Shown piece by piece: positions 1 to 64,000 of a stretch of 64,000 bases of DNA. The notes under the pieces were generated by a model. It was not told the origin of the DNA. It searched no databases and worked only from the letters and a program-made list of their open reading frames with translations. This DNA comes from Paraspadella gotoi. Lineage: Eukaryota > Animalia > Chaetognatha. Made by a program: the position numbers and the translations under genes. The stretch is taken from NCBI GenBank assembly GCA_051294375.1, contig CM119263.1:21498494-21562493 (forward strand), written 5' to 3'. How positions within the stretch are numbered: the first letter of the stretch is position 1; the number at the start of each line of letters is the position of its first letter.

Positions 1-1174
1 TTATATTTTACATAATTTTATTATAACTAACGTTCAAAAAAAAGACGATTTTATCAAAAAAAGTTTTTGTCGCTATTCTCTAGCTACGAATAGTATCTGA
101 CGAATTCTCTTTGGCCTAATAAAACAGGGGTTTGTAATATTCATTGTAATATATATTTAAGGTCAACAAATACAAAATAATACGATACGGTGAAACAGTT
201 TCTTCGGAGCTACGGCTAAAACTACAAACTTTCAAAGCGAGCAAAAACGAAGTACAATTTTGTTTACATTTTACAAACATTTCTAGAACACTGGGCGGAG
301 ATTTCTTTGGGTTGCACCAGAGTATTCTGACATTTTGCTATGCTATTAACGTTCATAAAACAAAATTAATTCAAAAAATTAATCTCTGTTAGTCACATTA
401 AAACTTAAATCTGATAAAAACAATAATACCTTAGCATAATTATTTTCAAAAGCGAATAAAAATTGTTCAAAAATGGTTCTTTTTCTAAATGTCGCAGTTC
501 CCCGCCCACTTTATCTCTCTTCCTTTCTGTTTTCCTATCGCTGTTAAAATAGCGGAATCCTTCTAAAAAATTGATTGGAACTTGGGACATCTGAGCCGTC
601 GATACTCGAGACAAAGTAAAGAGGGGGAAAGCGAATTAAAACTTCGCCGAGAAAAAATGATAAAAAAACAAAAACTCAATCCTGGAAAAACGATAAAGAT
701 GGCGCGGAGTAAAATCGGACGAGCTGAGAGAGAGAGAGAGTTGGGAGAGAAAGAGAGAGAGGAGATGAGAGACGGAGAGAGAGAGGAGAGGAGGGGAGAG
801 GAGGGGGAGGGAGAGAGAGAGGAGAGAAAGGAGAAGACGAGAGGAATGAAGTGTGTTAACATATTGATCGGAAACTGGAAAAAGAGAAAGGAGGCCGTAT
901 ATAAATTGAATCCGTATCTTTATAGTACTTTACTGACAAACACCCGAGTCTCCGCGCCCACTCGATATCAGAGTTGAATCGAAGTGAAAATTGACGTACG
1001 AACCAACGAGGAGGCATCGATCCGATTTTGGACCGAAAGATACGCAAATACTTTGAGCGTCGGAATTGGTTATTAGCAACGAGGGGGAGTAGAAGTTGAA
1101 GCAGTTATGCATTTCTCTGCATTTTTGTCTTTGCTGGTAAATTGATTTAATTTTCAAATCTTTTGTGAAAAGAG

Positions 1175-1213
<39 letters not shown>

Positions 1214-1317
1214 GAAAAATATAAAGAAAGAGAGAAATTTTAATTCCAAATATTGGGTAAAAATCCATTGGGTTCTGCGCTGAATTTGTTTTGCGAAGCC
1301 GCTTCCGCTGCCGTCGC

Positions 1318-1349
<32 letters not shown>

Positions 1350-1943
1350 CTGCAGACGAGCACCATCGGCTGAGAATTCTTATTAAGTTTCTGTTTCATT
1401 TCTTTTATTTTTTGTGTTTTTTTGTTGGTGAATATGTCAGAAAAAAAAGGAATTTTTTTATGTTTTTTTTGGGTAGAAAAGGGGGTTTAATAAATAAAAA
1501 GACAACAAAGATACTAGAAAACAAATTATATTTGCTAAAAAATATTAATCATTATAAACAAACAAATAGAATTAAACTTGGTGTCACTGAATCTAAGTTT
1601 TGAAAAAAAAAATGCCTAACTTAACAATATTGGAAAAAAGCAAAAGTTAAAAAAAGTCGTAACCTCTTTGAACAAAAAACTAGTTGCGTTTCGTGGCCGC
1701 GTTTTTGGTTGGGGAAGTCGCATCTTCCATGTTCGGAAAAAGAGACGGCGGCGGGTGGGGGGCGTAACGGGGGACGGGTGGAGGAAGGAACTTTGCAAAA
1801 ACGAAGAACAGGAAAAAGAGAAAATTTTTCGAAAAGTCGTAAAAAAAAAAAGATCTTTTTCCAAGTTATTAGAGAAAATATAAAAAAAAGAGGATTAGAG
1901 TGGGAGGAAGGAGGAGGAGGGAGGAGGAAGGAAGGGAGAGATT

Positions 1944-2022
<79 letters not shown>

Positions 2023-2126
2023 AGGAGGAAACGCAGATAGTGTTTCTGAGTTCAGAAGATTACGATAAGATTTAGATTTTGTTTTTATTTTCTAAAATAC
2101 AGAATATAGAAGAAAGAGGAATATTT

Positions 2127-2358
2127 TGTGGTATATTCACACCACCTCACGTCCAAAACCATTGGCTGAGAGGGGGAACACACCATCCCAGGCGTTGTGT
2201 TCCATCCACATTCCTAACGACTTACCTTTGCGTTGGCAAAGCGTCCTAGGGTAACCGCGCCAGTGACTGGAGGCGTCACTGGGGGTCAAAAGCCCCCAAA
2301 GCCAACAGTGAGATGCCCCATCCCAATGGGCATCACAGGCAACCCGGCTGTTGCCATA
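2127..2358 (+). mobile_element. Solo LTR, family A (twister-carrying miniature LTR retroelement), decayed copy
   Basis: Reverse-complement match over its whole length to the LTRs at 39505-39762, 40001-40254, 49916-50170 and 50405-50659. Termini TGTGG...GCCATA. Possible ATAT target duplication with an eroded 5' end. Confidence 0.85.
2232..2306 (+). ncRNA. Degenerate type-P5 twister ribozyme (family A); GA+T1' segment deleted
   Basis: gttggc-aaa-gcg-[agaccg missing]-tcctaggg-TAA-ccgc-GC-cagtgac/gtcactg-gggg-T-CAA-AAGC-cccc-aaa-gccaac. It lacks the catalytic GA and has CGG>CAA in loop 4, so it is predicted inactive. Confidence 0.7.
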
Positions 2359-2695
2359 ATATCATTATAAAAGAAAGAGCAAGAAAGAAAGAATGAAATA
2401 AATTGTCACACTTGCGATTTTGGGAAATTCATTAGTTTGCATTTTCTCTGGCATAGACAAGTTGCAGTTTCCATCGCATAATCCGAATGTATCATTAGTA
2501 AATCGCAGCCTAATCAAAACGATAATCAGAACTTGCTAAGAGTTTCCCAAAAATCTTTCCTTCCCTCTCTCTCTCTCTCTGCGTAAATGTAAATGTGTTT
2601 TATTGACATTTTGAGCAGAATAAATAAATCAATCAATCAATCTCTCTTTCTCTCCTTTTATATCTCTCTCGCTTCATAAAACGTACGTTCTGGAT

Positions 2696-2880
2696 TGTTC
2701 AAGGATTTTCCTTTATTATGTTTTCTCCGGGAATGAGAAGAGGAGCAAACGGACTACGTGGGGTGGCGAACGGTGCACAGACCATCAGTTTTACATCCGA
2801 CCACGGAAAAATTCCTACCACCTCCGTTACCCTTTTTACCGGGGTGGGGGATATGGGTCGTAGTTCTAGTTGACAGGACA
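2696..2880 (-). mobile_element. Solo-LTR-like GC-richer island of another family (no ribozyme recognised)
   Basis: 185 bp bounded by TGTCC...GAACA on the minus strand, with AATAAA near its 3' end. No clear TSD; single copy in the window. Confidence 0.35.
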
Positions 2881-2884
2881 AATA

Positions 2885-3028
2885 TTAAAAAATAAAAAGA
2901 AAAGAAAAGAAAAGAAAAAAAAGAAAAAAAAGAAAAGAAAAGAAAAGAAAAGAAAAGAAAAGAAAAGAAAAGAAAAGAAAAGAAAAGAAAAGAAAAGAAA
3001 AGAAAAGAAAAGAAAAGAGAAGAGAAAA
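2885..3028. repeat. (AAAAG)n microsatellite
   Basis: Direct inspection. Confidence 0.95.
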
Positions 3029-3241
3029 GTAGGATAATTTGGGCGATGTTCTACGTGGATTCCCGACTTGCGATTGCTCGATTAACATTGATCAACATTT
3101 TGGCCGAAAGTAAAGACTCCGGAACCTTGGATAGAACGGGAGGAAGAGAAAGGGAGGGAGAGAAATGGAGGGAGAGAAAGGGAGGGAGATAAAGAGAGGG
3201 AGAGAAAGGGAGGGAGAGAAAGGGAGGGAGAAAAAGGAAGG

Positions 3242-3497
3242 TGTGGCGGATCCTAAATTCGCCTCCCGTAGCTTGTTAAAACTCATCTCGTCACATTGGC
3301 TTGAACAGCGAAGTACCCGTTCACCAACCGTGAGTTCCGGGTTCAATCCCCTCACGATCACGCTGGTTAAAGTGTGCTGGTGACGGCATAAACACGACAG
3401 TGACATGGGGTGGTCACTGCAGGTCCAAAGCCCTGAGCGCCAGCTGACGGGAGATGCCTCACACCTCAGGCTTCACACATGTCCCCCCGTTGCCATA
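3242..3497 (+). mobile_element. Solo LTR, family B (tRNA-like B-box + twister)
   Basis: Reverse-complement match to 39131-39408 and 49547-49817. Termini TGTGGCG...TTGCCATA. Flanks AAGG/AAGT (3 of 4 match as a TSD). GGGTTCAATCCC at 3339-3350. Confidence 0.85.
3362..3444 (+). ncRNA. Type-P5 twister ribozyme (family B) with two core substitutions
   Basis: gctgg(P5)-ttaaa-gtgt(P2')-GC[consensus GA]-TGG(T1')-tgacggca(P1)-TAA-acac(P2)-GA[consensus GC]-cagtgac/gtcactg(P3)-cagg-T-CCA-AAGC-cctg(P4)-agcg-ccagc(P5'). Confidence 0.8.
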
Positions 3498-4074
3498 AAG
3501 TCATCTAAAAAGGAGGGGAAAGGAAGGAGAATTTCCGAAGGAAGAGGAAGAAAGCCAGAGCAATGAAGGGAGAGGGAGAAAAAGGAAAGTTGGTGAAAGA
3601 GTGAAAATAAAAAAAAACGAATATGTGTAACAAAACAAAAGAGCCTCAAATTTTTCCCCAAAAATGAAAGAAGAGAAAAAAAAACATTTCAATGCATAAA
3701 AACTCGAAAGCATCGTCGAAAAGACAATCAAAGTGTTAAACAAACAAGAAGAATCTCTCTTTCACAAAAAACCGACTCCAGAACCGGAACACCCCATCCC
3801 TAAGATTAACCTCACCACCTCAAACATTCGCCCCCTAATTAACCCCAACTCAGCGAAACGCGTCCTTGATTTTTGGACGCGTAATGATTCCAATGGAAGG
3901 AAAAAGTAGTTCCTTGGCCGCCGTCGTCGCCGCCGCTGCTGCTGCCGCCGCCGAATCCACGCTCTTTCTATTAATAAGCCGGAACAATTTCCGCCGCGAG
4001 TAGAAAAAATCTTAAAAGAATAGTGATCTCGCCAGACGAGAGGAGGAAATAAAGAAATAAAAAAAAGATAAAAA

Positions 4075-4142
4075 ATTGATGCGATAATAACCAATAACCA
4101 AAAATTGATGCGATGATAACCAAATTATTGATGCGATGATAT
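4075..4142 (+). repeat. ATTGATGCGATGATAACC-type ~19-22 bp minisatellite
   Basis: Tandem units; same motif at 4895-5095, 57220-57365 and 59975-60030. Confidence 0.85.
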
Positions 4143-4859
4143 TAAAAAAAGATAGAGTGAAGCTGGACAGCTGCTGCAGAGCTGAACTAGTTTTTAAACG
4201 AATCTGAATAGGGACCAACTGCTTCCCTTTCTATAACTAAAAATTAAAAAATAAATATTTGGGTATACAGCCATATAAAAATTTTTTTTCTATTGAAAAA
4301 ATATATAAATTTTAGTTTGAGCATGTACTCATTCTTTAATTTTTGACTCAACCTATTGAGTGGGGCTACCTCTATTCAGAAGAAGAGAGAGAGAGAGCGA
4401 CATATACAGCCGCTGGACTGCCACTGGACAGCTACTGGATTCCCGCTGCAGAACTTTTAGATGAATCAGAAGAAGCAGCGACGAAGAAAAAAAGAGAGAG
4501 AGAGAGCGACATATAATTAAATAAAAGAGAGAGAGAGAAGCTGGACAGCCCCGCTACTCGTCAAAGAATCAGTAGTACCTTTGGCGCTCCCAACCCAAAG
4601 GACTGCTGATCCACACAAGAAAAGCGCGATGGGGTGTCTAATAGAGTGGAGCACTCAAGAACAAAAAATTTATTTGAATGATCAAACAAGGATATTTAAA
4701 TGTGAGATAGTATGATATTTTGTTCATATTGTCTCGTAAACAGAATAGTAAAATATAATGTATTTGTAGTAATATTCTTATAAAATAGTAAATTTAAAAA
4801 AAAAATTTTTTAAACTTTTAATAAAGATTCAGATTTTTCATAAAAAATTGAATCAAAAA

Positions 4860-5095
4860 ATCTTAAAAGCATAAGGAATCGAGCCTACTTTTGATGATAC
4901 AAATATTGATGCGTGTAACCAAACTAATTTGATGCGATTGATAACCGAAGGATTGATGCGATGATAACAATGATGGATGCGATGATAGTCGATTCAATTT
5001 GATGCGATGATAATCATTCATTGATCGGATGATATCTTCATTGATGCGATGATAGTCTTTCATTGATGCTGTTGCTATCATTCATTGACGTGCAT
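4860..5095 (+). repeat. Dispersed repeat segment with ATTGATGCGATGATA minisatellite
   Basis: The leader tcttaaaagcataa(g/a)gatcgagcc followed by tandem units matches 57178-57365. Confidence 0.85.
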
Positions 5096-5689
5096 GAGTT
5101 ATTAAAGAGAGAGAAAGAAGAGAGAGAGACGGAGACGCGATGAGAGAGCGGACATTAGTGTTGATGAGAGAGAAATATTAGAGAGAATAATAAAATAATA
5201 ATAAAGTTTTTAGAAGGAAAAAAAAAAATCGACGAAATCTCGGAAATTAAATTTGGGATTTTTGTATTAAAGAAAAAGTGGGTGATAAAAGTAAAATTTT
5301 TTATTAGAGTGTTGATTAAGCATCAATTACTTTCTATTTTTTTTTTTTCAATTGAAATAAGACTGAAGTCTTTTGTTCATCTAAGTTTCAAAATGAGGTT
5401 AAATCTCCTTTTTTTTTGCATATTATTGAAAATTAATGAGATTTGTATTGATTGTATGAAATGAAAAATCTCGCTATAGGCTAAACTATTCTTCAATATA
5501 ACGGTCAAAAATTATAATCTCTATTAACAAATTATATAGTTGGAAAATACTCACGATAACGACTATGACTTATTTTTGACTTCCAATATTTTTTTTACTT
5601 ATCAAAAAAAATTTTATTTCCTCATTTAAAAAAATTAATCTGAATGAACATTTTAGATTGTTCTTTATTAAGGAAGAATATTGCCTACC

Positions 5690-5975
5690 TTCACATTAGC
5701 ATTAATCATGTGACATTGCATGGCATTATAAGTTATTATATCACTTTTTCTCGAGGAATAAAGGCGATAATAAAGTTTTTAGAAGTAAAAGAAATATCAT
5801 TAATTTTTTAAAAAACGAACGATCACGCAAAGAGGAAAAGAGACAAAAGAGAGAGAGAGAGAGAAAAGGCTGGAACAGAGCGCTGCAGAGGCGGAACTCG
5901 CTTTACTCGTTTACTCGTCGCCAAGTGACGGTGGTGAAAAAAATGTGACTAAAAATAAAATAGGAGAAGAGAAAG

Positions 5976-6059
<84 letters not shown>

Positions 6060-7012
6060 AAGAAGCTGAACAGACGCTTGCAGGAGTGCCGGAACTCGGT
6101 TATAAGTTATTCTCACTTTTTCTAAATTGTATCCAGGAAATCTCGGATGTAAATTTTAGGGGAATTTTGTATTGAAAAAAAAAGCGGCGGATAAATGGCG
6201 ATAATAAAAGTTTTTAAAAGGAAAAAATAAGCAGAATTTTCAAAAAACGAACGATCAGGCATGAGATCGTTACAGAGAAAAAGAGAGAAAGAGAGACAAA
6301 GCTGGACAGCTGCTGGAAGGCCGCTGTACAGTCACTGCAGAGCCTGAACTCGTCTTTTCTAAAAAAAAAAAAACTATATATATTAATGATAAAGAAATAA
6401 AAGAAAGGCAAAAATATGTTACAATTGTTTACATTGGAAATTTTTTCAATTTTTCCAATCGCAGCTTGTAAAAGATTTTATTTTTATTTGTATTAAAATT
6501 AAGATATTAGCTTCTCATTAAAAAAATCCTTTGAGTTCCCATTTTTATTAAGAATTTAAAAAAGATTTTTTGAATTTCATCTTCAATATTATATACTGCA
6601 ATATGTAAATTAGATTAAAGCATTTCTATATACTAATTTGGATATTATAATGAGTACTTTAATCTCATTTGCATATGCAGTAAATCATAATGAAGTGGAA
6701 ATTCAAACAAAAAATACTTAATCCAAATATAAAATATGAAAAATATCACAGCTATTTCAAGATGAAAAGCCATATCTAAATTTTTAACTTACTATGATCG
6801 CACACTTTTGTAAAACTTTATCATAATCATAATAATTTTTATTTAAAAAAAACGGTAAGTCACAGCCAAACCTATAAAAGCGTTAGTAGTTTTTTATATA
6901 TGAAAACAGCGTGACGGACGACGAGACGACGAACGACGACGACTACGTCACAAAGAGCAACCCTAAAACATTATAGAGCCTGACCCGGCTTCGCCGGTCA
7001 AGGCTCGATAAA
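5690..7012 (+). mobile_element. Helentron-associated non-autonomous element (HINE/DINE-1-like); 5' boundary approximate
   Basis: Near-identical to 61160-62220 over about 0.9 kb. Ends in (GAC)n, then a GC-rich hairpin gagcc(t)tgacccggcttcgccggtcaaggctc (6976-7006), then an A-run. This architecture is typical of HINEs. Confidence 0.7.
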
Positions 7013-7189
7013 AAAATTTTCAAAAAAGTTATCAAATACTATGTTAGATAAAAATTAAACAAAGAATAGTAAATGAATTTAAACACAAAATGAAACATAT
7101 ATATAAAAACGTTCCAGTAGTTCTGTAACTAATGATATACTTATAAATTATATTTATTAAATATTTAAAGTATAGTTAAGATTTTTTTG

Positions 7190-7294
7190 GTGTCATCTCG
7201 CGATAACGACGACGACCGACGACGACGCAACAAAGAAACTGAGCCTTCGCTTATTCCTCCAAGGACGGGCTTTAGCCTTTCTGGCGAGATAAAA
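7190..7294 (+). mobile_element. Possible second HINE-like 3' end
   Basis: (GAC)n, then a GC-rich imperfect hairpin ending in cgagataaaaa; same layout as 6900-7012. Confidence 0.4.
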
Positions 7295-7982
7295 AGTGGG
7301 TTAGGATGTTAAGGGTAAGACTCAGTTTGTCGAGACCAAGGAAACACCGATTAAACGAACACGGGTTTTACGAGGTAATTAACGAAGTTCCTAATACCCC
7401 GCGATTTTTGGCTCTGTCTCAGTCTATATCTGTTTCTTTCTAATTTCGTTGTGAAATGGAAAATATAAGCAAACCCCATCCGCAAGTTCGGTGATTTTGC
7501 GAAAAGTTTTATAAGTTTACAAATTTTTTTGGAAAACTTCAATTTTCAATTCATCAGACTAAATTGATATTTCTAAGAAATGGTCCGCTTTATTATCCTC
7601 CCTTCCCTTTGGATCTTTTTTGGAAAAGAGGGAGAAAGGTGAGAGGAGAGAAAAGAGATTACGATATTAGGGAGATGGCGTAAAGAAAGTGTGTGGCGTA
7701 AAGGATCAATGAAATGAGAAACGTAGTAGACCACAGATAAGAGGTGGTTATAAGTGGGTAAATCAGCCACCCAACTACCCTTCTAATCTTCCACCCCGCC
7801 ACCAGACTTTCGCGTAATTCGGGATTTTGGGAAAACAAGAATTTCTCCTTCTGAAAGATTGAGTCGAAACTTCATAAAGGGCCTCGTTTTCAAACGCGGG
7901 TGGCAATAAAAAAGATTGGCGTTATTTTGATTTTATAGCCGCCGAATGGCGACCGAAGGGCTAATCTTCCGCGAGAGAGTGC

Positions 7983-8048
<66 letters not shown>

Positions 8049-9843
8049 TCTCTCTCTCTCTCTCTATCTCTCTTTAGAGGAAAAAAAAAAGTTAAATAAA
8101 ATAGGATCCAATCTTCTTCCTTCTCATTGAATCTCCGGTTTTATCGCCATCATCCTTAATCATTTCGGGTCATAACGTTTTTCCGGGACCGAATTTTCAC
8201 CGCCGGCGGGAAAAGCTGCCGCCGCCGCCGCCGTTTCCGGACAGAGAAAAACCGCGCTTCCCCGCTACTATTTTCGTCGCTTTTCAACGCGTTCGCTTTA
8301 TTTTCCCCTGTTTGGAAGCGAAGAACCGTTTCGGAGGAAAACGAGGGTTTTTGAAAGGAAAGGAGAGGGGGAAGGGAAAGAGGGAGGGAGGGGAGGGGAG
8401 AAAAGAGAGGGGAAGAAAGAGGAGGTGGGGAGGTTTTTGAGAAATTATGAATCGGGGTAGTGAGGGTTATAAAAACTGATTAATAGCAATGAAAAAAGAG
8501 GGGCGTTCTGATAGGAGATAAAATAGGGAAAAAATGAAAGACAGACAAATAGACAGACTCACAGTCAGATAGTAGACAAACCGACTGGCAGACAAGTGAA
8601 CAGGTGAACAGAGATACGCAGGAAGACATATACAAAAAGGTAGACAGACAAAGCGACTGACAGACACTGACGAATGGCAGAAATTACACACTCATCTATT
8701 TGCCAATGCTGCCTCAACGAGTTTACCAAGCGGAAAAGAACAATGAATGACTCATAACTATGAAAATAGAAATTCTGAGACGAAAAGGAAAAAGTCGACA
8801 ACGATTCCTTTAAATCATCTCCCTAATTAAGATTTTATCGACGATAAAACCTAAAAGATGCGCAGTTAAGAAACAACCTTGTCCAGCTATAAAAAGACGA
8901 AACCTCCCGAGTCTGTTTATAGTTTTATCAGCAGTTAGTTTCATGCGGCAAGTTTTCGTAAATTATTTCGCAGACTCTTTACCGAATCTCATCTCCTATG
9001 AATTTTCAAAGTGTGGATATTGGTTTTCTTTTCGGGGGGGCGGGTGGACTGGCAATCCGAATTTGCGTTAATTGCCTAACGAAATTTTTAAAAAGAAGTG
9101 GGGAAAAAACCGGGAAAGCAAATTTGGAAGTTCGGTTAATTAAGGCTAATGGTTAATGAGGAGACGATGTCATCAGCTTAAAAGCAAAAACCGCGATGAA
9201 AACCAAATTAAAGCGTCTTCTTAGACTAGAAGCTTCTCGATAAAAAAAAAATTCAAATTGCTATACAATGGGCACACGATAATTAGCGAAGCAGAGCATA
9301 GGGTTATTTTGTTCGCACTTAGTAAATTTTACCTTGTAAATTGAACAATCTCCTTTGTCACAAAAACTAAAATTTTAAAAAGTGAATTTTGAAAAGAATG
9401 AAGTTTTCGCGAATTTTCATTAAACTTTTGTTCCGCCTAAAGAAAATTTTGGTGACGGCGATGAGATGATCGTCTTTGTCGCTAATTCTTTTTTTTTATT
9501 ATTTTTCTTTTCTCTTTCTTTTTTTCACAAATTTTAACCGGCGATGACGGATTCATTTCCAGCACAGTGAGCTGTAACGGTACTAGTCGCGTGTCTTCTA
9601 TTTAAAAAAAAACTTTCTCTCAATATTTCATTTTTAAAATACGATAACAAAGCCGTCATCCCGAGTTTTGTATATAAATATTTTTATTTCCTAACGGAAA
9701 TAAAACTTTCCTTTAAACTCATGTCTGGAATATTTTACCTTTCAAACGCCAGAGAGAGATTAAAACGCGGAGTGGAAATCATAGACGCCATTTTGATTTT
9801 TCGCCGCCGATTTCGACAAATTTTTAACGTTTCGTTCCGGTCG

Positions 9844-9974
<131 letters not shown>

Positions 9975-11035
9975 CAATGGGAGGAAAGCGGGAAAAGAAG
10001 AGAAATTGAAACCTCGTAGAAAAGAGAGAAAGAGAGAGAGAGAGAGAGAAAGAGAGACAAAGAGCGCGAGAGACAGAGACGTGGAAACCTCGAAATTAGG
10101 CTTTTGTAAGAAACGTCGGACCAGGCGAAAGATCGCTCCCTTTTTGACGGTGGAATTAAGAGGAAGAAATGGAAACCGGAAATTCAATTAATTCCATTTC
10201 AATGAGACGGAAAATCTTGGGGAGAAACGAAAAATGGGGAGTGGAATACAGCGATCGAGGTGATAGAAACTTTTGTGCGGTGAAGATTTAAAATGACTTA
10301 AAGAAATACTAATTAACCAAGGATGTACTTGACAAAAACAAATTCAAAAGGAGGCCGTAAGTGGCTTCTTTATGGTTACGAACCTCAGGTGGTCGCTCCG
10401 TTCTACTTTTGTTGTTACTTACGATTTGTTTATTTATATTTATAATTAAAGTAACAGGTTTAAACGAGAAGTGAGGACGAGAGGGAGAGAGAGCGACAGA
10501 GAAAGAGAACCTCTCACAAAAAGTCGACATCGTTGACGCAAAATTAATTTCCTGAAAACGAACGAATGTTGACGCGAAATCTCGAGACGAAAAACAAAAG
10601 ACTCTTTTGACTCCGACTCTTTTTCGGTCTCTTCGATTGCTCAGCGTCTCCATCTCCATCAAGTTGTCGTCTCTCTCTCTCGCCCGTTGCAGCTTTTCCG
10701 ATCGATTTAGGTGTCCAACTTTAACCCAACTAAAATAAAAGTTAGTTTCCAAAACATAACTTTATGACGAAAGAATTTCCCTTGATGCAGCGAAACAATT
10801 TATCAATGGAATAACTGTATTAATTGGGATCCGCTTGTGTCTCCACCTGTCGCCAGAACAAATGAGAAAACGTCATTCGACAACGACGACGACGACGACG
10901 ACGTCTAAATCAATAACTCTGGCTCCGGTTTATTTTCCTCGTCTCGTTTGGCCATTTGTCTTGATCAGAGCCAAAACAACAAGTCAGAAAAGTAATCAAG
11001 GGCTTTGTATATTGTAAGGATGGATTTCTCTCTCG

Positions 11036-11078
<43 letters not shown>

Positions 11079-11468
11079 TCGGTCTCTGTCATTTTCGAAA
11101 AAGTCAAAAAGTAACAAAGTTTTCCTCCACCGACACCAGGGGTCATTAAAGGGTCTCCCTGTCACATTCTCACCTATAAATTCGTCGGCGTTAATTGATT
11201 GCGACGCTTCGATTGGTTTCGGCGGCTAAGGTGTCGGCGTAATGGACGCCACCGAAGACCGACAATGGCGCCGCCGAAGACCGACGACGACGCCGTCGAA
11301 GTCCGACAACGACGCCGCCGAGCGCTCTTTTATGGCGCCGGTCAGCGTCTTAATGTCGGCTTGGTCATGTCCTCTTTCTTTGGCGATCTCCTTTTCTCAC
11401 TAAAATAATTTATTGACCGCTGGACATCCCGGGGTTTAGCGCGGAGAGAGAGAGAGAAAGAGAGAGAG

Positions 11469-11559
<91 letters not shown>

Positions 11560-11796
11560 ACTACAGTGACAAAGAGAGTTAGAAAATATCAGAACATTTT
11601 GACAGATTAGACGCAAATGAAACAAAAAATGAGTCAAAATTGAGAAAAATTGGGAAAACAAATGAAAAGAAAAGGAGAGAGATTAAATATCTTTCGAGGA
11701 CTTTAACCCTTAACTAATCCTCAATAAACCCCATAGCACCGACTTCATTAAAATGACCCTCACGCCCCCACGAGACGCCGTCTCTCTTTCTTTCTT

Positions 11797-11875
<79 letters not shown>

Positions 11876-12404
11876 AGTCCGAAAATCCCCTTAAACCTTT
11901 CAAAGGAAGAAAAAAAATTAAACCTTTCTTTCAAATTTAATTCGACAGAAAAAGTGGACCTTTTATCGGCGCCAATTTTGAAAGAGAGAGTAGAGTGGGA
12001 GAAAAGAAGGGAAAGGGGTGGGTGGGGTAGAGAAAGTATGATAGAGAGCGAGAGGTAGACCGATAGCTCGAGAGCGAGAGGAGAGTCAAAGAGAGACAGA
12101 ACGAGAGACACAGATAATTCAAAGTTTGAAACGTCTCTTTGAAATGATACTCGGTCATTAAAAGATGACGACGAAATCGACAACAAAATAGAATATGACG
12201 ACCATGACGACATCGCGTCGCTCTATCAACTTTAGATATCTTAGATTTTAGGCGCTCAATGAGAGGGGAGATTTTAGGCGCTCAGTGAGAGGGGAAATGG
12301 CGTTTCACGGTGAGAGACATCGATGACGTCACTCTTTTCAATCACCATGTGGATGCAACTTTCTATATTACTCCAGAACTGCTTCCGTCCTCTTTCATAT
12401 TTGT

Positions 12405-12440
<36 letters not shown>

Positions 12441-14749
12441 TCTTCTCTCTCTCTTCTCTCCCTCTTCTCTCTCTCTAATTTAGATTTTTGAGCTGAGCCT
12501 TACTCTCAGTTTCTAGATTTTCACCTATGCTAAGAAATGAAGTAAAAAAAAGCGTTTCTGTTGTAGACCATAGTTAGTAAAATCATGATTGTTAATTTGT
12601 TACAATTGCCTACATCTTTTTCTTTGTTTTCTTTCTGTATCAATTCAATCTTAATTTTCTTCCCAAGTTCTTCTTTAAGTTTCCTATCTTGTCAATTTAC
12701 TCAATCTTATCAAGTTAATATATTAAATGTCGTACAAGTCGGTCTGTCTTCCTCCGCCCAAATTACCTCCACTACTACGAACATTACTTTCGCTACTACT
12801 ACTATACTATCACTACGAGAACATTTTAAGTTGATTAAAAAAAAGCGAAGGCGTCAGATCTGTCACGGAGATTTTTTCATCTCCGCGATCGCGTCAACGA
12901 AGCGAGGCTGATTTCCGAAAAATGCGATTCGACGACGAATGTGAGATGAATTTCGATTCTTTCTTGACATGTTTTTAGGTTTTAACAAAATAACTGTCAT
13001 CGAGGCCTCACATTGCAAAATTTCATCATTTTTTTTTGCCATTGTTATATTTACAAGTACATTTCGACGTAATATATCCCTTTTGGTATCTTACAGTCTC
13101 TTGCCTGTTCTTTTCTTCACTTTTATACTAAAAGCTTATTTTGTCACGTTTTTACCTTTTTTACTCTTATCATTCTTTCCACCATCTCATTTTTTTTAGT
13201 TTCCAAACTTTATTTTCCTTTTTCTTCCTTTTTTCCTCATTTGTTGTCTCACTCTTTCCCTCTTTCCCTCGACAAAGAAGAGATTTTATTAGTTCACAAA
13301 AAGTAAGTCATCATTGACATCTGTTTATCGGCGCAGCGGTCAAGGTTTTTAAACTGCTTTAATCGAGAAACATCTGTTCACATCTGACTTTCTTGCAGTC
13401 AGAGACGAACAGAAGGAAAAAACTGAATGGATCAATGCTTCCTATCGCCTACCCGCCCAACCCCACCCCCACCAAAAAAAAGGAGATAGAATTTCCTTAT
13501 TTTACTTACCCTTTTACAATATGTGCTTCCTAACTAATCCTTAGTTCCCTCTGCCCCTCCTTGTAAAGTGACCGCCCACCGGCGCCATCTGCCTAGAGTT
13601 TGCCGCTTAAGATTTTTACTTCGTTGGTTCTTGGTCAAAAAAGCGGCGGCGGCGGCTGGAAAGTCAGCGGCGTCGGCAGCGGCGCCATTTGCGGCGTCCT
13701 ATCCCCGAAAAGAAAAAAAGTAGGTTGTTGCCACAGTTTTGTTTTTTCTCCGCTGAATTTTGTTTTGTTTGTCCCCGCGATTTAGAAATTCGATCGACGT
13801 TCTACTTTTTCTCTATTTCGTAAATTGCTTAGAAAGCGGAGAACGCAACGCCAAATCACTCCACGCCACAATTTTATGGCCTGATTGACACAATCTGTTT
13901 TCGCTGGAATCTGTTTCTTTTCTAATCCTGGCAGCAAGACGGTTTCCTTAATTTTTTCTCTGCAACGTTAACACTCTTTCCGAGTTTTGTTTTTAGTTTT
14001 TAGTTTCCCTTTTTTTTTACACCCTTCCAGTTCCACTCTTCTTCTCTTGCCCCTCCCCCCTCCCCCTCCGCCACTCCCGCCATAACCGAATCTTAAACCT
14101 AAACGAAATCGACCCAAATAAAATAAATCGATTCGTCTTCTCGTTACATTTTTTTCCTTTTTTTTTAAGGGACGAGTTTTCGTCTTGTTTGTTCTTTTGT
14201 TTATTCGTTCTTAGTTTAATTTAGGTGCTTTTTTATTAGGATTTTTATTTATTCAACTTAGAAAGGCGGATGATTTGGTTACGACTCAGGAGAATATTGA
14301 TGGAATTTGTGGTAGAATAAAATCGAGCGTAATGAAACATTGTACGAGTTTTCCTCTAGTTTATCTTTGCTTTTAGTTTTGTTCATTTATTTTCCGTTTT
14401 TTATAACCCATATCCGAATATAATTATAAACAGTTTCCTCATTTTTTTTCCTTCTAACCACCTTCATCCACAAAGTCATACTTCTATTTACGTCACCTAA
14501 CTTACAAATTCCTTTCAGAATTTCCTTCTTTCTTTTTCCTATTTCATCTTTCTTTCGTCGTTATCTTTCTCGTCATCGTCGTTATCGTCGTTTTCGTCGT
14601 CCTCATCGTCGTCGTCCTCTTGGCCGTCAGCGATATCTCCTCTGCAATAAAAGAGGCATAAAAAGGAACGAGTTGTGACTTCGGGAGATCGGGTCATAAC
14701 GGACTGACCGACCGAGGGTTGGATAACTTACCAAAACAGTAGAGAGAGA

Positions 14750-14829
<80 letters not shown>

Positions 14830-16720
14830 TCACCGAATCAAATGCCGTTGTCACGTTTCAATGGAAGCCTCACAAAATTGCATGGGCCAAAAATTCGTGA
14901 TTAACATAAAGTCAGTGAATTAATCGTCGTCCTCGTCGTCGTCGTCGTCGTCGTCGACTTCGTCGTTATGGACTTTTTATGAGTCGCGTAAGCTACGAAA
15001 TGTGGCCAATGGAAAATAATAAATATGAAGTTGAAGAAGTATTTCGCCGATCGGGTGTTTAATTAAAAGATTAGTTTTGTTTCTTCAATCATCATCATGA
15101 GGATAGTATTTTCTAATTCATCTTATCATTAAATGCTTTCAGCGACAGACATTTTCTATTATAAACTAAATCTGGCACCATACGAATTTTAATTTTACTC
15201 TTGTTACTTATTTATTTATACATAATTAACTAAATGTTTTGTCCTCCGCTATCTCACATTACTCGTCTGGGTTTTCCCTAATTCCGTCTCCCGAAATCTC
15301 TTTCGCTTTCGGCCCCGATTCCCCGTCTTAATTGCCCTCTGGCGATATTAAGCCCCAAACGACAGGAAATGGCGCAAAAAAGAGCCGCGTCTCTCGTAAG
15401 CCTTTTATGGGATTCTTCCTCGAGTCGTATAGACAACGACGTTGATTATGATGACGATAGGGAGGCTGAGGAGTTGGGACCAAAATTGTGACAAAGGGGA
15501 AGAGTGCGACGACATTGACGCTGATAATGACGAAATATTTCTTTTTTATATTCTATTCTACGAAGCGAGTTCTTATATTGCGTCTTCTAACCAAAATATC
15601 GGCGCATCGTCCACCAAAGAGAGCGTTTACTTTCGCTATGGCTTTTTATTATATCCGCACTAATGGGGACGTCGCCGTATGTCATTGACGAAGGTGGGTT
15701 TGGAAGGTAACGTCTTAAATTGCTGAAAAAAAAAGAGAGCAAAAGGGATCACAATATCTCTGGCTAACAAACAATTATCATGCATACCTTCATAAGTTCA
15801 TATACTTTGTCAACCGAATAATAAAAAGGAATCGAGCAGAAGCTAGAAACGAGCCCGGTCGCTCGCCCTCGCTCGTTTACGAGAAGAATAAATCAAAGGA
15901 AAACGGGAAAGTGTTTTTGTATTCGTAATTTGGTCAGAGCGCTCTCATCTGACAAATTAGGACATCGCGCCACGGGAAAGGATGTTAAATGTTATACCTC
16001 GCAAATCAATTTTTCCTCTCTCAATCCTTTTTTTGCTCTGAATTGTATTTGACCGGTCTTTTAGCTGACTGTTGAGCATTTTTACGGGTCTTTTGTTTGG
16101 CCGTCGTCGATGAGAGAGAGAGAAATAGAGACATTTCTTTAGTTATTAGATTTGTTCACTAAGAAACACGTTGTCCGTCCCAATAACAGTTTTACGGGAA
16201 TTTTTATGGACGTTATTGTGAAAATAAACGTCTGAATATATCTCTCGTATTTTCCTTCAAAATCTGTCTCGACATTAAGCTAAATATTCAGATTTTTTAT
16301 CAACGGAGATCCCACGTTGAACAACATGCAACGGGCGATGTTTTGAACGCGCGAATTCACATACATACTGAATGTTTAAATCGTTTTAGTTACATTTCCC
16401 AGATTCAAATTTAATCTGGGAAATAAAAATAAAGTTACGTTTAAGGTTACTATAAAGCTAATATTCACGTTTTAGCACTTATGGTCATCTTGAATGTAGG
16501 AAATGTATGAATTTCTCGGCAACAAATCTTCGTCGCTTGCTTTCAACATCAAATCTTCCGGAAAAATTTCGGTCAAATCTCTTTTTCATCCTCTTTTTCC
16601 CGGAAGAGAAAGAGAAATGAGAGAAAGGGATCTTCGTGGCCGAAATCGGGGAAATACATTTTGACCTGAAAAGGTCAAGCTTGGATTACATTTTTACTTA
16701 TTGGAGTTCAGGGAAAGAAA

Positions 16721-16775
<55 letters not shown>

Positions 16776-17175
16776 GTTCTTTTCCTCATGTTCTTGAAAT
16801 TGCCTTTTGATAACTTTCTTATACTCAATTTCAAATTAACAAAAATCCTTGTGATATTGCCAAGTTACCAAAGTGGATCTCAATTTTCGTTCTCTTATTT
16901 TGATGCGGCGAAACATCTCAATACAATAATTTTTTGTTAAAATTCTTAGCGTCCTTTCTAAACCTTAAAATTTTTCAAATATAATTAAGCCTATAATAAT
17001 TTAACGAAATTGTAAAAAAAGGGAGCAACGTCATTCAGCCATCGCTTCCTTTTCTTTCCCTTCTTCCAAAAATTTGGTCCTCATTTTTTATTTTCGAAAA
17101 CTGAAAAACGGCGATGACTCGTCGCTGTTATTATCTGATATGACGACCGAAATGGCGGCGAAAACGACGACGCAA

Positions 17176-17211
<36 letters not shown>

Positions 17212-17327
17212 ACAACGACGAGGAAAAAATTGAAGCGAGGATTTGAAAAGCCCGTTACCGTTAGTTGGGTGTTTTGGTAATTTCCGAAATAACTCATAAA
17301 TGGTGTAATGAAACTAAAACCGACATT

Positions 17328-17352
17328 NNNNNNNNNNNNNNNNNNNNNNNNN
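17328..17352. other. 25-N assembly gap (also 31178-31202 and 43776-43800; longer gaps at 19891-20096, 20383-20677, about 54710-55205)
   Basis: N runs; three are exactly 25 long. Confidence 0.97.
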
Positions 17353-17580
17353 AAACGAGCATTTTGGCGAGAGTAGAGTTGAAACTCGACGAAGAAGAAA
17401 GATTGGATTTACGTAGATTGATTTTGGTAAGAAAAAATGTTTTTTTTTTCATTTTGGAAGATTTTTTTATTTGACTTGATACGCATTTTTAATTTTTTTG
17501 TTGTTTCCCTCTTTCGTTTTCTTTTCGTTCTCTCTCTCTCGTCTCTCTCTCTCTCTCTCTTCTCTCTCTCCTCTCTCTCT

Positions 17581-17626
<46 letters not shown>

Positions 17627-19358
17627 CTCTCACTCTCAAGGGGAGGGGGGTCCTCTCATCTTCCCGATCGTTCATAAAGACTTTAACGAGCTCCATTCTG
17701 GATTTTTTGAATTAATTTTACACGTGTCTTGCCATCATTAAACGCGTTTAATTGGTTACTTTGTCTCCGCCGCCGCTTGATTACCTGAAGCTAGAGCCCA
17801 TGTTTTTTGGCGAGAGAGGGGGGAGGGAGGGGGGAGGAGTAGAGGAGGTGGGGATGGATGAGGGGAAAAAGAAAAGGTGGTTGAAAGGTGGAAAGCTCAC
17901 CAGAGAGGGAAGGAGAAAAGAATTGGAAGGCGAGAAAAGAGAGAGAGAGAGAGGAGAGAGGAGAAGAGAGAGAGAGAGAGAGAGAGAAGAGAGAGAGGAG
18001 AGAGAGAATCGGCTTCCAAATAATTGAGGAGGAGACGAAGCGAAAAACGAAAATAATCTTTTTACCAAATACAGACTCGTAAAATTATGAGAGCAGTACA
18101 GTGAAGCAGGCGGACAGAGGATTTCTTTGTTCTTTTATGGAGGGCGAATGAATAAAACGAATACCAATACGGAGAAGTAAAGTTTTACATGGAATTAAAA
18201 ACTGACATTTTCATCTTTGTCCCTGAATTTAGTTTCAGTTTTAACTAGAGCCAAACTTCGTCAATGGGGTGGGTCAGAAGTTTGATTTGGGAACGCTTTC
18301 CAAAATGAAACTTCAAATACATTCTGAAAAACTTTCAATGGAGCAAAATTTTCTAAAATGGCAAGAAGCATTAGTAATTAATTTTTAAATGATTATTTAT
18401 AGATAAGAAATGTCAAAAATTTTTTTTTTGAATTTTTTATTTTTTACAAAAAAGCAGATTCAATAGCTTATGAAAAGTTATCTTACACAACAAAGTATAA
18501 TTCTTTTTTTCAATATTATTGGATGATAAGTGGTTTAAATTGGAAAACCTTAAAAGAATCATCATCATCATCATCATGCCGATGATTTTAGGCAGTTTTT
18601 AGCTATTTTTAGTAATAAAAATCAAAATTTTAAAAAGTTGTAATTATATTTTTTGGCTTAACTTTTTAAGCTCTATAGAACAATTAAAAAAACTTAAAAT
18701 CCAAAAAAAATTTTTGACATTTATATAGCAAATAAAATAATATTAATTAGCGAATTAACTCATGGTTCGGAACATTTTGTAAAAATATTTTAACAACAAT
18801 AATTAATACTCAATAAATGGATTAGTTTAATGCTGTTCCATTAAAATTTGAATTTGGTCGGCTACCTCTTATTTAACTGTCGTTGCATTAATCGGAGATT
18901 CTTTCAATCACGCAATTCCTTTCATGAAACAAAGTTGCTCAATTTATGATTAAGTAAGCAATCAACTTCTTTCCATAATTGTGTGCCACAAAAATAATCA
19001 TTCTCATTTATTATTTTTCAATCTCTTTTTTCCTCACTCTCTCTCTTCTTTCTGATTGTTTTCCGAACAAAGTCATTATTACTCAATATTTTTATTAAGT
19101 AATACTGTAAATAATGTGATTCCCCGAATATTAATATCAAGATGTTTCTCGTCGAAGGAAAAGAAAACAAAGAAAAAAAAGAAAAAGGAATGAAAGAAAA
19201 GAGAAAGAAAAAAGAAGAAAGAAAGAAGAAAGAAGAAAGAAAGAAAGGAAGAAAGAAAGAAAATAAAGAAAAGAGAAAAAAAGAAAGAAAGAAAGAAATA
19301 AATGAAAGAAGAAGATAGAAATAGACAGACATAAACATAAATAGTTATATATGTCATT

Positions 19359-19427
19359 TATCTTGTAAGAGTGATGTGAGGCCTAAAACCCACCAAGAAG
19401 CCCGTCCAAAGTCTAGGGGCTAAGATA
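19359..19427 (+). ncRNA. Twister ribozyme family C, noisy copy (duplicate locus of 21063-21125)
   Basis: tatcttgtaagagtgatg(t)gaggcctaaaacc...cccgtccaaagtc(t)aggggc(t)aagata. Confidence 0.55.
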
Positions 19428-20910
19428 GCTTATTTATATAAATGAATGAATAATTTAGATAGATAAGATAGATAGATAGATAGAATAGATTAGATAGATA
19501 GATAAGATAGTATAGATAGGATAGATAGATAGATAGATAGATTAGATAGAAATAAAGAAACAAAGAAAGATAAGAAAGAAACCACCATTTACGAAACCCC
19601 TCGACGAACTTTTGAATGCGAAAATCTCAAGGAGGACGAATTTCTCTCGGGAAGAACAGCACCCACTTTTCAACAACCCCCGTCTAACCTATCTTTTTTT
19701 TTTTTTCTTTTTTTTTTTCCTTCTTTCCATCACTCTCTCACTCTCAGGGAGGGGGGTCTCTCATCTCCCGATCGTTCATTAAACTTTTACGAGCTCCATT
19801 CTGGATTTTTTGAATTATTTTCACGTGTCTTGCATCATTAAACGCGTTTAATTGGTTACTTTGTCTCCGCCGCCGCTGATTACCTGAAGCNNNNNNNNNN
19901 NNNNNNNNNNNNNNNNNNNNNNNNNNNNNNNNNNNNNNNNNNNNNNNNNNNNNNNNNNNNNNNNNNNNNNNNNNNNNNNNNNNNNNNNNNNNNNNNNNNN
20001 NNNNNNNNNNNNNNNNNNNNNNNNNNNNNNNNNNNNNNNNNNNNNNNNNNNNNNNNNNNNNNNNNNNNNNNNNNNNNNNNNNNNNNNNNNNNNNNNCTTC
20101 CAAATAATTGAGGAGGAGACGAAGCGAAAAACGAAATAAATCTTTTTACCAAATACAGACTCGTAAATTATGAGACAGTACAGTGAAGCAGGCGACAGAG
20201 GATTCTCTTGTTTTATGGAGGGCGAATGATAAAACGATACAATACGGAGAGTAAAGTTTTACATGGATTAAAACTGACATTTTCATCTTTGTCTGAATTT
20301 AGTTCAATTTTAACTGTCGTTCATTAATAAACAATATATCTCTCGGGAGATTCTTCAATCACCAATTCTTCATGAAACAAAGNNNNNNNNNNNNNNNNNN
20401 NNNNNNNNNNNNNNNNNNNNNNNNNNNNNNNNNNNNNNNNNNNNNNNNNNNNNNNNNNNNNNNNNNNNNNNNNNNNNNNNNNNNNNNNNNNNNNNNNNNN
20501 NNNNNNNNNNNNNNNNNNNNNNNNNNNNNNNNNNNNNNNNNNNNNNNNNNNNNNNNNNNNNNNNNNNNNNNNNNNNNNNNNNNNNNNNNNNNNNNNNNNN
20601 NNNNNNNNNNNNNNNNNNNNNNNNNNNNNNNNNNNNNNNNNNNNNNNNNNNNNNNNNNNNNNNNNNNNNNNNNNNNNCATAATTGTGTGCCACAAAAATA
20701 ATCATTCTCATTTATTATTTTTCAATCTCTTTTTCTCACTCTCTCTCTCTCTTTCTGATTGTTTCCGAACAAAGTCATTATTACCAATATTTTTATTAAT
20801 AATACTGTAAATAATGTGATTCCGAATATTAATATCAGATGTTTCTCGTCGAAGGAAAAGAAAACAAAGAAAAAAAAGAAAAAGGAATGAAAGAAAAAGA
20901 GAAAGAAAAA

Positions 20911-20945
<35 letters not shown>

Positions 20946-21062
20946 GAAGAAAGAAAAGAAAAAATAAAGAAAGAGAGAAAGAAAAAAAGAAAGAAAGAAA
21001 GAATAAATGAAAGAAAGAAAGATAGAAAGACAGACATAAACATAAATAGTTATATATGTCAT

Positions 21063-21125
21063 TATCTTGTAAGAGTGATGGAGGCCTAAAACCACCAGAG
21101 CCCGTCCAAAGTCAGGGGCAAGATA
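21063..21125 (+). ncRNA. Type-P5 twister ribozyme family C, slightly degenerate
   Basis: tatcttg-taa-gagt-GA-TGG-aggcct-AAA-acc-AC-cagag-cccg-T-CCA-AAGT-cagg-gg-caagata; followed by the family 3' sequence and (TAGA)n. Confidence 0.65.
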
Positions 21126-21154
21126 GCTTATTTATTAAATGAATGAATAATTTT

Positions 21155-21155
<1 letters not shown>

Positions 21156-21250
<95 letters not shown>
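21156..21250. repeat. (TAGA)n microsatellite
   Basis: Direct inspection. Confidence 0.95.
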
Positions 21251-22839
21251 AATAAAGAAACAAAGAAAGAATAAGAAAGAAACCAACCATCTTACGAAAC
21301 CCCTCGACGAATTTTGAATCGAAAATCTCAAGGACGAATTTCTCCGGGAGACCGCACCCAACTTTTCAACACCACCTCTACCTCTCTTTTTTCCTTCTTT
21401 TTCATCACTTCTCTCCTCGCATCTGTTCCTTTTCTTTTTCTCTCTCACTTGTCAATTTTTCTCCTTTTTTTTTATTCTTTCTCCATCTATTTCTTTTCTT
21501 TGAATCTTTGTTTTTCTTTTTCTTCTTTCTCGTCGTATTTTCACACCTTCTCGCTGACTCTGTCTCTCATCGCCTGTCTCCCTCTCTCTCCCGTTTTCTT
21601 TTTCTCCCTCCACGTCTTCTCTCCCACTCTATCTCCCTTTCTCCCCTTGCTCTTAGCCCAGAGCGAAAGAAAGAGAGAGAGGGAGAGCCCACCACGAGAG
21701 TTTCTCAATATCATCTTCATTTCATTTTTATCCATGAGCAACCTTTATCCTGACTCACCTTTATCTTAACTCACCCGGCGGATTTTCTTAAAGCGCCTCG
21801 CGAGTCCAGGTCCGTCGACGAGGCTGCCTCTTCTCTCTTTCCATCTCTTTTTAGATGCGTCGAGGCATCACTTTAGGTCTAAAATAAAGAGGAGATTGAC
21901 TTATCAGAATATACTTATTACCATTTTCTCCAAGTCGGTGTCTAATTGGGTATGAATATAACTATTCTAAATTAAAATTATTCAATAGCTTTTAACCTGA
22001 ATTATTGAGTGATTGAATCACTTAATGTTTGAATGATTAATAGATTGATTTACTGATTTATATTAATGTTTTTATTGATTGTTTGATGGAGGATTAAGTC
22101 AATATTTGATTAATTATTCCAATTTATATATTTAATTTTAATTATTTTGAATAATAAATTTATCTTTCTTTTACGGATTTTATTCTTAAGTATCTATTTT
22201 TTAAGGGATGCTTAATTCATTTAGCGAGTTACATTGTAATCCTGCTTAACAGCCTCCATACCAATTTTTCTATCATTTTATTCCTCAGTTTTAAAAATGA
22301 AACTCCTACTACAAAGGGGGGCGGTGCAATGAAGAAGAAGCGAATTAAATTGAGAAAACCATAGAAGTAATAAGACGCTGGGGGTTTCAATGCGTTTTTG
22401 AAGGAGAGAGAAAGAGAGAGCAGAGATAGAAGAGAGAGGAGAAGAGAAGAGGCGAATGATAGAGATAGATGAGAGAGAGTAGATTATGCCGATCTCTCTT
22501 TCTTTCTCGCGCTCACCTATTAATTTTCTCTTTCATATATTTTCGTCCCGCGATATCCGCTTCTGTTTCTCACACATTTGAAAGTTTTGCAAAAAATAAA
22601 AAGGATGTGGTGCATGTTATCTTAATTTAATTTAATTTAGCTTAAACTTTAAAAGTTGATTTATTATTTATAATAATTTGAAAAAAGTTTCAAATAATAT
22701 TTAAATTTTTTTAATAAAAAATATTTAAAACTATTTATTATAATTTTTTTTTAAACATTATTCCAGTCTTAACAATAAGTGTGACCTTACCCAGAAAAGC
22801 CCTTGGAGCGTCGACCGGGGATGAGGAAAAAAAGCGACA

Positions 22840-23790
22840 AGACGGAGAAGAAAGGAGACAGGAAGGGAAGGGAAGGGAAGAAGGAAGGAGAGGGAAGAAG
22901 AAGAAGCGAAGAGAAGAGAAGAGAAGAGAAGAAGAAGTAGAAGAAAGAGAAGAGAGAAAGGAAGGGAAGGGTAAGGGGAAGGGAAGGGAAGAGAAGAGAA
23001 GAGAAGAGAAAGAAAAGAAGAAAGAGAAAGGAAAAGAGAATGAAAAGGAGGGAAGGGAAGGAAAGAAAGGGAAGAGAAGAGAAGAGAAAGAGAAGAGAAG
23101 AGAAGAGAAGAGAAGAGAAGAGGAAAGAAAGGAGAAGAGAAGAGAAGAAAGCCGAAGCGAAGCGAAGAGAAAAGGAAAGAGAAAGAAGCAAGAGCAAGAA
23201 GAGAGAAGAGAATGGAAAGGGAAGGGAAGGGAATGGAAAGAAAGGGAAGGAAAGGGAAGGGAGGGAAGGAGGGAAAGTAAATGAAGGGAAGGGAAGGGAA
23301 TGGAAAGGAAGGGAAGGGAAGGGAATGGAAAGTAAAGGAAGGGAAGGGAAGGGAAGGAAGGGAAAGGAAAGGAAAGGAAAGAAGGAAAGATAAGGAAACG
23401 AAGGAAAGGAAAGGAAAGGAAAGGAGAGGAAAGGGAAAGGAAAGGAAAGGAAAGGGATGGGAGAGGAAGGAGAAAAGAGTGTAAGGAATGGAAGGTGAGA
23501 GGAAATGGAATGGACGGAAAGGGAAGAGAAGAGAAGAGAAGAGAAGAGAAGAGAAGAGAAGAGAAGAGAAGAAAGAGAAAGAAGAAGAGAAGAGAAGAGA
23601 AGAGAAGAGAAGAGAAAAGAAGAGAAAGAAGAAGGCGAAAAAGTATAGGAAGTAAAGGAAGGCAAAGGGGAAATGGAAAAGGGAAGAGAAGAAGGAAAGG
23701 GAAAAGGTGAAGGTAAAAGAAAAAAGAAATAGAGGACTGAAGGTGACAAAGAGAAGGGAGGAAAAGATGAAGGAACAGAAAGAAAAATGA
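22840..23790. repeat. About 950 bp almost pure purine tract of (GAAGA)n/(GGAAG)n/(GGAAA)n
   Basis: Direct inspection; source of the 346 and 355 aa F/S/L/P pseudo-ORFs. Confidence 0.95.
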
Positions 23791-25930
23791 TAAAACAAAT
23801 AATAATAAAAATTAAAAAGTGGGAAAAAATATTAAAAGATTCTGGATTTAACAAAAAAAGTTTAGGATGTTACGACGAGATGTGAGGTGAGGTGAGGTGA
23901 GGTGAGAAAGAAAAAGGGGCGGAGCGTCGGCCGTGGGTCGAGAGTTTTTCATAAAGACTTCGATGAAGGTCGATTTCAGTTATTCGCTTCTCATTTCAAA
24001 TTAAGCATTTTTCGATGGGGTTTTGTCAGAAGAAAGGTGGTTGATGTTGGGGTGGTTGAGGGGGTTTTAAAAATTTAAAAATTAGAAAATTTTGCATGAT
24101 CGCATTTTATTTCCTTTTGGGGAGATAAAATGCGACCTATGTAAAAAACAAAAAAAACAAAAATAGAGACTTCAATCACAAATAGGAAGAACTAAACAAA
24201 AACGAAGAAAGAAACAAAGACATAAAAACAAAACCGTCTACGTTAAATTCTGGTAATTATTATTCATCGAAGGTCAAAGACTTCGTCTTCGTCGAAACTT
24301 TTAATTCTCTCGACGCTTTTTAAAAATTAGGCTAAAAACTTTCTCGCCGACGATTCTCACAAAAACTTCGCTCGACTGTGAAAATATGACGCAGTAAAAG
24401 GGGAAAAAAGAATTGAAAAACCGCGAAGAAAGGAGAGAAAGAGAGAAAGAGAGACAAAAAAATGGGAAGAATTAAAAAGAAAAGAAAAGACGAAATGATG
24501 AGGATCAGAGATAAAAGATTAGAAAAAAGTAAAGAGAGAGAAAAAAAGAAAGAAAAGTCGTAATCTCCAGAGTCGAATTTGAAAAACGAAAGAAGAACGA
24601 TGGAAGGAAAAGATAAGGTTGCTAACTCACCTTCGACCGGGAAAGTTCCTTCGTTCGTTCGTTCGTCGTCGTCGTCGTCGTTCCTTTATCCAGGCTTTTG
24701 TTCTTACTCCTTCGCTTTTCTTTTTTCCTTTTGTTTTTTCTTTTTCTTTTATTCCTCTCAATCTTTTGTTTCCGAATAATAATCTTTCTTTTTTTTTACT
24801 CATTTTATCCTTTGAATTTTCAACTTTCGAGTCGGAGAGAAAGTCATCAACGACTAATGATTCGAAGAGAAAGAGAACTTACCCTCCGTTTCCGTGAGAG
24901 GAGAGAACTTACTCTCGGTTTTCCACCTCCGTACCTCGACCGCTTGGCCGATGACGGGAGAGCAAACTTTCTTTTTTATTTTAAGACCGGAGAGATACTA
25001 AAAGCTGAATGCAGATACGATTAGCTAAATTAGTATAAAGAGAGAAATTGCGATAGAGAGAAATATTAAAATAGTAGAGATTACTCAGAGAGAATTAGTG
25101 AAATAGAAAAATAAAAAAATAGAGAAACAATGAGAAAACTAAATTGAAAAATGGAACTACATATAGAAACAAAAATAGAAAAACCATGCTTATTTTCGAG
25201 TAGTTAATTCTTATTTACAAAGCTCGTTTAATATGCAAATTTTAGAGTATATTCACCCTTTTTCTCGTCTCTTTCTTTATTACTCATTTAATCTCCAGCA
25301 GCGAAGGGACCAGAAAATAGCCTACAGACAAAAGACATTTTCTGGTTCCCCCCTTTTTTAAAAATAATCTTTCGGGGTCGAAGGAAAAAAAGAAAAATGG
25401 AGAAAAAAGAAGAGAAAATGAATTCATTAACGCAAAAACAGACGGAATTTTAAGACAGAATCATTTTTTCAAATTTAGTAGCGAGAGAGAAAATTTTTCG
25501 GGAGAGGAAGGGAGGTCGGAGGGAAGGGAGGTCGGAGGGGAAGGGAGGTCGGAGAGGAAGGGAGGTCGGAAGGGGGGGGTGATATTATATTTTTTACGAA
25601 AATGCGGCGGGAAATTTTTGGAAGGCGGAGAGGGAAGGGGGAAGGGAGTGGGTGAGAGGGGAGCAGCAGAGAGAAGAGAAAGAGAGAAAAGAGAAAAGTG
25701 AGGGAGATCGGAGTAAAGAAAAAGTTGATGGATGGACCAAACGATAAACCGCTTCCGCTTTTTTTTTTAATTTTTATTCAGTGAGTTTTTTGGGTTCTTT
25801 CTAATTCTTTTCTTTTTTTCTCTTTTGCAATTTTTTATAGCCCTTTCTTTTGAGTATTACTTTGCCTTCCTCCTCGTCCTCTCCCTCTTTCTTTCTCCTT
25901 TCTTTCTTTCTCTCTCTCGCTCTCTCTCTC

Positions 25931-25996
<66 letters not shown>

Positions 25997-26629
25997 GTCT
26001 CTTTTTTTATTTTTTCTCTTCTTTCTCCGTGTCACTTTTCAGAATTTGAATCTATTTTATTCCATCGAGGGATCGATGCTCTTTTGTCATCTTCTTTTTT
26101 GTCGTTGTTGTTGTTTTTAGGATTTTAATGAAATTTTCTGCCACCTAAAAATGATGAACGTCTCTAAAACGAGGAAAACACCAGCGGCGAAAATGTGTGA
26201 CGTGGGAATAAATAAAAGAATTGATAACGAATCGAACTCAAAAAGGAGGAAAAAAATCGGATACAAAAAAAAAGACAAAACTGGCTAACATGCCTAAATT
26301 TACAGTTTTGCACGTAGGATCAGAAAAAAAACTTTTGTAATATTATATTCAAAGTTTCTTTTGAGATTGTTTTCTCCAGCGATTTTTTTTTTTAATCTAA
26401 TTTAATTCTATTAAAATAATAATATTTTTTCTAGCAGAAGGTCACTTGACTATAATTAAACCATGCCTTAACTGTCTGAGAAAACTTTTATACTTTTTTT
26501 TTAAATATTTTTTTTTAATTTACTTTCCGTTTTCTGGCCATATTACAACGTCTATAGTCTTTTCTTATATTTTCATTAAAAAAAATTTTGCTTATTTTAT
26601 ATAAATATTTTTTAAAACCTTTTTTCAAC

Positions 26630-27100
26630 CGTCATATCGACCCCCTTAATCCACCGCCACCTCCGAAAATGAATATAAAACGCGGGGGAGAAAATTTTTC
26701 GTCGCCGAAGATTCGATTTGAAATTTTTCCCGCCACGACGACGACGACGACGACGACGTCGACGAAGAGGCGCAGGTGCTCAGGAAAGCGCGCGATTGGC
26801 CCAATCACCATAATGGGACTCCGGGGGCGATTTTTCAAAAAGCCGCGGAATTTTCGGGTAATAGGGGTGGGCGGGAAGGGGGGGGGGCGGACGTTGTACT
26901 CGTGGGGTGCCGGGGTAGGGAAAAGAGGTTTAGGGTGATGTGAGCATCGAAGGTGGGATCGGAACCAAAGATGGAATCGCATCCGCGATTTGGATAGAAT
27001 TCGCCGAGGATTTTCTCATTGGTCGAATCACCATCGGAGCGGACCAATGAGAAGAAGGGCTTCAAGCCGTCGGGATCTTTCTTTAGTCAGACGGAAGGGA
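26630..27100. promoter_or_regulatory. GC/CpG-rich putative promoter island with paired CCAAT boxes and GC boxes
   Basis: gattggcccaatc (about 26794), gggtgggcggg and ggggcgg (26864-26890), and an inverted pair ttctcattggtc...gaccaatgagaa (about 27013-27053). Confidence 0.4.
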
Positions 27101-27310
27101 TTCAGAACAAACAGCGTCTCAATCTATTTGTTAGGCGGTCGAATGAGATAAGAATGCATAAATCCAATTTGCACATCGCAGTAGATCTCATTTACTTTTT
27201 TACCCGCGAAGTTTATTTCGTCGTATTAATAAACTCGTATTTGTTTCAAAGTACAATAAGTATTCCCCGATCTAATACTTAAGGGAGTGGTCTTTTCATA
27301 CAATTGAAAC

Positions 27311-27539
27311 ATTCCTTGAAATATTATACCACTTCATTGATATGGAAGCCAGATACTCTGGGAGTGATTAAACTAGACTGTGAGAGAGTCTTGATAGAAA
27401 GCTTGCAGGGACCTGCTATGTCATTATCTTGTAAGAGTGATGGAGGTCTTAAACCACCAAAGCCTGTCCAAAGTCAGGGGCAAGATAGCTTATTTATTAA
27501 ATGAATGGATAATTTTGATATTGGTTGTACCAATTTCAT
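27311..27539 (+). mobile_element. Dispersed repeat family C (twister-containing), longest copy; class unknown
   Basis: Core shared with 19350-19455 and 21055-21155; both flanks shared with 62221-62302. Confidence 0.65.
27425..27487 (+). ncRNA. Compact type-P5 twister ribozyme, family C (no P3); predicted cleavage T27450/A27451
   Basis: tatcttg(P5)-taa-gagt(P2')-GA-TGG(T1')-aggtct(P1)-TAA-acc(P2)-AC(T2)-caaag-cctg-T-CCA-AA-GT-cagg(P4)-gg-caagata(P5'). T2 covaries from GC/GC to AC/GT. Confidence 0.8.
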
Positions 27540-28371
27540 TTAGTTGATATAATCGCTTTAATTTTTTTTCTTTCGACTTACCAACTGGTATAAAAAAATA
27601 AGTGTCTATATGAGTCTATCGGAAAGATTGTTGGAGATTTCAGAGATGACTATTTAAAAAAGAAAATTATGGGTTATCGAAATAGTTGAATTTTTGCCTT
27701 GTAAAATTATTAACATCAGTCTAAAATTGATTTAGCAGGCCGTAAATTATAGAACAATATCGGAAAAAATATATTTGTAGAGTGCTTTCAAATTAACGGA
27801 GTACTAAATATTCATGCTGGCTGAATAAGTAGAAATGTACATCTTTCTTTGATTTATTCCCTTCACCATCACCTTCATCGTCTTCCTCTCTGTCGCCAAT
27901 GACTCAGTCGTCGTCGTCGTCGTCGTCCCTCGTCTTTGTCATCGTCTTTCACGTAGTCGTTATCTCCGTCTGAGTCGTTTTCCTCGTCGTCGTCATCTTC
28001 GTCGTCATCTTCGTCGTCATCTTCGTCGTCATGCTCTCCGACATCGAAATCATCGTCTTGATCGTCGTTGTCATCATCATCATCATCATCTCTATCGTCC
28101 TCCTATTCATCGTCATCTTCATCCTCTCCGTAATCGTCATCGTCGTCGTCATCGTCTTCTTCGTCGTCTCGTAAAATTAATAATCTCGAATTTCCTCGAT
28201 CTCGAGCGAAAAAGAAACAAGATTCGACCCCAAGAGTCAGAAATTGGGGCAGCGAAATAAAACGAGAGACAAAACGGGAGAAGAAAATAACAATGAAAAA
28301 GAGAGAGAAAAAAAGAAAGAGAATTTTCTTTAGATTTAGACTAAAATAACAGGGCGTTTTAATGACGATCT

Positions 28372-28405
<34 letters not shown>

Positions 28406-28620
28406 TGTTGTAACGATCGATCACGAGGCACTTGACATTGCCTCTGCGGCCGCGGGGACCAAACCGGGTTTTGGGATCTGACTTTTTGGATTTTTAGAGA
28501 GAAAAATATTGAGTTGTTTTCGGTTTTTTGATAAGACATGTAATGATCAAAATCATTCAAACACGAGGTAAGGTAAAAGACAAAACAATGGTAAGTAAGA
28601 AATAATGGAGAACGCTAAAC

Positions 28621-29012
28621 AATAGTAAAAAGGTAAGGTCGGTTCAGGTCAGAAACTTTATCTTGCTTAAATGCCCGTTTCCTTGTCGCGGTTGTTGTTG
28701 TTGTTGTCGCCGCATATCTCCCCCCAAGCCCTGTCGCTATCTTTTGTTGTGGCAGGGATTGAAAGTTTGGGCTCATCGCCTTCGTCTTCGTCTGGCGGGA
28801 ACAACGTTTCCGGAAGTGGGAGGCGCTTCTTGGCTTCGCGGGTCGATTCGGGAGGGTGGCGCCGACTTGGACCGATTCTCTCTTAAAATGCGAGATTTTG
28901 GCTGCGGCCGCCGGGGACTTGCTTTTTTGGTAGTTGGTGTCAATAGTGAAAAGGTAAGGTCTGTTAAGGTCAGAAACTTGACCTTGGTTAAATGTCAGTT
29001 TCCTTGTCGCGG

Positions 29013-29047
<35 letters not shown>
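28621..29047. repeat. Local direct duplication (about 85 bp head plus (GTT)n at 28621 and 28942)
   Basis: aatagt(a/g)aaaaggtaaggtc...tttccttgtcgcggttgttgttg occurs twice, about 320 bp apart. Confidence 0.85.
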
Positions 29048-29048
<1 letters not shown>

Positions 29049-29876
29049 TTCCTAATTTGAAAGACCAAATTATTTTTATGGGCAACACGAGTGCTCGGGA
29101 GCCCCTCCCTCCCCGGTCCCCACTCTCCATCGTATACTGCAACCATACAAACCGGATGAAAATCGGTAATGATTATTTGGTGCTTAATTATTATATCTCC
29201 TGATAAGCGAATATCAAGTAATTGATCCAAATCTTTGGGACATAATATTCAGGAGCAAAGTGCTTTACAGCCGGCAAAGGAAATTACGCTCGGGATTAAA
29301 TCAGTAGACTTTATTAACAATCGATGCTGATCAAATATTACTCTATTTGACCGCGTTTATTCTTAAACTTTTTAATGATTCATTTAACTATTGATATTAT
29401 TCTTTTTATGAACTTTTCGTTGTACTTAAACCTACAATTCAGTTCAGAACTTTTATTTTCACACGTTTTCTGTTTATTTCCATCGCCTCTTCAAGAATGT
29501 GATCCATTTAAAATAATCGTTGACAAAAGAAAGGAAAGAACAAAAAGAAAAAAAAGACGAACTTTAACTGAAAAAAAAAGGGAAGGGAAGAAAAGAAAGC
29601 AAAAGGGGCAGAAAAGAAAGGAAAATGGGCAGAAAAGAAAGGGAAAGGGGCAGAAAAGAAAGGAAAAGAGACAGAAAAGAAAATGAAATTTTTTTTAGGA
29701 TCCCACACGCTTACGGTATTAGGATACTAAACGCGACCTTGAGTGAAAAAGAAGAAGAAGAAAAAAAATAGGAACAAAATTTTGTTCTCTCTTTTTACAA
29801 AGTTTAGTAGTCAATCTTGGATATTTAAGAAGAAAAATACAAAAAGGGGCCGACCGCCTCTCTAAAAATATTTAGG

Positions 29877-29911
<35 letters not shown>

Positions 29912-31322
29912 TAGGAGCTAAATCGCCTTTTGTTTTCTTTCTTCATAAAGAAAGTGGGTAAAGCAGCTTTTTTTAAAAGGAGGACTTGAGGTCGTACAGT
30001 CCGAAGGAATTGCATTCATCAGCATCATCGTCGTCGTTGTCACCGTCGTCGTCATCGTCATCGCCGTATAACAAAAACGTGCCTCGTTTTGTTTTCATTA
30101 AAAACCTTTGATTTCGGTCAGATGCAAAGAAGAAACGCGAGACAATCTACCGGATGTTTTTGTTCGCGTATTTGTTTGTTTTCATTTAACTTTATTACAC
30201 GTTATTAATCAATTTGGTAATTAAATCTGGATAGTAATGAAATTTTGGTTTACAGTTTTTACCTAAAAGCCGTCAAAACCGACAACGACAACGACAACGA
30301 CGAAAAAGATAAAGGGTAAACACGCGAAGACGCGAAGTCCGAAAAAACAATAATTTCCCCAGATGAAAAATCGGAAGTCGAAAATGAGAATCGGAAACGA
30401 AGATGTTCTAGCATGCCATCCGAGATGGCATCCGAGATGCCATCCGAGATTTTTGTCATTCGTCGTCTTCGAAACGATCGTAGAAAAACGGAAAGATGAG
30501 ATCGCGAAATGACATGCTCTGGTTAAATGAGAGTAAGTTAAGGAGACATAAATCAGGGTTAGTTTTATGAGTAAAAAGTTTAATTATTTGATTTTGAAGA
30601 GTCAAGCGAAAATTGAGCAAAGACTGGAAGAATATGAACAAAGCGGTGTCTGAATTTATTAATTTAGTGACAAATATTAATCAACGGAGTCTGTAAATTA
30701 AATAAATAAAAAAAGTATATTGCATATTTCTAGGAAGACACTGAATCGCAAAAATATAAAATCACTCACAAAAAAGTCCCTCACCAAAATGAGCAAAGTT
30801 TCCCACGAACTCGGCCGCGATCCGAAGAACTTTAAGAAATCCAAGGAACGAATCGGTCGTATCAAGCCGAACTTAGGCAAAGTTCGATCCCTTAAAAAAA
30901 TAAATGTTCGATCGAGAATGGGGGAGAAAAAGGAAAACAGAAGAGGGTTAATTGGCAAGGGGGAAAGGGAAATAAAGAGGGGATGTTGGGGGGGAAGAAT
31001 TGAGTGGAATATCGAGGGGAAGGAAGAGTTAAAGTTGGGAGCAGGGTAGAGTAGTGAGTCTTAAAGATGAGAAATAAGGATGAGCAACCGCGCAAAAAGT
31101 TCAGAGTCAATATTGACGCAACGGATTTTAAAAATCCCATTTCTCCTTTTTTCCGTTTTTAACCATTGAGTTTTTTTNNNNNNNNNNNNNNNNNNNNNNN
31201 NNTTTTGGGGGGGGGGGCAAGGCCTTTATTCCACCGTTTGATGCTTCTCTCTCCCTCCCCTCGACGGCCTCACGACCAATCCAACAAAAAAAAAAGATTA
31301 AAATTTTTCATCTCGAAGATTT

Positions 31323-31410
<88 letters not shown>

Positions 31411-33200
31411 AGAGAGAGGTTTTTAAACTTTCTTCGACGCCTAAACCTTTTTTTTATTTGGGATTTTTGAAAAGATAAAAGGAGAAAAAAAAGGTCGGTT
31501 GTGGAAATGGTGATGATATCGAGCATCTCCGACCTGAAGAGACCCGAAACCTTTTCAGCCGATGAGTTAACCTATTTTTATGCTGTTTTCTGTTTTAGTG
31601 CAAAAAGGATTAAATTAAAAAAAGAATGAACAGATCGACGAAAACCAAGGAAACAAGGAGGGAACGAACGAACGAACGAACGACGAACGAACGAACGAAC
31701 GAACGAACGAACGAACGAACGAACGAAGGAAGGAAGGAAGGAAGGAACGAACAAATGAACGAACGAACGAACGAACGAACGAACGAACGAACGAACGAAC
31801 GAACGAACTTTTGATCACGTGACAAGAGCGAATTCCGATCAAACTTCATTCTGCTTTTCGTAGTTATCGTCGGGGGACTCCAAAGTCCGTACACTTAATC
31901 TATTCATCCTTCTCCCTTCTTTTTCCTTCCAAATCTCGATTTCGAGGAGAAGAGAAAAAGTGATTAGAAAATCGGCGAAAAGATTTTGACCGAAAGAAGA
32001 GGAGACGAATGTGAAAGGGAGGGAGAGGGTTGCTGAGGTGGACGGGGAAAAGAGAGGGTGGTGGGTGGGAAGTGAATAGTAGTTGTGATAGCTGAGAAGA
32101 GAAAACTGATTGTAACTCGGCGACGTCGGTGGCTGAGTGGAGCTCCCGTTGGAGCTGAATGGAGCCTGAATGGAGCTCCCGTTGAGTTGAATGTGGTGGA
32201 AAGGGGCGGTGGCGGCGGTGGGCGGCGATGGGCGGCGATGTGCGGCGGTGCGCGAAAAAGGAAGACGGGACGAAGTATTTCAATGAAAAGAACGAAATGA
32301 AAAGAAGTATAAAAGGCGCAAACAATGCACAACGAAAATCCTGGCTTTGATTTTAGAAAAGGATTCAATCTTAAAACAAGAAATATTACCAGAAGTGATA
32401 TAAAAGTGCATCCATAAAATTGACACAAAAGTATGTAAAGGAAACTAATTATTATTTTACGGAAAACACATGGAAAAAGCTAAACAACCATCTTTCCAGA
32501 ACGATGCACCTTCTCTGTTAAATCTGAACGATCGCTTTTGTTTCGTTCCTTCTTCGTTAGCGAGACTTCTACTCGTCCTTCTTTTCTTTACTTGTTCTCA
32601 GTCCGGTTTCCTCCCTTCTACAATTTCCCCCCTCACTCCTCCCTCCCTCCCTCCCTCCCTCCTTTTGCCTTGGGACGTTCGGATTACTTGCCGGTCATTT
32701 TAAACCGTAAAATAATTGGGTCCTCGGCCATTTCTGGCCGCGAGAATCAGAGAGCCACGGCGGGTCGACGTGCGGCTGAGCTGACGCCGCTGACCTGGCG
32801 TCGATGCCACAGACCGACGCAAAGTTGGAGCGAATTTGTTGCGATCGAAGGGAAGATAAATCGTAGATGAATTGTTGATGATATGTAAGGAAACCGTTCG
32901 CGGTTTGAATGTATAGGGGGAGGTGGGCCTTTAGATTCTTTTTCATGACTCATTTTCGGAGAGAATGCGGATATTAAAATGAAGCAGGACTGAGAGTTTC
33001 AATTTAGAATAACAACAACGACAACAACAACCAACTCCTTCAAGAAAATTCGAATTCGAAGAAAAAAAAAGAAGTTCGACTTTTTTTCGCAAGTAGGAAA
33101 AACCCGAAAGGAAGCCAAGAAAAAAAAAGTTTTTTTCTTTTTCCCTAAAATAAAGAAAAAAAAAGGTGTAATTCGAAAGATACAACAAACAGGGCGGGAT

Positions 33201-33290
<90 letters not shown>

Positions 33291-33604
33291 TTTCTGTCTC
33301 ACTTTTTTTTTTATTTCTTTATATTTGGAATTGCCTCCTTTGTCGCACCGTTTTTTTCCTTTATTCTTTTTCCTTATTTTTAGAAAGGATAAAAAAAAAA
33401 GGAGCGGAACGCCCTGGATCCTTTTTTCTTATACAAAACACGATAACCGAAGTGACCGAGGTCACGTGGAAAGAAGAGGATGACGACGATGATGATGAAG
33501 CGATGACGAAGACGACGACGAAAATGACGATGGCGACGACCTCCAAATTTGATCGATAGACGAATTACCATCCTGAAGTCATTTCTATGATTTAATTCAG
33601 CCTT

Positions 33605-33652
<48 letters not shown>

Positions 33653-33654
33653 CT

Positions 33655-33722
<68 letters not shown>

Positions 33723-34862
33723 CTCTCTCTCTTTCTCTCCTCTCTCTCAGAATTTAAAAATAACACAGAGGCTCTTGTTGTCGGCCCTCGCTGATTTTAT
33801 TTTCCATTTCGCGGTCAAAATTGTCGTCGTTAGTTTCTTCGTCGTCGTCATCTTGGTTGTTTCTGTCGTGGAAAACTGTTCATGCTCCATGTTCATGTCA
33901 TGTTCATGTTCATGTTCATGTTCATGTTCATGTAGTTTCGCTTCTTAACGTTTTTATTAACAGTTAAAGTAGATTTCATTTATCTCTTCCATTCTACCAT
34001 TTGTTGTATCTTCATTTTTGTCGTTTACCTTCTCGTCCTCATTGTCATTGTCCCTCATTAACTTAAGTGAACTTCATGTTCATCGTTGTCATCTTTCTTT
34101 ACTAATTGTCATGTTCATCGTCGTCATTCCATCGTCTTGCCGCGAAAACCTTTTCTTTCTCAATTCGCGATATTAACGGAAAACCAGTGGCGGCGGCCGA
34201 TGAAAGGTGACAGTTTTACCACCGTTAACCAGCGCTTTTTCGCTTATTTCCGGCTCATTTTCGACTCAGGTTTCCGGCGTCCTTTCCAGCGACACGACGC
34301 CGACTTCGTTTGTTTTTATTTCTTGTTTTTCATTTTGTTTGAGTGAGAGAAAAAAGAGAGAGTAAGGGAGCAACATTTGTCAGATCAGATAAGGTAAATT
34401 CCCTTCCAAAGAGATGTCTCCTTTCTTAAGCCCCGGAATCGTCTACCGGATGCCACCCAATTTAAATGTCACAGGGACTGGAATTTGTGAACGCCGTAAA
34501 GGCGAGCGATCTGATAAACACAAAAATTTTATCAAAACTAATCTCACCGTTTCCTTTCACAACAATCGAAACTGTATCAAAATTGAAATAATCTTTTCGT
34601 CACCGTTTAATTTCGGATAAACCAATTTGTTTGTTCTGCCGCAAAACGTGGGGTTTCTTATTCTCTCTCTCTCTCGCTCTCCTCTCTCTCTCTCCTCTCT
34701 CTACTTTTTTTTCTCTCTCTCTCTTTTTTTCGTCTTCTCTCTTTTTTTCCTCTCTCTCTCTCTTCTCTCTCTCTCTCTTAAATTTGTTTCGTTCCTTCTA
34801 ACGTCCGCTCAAAGATTTAGACTAATCCGCGTCAGAAGAAACGTTTCTCTTTTCTCCTCGTA

Positions 34863-34950
<88 letters not shown>

Positions 34951-35901
34951 CTTTCTCCGTTTTAGCCTATGCATTTTTCGGTTAAAACTTTTTTCAAAGA
35001 CCGAGGAAATAAATCTCGTCCTTGGTTAAATTACAAAAAGTCGCCACAATTGTGTTAATCCGGCGTCGTCATCGTCATCGTAAGTCGTCGTGCCGTCGTT
35101 GTCCTCCCCTTCATTCCTAACCCGCCCCCTCGGCCGAACAAATTGAACTCGCATCAACGTAATTCTGTGTTCTATGACGCGAAAAAAGCGAGAACCGTTT
35201 TGCCGACAAGCGGCCGACAGAGTGACGACAGCGCGTCCGCCAAGCCGACCTTCGCACTCAAAAAACGTCCGCCTTTGCCCCCGAAATCTCAACTCCCTTT
35301 TTTTATGTTCTGTCGTGAAATGATCTTTGAGGAGCTCCGTCCTCTCTCTCATATGACCGTGTTTGACCAAAATTTAACTTCGTTTGACTCTGACCTCCCG
35401 TGGACTCGTTACGCGCTTTTTTCCGCCATTTTTTCATTTCCATGTTTTTGACCTCGAGTCGTGACTTCTGCTCGACGTTCACGGTGACCTTTTGAAGGGT
35501 CATTCGTAGTCACGTGAACGTCACGTTGACGAGATCTGGGTAAAACGAGAGAGAATAAATGATAAGAAAGAAAGAGAAATTAAGTATGAATAAGATTTAA
35601 TTAAAAATTAAGATGAGAAAGTGAGACAATTCAAATGTTCAAGGAGAAAGAGACGGTGCGTTAATCAGAATCGCGGGAAAGAGAATTCACGATTTCCCAA
35701 ATCAATTTGAGGCCGTGAGTCATCAAGGGAAAGGCACGCGTCTCCACTATAAAATCTACTACGAGTTTTTCGAGGTCACAAATCCAAGATTTGTAGACCT
35801 TACTCTAAACCCTCACGGCCTTACGGCCTCACAGCCTCACTTCTAAGGAATATTGCGTCGGCAGGCGTCGTAACCAGAGGTACAACCTCTCTCTCTCTCT
35901 G

Positions 35902-35980
<79 letters not shown>

Positions 35981-36823
35981 GGCCAAAGTGAAAAATTCAT
36001 GAAGATAAAACACAATGACAAGAACATCCAAGAATCCACCAACCCTATTAACCCTCAACCTGATCGCATCAAATTGAGACGCTGGAGAAAACCACTTGGC
36101 GCCGGCGAAGACTCGCGGCGTTGTCGGTGGAAAAGAGGTCGACGCCGGCGTCGCTCATCTTAAGAGTCTGTATCTCAGTGGGCGTGGCATCGTCGCCATC
36201 TTGTGGCAACCTTGGGCGCCGCCATTTCGAGCGAAACCTCACCCTTAGGAGCTCTTTCTTGAAGCCGCGTGCGGGATTGCCGACCGGTAGCGAAGAAGCG
36301 ACTCCCCATCTTTTCTGTCCGACAAAGAAGACGCCGATTCGTCTCTTGGCGCCCAAAGTTTCTTCCGGATTCGAGTCCAAAAAAAAATCACCGGAATGAC
36401 CCGGGCGAGTGGCATCGCTATGTGGCCCTGACGAGTGGTAAAGGGGACGGTTTAGTAGTAAGTGGTATTAATGGACAATATAGATTTAGCAAGAACTCTC
36501 CAGTTGCCGAGTCAAAAGCCTGAAATCGTGAGGGGACATAAGTATTTCATCGGCGTGGAAATAATAGCGCCGTTTTGTGGTCAGACGCGCGTCTTACGCA
36601 CGACGCTCCACTCCCGCAACCCCCCGCCCAACTAAACACCCCCCCCCCCCACGATTTCGGACTCAGGAAAAATCCCTCGGGTGAATTTTGGGTCGACAAC
36701 AATTGATTCGGGTCAAAAGGGAAAAGAGACTGGAAAGAAAAGAAAGAAAGAAACAATGAAGAAGAAAGAAAGAAAGAGCTGAGGAGAAAAGAAAGCAGAG
36801 AGAGAGAGGAGAGAGAGACGATG

Positions 36824-36875
<52 letters not shown>

Positions 36876-39130
36876 AGAAGACGAGAGAAATTGAGTCTAA
36901 AACGGATGCGGCAACCAAGTGTGAACGGTCGCGTGATGAAAGATTGGGGGAAGGAGAGGGGAGGCCGCAACGGAGTGCTTGAATGAAGAAGGAAAAAAAA
37001 AAAGAAAGAAGGAAAGAAAGTAAAATTTCCTCCATGAAGAAAATTGGAAAGGAATGGTCCAATCTCTCACGAGTCACGACTACCAACCGCCAACGAAAAC
37101 GGGTCAGGATACGGCAGAAGTCATCCAAAAATGGGTCGTCAATTGAAAAAATGAGCCGTCGGAAAAATGGTGAAAAAATGGAGCGATCGCATCGAGATCC
37201 AATCTGGACCATATTGTAATGATGATCAATCCTTTTGAAAGAGGTCATCCATTCCTCGTTAAGGTCGTCCATCTCCACGAGGGGTCTCACGTCTCGTGTT
37301 GGGGTCAGAGACGGTTACATTTTTTCTCCAAAAACCGACTCGACGATGACGATGATGACAGCAACGACGGACGTCGGACGACGTTCGACGAAACCGGATC
37401 TCACCCCGAATTCGCGAGACGTAAAAACGAGCCGCTCGCTTTTTTGGCGGCCAAAAATGGTCGTTGCTGCCCGAGAGGGGGACGTTCCGCCGGCCCCCCC
37501 AATCACTATTCGATGACCACCACGACGCGTCCAACGCCTCTCTCTTTCCCCGAGGAGCGTCTCGCGAGGTCAAGGGTCGCGCCAAGGTCGAGTCAAGCGT
37601 CGGTAGTTTTAGGAAGGAAAAAACATTGTCGAGGTCGGGAAAGGTTAAGCGAGGTGGGCGGAAACGGACGCGAGAAAGAAAAAAAAGAGGATAAAATTAA
37701 AAGAGTTGAAACGAAAGAAAAGAGACGAAGAAGAATGAAAAACAAAAAAAAATCAATGCCAAAAGTATTACAAAAATTTAAAAAAATCGTAATATTTCGT
37801 GAATGCTGATATCAAAATCTATCAAATACAAATAATGATAAGTCATCAACCGTTTAATATATTATTTAAATATTAATCAATTATGCTCCCTGCTTTTTTC
37901 GGCTCATGAAAATAAAAGCGTCTTCTCATCATTCGTTGTCACCGACTCTATCATTTTTTATCTCCTTCTTCTCCTCCCCCCCCTAAAAATAAAAACCATC
38001 CCCTCTAGTTCCTACCCGCTCAACCCCCCCCCCACGGAAGTGACAGGACGGTGGCAATCGATTTCCAGTCATGTTCCCAAGTCAAAGTCTCACGTTGCCC
38101 GAGGCAGGTCACATGATCTTCGGTCTCATTCGTCGTCATTCAAAAAGTCAAATCTTCGAACTATTCATGCCGGATACAGGTTGTGTTGTTGATTGTCGTC
38201 CGTCGTCATCGTCGTCGTCGTCGTCTCATTCGCTTCCTCCCGTCGTTCGGTCACTGTCCGGAGCACTTTTTACCCGCTGCGTGCCACTGTGCAATCCGCC
38301 GCCGCCGCCGCAGCCAATGGATGTTCCCACATCGGCTGCGCTGAGGCTGACGCTTGTTACCAATGGTATGAACGCTTCGGTCGACGGTTGGTCATTTCGT
38401 ATAGCTCCACGCGCAAAAAGAGAGAGAAGAGAGAGAGGGAGGCATATAGTTGACTTTCTGTTAGAGAAAGAGAGAGAGAGAGATGAGGAGATGAAGAGAG
38501 AGAGAGAGAGGACGAGAGAGAGAGGGAGAGAGAGAGAGAGAGATTTTGAAATAAAAGTTATTGTTAAAGATATTTTGTAACGAACTGAAAAAGTTTAAAG
38601 AGGGACGCAAGAAAATTTAGTATTGTGCAAATTTTTCACAAAACTATCACTGCTAAGACCCGATTTGCAGCCACACGGTATCTCTTTGAAAACAACAAAC
38701 AAGAACAACAACAACAACAACAAGGAAAAGCCAAAAATGACGGAAACGACTTGCGCTTTTTTCCGTTCTTTCTCAGCCAGCGCGATCCCTGAGAGATAAG
38801 AATTGTAACAAGGAGAACGAATCTCTCTCTCTCCTGCTTTCTTTTCCTTCTCAGCTGTAAAGGCTTTGACCATCGAGCACAGCCGAGAACCAAGCCAGCT
38901 GCTGTCTCAGAAGGCAGTAGAGAAAAGTTGCCGGTCGATTTTTCAAACGAAACCTGAATTCCCCCTTAAACCGAAAAATCCCAACCCCCAAACTGGTGGT
39001 TAGGAAGATTTTAGCAGAGAGGAGAAGAGAGAGAGTACAAGGCCAAATAGTGGAATGGGGAGAAAGCAACGTGAAATCAACGCGATCGATTTGAAACCAA
39101 GAAGATTTTATTCGTCCCCACCCAAGCTAT

Positions 39131-39408
39131 TATGGCAACGGAGGACATGTGTGATGCCTGGGGGTGTGCAGGCATCTCCTGACAAGCTGGCCGCTTCAGG
39201 GCTTTGGACTGTGCAGTGGCCACCCCATGTCACTGGCGTGTTATAGCGAACACCATTCACACTTCACCATCACACTTTTAACCGGCGTGACCGTGAGGGG
39301 ATTGAACCGGAAACTCACGGTTGGTAACGAGTACTTAAGCTGTCCAAGCCCAATAGGACGAGCTGAGTTCACCAAGCTATACGGGAGGCGAATTTAGGAT
39401 TCGCCACA
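39131..39408 (-). mobile_element. Solo LTR, family B, perfect CTAT target-site duplication
   Basis: ctat|tatggcaac...ttcgccaca|ctat; homologous to 3242-3497. Confidence 0.9.
39186..39286 (-). ncRNA. Type-P5 twister ribozyme, family B (indel-noisy copy)
   Basis: Same locus as the cleaner 49600-49695 copy. Confidence 0.65.
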
Positions 39409-39556
39409 CTATATTTCTTTCACAACTGACTTGGTGATTTTCTTTCATTGTTTCTCCTTATCGATTATTTTTCTCTTCTCCCTTTATTTCGATTTTTTTC
39501 GTTGTATGCAACATCCGGGTTGCCTGTGTATTGCTCTTGGGATGGGGCATCTCACT

Positions 39557-39635
39557 GTTGCTTGGGGGCTTCCGACCCTCATTGACGCCTTCAGTCACTG
39601 GGCGCGGTTACCCAGGACGGTCTTGCTTTGCCAAC
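39557..39635 (-). ncRNA. Type-P5 twister ribozyme in the 3' LTR (family A)
   Basis: Plus strand shows ggggGCTT-CCG-A-ccct...GC-gcgg-TTA-cccagga-CGG-TC, the reverse complement of the twister core. Confidence 0.7.
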
Positions 39636-40053
39636 GCAGAGGAAAGTCGATTAGGACTGTGGATGGAAACACACGCCTGGGATGTTTATGTATCCCCCTC
39701 GAGGCCCATGGCTATTGGCTGAACGATCCGTGAGACGTGAGGTGTGTGAATATACCACCACAGGATCCCCTGCCAAGACGTCACTCAGGTTCCTCAAGCC
39801 TAAGAGGTGTCTGACAAGACTGTTACCACCAGTGTGAGAGAGAGAGCTAATGTGAGTTGTGGGCATAGGAAGTTTGTGTAGCAGACCCCAGGGGCATAGG
39901 GCGTTTGTTTGTAACGTACCCAAAGTCGGCAGGGGCATAGGCGTTTGTCGTAAACGTACCTGAGGAAGTTGCGAGTTTTGATAGTACGGGCCTCACTACT
40001 TATGGCAAAAGCCAGGGTACTTGTGATGCCCATTGGGATGGGGCATCTCCACT

Positions 40054-40135
40054 GTTAGCTTTGTGGGGTCTTCCGACCCTCAGTGACGATCCAGTCACTG
40101 GCGCGGTTACCCTGGTACGGTCTCGCTTTGCCAAC
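40054..40135 (-). ncRNA. Type-P5 twister ribozyme in the 5' LTR (family A)
   Basis: Reverse complement of GA-CCG-taccaggg-TAA-ccgc-GC-cagtgac..gtcactg-aggg-T-CGG-AAG(a)C-ccc. Confidence 0.7.
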
Positions 40136-40594
40136 GCAGAGGAAGTCGTTTAGGACTGTGGATGGACACAACATCTGGGATAGTGTGTTCCCCCTCTGAG
40201 CCAATAGTATGGCTGAACGATCGTGGACGTGGGGGTGTGAATAGACCACCCACAGTTGTCCGGCTTTCAACTAAATTGGACCAGTAGATCGTATCGAGGT
40301 TAATAGTATCCGTTACTTGCAATGGACATGACCAATGTCAAAAATACACAAGCATATCGTGAGTTGCATCACGGATCTCGTGTACTAAGAGCATGAAGTC
40401 CAGTACAAACTCAATCAATTTAAAAATATAGAATTTGTAATATATAATTAATGAATATTAAAAAATTTTAAACTTAAAAATAGTGAAATAAGGTAATTTT
40501 GCCAATTTCATAGAAATTTCTTGGGAATTTTTGCAATATTAAACAAATACAAAAATAATTTTCAAAGCCAAATCCGCGGGATGCGCCGTCAGTC

Positions 40595-40710
40595 TAAGAT
40601 TCACGTGACCGCGTTTCTCAAATGACCGCCCCCTACGAAAAAATCACGTGACTTTGCGGGACTTCTTGATCCACGTTGATTTGCGCTTCTTCGTTCACGT
40701 GACCATCGAG
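40595..40710. promoter_or_regulatory. Cluster of TCACGTGAC (E-box/CLEAR-like) motifs at the edge of a GC-rich island
   Basis: tcacgtgac at 40601, 40644 and 40695; four TCACGTGA copies in the duplicate at 51023-51119. Confidence 0.5.
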
Positions 40711-41950
40711 TCTCGAATCCCGTGATTCTAAAAACGTCGATGGACGAAGAGGATTAAACGAGCGGCGGCGGCGCGGCGCGCGGCGGCGTCGAAGCGGTGG
40801 TGAGGGGCGCGGCGGTGGTGCGTGGTGAGGCAGAGCTGCGAGGAACGACGGAAGAGCAGATGGCATCGAGTTTCTCCAACATGAAATTCTGATTTTTTTA
40901 AGAGATAGACAGGTATCAGAGAAAGAAGAGAAAGACAAGAGAGAGAGAATAGGGAAAAAAATGATTTTAAAAATATTTAAAACTCCTTCCACAGAACTGA
41001 TAGATAAACTTGACGAACTTTATTATAAATTCAAAAAGACACACTAAAAAAATTAACTCAAAGATCCACAACAACATCCAGCGCGTTATAAAGTACGACC
41101 CACAAGTACGACGATGACCTCAAATCATACAACGACCATTTTACGACAACAGCAACACAATAACGAAAAAAGACGAACGAGGGGATCCCGACGATCGTGA
41201 AAAAGCGACGATGACCGCGAATTTCAGCCTCATTAGCATACGCGTTGTCACGGACCCTCGGTCATCGAGGATCCGTGAAAAGTGAAAGGAGGAGGAGGAG
41301 CGGAGGAGGAGGCAGGGGAGCAGGAACCCCGGAGTGCGTCGGTCGCCTCCGGTTTTATCGGACGACTTCCTGCTGACGCCAGATGACGGAGAAAAACTTG
41401 CGTCTAGTCGTTCGTCAAGGAGACGCCGAGAATCGTAAAACAAAGAGAGGAGAGACGGAAGTCGTTTGATTCGATAGCGGAAAGAAGTTTTGTTGTTTTT
41501 TCTTTTTTGTTTCTTTTTTTAAAATTTCTTAAACGGTTTGATGAGAGGCTCATTAGAGATAATATGTCATTGACTGTATGATGGTATATATGTCATCAAT
41601 TCAGGGAGATATAATTTTTATTTCATTATTTCAAATGTTTTTCTCATATTTTATTATCCTTTAAATTTTTTTCGAACCTAAAACGTTTGTTCTTTTTTAC
41701 GTTATTTGGCTTAATTATTAATACTCTTTCAATCTACATTCAAGAGGCGCGTTTGAAATTCTGCTATTTTTCAACAACCGGTCAGAAATAATCCTAATCC
41801 ATATAACTTTCACGAACCGTCGTCTGCGTCGTCGTCGTCGTCGTCGTCGTCCCCAAATCTAGCAACGACTTTTTCGGTTCCAGTGACTCAGTTGTGCCAT
41901 CAGTTTTGGACGCCTCTTGACGTCTTTGTGGTTTGGCGGCGCGGGGCGGC

Positions 41951-41963
41951 ATCTCTCTCTTTT
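41951..41963 (+). other. Probable PacBio SMRTbell adapter remnant at the duplication junction
   Basis: atctctctctttt equals the first 13 nt of the SMRTbell adapter and lies exactly where the two units join; absent at the equivalent position 52368. Confidence 0.55.
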
Positions 41964-43661
41964 TTAATTGGTGATGATATCGAAGCATCTCCGACCTGAA
42001 GAGACCCGAAAACCTTTTCAGCCGATGAGTTAACCTATTTTTTATCTGATTTTTCTGTTTTAGTGCAAAAAGGATTAAATTAAAAAAGAATGAACAGATC
42101 GACGAAAAACCAAGGAAACAAGGGGGAACGAACGAAACGAAACGAACGAACGAGACGAACGAAAACGAACGACGAACGAAACGAACGAACGAACGAACGA
42201 ACGAACGAACGAACTTTTGATCACGTGACAGAGCGAAACTCCGATCAAAACTTCATTCTGCTTTTCGTAGTTATCGTCGTGGGACTCCAAAGTCCGTACA
42301 CTTAATCTATTCATCCCTCTCCCTTCTTTTTCCTTCCAAATCTCGATTTCCGAGGAGAAGAGAAAAAGTGATTAGAAAATCGGAGCGAAAAGATTTTGAC
42401 CGAAAGAAGAGGAGACGAATGTGAAAGGGAGGGAGAGGGTTGCTGAGGTGGACGGGGAAAAGAGAGGGTAGGTGGGTGGGAAGTGAATAGTAGTTGTGAT
42501 AGCTGAGAAGAGAAAACTGATTGTAACTACGGCGACGTCGGTGGCTGAGTGGAGCTCCCGTTGGAGCTGAATGGAGCTGAATGGAGCTCCCGTTGGAGCT
42601 GAAATGTGGTGGAAAGGGGCGGTGGGCGGCGATGGGCGGCGATGGGCGGCGGTGGCGCGATAAAGGAAAGACGGGACGAAGTATTTCAATGAAAAGAACG
42701 AAATGAAAAGAAGTATAAAAGGCGCAAACAAATGCACAACGAAAATCCTGGCTTTGATTTTAGAAAAGGGATTCAATCTTAAAACAAGAAATACTACCAA
42801 GAAGTGATATAAAAGTGCATCCAATAAAATTGACACAAAAGTATGTAAAGGAAACTAATTATTATTTTACGGAAAACAATTGGAAAAAGCTAAACAACCA
42901 TCTTTCCAGAACGATGCACCTTCTCTGTTAAATCTGAACGATCGCTTTTGGTTTCGTTCCTTCTTCGTTAGCGAGACTTCTACTCGCCCTTCTTTTCTTT
43001 ACTTGTTCTCAGTCCGCGTTTCCTCCCTTCTACAATTTCCCCCCTCACTCCTCCCTCCCTCCCTCCCTCCTTTTCGCCTTGGGACGTTCGATTCTTCCGG
43101 TCATTTTAAAACCGTAGAAATAAATTGGGTCCTCGGCCATTTTCTGGCCGCAGAATCAGAGAGCCACGGCGGCGTCGAACGCTGCGGCTGGCTGACGCCG
43201 CTGCGACCCTGGCGTCCGATGCCACAGACCGACGCAAAGTTGGAAGCGAAATTTGTTGCGATCGAAGGGAAGATAAATCGTGATGAATTGTGATGAATTG
43301 TAAGAAACCGTTGCGGGTTTGAATGTATAGGGGGAGGTGGGCCTTTTGATTCTTTTCATGACTCATTTTCGGACGAGAATGCGGATATAAAATGAAGCAG
43401 GACGAGAGTTTCAATTTGAGAATAACAACAACGACAACAACAACCAACTCCTTCAAGAAAATTCGAATTCGAAGAAAAAAAAAAGAAAAAAAAAGAAGTT
43501 CGACTTTTTTTTCGCAAAGAGAGAAAAACCCGAAGGAAACAAGAAAGAAAAAAGTTTTTTTCTTTTTCCCTAAAAAATAAAAGAAAAAAAGGGTTATTCG
43601 AAAGATACCAACAGAACAAGGGGGCATAGTCAGAGAAGGAGAGAGAGAGAGAAGAGCAGAG

Positions 43662-43705
<44 letters not shown>

Positions 43706-43764
43706 TTTCTGTCTCACTTTTTTTTTATTTCTTTATATTTGGAATTGCCTCCTTTGTCGCACGT

Positions 43765-43775
43765 ATCTCTCTCTT
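43765..43775 (+). other. Probable SMRTbell adapter remnant abutting a 25-N gap
   Basis: atctctctctt immediately before the Ns; tcctttgtcgcac repeated on both sides of the gap; absent in unit 1 (about 33345). Confidence 0.6.
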
Positions 43776-44066
43776 NNNNNNNNNNNNNNNNNNNNNNNNN
43801 TCCTTTGTCGCACCGTTTTTTTCCTTTATTCTTTTTCCTTATTTTTAGAAAGGATAAAAAAAGGAGCGGAACGCCCTGGATCCTTTTTTCTTATACAAAA
43901 CACGATAACCGAAGTGACACGAGGTCACGTGGAAAGAAGAGGATGACGACGATGATGATGAAGACGATGACGAAGACGACGACGACGAAAATGACGATGG
44001 CGACGACCTCCAAATTTGATCGATTAACGAATTACATCCTGAAGTCATTTCTATGATTTAATTCAG

Positions 44067-44138
<72 letters not shown>

Positions 44139-45074
44139 AATTTAAAAATAACAACAGAGGCTAATTGTTGTCGGCGCCTCGCTGATTTGTTTTTCCATTT
44201 CCGGTCAAAATTGTCGTCGTTAGTTTCTTCGTCGTCGTCATCGTGGTTGTTTTTGTCGTGGAAAACTGTTCATGTTCATGTTCATGTTCATGTTCATGTT
44301 CATGTTCATGTTCATGTTCATGTAGTTTCGCTCTTAACGTTTTTATTAAACAGTTAAAGTTGATTTCAATTTATCTCTTCCATTCTACCAATTTGTTGTA
44401 TCTTCATTTTTGTCGTTTATCCTTCTCGTCCTCATTGTCATTGTCCCTCATTAACTTAAGTGAACTTCATGTTCATCGTTGTCATCTTTCTTTTACTAAT
44501 TGTCATGTTCATCGTCGTCATCATCGTCGTCATTCCATCGTCTTTGCCGCGAAAACCTTTTCTTTCTCAATTCGCGATATTAACGAAAACCAGTGGCGGC
44601 GGCCGATGAAAGGTGACAGTTTTACCACCGTTAACCGGCGCTTTTTCCGCCTCATTTCCGGGCTCATTTTCGACGCAGGTTTCCGGCGTCCTTTTCCAGC
44701 GACGCGACGCCGACTTCGTTTGTTTTTATTCTTGTTTTTCATTTTGTTTGAGTGAGAGAAAAAGAGAGAGTAAGGGAGCAAGACATTTGTCAGATCAGAT
44801 AAGGTAAATTCCCTTCCAAAGAGCATGGTCTCCTTTCTCTTAAGCCTCGAATCGTCTACCGGATGCCACCCAAATTTAAATGTCACAGGGTGACTGAATT
44901 TGTGAACGCCGTAAAGGCGAGCGATTCTGATAAACACAAAAATTTTATCAAAACTAATCTCACCGTTTCCTTTCACAACAATCGAAACTGTATCAAAATT
45001 GAAATAATCTTTTCGTCACCGGTTTAATTTCGATAAACCAATTTGTTTGTTCTGCCGCACAACGTGGGGTTTCT

Positions 45075-45109
<35 letters not shown>

Positions 45110-45180
45110 CTCTACTTTTTTTTTCTTCTCGCCTTTCTCTCTCTCTCTTTTCTCTCTCGTTCTCTCTCTCTCTCTCTTCT

Positions 45181-45212
<32 letters not shown>

Positions 45213-45297
45213 CTTAAATTTGTTTTCGTTCCTTCTAACGTCCGCCAAAGAATTTAGACTAATCCGCGTCAGAAACGTTTTCTCTTTCTCCTCGTAA

Positions 45298-45391
<94 letters not shown>

Positions 45392-46357
45392 CTTTCTCCG
45401 TTTTATCCTATGCATTTTTTCGGTTAAAAACTTTTTTCAAAGACCGAGGAATTAAATGCTCGTCCTTGGTTTAAATTACAAAAAGTCGCCACAATTGTGT
45501 TAATCCGGCGTCGTCATCGTCATCGTAGTTGTCGTCGTCGCCGTCGTCGTCCTCCCCTTCATTCCTGACCCCGCCCCCTCGCGAAACAAATGAACTCGCA
45601 TCACGTAATTCCTGTTTTATGACGCGAAAAAGCGAGAACCGTTTTGCCCGACAAGCGGCCGACAGAGTGACCGACAGCGCGTCCGCCAAGCCGACCTTCG
45701 CACTCAGAAACGTCGCCTTTGCCCCCGAAATCTCAACTCCCTTTTTTTATGATCCGTCGTGAAATGATCTTTGAGGATCTCCGTCCTCTCTCTCATATGA
45801 CCCGTCGTTTGACCAAAATTGACCTTTCGTTTGACCTCTGACCTCCCGTGGACTCGATTACGCGGCTTTTTTCCGCCATTTTTTTCATTTCCATGTTTTT
45901 GACCTCGAGTCGTTGACTTTCTGCTTCGACGTTCACGTGACGCTTTTGAAGGGTCATTCGTAGTCACGTGAACGTCACGTTGACGGAGATCTGGTAACAA
46001 CCGAGAGAGAATAAATGATAAAGAAAGAAAGAGAAAATTAAGTATGAATAAGATTTAATTAAAATTAAGATGAGAAGTGAGACAATTCAAATGTTCAAGG
46101 AAGAAAGAGACGGTGCGTTAATCAGAATCGCGGGAAAGAGAAATTCACGATTTCCCAAATCAATTTGAGGCCGTGAGTCCATCAAGGGAAAGGCACGCGT
46201 CTCCACTATAAATCTACTACGAGTTTTTCGAGGTTCACAAATCACAAGATTTGTAGACCTTTACTCTAAACCCCTCACGGCCTTACGGCCTCACAGCCTC
46301 ACTTCTAAGGAATATTGCGTCGCCAGGCGTCGTAACCAGAGAGTAGCAACCTCTCTC

Positions 46358-46462
<105 letters not shown>

Positions 46463-47279
46463 CCAAAGGTGAAAAATTCATGAAGATAAACACAATGACA
46501 AGAACATCCCAAGATCCCACCAACCCCTTATTAACCCTCACCTGATCGCAATCAAATTGAGACGCTGGAGAAATCCACTTGGCGCCGGGCGAAGACTCGC
46601 GGCGTTGTCGGCGGAAAAAGGTCGACGCCGGCGTCGCTCATCTTAAGAGTCTGTATCTCAGTGGGCGTGGCATCGTCGCCATCTTGCTGGCAACCTTGGG
46701 GCGCCGCCATTTCGAGCGAAAACCTCACCCTTAGGAGCTCTTTCTTGAAGCCGCGTGCGGGCTTGCCCGACCGGTAGCGAAAGAAGCGACTCGCCCATCT
46801 TTTTCTGTCCGACAAAGACGACGCCTATTCGTCTCTTGGCGCCCAAAGTTTCTTCCGGATTTCGAGTCCAAAAAAAATCACCGGAAATGACCCGGGCGAG
46901 TGGCAATCGCAATGTGGCGAGTGGTAAAAGGGACGGTTTAGTAGTAAGTGGTATTAATGGACAATATAGATTTAGCAAGAACTCTCCAGTTGCCGAGTCA
47001 AAAGCCTGAAATCGTGAGGGGACATAAGTACTTCATCGGCGTGGAAATAATAGCGCCGTTTTGTGGTCAGACGCGCGTCTTACGCACGACGCTCCACTCC
47101 CGCAACCCCCCGCCCAACTAAACACCCCCCCCCCACGATTTCGGACTCAGGAAAAATCCCTCGGGTGAATTTTGGGTCGACAACAATTGATTTCGGGTCA
47201 AAAGGGAAAAGAGACTGGAAAGAAAAGAAAGAAAGAAACAATGAAAGAAAGAAAAGAAAGAAAGAGCGAGAGAAAAGAA

Positions 47280-47372
<93 letters not shown>

Positions 47373-48928
47373 AATTGAGTCTAAAACGGATGCGGCAACC
47401 AAAGTGTGAAGGTCGCGTGATGAAGATGGGGGAAGGAGAGGGAGGCCGCAACGGAGTGCTTGAATGAAGAAGGAAAAAAAAAAAGAAAGAAGGAAAGAAA
47501 GTAAAATTCCTCCATGAAGAAAAGTTGGAAAGGAATGGTCCAATCTCTCACGAGTCACGACTACCAACCGCCAACGAAAACGGGTCAGGATACGGTCAAG
47601 AAGTCATCCCAAAAATGGGTCGTCAACTCTCGCGAAAAATGAGGGCCGTCGGAAAAATGGTGAAAAAAATGGAGCGATCGTAATCGAGATCCAATCTGGA
47701 CCATATTGTAATGATGATCAATCCTTTTGAAGAGGTCATCCATTTCTCGTTAAGGTCGTCCATCTCCACGAGGGGTCTCCACGTCTCGTGTTGGGTCAGA
47801 GACGGTTACATTTTTTCTCCAAAAACGACTCGACGATGACGATGATGACAGCAAAGACGACGACGTCGACGACGTCGACGACCCGGATTCTCACCCCGAA
47901 TTCGCGAGACGTAAAAACGAGCCGCTCGCGTTTTGGGGGCAAAAAAGGTCGTTGCTGCCCGAGAGGGGACGTTTCCCGCCGCCCCCCCAATCACTATCGA
48001 TGACCACCACGACGGTCCACGCCTCTCTCTTTCCCCGAGGAGCGTCTCGCGAGGTCAAAGGTCGCGTCAAGGTCGAGTCAAGGTCGGTAGTTTTAGAAGG
48101 AAAAAACATTGTCGAGGTCGGGAAAGGTTAAGCGAGGTGGGCGGTAAACGGACGCGAGAAAGAAAAAAAAGAGGATAAATAAAAGAGTTGGAAACGAAAA
48201 AAAAGAGAGGAAGAAGAATGAAAAACAAAAAAAAATCAATGCAAAGTATTACAAAAATTAAAAATCGTAATTATTTTCGTGGAATGCTGATATCAAAATC
48301 TATCAAATACAAATAATAATAAGTCATCCAACCGTTTAAATATTATTATTTAAATATTAATCAATTATGCTCCCTGTTTTTTTCGCTCATGAAAATAAAG
48401 CGTCTTTCTCATCATTCGTTGTCACCGACTCTACATTTTTTATCTCCTCTTCTCCTCCCCCCCCAAAAAAAACCATCCCCCTCTTAGTTCCTACCCCCGT
48501 CACCCCCCCCACGGAGAGTGACAGACGGTGGCATCGATTTCCAGTCATTGTTCCCAAAGTCAAAGTCTCACGTGACCCGAGGAGGTCACATGATCTTCGG
48601 GTCTCATTCGTCGTCATCAAAAAGTCAAATCTTCGAACTCATTCATGCGGTAATGTTGTTGTTGTTGTTGTCGTCGTCGTCATCGTCGTCGTCGTCGTCT
48701 CATTCGCTTCCTCCCGTCGTTCGGTCACTGTCCGGAGCGACTTTTTACCCGCTGCGTGCACTGTGCAATCCGCCGCCGCCGCCGCAGCAATGGATGTCCA
48801 CATTCGCTGGCGCTGAGGCTGACGCTGTTACAATGTATGACGCTTCGGTCGACGGTTGGTCATTCGTATAGCTCCACGGGCAGAAAGAGAGAGATAGAGA
48901 GAGAGGGAGGCATATAGTTGACTTTCTT

Positions 48929-48975
<47 letters not shown>

Positions 48976-49546
48976 GAAATAAAAGGTTATTGTTAAAGAT
49001 ATTGTAACGACACTGAAAAAGGTTTAAAAAGGACGCAGAAAATTTAGGTATTGTGCAAATTTTTCACAACTATCACTGCTAAGACCCGATCTGCAGCCAC
49101 CAAGGTAATCTACTTTGAAAACAACAACAAGAACAACAAGAACAACAACAAGGAAAAGCCAAAAATGGACGAAACCGACTTGCGCTCTTTCCGTTCTTTC
49201 TCAGCCAGCGGTCCCTGAAGAGATAAGAATTGTAACAAGGAGAACGATCTCTCTCTCTCTCTTTCTTTTCCTTCTCAGCTGTAAAGGCTTTGACCATCGA
49301 GACAGGAGAACCAGCAGCTGCCGTCTCAGAAGCAGCAGAGAAAAGTTGCCGGTCGATTTTTCAAACGAACCTGAATTCCCCCTGAACCTAAAAATCCCAA
49401 CCCCCAAGCTGGTGGTTAGAAGATTTTAGAGAGAGAGAGAGAGAGAGAGTACAAGGCCAAATAGTGGAATGGGGAGAAAGCAACGTGAAATCAAGCGATC
49501 GATTTGAAACCAAAGAGAGATTTTATTCGTCCCTCACCCAAGCTAT

Positions 49547-49817
49547 TATGGCAACGGAGGGACATGTGTGATGCCTGGGGTGTGAGGCATCTCCCGACAG
49601 CTGGCGCTCAGGGCTTTGGACTTGCAGTGGCCACCCCATGTCACTGGCGTGTTTATGCCGACACCATCACACTTCACCATCACACTTTAACCAGCGTGAC
49701 CGTGAGGGGATTGAACCCGGAACTCACGGTTGGTGAACGAGTACTTAGCTGTCCAAGCCAATAGGACGAGCTGAGTTTCACCAAGCTATACGGGAGGCGA
49801 ATTTAGGATTCGCCACA
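49547..49817 (-). mobile_element. Solo LTR, family B (duplicate of 39131-39408), CTAT TSD
   Basis: ctat|tatggcaac...ttcgccaca|ctat. Confidence 0.9.
49600..49695 (-). ncRNA. Type-P5 twister ribozyme, family B, core intact
   Basis: Sense: gctgg-tta-[aagtgtgatggtg dup]-aa-gtgt-GA-TGG-tgtcggca-TAA-acac-GC-cagtg..cactg-caag-T-CCA-AAGC-cctg-agcg-ccagc. Confidence 0.85.
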
Positions 49818-49967
49818 CTATATTCTTTTCACAACTGACTTTGGTGATTTTCTTTCATTTTCTCCTTTATCCGATTATTTTTTTCTCTTCTCCTTTATTT
49901 CGATTTTTTTCATTGTATGGCAACAGCCGGGTTGCCTGTGATGCTCTTTGGGATGGGGCATCTCACT

Positions 49968-50048
49968 GTTGGCTTTGGGGGCTTCCGACCCTCAGTGACG
50001 CCTTCAGTCACTGGCGCGGTTACCCTAGGACGGTCTCGCTTTGCCAAC
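49968..50048 (-). ncRNA. Type-P5 twister ribozyme, family A, cleanest copy; predicted cleavage between 50022 and 50021
   Basis: Sense: gttggc(P5)-aaa-gcga(P2')-GA-CCG(T1')-tcctaggg(P1)-TAA-ccgc(P2)-GC-cagtgac/gtcactg(P3)-aggg-T-CGG-AAGC-cccc(P4)-aaa-gccaac(P5'). Confidence 0.85.
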
Positions 50049-50456
50049 GCAGAGGAAAGTCATTAGGACTGTGGATGGAACACAACGCCTGGGATGTTAT
50101 GTTCCCCCTCTGAGCCCATGGTATTGGCTGAACGATCGTGGACGTGAGGTGGTGTGAATATACCACCACAGGATCCCTGGGCCAAGACGTCACTCAGGTT
50201 CCTCAAGCCTAAGAAGTGTCTGACAAGACTGTTACCACAGTGTGAGAGAGAGAGCTAATGTGAGTTGTGGGGGCATAGGAGTTTGTTGTAGCAGACCCCA
50301 GGGACATAGGCGTTTGTTGTAACGTACCCAAAGTCGGCAGGGCATAGGCGTTTGTCGTAACGTACCCTGAGAAGGTTGCGAGTTTGATAGTAGGGCTCAC
50401 TACTTATGGCAAAAGGCGGGTTACTTGTGATGCCCATTGGGATGGGGCATCTCACT

Positions 50457-50537
50457 GTTAGCTTTGTGGGCTTCCGACCCTCAGTGACGCATCCAGTCAC
50501 TGGCGCGGTTACCCTGGGACGGTCTCGCTTTGCCAAC
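50457..50537 (-). ncRNA. Type-P5 twister ribozyme in the 5' LTR (family A); predicted cleavage between 50511 and 50510
   Basis: Sense: GA-CCG-tcccaggg-TAA-ccgc-GC-cagtgac..gtcactg-aggg-T-CGG-AAGC-ccac. Confidence 0.78.
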
Positions 50538-52222
50538 GCAGAGGGAAGTCGTTAGGACTGTGGATGGAACACAACATCTGGGATAGTGTGTTCCCCCTCT
50601 GAGCCAATAGTATTGGCTGAACGATCGTGGACGTGAGGTGGTGTGAATAGACCACCACAGTTGTCCGCTTTCTAACTATTGACCAGTAGATCGTATCGAG
50701 GTAATAGTATCCGTTACTGCATGGACATGACCAATTCAAAATACACAAGCATAATCGTGAGTTTGCATTCACGATCTCGTTGTACTGAAGAGCATGAAGT
50801 CCTAGTACAACTCAATCAATTAAAAATATAGAATTTGTAATATATAATTTTAATGAATATTAAAAAATTTTAAACTTAAAATAGTGAAATAAGTAATTTT
50901 GCAATTTTCATAGAAATTTTCTTGGAATTTTTGCAATATTTAGTTCCAGAGTTCGATTACAAACAAAGTACTAAAAATAATTTCAAAGGCCAAATCCGCG
51001 GGATGCGCCGTCAGTCTAAGATTCACGTGACCGCGTTTCTCAAATGACCGCTCTACGAAAAAATCACGTGACTTTTGGGACTCTTGAGTCACGTGATTGC
51101 GCTTCTTCGTTCACGTGACCATCCGAAGGTCGAATCCCGTGATTCTAAAAACGTCGATGGACGAAGAGATAAACGAGCGGCGGCGGCGGCGGCGGCGGCG
51201 GCGGCGTCGAAGGCGGTGGTTGAGGGGCGCCGGCGGTGGTGGCGGTGGTGGAGGCAAGAGCTGCGAGGAACGACGGAAGAGCAGATGGCATCGAGTTTCT
51301 CCAACATGAAATTCTGATTTTTTTAAGAGGATAGACAGTATCAGAGAAAGAGAGAGAAAGACAGAGAGAGAGAATAGGGAAAAAAATGATTTTAAAAATA
51401 TTTAAAACTCCTTCCACAGAACCTGATAGATAAAACTTGATCGAACTTTATTGATAAATTCAAAAAGGACACACTAAAAAATTAACCTCAAAGATCCCAC
51501 AACAACATCCAGCGCGTTATAAAGTACGACCCACAAGTACGAACGATGACCTCAAATCATAACAACGACCATTACGACAACAGCAACAACAATAACGAAA
51601 AAGGACGAACGAGGATCCCGACGAATCGTGAAAAGCGACGATGACCGCGAATTTCAGCCTCATTAGCATACGCGTGTCACGTGACCTCGGGTCATCGGAT
51701 CCGTGAAAAGTGAAAGGAGGAGGAGGAGGCGGAGGAGGAGGAGGAGGAGCAGACCCCGGATGCGTCGGTCGCTCCGTTTTTATCGACGACTTCCTGTGAC
51801 GCCAGATGACGGAGAAAAACTTGCGTCGAGGTCGTCGTCAAGGAGACGGAGAATCGTAAACAAAGAGAGGAGAGACGAAGTCGTTGATTCGATAGGAAAG
51901 AAGTTTTGTTGTTTTTTCTTTTTTGTTCTTTTTTTAAAATTTCTTAAACGGTGATGAGAGGCTCATTAGAGATAATATGTCATTGACTGTATGATGGTAT
52001 ATATTGTCATCAATCAGGAGATATAATTTTTATTCATTATTTCAAATGTTTTCTCATATTTTATTATCCTTTAAATTTTTTTTCGAACCTAAAACGTTTT
52101 GTTCTTTTTTACTTATTTGGCTTATTATTAATACTCTTTCAATCTACATTCAAGAGCGCGTTTGAAATTCTGTATTTTTCACAACCGGTCATAAATTAAT
52201 CCTAATCCATATAACTTTCACG

Positions 52223-52271
<49 letters not shown>

Positions 52272-52664
52272 CCCAAATTCAGCAACGACTTTTCGGTTCC
52301 AGTGACTCAGTGATGCCATCAGTTTTTGACGCCTCTTGACGTCTTTGGTTGGCGGCCGCGGGGCGGCGGAGCGGCGGATCGATGGAGCGGTGGAGCGCTA
52401 GCTCGAAGGGCGGTCAATGGCGGGGCGGGCGGGGGTTGAGAATGGGAGAGGGAAGAGAAGGAAAGAAGTGAGAAAAGTGAACAAAGAAGGAATAAAAAAT
52501 AAGGATTTGTTGGGAGGACTTCGAATACATAGGTTTGTTAGTATAAAAGTAAAAGTTTATAATTTAATTTTGTTGATGTCACTGTATCAAGTTCTTGATA
52601 TGAAATCAACTACTATATAGATATAATTATTGGCATTGAGTGAAAAAAACCGTGTAGGGGAAAG

Positions 52665-52959
52665 TGTAGTCGGGCATTGCCTAGGTTCACCCCGCCTAGA
52701 ATCATGACACTCTCAGTTGTGACCCGGTGGCTCATTGAGTAAACTTAATAAAGCCATCAGCTCATGACCACTAGGTACCGGGTTCAATCCCAACCCGGTA
52801 CCTACCCTGCGGGAAGCGTGAGGACGGCCGTAAGCCGCCTTGGGGGCATGGCAAACCCTCAAGCCTGGTTCCAAGCCCAGGGTCCCGTTCCATGGCTGCT
52901 AGAGGGGGTTATAGAAGTTACGGACAGTCATCTTCAGCCCACTTAGCGCCTTATCCACA
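52665..52959 (+). mobile_element. Solo LTR-like element, family D (tRNA-like A/B boxes + twister), AAAG TSD
   Basis: aaag|TGTAG...CCACA|aaag. A-box-like TGGCTCATTGAG at 52728. B-box GGTTCAATCCC within the hairpin taggtaccgggtt/aacccggtaccta (52772-52804). Confidence 0.8.
52810..52887 (+). ncRNA. Type-P5 twister ribozyme, family D; predicted cleavage T52831/A52832
   Basis: cggga(P5)-a-gcgt(P2')-GA-GGA(T1')-cggccg(P1)-TAA-gcc(P2)-GC-cttggggg/ccctcaag(P3)-cctgg-T-TCC-AAGC-ccagg(P4)-g-tcccg(P5'). Confidence 0.82.
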
Positions 52960-53119
52960 AAAGGAAGACGAAGATTAGGAAATACAGAGATAGATAGAGA
53001 GAGAGAGAGAGAAAGAGGACGGTCAAAAAATTATTAAAAATATGAAAAAACAAACCGAACAGCATACTTACATTATTTGTCGACGGACACAGATCAGAAA
53101 CAGACAACAGCATCAAACA

Positions 53120-53300
53120 CTACATTTCCGCGTGCAGTGCGACCGCAACGTGCACCGCGTAAGCCCGCGTCGTAAACGTAGCGTCGGTCGCGGATGGTCA
53201 AAATTCGCGTCACGTGGCTTGGACGTCGTCGTAGTTGACGTCGTTGAAATTTTTGGTCACAAAAGTCACGTGACCTCAGAATGGCGGTCATTCTGGCCTT
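53120..53300. promoter_or_regulatory. CpG-rich putative promoter with GTCACGTG boxes and a YY1-like AATGGCGG
   Basis: gtcacgtggc at 53209, gtcacgtgac at 53265, aatggcgg at 53280. Confidence 0.4.
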
Positions 53301-53441
53301 CGAAACCATTTGGTCAAAACTCCATGGGGAAAAGGCTCGCATGCGTCACAACACGAAAGGGAAAGAGAAAAAGGGGGGAGAAAGAGGGAGGGAGAGAGAG
53401 AAGAAGAGAGAGAAGCGAGAGAGAAGAGAGAGAGAGAGATT

Positions 53442-53490
<49 letters not shown>

Positions 53491-54104
53491 GAGTGAGAGA
53501 AAGAATGGCTCAGGATGATTGACCGGAAAGGGATTATTGTGAAGAAGGTAGTGAGGGGGGTTTCACGCATTGAGCGAACGAGTGAAAGATAAAACGTCTG
53601 CCCCATCTCCCCTCCCACCCTTTTCACCCTACGCCCTCTCCACCCTCCACACACTTTTCTCTTCTCCCGCGGGTCGCGTTTGGGGGAAACGAATGTAGCG
53701 AGAAAACTGTTTGTGACTCCGTGAGTCAGAAAAGGTAAGAATGAGTTGGGAGAATGAGTTGGACTCAGAGTTGGGAAAATTAGGAGCTGATGGAGGTGGT
53801 TAAATGCTTATGCGTCTTATTTCAAAAGTAAAATAGCAGTTGTTATATTATTTTTACATCTATATTACCTAAATGTGGGTAAAATGTTTAATATATTACA
53901 AGGTGACGTGATAGTATTAAATTATATTATATAGTATATATTATACTGACGCACTCTTCCCGTCAGTACGTTAAATGTAATTTTTTTCATGATTGATTCG
54001 TCGCTAAAACGCTACTTCTTCTTTATTTCGATACCTCGCTAGATTTCTAAATCGATACCCTGATACTGCTTCTTCGATACATCGGTCCAACGATACTTTG
54101 CTAC

Positions 54105-54162
<58 letters not shown>

Positions 54163-56450
54163 TACTCTCTCTCTCTCTCTCTCTCACAAATCCGGTCTTA
54201 ATTCTCCGAATCTGTTTTCTTCCTCCGAGTCGGATCTCATTTCATACATCGAGGCTTCCATTAAGATTTTCTCCCGCCGCCCGTCCGCCCCCCGTTTTCC
54301 TCGTATCTTTTTCCTGTAAAAATAAAGCGAAAAAAAAAGCAAAACAGTCACACCCACCCCCAATTTGTTTTGCTCTGAACCCCGAATATTCATTTTTCCC
54401 TGAGTTCGCTAACTCTCTCTTTATCCTTCAACCAAAAATGCCTCCGCTTTAAACTTCAACTTTCACTTACCTTCTGTTCGGCATCGCTCTGTCTCTTTCT
54501 CTATCTTTCTATACTTCTCCCATTCTTTCCTATTCTAGGATGTAAGTATTTTGTCTGTTCCTCTCTCCTCCTTTACACTCTTTCTCTTCATCCTCCTCCC
54601 TCCCACCTCCTCTTCCCAACCTCGTTTCCCTTCCTCCCTCTCCCACATTTATTGTTTTCGTTGCGCAAGATATTAAAATCCAAGGCCCTCCCCCGCGCTT
54701 GCCCCCCCCCNNNNNNNNNNNNNNNNNNNNNNNNNNNNNNNNNNNNNNNNNNNNNNNNNNNNNNNNNNNNNNNNNNNNNNNNNNNNNNNNNNNNNNNNNN
54801 NNNNNNNNNNNNNNNNNNNNNNNNNNNNNNNNNNNNNNNNNNNNNNNNNNNNNNNNNNNNNNNNNNNNNNNNNNNNNNNNNNNNNNNNNNNNNNNNNNNN
54901 NNNNNNNNNNNNNNNNNNNNNNNNNNNNNNNNNNNNNNNNNNNNNNNNNNNNNNNNNNNNNNNNNNNNNNNNNNNNNNNNNNNNNNNNNNNNNNNNNNNN
55001 NNNNNNNNNNNNNNNNNNNNNNNNNNNNNNNNNNNNNNNNNNNNNNNNNNNNNNNNNNNNNNNNNNNNNNNNNNNNNNNNNNNNNNNNNNNNNNNNNNNN
55101 NNNNNNNNNNNNNNNNNNNNNNNNNNNNNNNNNNNNNNNNNNNNNNNNNNNNNNNNNNNNNNNNNNNNNNNNNNNNNNNNNNNNNNNNNNNNNNNNNNNN
55201 NNNNNACTTCTCCCTCCCTCTCTTCCTCTCTCTTCCCCCCTATGTCTTTCTCTTCCTCTCCCTCTTCTTCCCCTTCGACCCCCTCGAGTCGAAGTGACCG
55301 AGATCAGGGCGAACTGGAAAGAGAAGTCATTTATTTTGAGAAAGAAAGACAAAGGAAAAGGAAAAGAAAGAAATAACAAGCAAGAAAAGGAAAAAAAAGG
55401 AAAGAAAAAAGGAAGGAAGGAAGGAAAGAAAGAGAAAGAAAAAAAGAGAATAAATAAGAAAAGAATAAAAAAGGAAAAAAAAGAACTCAGAAGAATAGGA
55501 AAGAAGAAAGAAAAAAGAAATGAAAGAAAGAAAGAAAGAAAGAAAGAAAGAATAGAAAGAAAGAAAGAAAAGAAGAGAAGAAAGAAAGAGAAAGAAAACA
55601 AGAAAGAAAGAAAGAAAGAAAGGAAAGAAAGAAAAAAAAGAATAAAAGAAAGAAAAGAAAAGGATAGAAAAGTAAAAGCGTAAAAGAAAATGTAATGCCC
55701 GTGACGTCAGCGCCCGTTTTCTTCCGCGCCCAAAAACTAGGACTAATTACCCTTTTCTCTCTCTCTCTCTCTCTTTGTCGCGGGAGTGTGTTTTGTGGCG
55801 AAAGTAGGGCAATTCCCCGGGATCAGTCGACACCGGGTCTCCAAAGCAACAAGGGTCTTCGCCGGCTCCGGGTCATTGAAAAAGAAACAGGTCCACGGAA
55901 TTCGTTTTCTCTCCTTGCTGTGTTTTTTCGATTCTCGAAGGAATTCGTTGGCAAAAGAATTGATTCAAGAAATCGTTTATTCAAATTTTAAAATTTGTTG
56001 ATCTTTTTATGATTAAATACCGGCAAGCTCTTAATTTGGTCATGTAGCTGCTTCGTTGGTTTGTTAATTTTTGTTTTTTTCAAATAATTCTCATAACGAT
56101 GTTACAAGGTGGTCCCAAAGCTGGTTTGTTTTTTCTTTAAAAGAAAGCTATTGTCAGCTGTCCCTATTGAGGGTTTATTTACATTGTAATTTACAATATT
56201 AAAGGATCCTCGGACCAATTCTTCCCGCGGATCATCTCTGGCCCCCACGCCGTTCTCATCCCTTAATCCTTTTGAGATTTGCCGCCTTACCATTGGGGTC
56301 GGCATCGTTTTTACCGGAATAAAGAAAGAAAAACGGAGAAAAATTCTTAGGAAGTACGAGCCGCAATGTTGGTTTAACTTTAACTTGGTTTCTTCATTGC
56401 ATTTAATCTATTTATTCTTTCTTTTTTCTTTCTTTCTTTTTTTCTTTTTT

Positions 56451-56518
<68 letters not shown>

Positions 56519-57177
56519 TTTTCATATTTTATTTCTCTCTTTCCGTATTCATTCTTGAGTTCTTTTTTTCCTTTATTCTTTATTTTCATTTTTCTCCTTC
56601 TCATCCACTTCGCAGTGCAGTTTTAATTATTCTTTTCGCCCGAGATGACGTCATCGTTTTCGAATCAAAAGGTCGTCGTCTCTGATCTCTTTTCTCAGAA
56701 ATCCTCCGCATCAGGTGTTCATTGATTCCGAGAAGGAAAATAGAACAGTGACAAAAAGAATGAAAACTAGTGAAATAAAAGAATCTTTGTGGTGGGAAGT
56801 TGGAACTCGAAATTGGTCAATGATCTGAGAGGTAAAGTTGGAACAGCAGGCTGGAACCACATGCCAATGCATTGGACCCACGAGTTAGGATTCAGAATTA
56901 GTTAAAAGGTGGAGAGCGTTAATGAGAAACGAAGATGAAGGAAATTTGGGTTGGGGTTGGTGTTGGGGTTAAAGTGAAAAAATATTATACATTGTCCCAC
57001 TAAAACTGACCGATGATAAAATAATAAAGCCAGATGTTCTTTTGTCTTTTTATTATAACTTATCTGTTTGGAAAGATGTCGTGTTAGCAAGATTGATAGA
57101 GCTTCAAAAAAAAGCCACAGGCATTAAGATGAAAATGATATAACGACTCTAATACTTAGCGATCATACAATTGAAAA

Positions 57178-57365
57178 ATCTTAAAAGCATAAAGATCGAG
57201 CCGCTTTCGAATAGTACCAATATTGATGCGATGATAACCAAATATTGATGCGATAATAACCAAATATTGACGCGATGATAACCAATAATTGATGCGATGA
57301 TAACAAAATGACTGATGTGATGAATAATCAAATGATTGATGGCGATGATAGTCATTCATTGATAT
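57178..57365 (+). repeat. Dispersed repeat segment with ATTGATGCGATGATAACC minisatellite
   Basis: Matches 4860-5095. Confidence 0.85.
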
Positions 57366-58039
57366 TAGATAATCATTAGCGCGGAGTATAAATACAAAAC
57401 ATGAAAAAATCTGACTTCGAGCCCTCTTGATTTTTTGACTTAGATATAAACTTATTACCTAGGATATAAAAAACTAAAATTCGATCGCCCAGTTTTCCCG
57501 TCCTAGCCAGTTTATAATAGGCCCGAAAGTCAAAAAATGCAAAAAAATTTACAATTTATGAATTAAAGATGTCAGTTTTAATTAATATTTTGTCATATAT
57601 TATTGCTAAAATTAAAGTAATATTCACAGATTTTATTATTTAAAACATAAAATATTGATATTATAAATTTTTTAAATTCTATAAATTATGAATTACTCTA
57701 TCAAAAACCGAAAAATTGAGCAAAATGGAGAAATTGGCGCCCTAAATAAATAAATAAATTATGTTCAAAACATGAAGATAGAAAATGTTATTTTGTCTAA
57801 AATAAAACGATTGTCTTAAGTTGGTTGGGAGACGTGATAAAAACTTCTGAAAATGACAAAAAATACTTGTTTCACTTCTTCTCTCTGTATTGGGCTAACA
57901 AAAGCCTTCTCTTTACAACTACCATAATTTATTTTTTATCATGAGGAATTAAAGCAGTCGAATCGATAACAGATTCTGATAACAATGTTAGTAAAATTAT
58001 TTAGACATGCATGAAGTTCTGGCGTTGAAGTTGACCTGG

Positions 58040-58652
58040 GTCATCAAGATAACCTCAGTCACAAAGAAGCATTTCACCGAAGCATCAGTCACATCGTCGT
58101 CATCGTCGGCTGATTTCTTCTCCTTACTTTGTTAGGTTTCTCTCATTCAATAAATTTCTCTTTTTAATTGACGTCCAAAGTAAATAAGTAATGTTATCAA
58201 CTACATTTTAACATCGTTGTATCTCCTTCAAGTATATTGTCCATTTATTATTGTCTGAATATTTGTAATACGTTGTTATCACAACCTGGCTGACAACCTC
58301 GAATCTCGCATCTCCCAACCACTCCGACAAGTACGCACGTTTCCACAGCCGCCACCCCTCTGGAAAGGAAATAGTCCAAAAACGATATATGAACGTCTCG
58401 GAATAGATCGTGCAACCTCGCCCTTCAGACTCAACCAAACTACCCCCGACTCTTCTAACAACACCTCGAGCCTCGGTCATCATTAAGATAACCTCAGTCA
58501 CAATAAAAATTTCACTGAACTAGTGAAGCTTCAGTCACCGTCGTCGTCGTCGGCTGACTTCTTCTCCTTACTTTGTTAAGTTTCTCTCATTCGAATTTCA
58601 AGCCAACAACTAAAACCACGTTTTTCTCTCTTTTTAATCGACGTCCAAAGTA
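58040..58652. repeat. Direct repeat of about 150-180 bp (58040-58190 and 58474-58652) bracketing an LTR-like GC-richer insert (58271-58463)
   Basis: gtcatca..agataacctcagtcaca...cttctccttactttgtta.gtttctctcattc occurs twice. Insert ends are cgttgtta...taacaaca. Confidence 0.6.
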
Positions 58653-58877
58653 ATGGCATCACGCATAAAAAATAGTAATTTTTTTTCGAAATTGACTAAA
58701 CAAAATTATTTCGGAATCTTCTTTACCGTTTTTTTTAAATTTCGGATGTTTTTTTTAGAATTAAAAAAAATTAATTCCTAATTACTATGACATAAAAAGG
58801 TTTTATTAAATAATTTATAAAAATATCGAGATTGCTTAATTTCTTTAAACATTGTATTCAAAATTCAAATCATTGCT

Positions 58878-59281
58878 ATGGTAAGAAAAAAAGAATAAGA
58901 GGAGGATAAAGCAGATGAGTGAAAATTAGAGAGAGAGAGATCGTGAGATAGAGAGAGAGAAAAGAAAAGAGACTCTCAGCAAAGTTGGCACTTTTAGCAC
59001 TCATAGTTCTTCATAATTGCCGCCGTAAGACCAGAGTCATCAGAATATTTGTATCCGGTATCAATAGAATCTAAAATTTATGATAAGAAGACAGATTTAA
59101 TCGAAAAGGAAAGTAAAATCAGTTACGTTCTTAAGGATTTTGAAGAAGACTGTTCTCATTTTGTACGGGCCATACCGTGAGACATATCCATGAATTCCAG
59201 CTACCAGTTGAAAGGTCTTTTTATCCTTTTGAATTTGCCGTATGCGAACAAAAGATTTGGTTAGGGAAACTTAAAAAATGA
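58878..59281 (+). pseudogene. Possible small secreted-protein gene or pseudogene, frameshifted in this assembly
   Basis: ATG followed by GTAAG (58878-58885); acceptor ctctcag at 58979; then KLALLALIV / FIIAAVRPESSEYLYPVSIESKIYDKKTDLIEKESKISYVLKDFEEDCS / FCTGHTVRHIHEFQLPVERSFYPFEFAVCEQKIWLGKLKK. Needs about 3 frameshifts; no family recognised. Confidence 0.25.
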
Positions 59282-59974
59282 GAAGATAAATCGCAAATTT
59301 AAATGCAGTAAACATTTAAACTATTTTTTTTCGGTTTTACCCCGTTTTATGCGTGATGCGTTATCAACTACATTTTAACCTTGTATTTCCTTCAAGTATA
59401 TCGTCATTTTTGCCTTTGTTATTGACTTTTTAAGTAGTTATTATAAAATTAATTAAATTGAATCAACGACTCATTCTTTGTGACAAGGATTTCCAAAAAG
59501 TAACAGTAAATCAGATCTTGATTAAGATTTGGAAGATAGAATAACTGGATTAATGTGTAATCTTGGAGTTTTTTAACTTTCGGCATTATGAGCAACTTTA
59601 AATACGAATAAAATATGAAGAAATAAATGACTTATGTCTAATTGATAGGCGAAAAAAATTCGAGGTTTAAGAGTATTCTCCTCACGTCGGAGGAGTAAAC
59701 TTAAAGCCGCGAATCGAAATCCAGGATTCTCATAATTCGACCAATCAGAAGCCGCGCTCGAGTCGGAGATTTAAGCAGACGAAAAACACAGAGGACTCGG
59801 GATTTCAATGTTGGCTTATAACCCTTGTGACGTTTTGACATGAACGGAATCGGTTAGCGATTAAAATCGTCTGGAAATCCGTTAATTATATTAAAAAATA
59901 GTAATACCGAAATATTAAGAGGACTCGGATGGTTAATTAAAGTTATGTATTTATAATCCGCGCTAATAATCATT

Positions 59975-60076
59975 CATGATACGATGATAGTCATTCATTG
60001 ATGCGATGATAGTGATTCATTGACGCGCTGAATCATTCATCGTAAATAAAACAAAACAAATGCGTGTATGAGTGAA

Positions 60077-60138
<62 letters not shown>

Positions 60139-60307
60139 TGGACAGTTTTCCCGCCAACGAAACGCATTATTAGGTCTCTCTCGTTTATATAAAGAATAAT
60201 CAGAATTTTTTAGAAAAAAAATCCACGAAAAATCTCGATGTAAATTTTGGATTTTGTATTGAGAAAAAAGCGCGGAATAAATGGCGATAATAAAAGTTTT
60301 TAGAAGG

Positions 60308-60395
<88 letters not shown>

Positions 60396-60750
60396 GGAGG
60401 AGATGAGAAAGAGAGAGAGAGAGAGAGTTTTCCCACCAACGAGACCATTATTAGCGTCACTCTCGTTTATATCGGTTATCCGTTGCCTCGCAACGGCGTC
60501 GTGAAATTGGTCTATGTTGATTTTTTTTTATACACGTAACGCGTTATTAGGTCATGTTCCTCGACATTGTTTACTTGTTGCTCCGCAACGACCACGAAAT
60601 CTAGGTAAGTAAGTTATTGTATTTTGGGATTTTGTATTGAGATAAAATAATAAATGGCGATAATAAAAGTTTTTAGAAGGAAAAAATCCACGAAAATCTC
60701 GCGAATAAATGGCGATAATAAAAGTTTTTAGAAGGAAAAAAAAAGAGAGA
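59975..60750 (+). repeat. Patchwork of internal segments of the same HINE-like family
   Basis: aataaatggcgataataaaagtttttagaaggaaaaa recurs at about 60277, 60650 and 60705, and near 5200, 5760, 6190 and 61335. Confidence 0.7.
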
Positions 60751-61159
60751 GAAAGAGAGAGAGGAGAGAGAGAAAGAGAGATAGAGAGAAAAAGATGTTT
60801 TCTTTTTTTAGAAGAGAAACCAGACGAGGTCAAATTTAATATTTGCATATTTAATTAATTTATAAATAGTTATTCACAACTCAAAAATTTATTATTTAAA
60901 AAAAGTTAAAAATGATAAATATATACACCTAAAAATATTTAGTAAATTTATAATAGTACAAATTTATCAGAATAACAAAAAAAGTAATGTTTAATTTGAC
61001 TATATCTCTCTTATCAACTCCTATTTTAGATATAATTTGCCAATAGTGGGCCAACCGGTCCAGAGTTCCAATAATAAATAAAAACATATTTTTTTTTTTT
61101 ATAATGTTGATGCATGCAATTATATTATTCGGCGAAAGTGCTGCATATATAATAGCCGC

Positions 61160-62220
61160 TCCACATTAGCTGATTTATATGTGATAATGATATATCATTA
61201 TAAGTTATTCTTCATTTTTAAAAAAAATAATAAGAAGAGAGAGAGAGAGAGAGAGAAAGAAAAGAAAAACCGAATTTCTTTCCAATTATATCTCAGATAT
61301 AAATTGGGATTTTGTATTTGAAAAAAAAAGCGCGGAATAAATTGGCGATAATAAATGTTTGAGAAGGAAAAAAATAATCAGAATTTTTCAAAAAAACGAA
61401 CGATCGTACAGAGTGAGAGAGACAGAAAGAGAGAGAAAGAGAGACAGAAAGAGAAAAAAGAGAGACAAAGAGACAGAAAGAAAGAAAACTGGAAGCCAGC
61501 TGAACAGTCACTGCAGAACCTGAACTCGTTTTTTAAGGGTTCAGAAAAAGCAGCAACTGACAAATATAGGAAAGAAAATCTATATATAATTTAAAAAATA
61601 AAAGAAAGGCAAAATATGTAACATTGTTTACAATTGGAAATTTTTCCAATTTTTTTCCAATCGCCAGCTTTGTAAAAGATTTAATTTATATTTGTATTAA
61701 AATTAAGATATAGCTTCTCATTAAAAAAATCCTTTGAGTTCCCATTTTTATTAAAAATTTAAAACAAATTTTTTGAATTTCATCTTCAATATAATATACT
61801 GCAATATGTAAATTAGATTAAAAGCATTTCTATATACTAATTTGGATATTATAAGGAGTACTTTAATCTCATTTGCATATTGCAGTAAATCATAATGAAG
61901 TGGAAATTCAAACAAAAAATACTTAAATCCAAATGTAATATGAAAATATCACAGCTATTTCAAGATGAAAAGCCATATCTAAATTTTAACCTTACTTATG
62001 ATCGCCACACTTTTGTAAAACTTTATCATAATTCATAATAATTTTTATTTAAAAAAAAACGGTAAGTCACAGCCAAACCTATAAAAGCGTAGTAGTTTTT
62101 TATATATGAAAACAGCGTGACGGAGACGACGACGACGACGACGACTACGTCACAAAGAAGCAACCCTAAAACATTATAGCAAGCCTTGACCCGGCTTCGC
62201 CGGTCAAGGCTCGATAAAAA
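61160..62220 (+). mobile_element. Second copy of the HINE-like element (see 5690-7012)
   Basis: Collinear match; terminal hairpin agccttgacccggcttcgccggtcaaggct at 62182-62211, followed by cgataaaaa. Confidence 0.7.
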
Positions 62221-62302
62221 TTCTTTGAAACAATATACCATTTCATTATAGCTTATTTATTAAATGAATGGATAATTTTTATATTGGTTGTACCAATTTC
62301 AT
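62221..62302 (+). mobile_element. Family C copy lacking the ribozyme segment
   Basis: ttctttgaaacaatataccatttcatt|atagcttatttattaaatgaatggataatt..tattggttgtaccaatttcat joins the two flanks of 27311-27539. Confidence 0.7.
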
Positions 62303-63574
62303 AAAAAGAGTAAATAATTAAAATTTTTACTTCAGTCGAAAGAGGTTATATGATTATTTTTTTTAAGAAACTTTCCGTAATTAGAGGAAGATCGGCTTAA
62401 TTTTTTTTTTTTTTGCAAAAGCAAAACATTAAGCTTTGTCATCTCTTGTAGTAAATTTATAAATATAAAATATCAATTAATTATTATTTTATTACTTCTG
62501 AAACTTTACTTCTGAAAGTTTTTAAAAAACGAGCTAATTAGAAAACTAAAAACAAGTTTTTAGATTCCAATAACCTGGGATTTTTGTTTTCAAACTTAAT
62601 TCCTCCTGAAATTACTGTTCATAAAGTTAATAATTAAACAATTACGAAAAAAAAAGTTACAATAAGGCTTTATTTTCAAAATTTTTATAATTCAAATGCT
62701 TTGATTCGACTTCAAAACTATTTATTTCTCTCGAAGGTAACGATGATAAACTAACCACTAAAAAAGATTCCCCTATAATTATAGTTTAGAAAATTTATGG
62801 AATAATTTATATTATAAATATAATATATATATATAGATATATATATATATATTAAAGCGTAGCAAAAATATTGAAATCAAGTAGAATCTAAATTCGCATA
62901 CGCCCATATTTATACATGAACTAACCACTTCCGGTTTAAAACAGATCGAGAATTTTAACATTTGCATTTTAAAATCAAAAATATAAATATAACTTTATTA
63001 CCTAATTATTTTGTTTTTGTTTATAAATGAGGTCAAAAGGGTATAATTTTAAAAGGCTTAATTATAAAAAAATGCGCCTTTTTAAAAAAGAATCAGTTTT
63101 GACCCAAGTACTTAATCAATTTCAATGAAATTTTGTATGAATATATTATGTAGCTCTACAAATCAAACTGAAGCATTTTACAATAATTGAGAGGCATGGT
63201 GAGCAAAAGAAAAAGCAAAAGCACAATAAACATATAAAAAAATTACTAATTCGAGTTAAGACTTTTTTCCCACTGACTCACATTATTGTTTCATCAAAAT
63301 TAAAGTATTTTTATATTAATCAGAGAATAAGTCGTGATGAAAGTAATTAATATTTTTGATAATATATAATTTAGAATTTATAAAAAGAGGAGAAATAATC
63401 TGAAACTATATACAATTATCCAGAAAAAAACCTTAAAACTAAATATTTATCAGCTTAAAAACGTTTTATTTCTAAAAACAACAGCCAGCTTCAACCGGAA
63501 GTAGTTTACCACATAAAGTGGCGATGAAAATCCATAAATCAAAATCTGAGAATTTTTTTTAGGTGATATTCGGT

Positions 63575-64000
63575 TTTTTTAGTCGGATCTGCTTATCAGC
63601 AGATCCCGACTCTATAATTCACTTTGTCGGTCCGTCGGTCCGCCCCCTCAATATTGTCGGGCACTAATTTATATCATGTCAGAACATCGAATTATGATAA
63701 ATTATGCAAAAAAAATTATGTCCGTCTGTCTATCCGTCCGTCCGTCCATCCGTCAGTCCGTCCGTTCCACCTTAGCAAAAAACACCAATTACTCGTGATT
63801 GGATGGATGGATTTGAATGAAATTTTGTGTGTGGGAAGGGGAGTGTGTGATTGAGCTGGATATAAAGTTTTGATGGAATCGTCCGAGTGGACGCCGCGAG
63901 ACTCGAGATAATGTAATATTATTATCTCATTTTCATGAGATATATATTTTACAGCGTTTTATGTATGCTTTTAAAAATGGTAGCAGAATAACGCAAATTT
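63575..64000 (-). mobile_element. HINE/Helentron-type non-autonomous element end (different family; runs off the window)
   Basis: T-run, hairpin agtcggatctgct-tatc-agcagatcccgact (63581-63611), ctat, (GTCC)n tracts, and a ggatttgaatgaaatttt motif. Confidence 0.7.

What the first reader, a model, noticed from the sequence alone, without database searches (positions are those of the whole stretch)
39505..40254. Miniature LTR retroelement with a twister ribozyme in each LTR: a candidate 'twister retrozyme' that could release an about 0.5 kb circular RNA
Seen: two about 255 bp direct repeats, a 238 bp non-coding interior and a perfect GTTG TSD. Each LTR has, on the minus strand, the full type-P5 twister order P5-P2'-GA-CCG-P1-UAA-P2-GC-P3-P4(U-CGG-AAGC)-P5'. 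The two predicted cut sites are 499 nt apart here and 489 nt apart in the duplicate 49916-50659. Known: plant LTR retrozymes have this layout (4-bp TSD, non-coding, a ribozyme in each LTR, circular RNA intermediates) but use hammerheads. Twister leaves 5'-OH and 2',3'-cyclic phosphate ends, which are RtcB substrates, as in the engineered Tornado circularisation system. Inference: this is a non-autonomous, probably Ty3/Gypsy-mobilised element whose RNA is cut to unit length by twisters and circularised. I am not aware of a described LTR retrozyme that uses twister.
Basis: partly seen in the sequence, partly recalled or inferred. Interest (0 to 1): 0.92.

Follow-up and report, generated by a model that had tools for sequence, protein, structure and literature searches.

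The report
LTR jumping element with twister ribozymes
This is one decayed copy of an abundant, small, protein-free jumping element whose two end repeats each carry a twister-type RNA fold predicted to cut itself, so it likely spreads through a small RNA circle as plant retrozymes do, but with a ribozyme class I did not find described for such elements.

Summary
Two ~255-bp repeats flank a 238-bp non-coding interior with a GTTG duplication. The copy at these coordinates is an indel-ridden duplicate of 49916-50659, where the unit is 489 nt and the twisters are cleaner. The element behaves as an LTR element: fixed ends across many contigs in runs from three studies; a 4-bp target duplication at four insertions (14 of 16 bases); a solo LTR; a primer-site candidate on the ribozyme strand. 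Rfam gives only a weak twister-P1 hit (24.5 bits, cut-off 67). New here: a second LTR family 98 bp away shares both termini and carries a type-P5 twister with compensatory changes in 7 of 27 pairs, 2 of 3 in pseudoknot T1. Both families have a self-complementary 8-nt P1. Cleavage, expression and circles are untested; the predicted circle is not unusually structured; host and helper element are unknown. It works like a plant LTR retrozyme but is not a member (no hammerhead). The scan earlier noted P5 twisters in Penelope-type elements of other genomes, not in LTR elements.

The parts
39501..39504 (.). Left target-site duplication GTTG (copy A)
   Evidence: 4-bp register test
39505..39762 (-). 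3' LTR of copy A (family 1; ribozyme strand is minus); indel-rich
39557..39635 (-). Damaged type-P5 twister; predicted cut after U at 39610
   Evidence: not a descriptor hit
39763..40000 (-). Non-coding interior (longest ATG frame 58 aa); primer-site candidate at its start, short purine run at its end
40001..40254 (-). 5' LTR of copy A
40054..40135 (-). Type-P5 twister with an extra base in L4; predicted cut after U at 40109
   Evidence: (twister-P1, 18.4 bits, E 0.84)
40255..40258 (.). Right target-site duplication GTTG (copy A)
49916..50659 (-). Copy B of the same insertion, cleaner sequence: LTRs 49916-50170 and 50405-50659 (255 bp each, 21 substitutions, 0 indels), interior 234 bp
49968..50048 (-). 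Best family-1 twister: P5 GUUGGC/GCCAAC, P2 CCGC/GCGA, GA, T1 CCG/CGG, P1 UCCUAGGG, U^AA (U at 50022), T2 GC/GC, 7-bp P3, P4 GGG/CCC
   Evidence: (24.5 bits, E 0.014)
50457..50537 (-). Family-1 twister in the 5' LTR of copy B; predicted cut after U at 50511
50389..50402 (-). Primer-binding-site candidate, 2 nt after the 5' LTR; window copies begin TAG, nearly all read depth of the family begins TGG; tRNA not identified
   Evidence: table 3 (place 50401, 4 of 4 runs)
50174..50179 (-). Weak polypurine-tract candidate, 3 nt before the 3' LTR
   Evidence: inconclusive
2127..2358 (+). Solo family-1 LTR with the same two ends; flanks ATAT/AAAT; twister broken by a deletion
49547..49817 (-). Solo family-2 LTR, CTAT/CTAT duplication, same termini as family 1, P5 twister with T1 UGG/CCA, P2 ACAC/GUGU, P1 UGUCGGCA (U at 49655); a 13-nt duplication displaces P5
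39131..39408 (-). Duplicate (copy A block) of the solo family-2 LTR
3242..3497 (+). Second solo family-2 LTR; flanks ACTT/CCTT; P5, P3 and P4 intact, two core letters changed
   Evidence: (twister-P1, 20.8 bits, E 0.042)

Best explanation
This is a high-copy, protein-free LTR retroelement whose LTRs each hold a type-P5 twister fold that is predicted to self-cleave, which would release a 489-nt unit RNA that is likely circularised and reverse-transcribed by an unseen helper retrotransposon. Steps. SHOWN: fixed LTR ends, 4-bp target duplication, solo LTRs, non-coding interior, and a twister fold kept by compensatory changes between two LTR families. [quoted passage not shown] In the P5 permutation the two ends of the cut unit carry the two halves of one ribozyme and can pair (P5, P2, T1), holding the ends together for a host tRNA ligase. 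Cutting both LTRs at the same point removes the terminal redundancy that normal strand transfer needs, so a circular template is the simplest way to rebuild two LTRs from a tRNA primed at the primer site. A helper integrase, probably of a Ty3/Gypsy element, then inserts the cDNA with a 4-bp duplication. The copy in the window is an old insertion (LTRs 8% apart) and may itself be silent.
For: Ends: loose ends pile up at 49916 (88, 100, 80, 22 contigs in X1, X2, X5, X9) and 50170 (46, 53, 46 in X1, X2, X5; no row shown for X9) with unrelated AT-rich flanks whose weak majority letters mostly read ATAT next to the end; depth falls from about 10^5 inside to under 10^2 in the flank in X1 (three studies; depth is no copy number). 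TSD: 14 of 16 bases match at 4 bp over four insertions (binomial p 3e-6 at match rate 0.3); lengths 2, 3, 5, 6, 7, 8 show no excess. Primer site: TGG start 2 nt after the 5' LTR in nearly all read depth, on the same strand as the ribozyme. Ribozyme: 88% of 135 cells pair, 7 of 27 pairs change on both sides, against 25-47% paired when partners are slid. Family-1 departures from the rice twister are tolerated one at a time in a published mutational scan: G44A 0.97, C26G/G48C 0.74, C27G/G47C 0.86, C20A/G35C 0.90 (PMC5113685 supplement, my column count). P1 is dispensable for twister cleavage (PMC5408937). The circle model and loss of the R repeat are those of plant retrozymes (PMC4918200).
Against: No Rfam hit at threshold. 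The covariation is effectively one comparison between two families, the structure was derived from these sequences, and the tool warns that both inflate the measures. The predicted circle is not more stable than shuffles and only 53-58% paired, whereas described retrozyme RNAs are over 70% paired (PMC4918200 section 10). The most stable predicted fold of the best family-1 twister forms P5 but misregisters P2 to P4. Family 1 has a C.A mismatch next to the active site and an A.C mismatch at the base of P4; the published activities are 2-hour end points in a type-P1 background and were not measured in combination. The polypurine tract is weak. The termini read TG...TA, not TG...CA. No helper element, no full-length family-2 element and no transcript were seen.
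Confidence: 0.58

Rival explanations
1. The twister is active but the element travels as linear RNA, like an ordinary miniature LTR element. The ribozyme, perhaps inherited from the LTR of an autonomous parent, only trims one end of the transcript or cuts slowly enough to leave terminal redundancy.
For: The circle is not unusually structured. Twister variants trim the 5' end of the Perere-3 LINE RNA, and 'circular' does not occur in that paper's main text (PMC8501958). The very short P1 could make cutting slow.
Against: Two identical cut sites in one transcript give a unit without redundancy, which fits a circle better (PMC4918200). The P5 permutation puts pairing halves on both ends of the unit.
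Confidence: 0.24
2. The twister fold is a relic: once functional, now a passenger in LTRs that spread by ordinary means.
For: All copies in the window are old; three of five family-1 twisters miss the descriptor; C.A mismatch in P2; low Rfam scores.
Against: Among the differences shown (40 of 112 rows) none falls in the core of the best family-1 twister; at the P5 and P1 defects of the 5' LTR most of the read depth carries the pairing letter. Two diverged families keep the core and both pseudoknots.
Confidence: 0.09
3. The repeats are pseudo-LTRs of a non-autonomous Penelope-like element, copied 1.5 times round an RNA template by a Penelope-type enzyme.
For: Animal retrozymes are tied to Penelope-like elements (bioRxiv 10.64898/2026.07.22.740005); such an element has been mistaken for an LTR element before (MRC1, PMC8557442); unchecked scan notes report P5 twisters in Naiad pseudo-LTRs.
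Against: Penelope-like insertions are described as strongly 5'-truncated, often inverted, with a 30-40 bp tail. Here both ends are fixed, lie over 100 nt from the cut site, are shared by two families, and carry a strict 4-bp duplication and a primer-site candidate.
Confidence: 0.05
4. The 255-bp unit is a short DNA transposon with 4-bp duplications, and the 750-bp element is a composite of two such units.
For: Each unit has a 5-6 bp imperfect terminal inverted repeat and terminal hairpins; solo units are common.
Against: The interior is itself high-copy, there is no duplication at the inner junctions, a primer-site candidate sits at one junction, and a conserved ribozyme implies an RNA stage.
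Confidence: 0.04

Closest known systems
Plant LTR retrozymes (Cervera et al. 2016, PMC4918200; passages and section 10 read)
   Same: Direct terminal repeats each with a self-cleaving motif, non-coding interior, 4-bp TSD, solo LTRs, primer site next to the LTR, no protein.
   Different: Type-P5 twister instead of type III hammerhead; smaller (LTR 255 vs 300-400 bp, unit 489 vs about 600-1000 nt); primer site does not look like the tRNA-Met type (Met sequence recalled); predicted circle not highly structured; RNA not yet seen; host not identified.
Type-P5 twister ribozymes (Rfam clan CL00120; review PMC5408937, passages read; Roth et al. 2014 not read)
   Same: Order P5-P2'-GA-T1-P1-U^AA-P2-GC-P3-P4/L4-P5', both pseudoknots, core letters.
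   Different: P1 is only an 8-nt self-complementary loop; family 1 has a C.A pair in P2; below Rfam thresholds; sits in an LTR.
Twister T-variants of the Perere-3 LINE in Schistosoma (PMC8501958, passages read)
   Same: Twister with reduced P1 inside a retrotransposon.
   Different: Non-LTR element, one ribozyme at the 5' end, no terminal repeats.
Animal non-LTR retrozymes and Penelope-like pseudo-LTRs (PMC7229834, PMC8557442, passages; bioRxiv 10.64898/2026.07.22.740005, first fifth)
   Same: Small ribozyme repeats with circular RNA; some hammerheads act as dimers.
   Different: Tandem arrays, type I hammerheads, no LTR, primer site or polypurine tract, longer or absent duplications.
TRIM/SMART miniature LTR elements (as described in PMC4918200 and PMC11722881, passages)
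   Same: Size, non-coding interior, dependence on a helper.
   Different: No ribozyme is described for them in the passages read.

Membership tests
Plant LTR retrozymes | Two direct terminal repeats around a non-coding interior | tested here: met
   255-bp repeats, 234-238 bp interior, longest ATG frame 37-58 aa
Plant LTR retrozymes | 4-bp target-site duplication | tested here: met
   14 of 16 bases over four insertions; other lengths no excess
Plant LTR retrozymes | Type III hammerhead in each LTR | tested here: not met
   No hammerhead family listed down to E 10; the motif is a twister
Plant LTR retrozymes | Primer-binding site (tRNA-Met) after the 5' LTR | tested here: inconclusive
   TGG-starting site 2 nt after the LTR in the read majority; window copies read TAG; no host tRNA available (none in window)
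Plant LTR retrozymes | Polypurine tract before the 3' LTR | tested here: inconclusive
   Only about 6 purines, 3 nt before the LTR
Plant LTR retrozymes | Solo LTRs in the genome | tested here: met
   2127-2358 with the same ends
Plant LTR retrozymes | Highly structured unit RNA | tested here: not met
   Circular fold z -0.76 and +0.19, 58% and 53% paired, 40 shuffles each, decayed copies
Plant LTR retrozymes | Linear and circular unit-length RNA in vivo | not testable with these tools
   Only contigs were available; they cannot show ends or circles
Type-P5 twister ribozyme | Core letters (U^AA, GA, GC, U-NNN-AAGC) in P5 order | tested here: met
   Descriptor hits at 50022, 50511, 49655; 0 in 40 controls; damaged in copy A and in the solos at 2127 and 3242
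Type-P5 twister ribozyme | Pseudoknots T1 (3 bp) and T2 (2 bp) | tested here: met
   T1 100% paired with 2 of 3 pairs compensatory; T2 90%
Type-P5 twister ribozyme | Stems P2, P4, P5 (and optional P3) | tested here: met
   85%, 70%, 93%, 97% of cells paired; one compensatory pair each in P2, P4, P5; only 3 of 6 P5 pairs were in register and counted
Type-P5 twister ribozyme | Stem P1 | tested here: inconclusive
   8 nt: 2 bp plus a 4-nt loop, no stable hairpin alone; self-duplex -11.0 and -9.5 kcal/mol
Type-P5 twister ribozyme | Rfam covariance-model score at gathering threshold | tested here: not met
   0 hits; best twister-P1 24.5 bits vs 67.2; twister-P5 not listed
Type-P5 twister ribozyme | Self-cleavage at U^A | not testable with these tools
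   Needs an in vitro assay
Penelope-like element pseudo-LTR | Frequent 5' truncation, inversions, 30-40 bp tail | tested here: not met
   Both ends fixed across contigs and in window copies; features
Ty3/Gypsy-mobilised non-autonomous element | Termini, primer site and purine tract shared with an autonomous Gypsy element | not testable with these tools
   No genome held; no Pfam hit at cut-off in 150 window frames

The most novel reading that the evidence does not exclude
A whole group of LTR retroelements, outside the known plant hammerhead retrozymes, has independently adopted P5 twisters as a natural circle-making device with a built-in switch: the self-complementary 8-nt P1 lets the two LTR ribozymes of a precursor swap strands and cut as a dimer, while the single ribozyme re-formed in the finished 489-nt circle stays largely uncut. 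Transcription may come from a tRNA-type promoter in the LTR, and the autonomous helper may itself carry twister LTRs.
Probability: 0.25. Interest if true: 0.88.

Novelty: new variant of a known kind. Interest (0 to 1): 0.74.

Why it matters
LTR retrozymes are described with type III hammerheads, mainly in plants, and a July 2026 preprint still splits retrozymes into hammerhead-III LTR and hammerhead-I non-LTR types. A twister-bearing LTR element would show that the ribozyme class is interchangeable and that the cut-circularise-reverse-transcribe route arose more than once. It would give genomic twisters a second concrete job besides trimming LINE RNA, and be a natural counterpart of engineered twister circularisation. 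Two diverged families with thousands-fold read depth make every step testable: cleavage, monomer versus dimer, circle, primer tRNA, helper.

Tried and rejected
No whole genome is held, so copies could not be counted and no helper sought. Rfam: nothing at gathering score; cutting the stretch to favour the P5 model still returned twister-P1; one lower clan match was hidden and is unidentified. Rfam's type-P1 reading of 49954-50026 was rejected because its T1 partner (UGC) cannot pair with the loop CGG, while the upstream CCG pairs 3 of 3. Pattern scans for relatives: 0 loci in viral contigs and 0 in metagenome contigs. Expression: no RNA holder listed; run X9 is only guessed to be RNA and its depth profile follows the DNA runs, so it says nothing either way. 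Host identity: none of 150 frames scanned reached a Pfam cut-off (150 of 199 that passed a complexity filter outside the duplicated block, of 734 frames of 45 aa or more); motif counts gave no lineage. ARAGORN found no tRNA. TRF found no array in the element. One search used a misregistered structure string of mine; one search is the corrected count. Reading the neighbouring repeat as a tRNA-derived SINE was dropped: it has the same termini, a 4-bp duplication and a twister. Tyrosine-recombinase and Helitron readings were dropped because of the 4-bp duplication (their lack of one is recalled). A link to CsRn1-type Gypsy elements with a tRNA-Trp primer is recalled only; the one search listed one paper, not read.

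Full report
OBSERVATION. The element lies in a 10.4-kb tandem duplicate. Copy A (the finding) differs from copy B (49916-50659) by 43 indel events, 40 of them single bases, and only 11 substitutions; the two LTRs of B differ by 21 substitutions and no indel. A and B are therefore one insertion, A is probably error-rich, and B (LTR 255 bp, interior 234 bp, unit 489 nt) is the copy to study. A solo unit with the same two ends lies at 2127-2358 on the other strand.

IT BEHAVES AS AN LTR ELEMENT. No genome is held, so I laid contigs of four public runs (three studies; X1 may be the assembly's source) on 49700-50900. In X1 depth is about 10^5 in the LTRs, 7,000-125,000 in the interior and about 65 in the left flank; the tool warns that this is no copy number, but LTR and interior are plainly both high-copy. 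Among the 24 loose-end rows shown (1600 more not shown) the largest piles are at 49916 (88, 100, 80, 22 contigs), 50170 (46, 53, 46) and 49817 (77, 78, 61, 14), with unrelated AT-rich flanks whose weak majority letters mostly read ATAT next to the end. With ends fixed by homology, four independent insertions in the window give GTTG/GTTG, ATAT/AAAT, CTAT/CTAT and ACTT/CCTT: 14 of 16 matches at 4 bp (p 3e-6 at an assumed match rate of 0.3), and no excess at 2, 3, 5, 6, 7 or 8 bp. On the minus strand the LTRs run TGTGG...CCATA, an imperfect 5-6 bp inverted repeat with TG...TA ends. Two bases after the 5' LTR the window copies read TAGTGAG, but at 50401 nearly all depth in 4 of 4 runs carries the letter that makes the start TGG, the position and start expected of a tRNA primer site (established knowledge). 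It lies on the ribozyme strand, which fixes the sense strand independently. The purine tract is weak. The interior has no frame over 58 aa.

THE RIBOZYME. Rfam finds nothing at threshold and a weak twister-P1 match at best (24.5 bits, E 0.014, cut-off 67.2). The P1 reading fails at pseudoknot T1; the P5 reading pairs it fully. A descriptor fixing only the core letters found three hits and none in 40 Markov controls: the two LTRs of B, and 49655. That third hit is in a neighbouring repeat 98 bp away, which turned out to be a second LTR family: same termini, its own 4-bp duplication, three copies at two loci. Its twister keeps the core and changes the stems in pairs: T1 UGG/CCA for CCG/CGG, P2 ACAC/GUGU for CCGC/GCGA, P4 CAGG/CCUG, P5 GCUGGU/GCCAGC, P1 UGUCGGCA for UCCUAGGG. 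On five natural copies (5 of the 8 in the window; left out were the damaged 39557 copy, the deleted solo and the copy-A duplicate of family 2) 88% of 135 cells pair and 7 of 27 pairs change on both sides; slid controls pair 25-47%. This is one two-family contrast on a structure derived from these sequences, so it is not a probability, but double changes inside a pseudoknot are hard to get without selection. Mapping family 1 on the rice twister scan (PMC5113685, whole main text and supplement rows; values read by counting columns), each departure is tolerated singly: G44A 0.97, C26G/G48C 0.74, C27G/G47C 0.86, C20A/G35C 0.90; for family 2, C27A/G47U 0.83 and C9A/G44U 0.63. These are 2-hour end points and hide rate losses. 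P1 is 8 nt in both families, forms no stable hairpin alone, and is self-complementary (-11.0 and -9.5 kcal/mol as a duplex). P1 can be deleted from twister without loss (PMC5408937), so a dimer is possible, not required.

AGAINST. The unit folded as a circle is no more stable than shuffles (z -0.76 for B, +0.19 for A; 58% and 53% paired), whereas described retrozyme RNAs are over 70% paired; the copies are decayed, which weakens this test. The best family-1 twister's lowest-energy fold misregisters P2-P4, though the program cannot form pseudoknots. No transcript, helper or full-length family-2 element was seen, and no relative was found in four pattern scans.

MECHANISM. Shown: LTR anatomy and a conserved twister fold. 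Inferred: transcription of the minus strand; cutting at both U^AA sites; a 489-nt unit with 5'-OH and cyclic-phosphate ends whose two ends carry the two halves of one P5 ribozyme and can pair; ligation by a host tRNA ligase (RtcB circularised hammerhead retrozyme monomers far better than self-ligation, PMC7229834 passages); tRNA-primed copying round the circle, which restores two LTRs although cleavage removed the terminal redundancy (model of PMC4918200); integration by a helper integrase. My rough odds: LTR element 0.9, selected twister fold 0.9, active in the family 0.8, circular intermediate 0.6; the whole 0.58. The main rival is an active twister with a linear intermediate (0.24).

COMPARISON AND NOVELTY. 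It works like a plant LTR retrozyme but fails membership on the hammerhead and on RNA structure. Ten full-text searches, of which 14, 28, 57 and 67 asked for twister or ribozyme with LTR or retrozyme, listed no paper whose title, abstract start or read passages describe a twister in an LTR. Twister is reported at the 5' end of Perere-3 and RTE LINEs and in viroid-like circles of metatranscriptomes (bioRxiv 10.1101/2022.07.19.500677, passages). I read passages only of PMC7761336, PMC5680766, PMC7229834, PMC6765202, PMC8501958, PMC5408937, PMC10085705, PMC9695139, PMC8557442, PMC7026644 and PMC11722881; passages and one section of PMC4918200; the first of five parts of bioRxiv 10.64898/2026.07.22.740005. 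Roth et al. 2014 and its list of twister loci were not seen, nor the supplements of the retrozyme papers, subscription journals or repeat libraries; any could hold such an element. Unchecked scan notes report P5 twisters, one possibly dimeric, in Penelope-type Naiad elements of other genomes; they raised the Penelope rival, which the fixed ends and 4-bp duplication argue against.

VERDICT. Real, high-copy, non-autonomous LTR element with a well-supported P5 twister fold in each LTR, and a sister family with the same design. New variant of a known kind; interest 0.74. Cleavage and circular RNA are the open, easily testable steps.

Noticed in passing
49547-49817 (-), 39131-39408 (-), 3242-3497 (+): Second high-copy LTR family (about 60% alike to family 1 over the LTR) with the same termini, a 4-bp duplication and a covarying P5 twister; only solo LTRs are in the window.
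   Followed up: yes
31505-41950 vs 41966-52367: 10.4-kb tandem duplicate at 90.5% identity. In the three stretches compared, 1-nt indels far outnumber substitutions, so it is probably an assembly or read-error artefact.
   Followed up: partly
2127-3497 and 49547-50659: At both loci a family-2 LTR lies just downstream of a family-1 LTR in the same orientation (883 and 98 bp). One contig in each of three runs also joins 49815 to 50404. Unexplained; may be chance or shared target preference.
   Followed up: no
LTR positions 54-98 on the ribozyme strand (e.g. 50562-50606): tRNA-type A-box and B-box look-alikes upstream of the twister; 5 to 10 of 300 shuffles did as well for four LTRs and 46 of 300 for the fifth; one of the four best pairs is a different site overlapping the ribozyme. 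Post hoc lead for polymerase III transcription.
   Followed up: partly
49916-49965 and 49547-49592 (-); 50140-50170 and 49790-49817 (-): Both families keep a hairpin just downstream of the twister, with one compensatory pair, and a hairpin at the LTR start with different sequences. Possible packaging or priming signals.
   Followed up: partly
50270-50370: Three imperfect copies of a roughly 30-nt motif in the interior.
   Followed up: no
50807 onwards; 6140-7027 vs 61290-62233; 18974-19746 vs 20678-21447: Another multi-copy repeat starts about 150 bp right of copy B; further dispersed or local repeats at 85-89% identity.
   Followed up: no
whole window: Microsatellite-rich eukaryote-like DNA, CpG observed/expected 1.19, six N gaps, no recognisable gene in the frames scanned.
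   Followed up: partly

What the first reader, a model, noticed from the sequence alone, without database searches (positions are those of the whole stretch)
50023..50030. Helix P1 is replaced by a short palindrome in every family, suggesting dimeric ('double-twister') cleavage
Seen: the segment between T1' and UAA is tcctaggg/tcccaggg (A), tgtcggca (B), aggcct/aggtct (C) and cggccg (D). These are different sequences, all only 6-8 nt, and essentially self-complementary (allowing G-U). As a hairpin this gives just 1-2 bp plus a tetraloop. Two molecules, or the two LTRs of one transcript, could form a full 6-8 bp intermolecular P1. Known: minimal hammerheads with palindromic stem III cleave as double-hammerhead dimers, and twister can tolerate a very short P1. 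Inference: cleavage may be switched on only when both LTRs are transcribed, sparing transcripts through solo LTRs. I know of no reported dimeric twister of this type.
Basis: inference. Interest (0 to 1): 0.85.

Follow-up and report, generated by a model that had tools for sequence, protein, structure and literature searches.

The report
Stub-armed twister ribozymes in animal LTRs
Small, very common non-coding jumping elements here carry a twister-type RNA fold, predicted to cut itself, whose first helix is shrunk to a 6-8-base stub; it likely still cuts alone, although the stub is often self-complementary and could let two copies pair and cut together, which nobody has tested.

Summary
50023-50030 (minus strand, UCCUAGGG) is the P1 position of a type-P5 twister fold in the 3' LTR of a 744-bp non-coding LTR element. 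The element has CsRn1-type gypsy marks: TGT..ATA ends, a 4-bp TSD and a tRNA-Trp-like PBS. The stubs are real and short: 6-8 nt, against 15-26 nt in 22 of 22 phage P5 twisters. Six of 8 readable copies are self-complementary with G-U allowed; two break in the centre, one of them in the other LTR of the only two-LTR element. A strand-swapped dimer is nested and plausible, but ties with two monomers in the real transcript (-224.4 vs -223.8 kcal/mol). Published work shows P1 is dispensable in twisters. Both family-A loops (CUAG, CCAG) fit the stable cYNMGg tetraloop. Best reading (0.45): a minimal cap that cleaves as a monomer. A dimer-gated 'double twister' stays a real rival (0.35), strongest for families C and D (1 bp plus GGCC) and weakest at the flagged site. 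Family C shows no LTR ends. No cleavage or RNA evidence. I found no twister-bearing animal LTR retrozyme in the paper searches.

The parts
50023..50030 (-). P1 stub of the family-A 3' LTR twister, UCCUAGGG: 2 bp plus c(CUAG)g loop as a hairpin, or an 8-bp self-duplex
49968..50048 (-). Type-P5 twister fold in the 3' LTR (P5, P2', GA, T1', stub, UAA, P2, T2, P3, P4, L4, P5); predicted cut between 50022 and 50021
49916..50170 (-). Family-A 3' LTR, TGT..ATA ends; contigs break sharply at both ends
50405..50659 (-). Family-A 5' LTR, 92% identical to the 3' LTR
50457..50537 (-). Twister fold in the 5' LTR; stub 50519-50512 UCCCAGGG is not self-complementary in the centre; P4 has a mismatch in this copy
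50390..50402 (-). PBS-like site 2 nt after the 5' LTR, close to the published CsRn1-clade tRNA-Trp PBS; imperfect in this copy
50171..50404 (-). 234-bp internal region with three short related repeats, too short to carry gag or pol
49912..49915 (.). 4-bp target site copy (CAAT), pairing with CAAC at 50660-50663 (3 of 4 match)
49547..49817 (-). Family-B solo LTR, exact 4-bp TSD ATAG; twister 49695-49600, stub 49663-49656 UGUCGGCA
3242..3497 (+). Decayed family-B solo LTR; stub 3382-3389 UGACGGCA, not palindromic; core GA and T2 altered
2126..2358 (+). Family-A solo LTR; stub 2244-2251 UCCUAGGG kept, but the GA and T1' strand are deleted
52665..52959 (+). Family-D solo LTR (TGT..ACA, exact TSD AAAG); twister 52809-52888, stub 52825-52830 CGGCCG, P2 of 3 nt with a mismatch
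27425..27487 (+). Family-C twister fold, stub 27444-27449 AGGUCU; no LTR ends seen
21058..21130 (+). Family-C copy between microsatellites, stub 21082-21087 AGGCCU followed by AAA instead of UAA; the locus is repeated at about 19.35-19.45 kb

Best explanation
The flagged 8 bases are the shrunken P1 arm of a type-P5 twister fold in the LTR of a non-coding, CsRn1-like gypsy element, and they likely fold as a minimal 2-bp cap on a ribozyme predicted to cut as a single copy. Inferred mechanism: an RNA running through both LTRs would be cut once in each LTR, releasing a 489-nt unit that a host ligase could close into a circle and a CsRn1-type helper could reverse-transcribe from the tRNA-Trp-like site, as in plant LTR retrozymes. 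P1 could shrink because twister catalysis does not need it. The stub's self-complementarity would then be largely a by-product: the two arms of a hairpin that has lost its tip are complementary, and a Y-N-N-G loop pairs its first and last base anyway. Dimers may form at high RNA concentration but would not be a switch. Shown here: sequence, fold covariation, LTR anatomy. Inferred: transcription, cleavage, circularisation, mobilisation.
For: Twisters lacking P1 cleave at almost wild-type rate (PMC5408937, passages). In a test of 2625 type-P1 twisters, P1 length, stability and imperfections did not affect cleavage (PMC11662667). S. mansoni variants with variable P1 cleave, with any base 5' of the cut (PMC8501958). 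A permuted twister with P1 shortened and closed by a tetraloop worked in E. coli (PMC5052635; stem length not seen). All stubs are even-length and close a 4-nt loop with 1-2 bp. CCUAGG and CCCAGG are both among the 16 special tetraloops of the Turner table and fit YNMG (PMC2346598); the U/C change falls on the free N position and breaks the palindrome. Two of 8 copies are not self-complementary. Swapped and monomer states tie in the real transcript. Even in hammerheads, 2 bp plus a tetraloop is the geometry described for invertebrate motifs that cleave as monomers (PMC7229834, PMC7761336).
Against: Self-complementarity is above chance (p about 0.001-0.009). A and B differ by a double change at the central pair (U-A to C-G), which cannot form inside a hairpin. 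No stub uses GNRA or UUCG, and the B, C and D loops are not YNMG. Without T1 stacking the stub hairpins are 0.7-3.6 kcal/mol less stable than the open loop. The P1-dispensable data come from open-ended constructs, not a short closed tether; aptamers placed at P1 of a permuted twister changed output up to about 35-fold, and Liu 2021 calls P1-less cleavage inefficient. The predicted circle is not unusually structured (z -1.2), so a monomer-active twister might reopen it.
Confidence: 0.45

Rival explanations
1. Double twister: efficient cutting needs two copies that swap strands so that each core is built from both and the two stubs form one 6-8 bp P1. Cutting would be on in a two-copy precursor and off in solo LTRs and in the one-ribozyme circle.
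For: The swapped fold is fully nested. Isolated swapped dimers gain 13.4 (A 3'), 13.7 (B), 16.3 (D), 6.8 (A 5') and 4.8 (C) kcal/mol over two monomers. Stubs are far shorter than in 22 of 22 phage P5 twisters. C and D have the 1 bp plus palindromic tetraloop geometry of axolotl hammerheads, which cut 6% as monomers and much better as dimers (PMC7229834). There is a central compensatory change between A and B.
Against: P1 is not needed for twister chemistry. The one two-LTR element has mismatched stubs and no net gain. The first ribozyme is complete 489 nt before its partner is made, and swapping needs P5, P2 and T1 to open (inference). No two-copy C or D element is seen. Family-A variation fits a monomeric tetraloop.
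Confidence: 0.35
2. The ribozyme cuts alone, but the palindrome is kept for another job, most likely as a kissing or dimerisation signal for co-packaging two RNAs into the helper's particle, as with retroviral dimer-initiation loops (recalled).
For: It explains above-chance palindromy without conflict with P1 being dispensable. The GC-rich 6-mers (CGGCCG, AGGCCU) resemble such loops (recalled). The element has gypsy hallmarks and must use a helper's particle.
Against: Family C shows no LTR features. A loop of 4 nt next to a ribozyme core is poorly exposed for kissing (inference). No direct data.
Confidence: 0.12
3. These folds do not cut at a useful rate at all; they are decayed or repurposed LTR structures.
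For: No Rfam match reaches the gathering score. Family A has a C.A mismatch at the first P2 pair; C and D have a 3-nt P2 with a mismatch; only 3 of 8 copies pass the strict descriptor. The unconstrained fold of the transcript does not favour P2 or P4, though pseudoknots are not modelled.
Against: Catalytic GA, UAA and L4 residues are kept with covarying T1 and T2 across families that are otherwise unalignable. P2 and P4 imperfections are tolerated in natural twisters. Several flaws are private to these copies: positions 49622, 50460 and 50467 differ in most contigs.
Confidence: 0.08

Closest known systems
Type-P5 twister ribozyme (Rfam RF02684; permutations described in PMC5408937)
   Same: Order of elements, GA and UAA of L1, L4 of the form U-NNN-AAGC, both pseudoknots, ends in P5.
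   Different: P1 is 6-8 nt in all instead of a long hairpin; T1 sequences are non-canonical; scores are below the Rfam threshold; it sits in eukaryotic repeats.
Plant LTR retrozymes (PMC7761336 and 10.64898/2026.07.22.740005, passages; PMC4918200, search listing only)
   Same: Non-coding, two LTRs each with a self-cleaving motif, 4-bp TSD, PBS, unit of some hundred nt.
   Different: Twister rather than type III hammerhead; tRNA-Trp-like rather than tRNA-Met PBS; CsRn1-type ends, a clade described from invertebrates; circular RNA not shown.
CsRn1-clade Ty3/gypsy retrotransposons (PMC2582038, section 6 and passages)
   Same: TGT..ATA ends, 4-bp TSD, LTR of 255-295 bp, PBS close to the published tRNA-Trp site.
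   Different: No gag or pol; a ribozyme in the LTR, which my searches did not find reported for this clade.
Dimer-dependent hammerheads of axolotl/newt retrozymes and Penelope-like elements (PMC7229834 section 15; PMC6765202 passages; Lunse 2017 not held, seen only as cited)
   Same: The helix next to the cut site is cut to 1-2 bp plus a 4-nt loop, palindromic in C and D; repeated copies in one transcript.
   Different: Hammerhead stem III is needed for activity, twister P1 is reported not to be; dimer cleavage is shown there and untested here.
T-variant twisters of Perere-3 RTE elements in Schistosoma mansoni (PMC8501958, section 19 and passages)
   Same: Retrotransposon-borne twisters with weak or variable P1 that still cut.
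   Different: Type-P1, at the 5' end of non-LTR elements, P1 partly made by the TSD; no palindromic stub (0 hits for 'dimer' or 'palindrom' in that text).

Membership tests
Type-P5 twister ribozyme | Conserved L1 (GA, UAA) and L4 residues | tested here: met
   A (two LTRs), B 49k, C 27k and D
Type-P5 twister ribozyme | Pseudoknots T1 and T2 with covariation | tested here: met
   T1 in three forms, T2 in two
Type-P5 twister ribozyme | P2 (4 bp), P4, and 5'/3' ends in P5 | tested here: inconclusive
   P5 and P4 pair; P2 is 4 of 4 in B, 3 of 4 in A, 2 of 3 in C and D
Type-P5 twister ribozyme | P1 as a multi-pair hairpin | tested here: not met
   6-8 nt, 1-2 bp, against 15-26 nt in 22 of 22 phage examples
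Type-P5 twister ribozyme | Rfam gathering score | tested here: not met
   best 24.5 bits (twister-P1, cut-off 67.2) and 24.0 bits (Twister-P5, cut-off 37.6)
Type-P5 twister ribozyme | Site-specific self-cleavage | not testable with these tools
   only contigs were available
LTR retrozyme (plant type) | Two LTRs with a ribozyme each, non-coding interior, 4-bp TSD | tested here: met
   family A; (TSD 3 of 4)
LTR retrozyme (plant type) | Type III hammerhead and tRNA-Met PBS | tested here: not met
   twister fold and Trp-like PBS; no hammerhead match
LTR retrozyme (plant type) | Abundant circular RNA of unit length | not testable with these tools
   no RNA holder on record
CsRn1-clade gypsy (non-autonomous derivative) | TGT..ATA ends and 4-bp TSD | tested here: met
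   A and B; TSD exact in B 49k, 3 of 4 in A full and B 3k; D has TGT..ACA with an exact TSD
CsRn1-clade gypsy (non-autonomous derivative) | tRNA-Trp PBS next to the 5' LTR | tested here: inconclusive
   near match in this copy and its duplicate; 50401 differs in nearly all contigs laid there
CsRn1-clade gypsy (non-autonomous derivative) | CHCC Gag, RT phylogeny, or a helper sharing the LTR | not testable with these tools
   no coding region; no genome held
Dimer-dependent ribozyme (double-hammerhead principle) | Self-complementary stub in the helix next to the cut | tested here: inconclusive
   6 of 8 copies; p about 0.001-0.009, post hoc
Dimer-dependent ribozyme (double-hammerhead principle) | Dimer state favoured in the natural two-copy transcript | tested here: inconclusive
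   -224.4 vs -223.8 kcal/mol, pseudoknots not modelled
Dimer-dependent ribozyme (double-hammerhead principle) | Monomer slow, dimer fast | not testable with these tools
   needs kinetics; published data say twister P1 is dispensable
Naiad/Penelope-like tail (family C) | Adjacent PLE coding sequence or pseudo-LTR | tested here: inconclusive
   microsatellite context fits PMC8557442; no Pfam or protein hit upstream

The most novel reading that the evidence does not exclude
A strand-swapped double twister gates these elements: one ribozyme alone is off, so solo LTRs and the finished RNA circle stay intact, while two copies in one transcript, or two genomes annealed by the helper's nucleocapsid protein, zip their stubs into one P1 and cut both ends together. 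Twisters would then have reinvented the double-hammerhead switch in gypsy LTRs and in a non-LTR family.
Probability: 0.3. Interest if true: 0.8.

Novelty: new variant of a known kind. Interest (0 to 1): 0.58.

Why it matters
LTR retrozymes are described from plants with hammerheads, and animal retrozymes lack LTRs. A high-copy CsRn1-like LTR family with a twister would be a new pairing of ribozyme and element, whichever way it cuts. If the dimer is required, it would be the first natural dimer-gated twister I could find, would show that a dispensable helix can act as a switch when closed by a short tether, and would explain how a twister-bearing circle avoids cutting itself. One week of in vitro kinetics decides it.

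Tried and rejected
No genome is held, so the genome-wide palindrome test could not be run. Laying four runs on a 53-bp stretch over the stub gave no variant rows (the stretch was probably too short), so the CUAG/CCAG ratio is unknown. In one search none of the 40 rows shown falls in a stub, and 127 rows are hidden. No RNA holder is listed; two runs are only guessed to be RNA, which is no evidence on expression. A metagenome scan for A/B-like folds gave 4 loci, all type-P1 twisters by eye, not relatives. Short-P1 scans: GTDB 4 of 75 loci passed the descriptor, of which Rfam calls one P5 with a 12-nt P1 (L208), one weak P5 with 9 unpaired nt (L154), one P1-type (L204) and one nothing; phage scans with the window's T1 forms 0 of 20 and 0 of 4; a CsRn1 PBS scan 0 of 51 with a twister. 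The 6-nt phage case (L057, L077, L132) is a tandem of type-P1 twisters and was dropped as a control, as were L045 (type-P1) and a mis-parse of L086. The 48 type-P3 scan loci gave no clear control. Rfam's type-P1 reading of family A was rejected because its T1' strand cannot pair with L4. No tRNA gene in the window. Motif searches in the Naiad/Chlamys supplement showed no P5 twister with a stub; lines are wrapped and T1 forms limited, so this is weak. The MAFFT alignment of the four families was out of register and not used. Papers not held: Kosutic 2015 and Lunse 2017; the CHiTA supplement could not be read and may hold P1-length data.

Full report
What is there. The window is repeat-rich eukaryotic DNA with gaps and duplicated, indel-rich stretches; no genome is held. 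On the minus strand, 50030-50023 reads UCCUAGGG and lies between GA-CCG and UAA in a type-P5 twister fold: P5, P2', GA, T1', stub, UAA, P2, GC, P3, P4, L4, P5. The same fold occurs in four sequence families. T1 covaries as CGG/CCG (A), CCA/UGG (B, C) and UCC/GGA (D), and T2 as GC/GC or AC/GU. A strict descriptor finds 3 copies in the window and 2 hits in 30 shuffles. Rfam sees twister only below threshold. The fold is therefore well supported by covariation; cleavage is inferred.

The element. The flagged copy is in the 3' LTR of a 744-bp element (49916-50659) with two 255-bp LTRs, 92% identical, and a 234-bp interior. A and B LTRs run TGT..ATA, D runs TGT..ACA, and 4-bp target-site copies are exact for B 49k and D, 3 of 4 for A full and B 3k, and unclear for the A solo. 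Thousands of contigs lie on 49500-50720 (10,621 in run X1) with loose ends at 49547/49817 and 49916/50170, so A and B are high-copy families with fixed ends. Two bases after the 5' LTR is a site close to the tRNA-Trp PBS published for CsRn1-clade gypsy elements, for which TGT..ATA ends and 4-bp TSDs are also reported (PMC2582038 section 6). I read A as a non-autonomous CsRn1-like element that works like an LTR retrozyme, likely in an invertebrate (inference from the clade). A and B are homologous from the twister to the LTR end (score 70, shuffle maximum 33); A and D are not alignable. Family C shows no LTR ends, one of its two loci sits between microsatellites, and no coding match was found; a Penelope-like tail is possible but unproven.

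The stub. Eight readable copies remain after dropping four duplicates. Six are self-complementary with G-U; the A 5' LTR (CCAG) and the second B copy (ACGG) break in the centre. As a control, 88 phage loci matched a P5 pattern; 25 distinct segments passed P2 and P4 filters, three were dropped as type-P1 or mis-parsed, and all 22 left are hairpins of 15-26 nt (Rfam confirmed the three of them I checked). Scans for short P1 in bacteria and phages found no 6-8-nt palindromic case; they cover three T1 forms only. So the stub is unusual. A random loop is self-complementary 14% of the time, and the joint chance is about 0.009 for three lineages or 0.001 for four. That figure is post hoc, and it weakens if the first and last loop bases in A and B (Y..G) are counted as a tetraloop feature.

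For a monomer. Twisters without P1 cut at almost wild-type rate (PMC5408937, passages; PMC6154101, passages). In PMC11662667 (abstract, sections 32 part 1 and 33, passages) P1 length, stability and flaws had no effect, but only type-P1 forms were tested. Every stub here is 1-2 bp plus a 4-nt loop, the smallest normal cap. Both A hexamers, CCUAGG and CCCAGG, are among ViennaRNA's 16 special tetraloops and fit YNMG, where position 2 is free (PMC2346598, passages; PMC5311481, passages). The A variation is thus what a monomeric loop allows and a palindrome does not. The 5' LTR is the more decayed one, so CCAG may be a later change; I could not measure its frequency.

For a dimer. A full intermolecular P1 cannot form while both stub ends stay in one core (geometric inference); P5, P2 and T1 must swap, as in double hammerheads. 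That swapped fold is nested. For isolated copies it gains 4.8-16.3 kcal/mol over two monomers. In the real two-LTR RNA it ties: -224.4 vs -223.8 kcal/mol, while the free fold (-249.3) forms neither; pseudoknots are not modelled. Two CUAG stubs would add about 5 kcal/mol. A and B differ at 6 of 8 stub positions yet stay pairable, including U-A to C-G at the centre: one compensatory event. C and D match the 1 bp plus palindromic tetraloop of axolotl hammerheads that need dimers (PMC7229834 section 15; PMC6765202, passages). The predicted 489-nt circle is not unusually stable (z -1.2, 40 shuffles), so dimer gating would be one way to keep it closed; this is a better rationale than sparing solo LTRs, but is inference. 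Unchecked notes from this scan report palindromic P1 in Naiad-borne P5 twisters of other genomes; they are leads, not support.

In print. Full-text searches for double, dimeric or dimer twister, twister with palindrome and dimer, twister with LTR or retrozyme and twister with gypsy or CsRn1 found no dimeric twister and no twister LTR retrozyme in the listings; I read passages of only some hits, and the library lacks most subscription papers. PMC7761336 mentions truncated active twisters in RTE elements as in preparation.

Verdict. Observation partly confirmed; interpretation partly supported. Monomeric minimal cap 0.45, double twister 0.35, packaging signal 0.12, inactive 0.08. The case for the dimer is weakest at the flagged family-A site and strongest for C and D. 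New variant of a known kind; interest 0.58.

Noticed in passing
window 3339-3350 (+), 49707-49718 (-), 52780-52791 (+): B and D LTRs share GGGTTCAATCCC inside a hairpin upstream of the twister (4 matches with up to 1 mismatch, 0.28 expected). It resembles a tRNA T-arm or Pol III B box (recalled); ARAGORN finds no tRNA.
   Followed up: partly
L057:39-138, L077:20-119, L132:42-141: Phage contigs with two type-P1 twisters in direct tandem, 48 nt apart, joined by a 6-nt linker that may serve both P1 helices.
   Followed up: partly
window about 31.5-42 kb vs 42-52.4 kb; 17.6-19.7 kb vs 19.7-21.4 kb: Tandem duplicates at 84-98% identity with many single-base indels; likely the same loci assembled twice from noisy reads.
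   Followed up: partly
window 49669-49681 (-): A 13-nt internal duplication in this B copy repeats P2', GA and T1' and could offer a second register.
   Followed up: no
window 49941-49962 and 49569-49591: A and B share a GAUGCC..GGCAUC hairpin just downstream of the twister on the minus strand, and both LTRs begin with a hairpin.
   Followed up: no
PMC8557442 supplement, Chlamys-1_cAtm 5' end: The published consensus starts with what looks like the P2-P3-P4-L4 part of a twister.
   Followed up: no
window 62216-62302: A family-C-related fragment in which the stretch holding the twister is missing.
   Followed up: no
L137-L140: Four metagenome contigs with type-P1 twisters in AT-rich context; L138 and L140 are alike, as are L137 and L139.
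   Followed up: no
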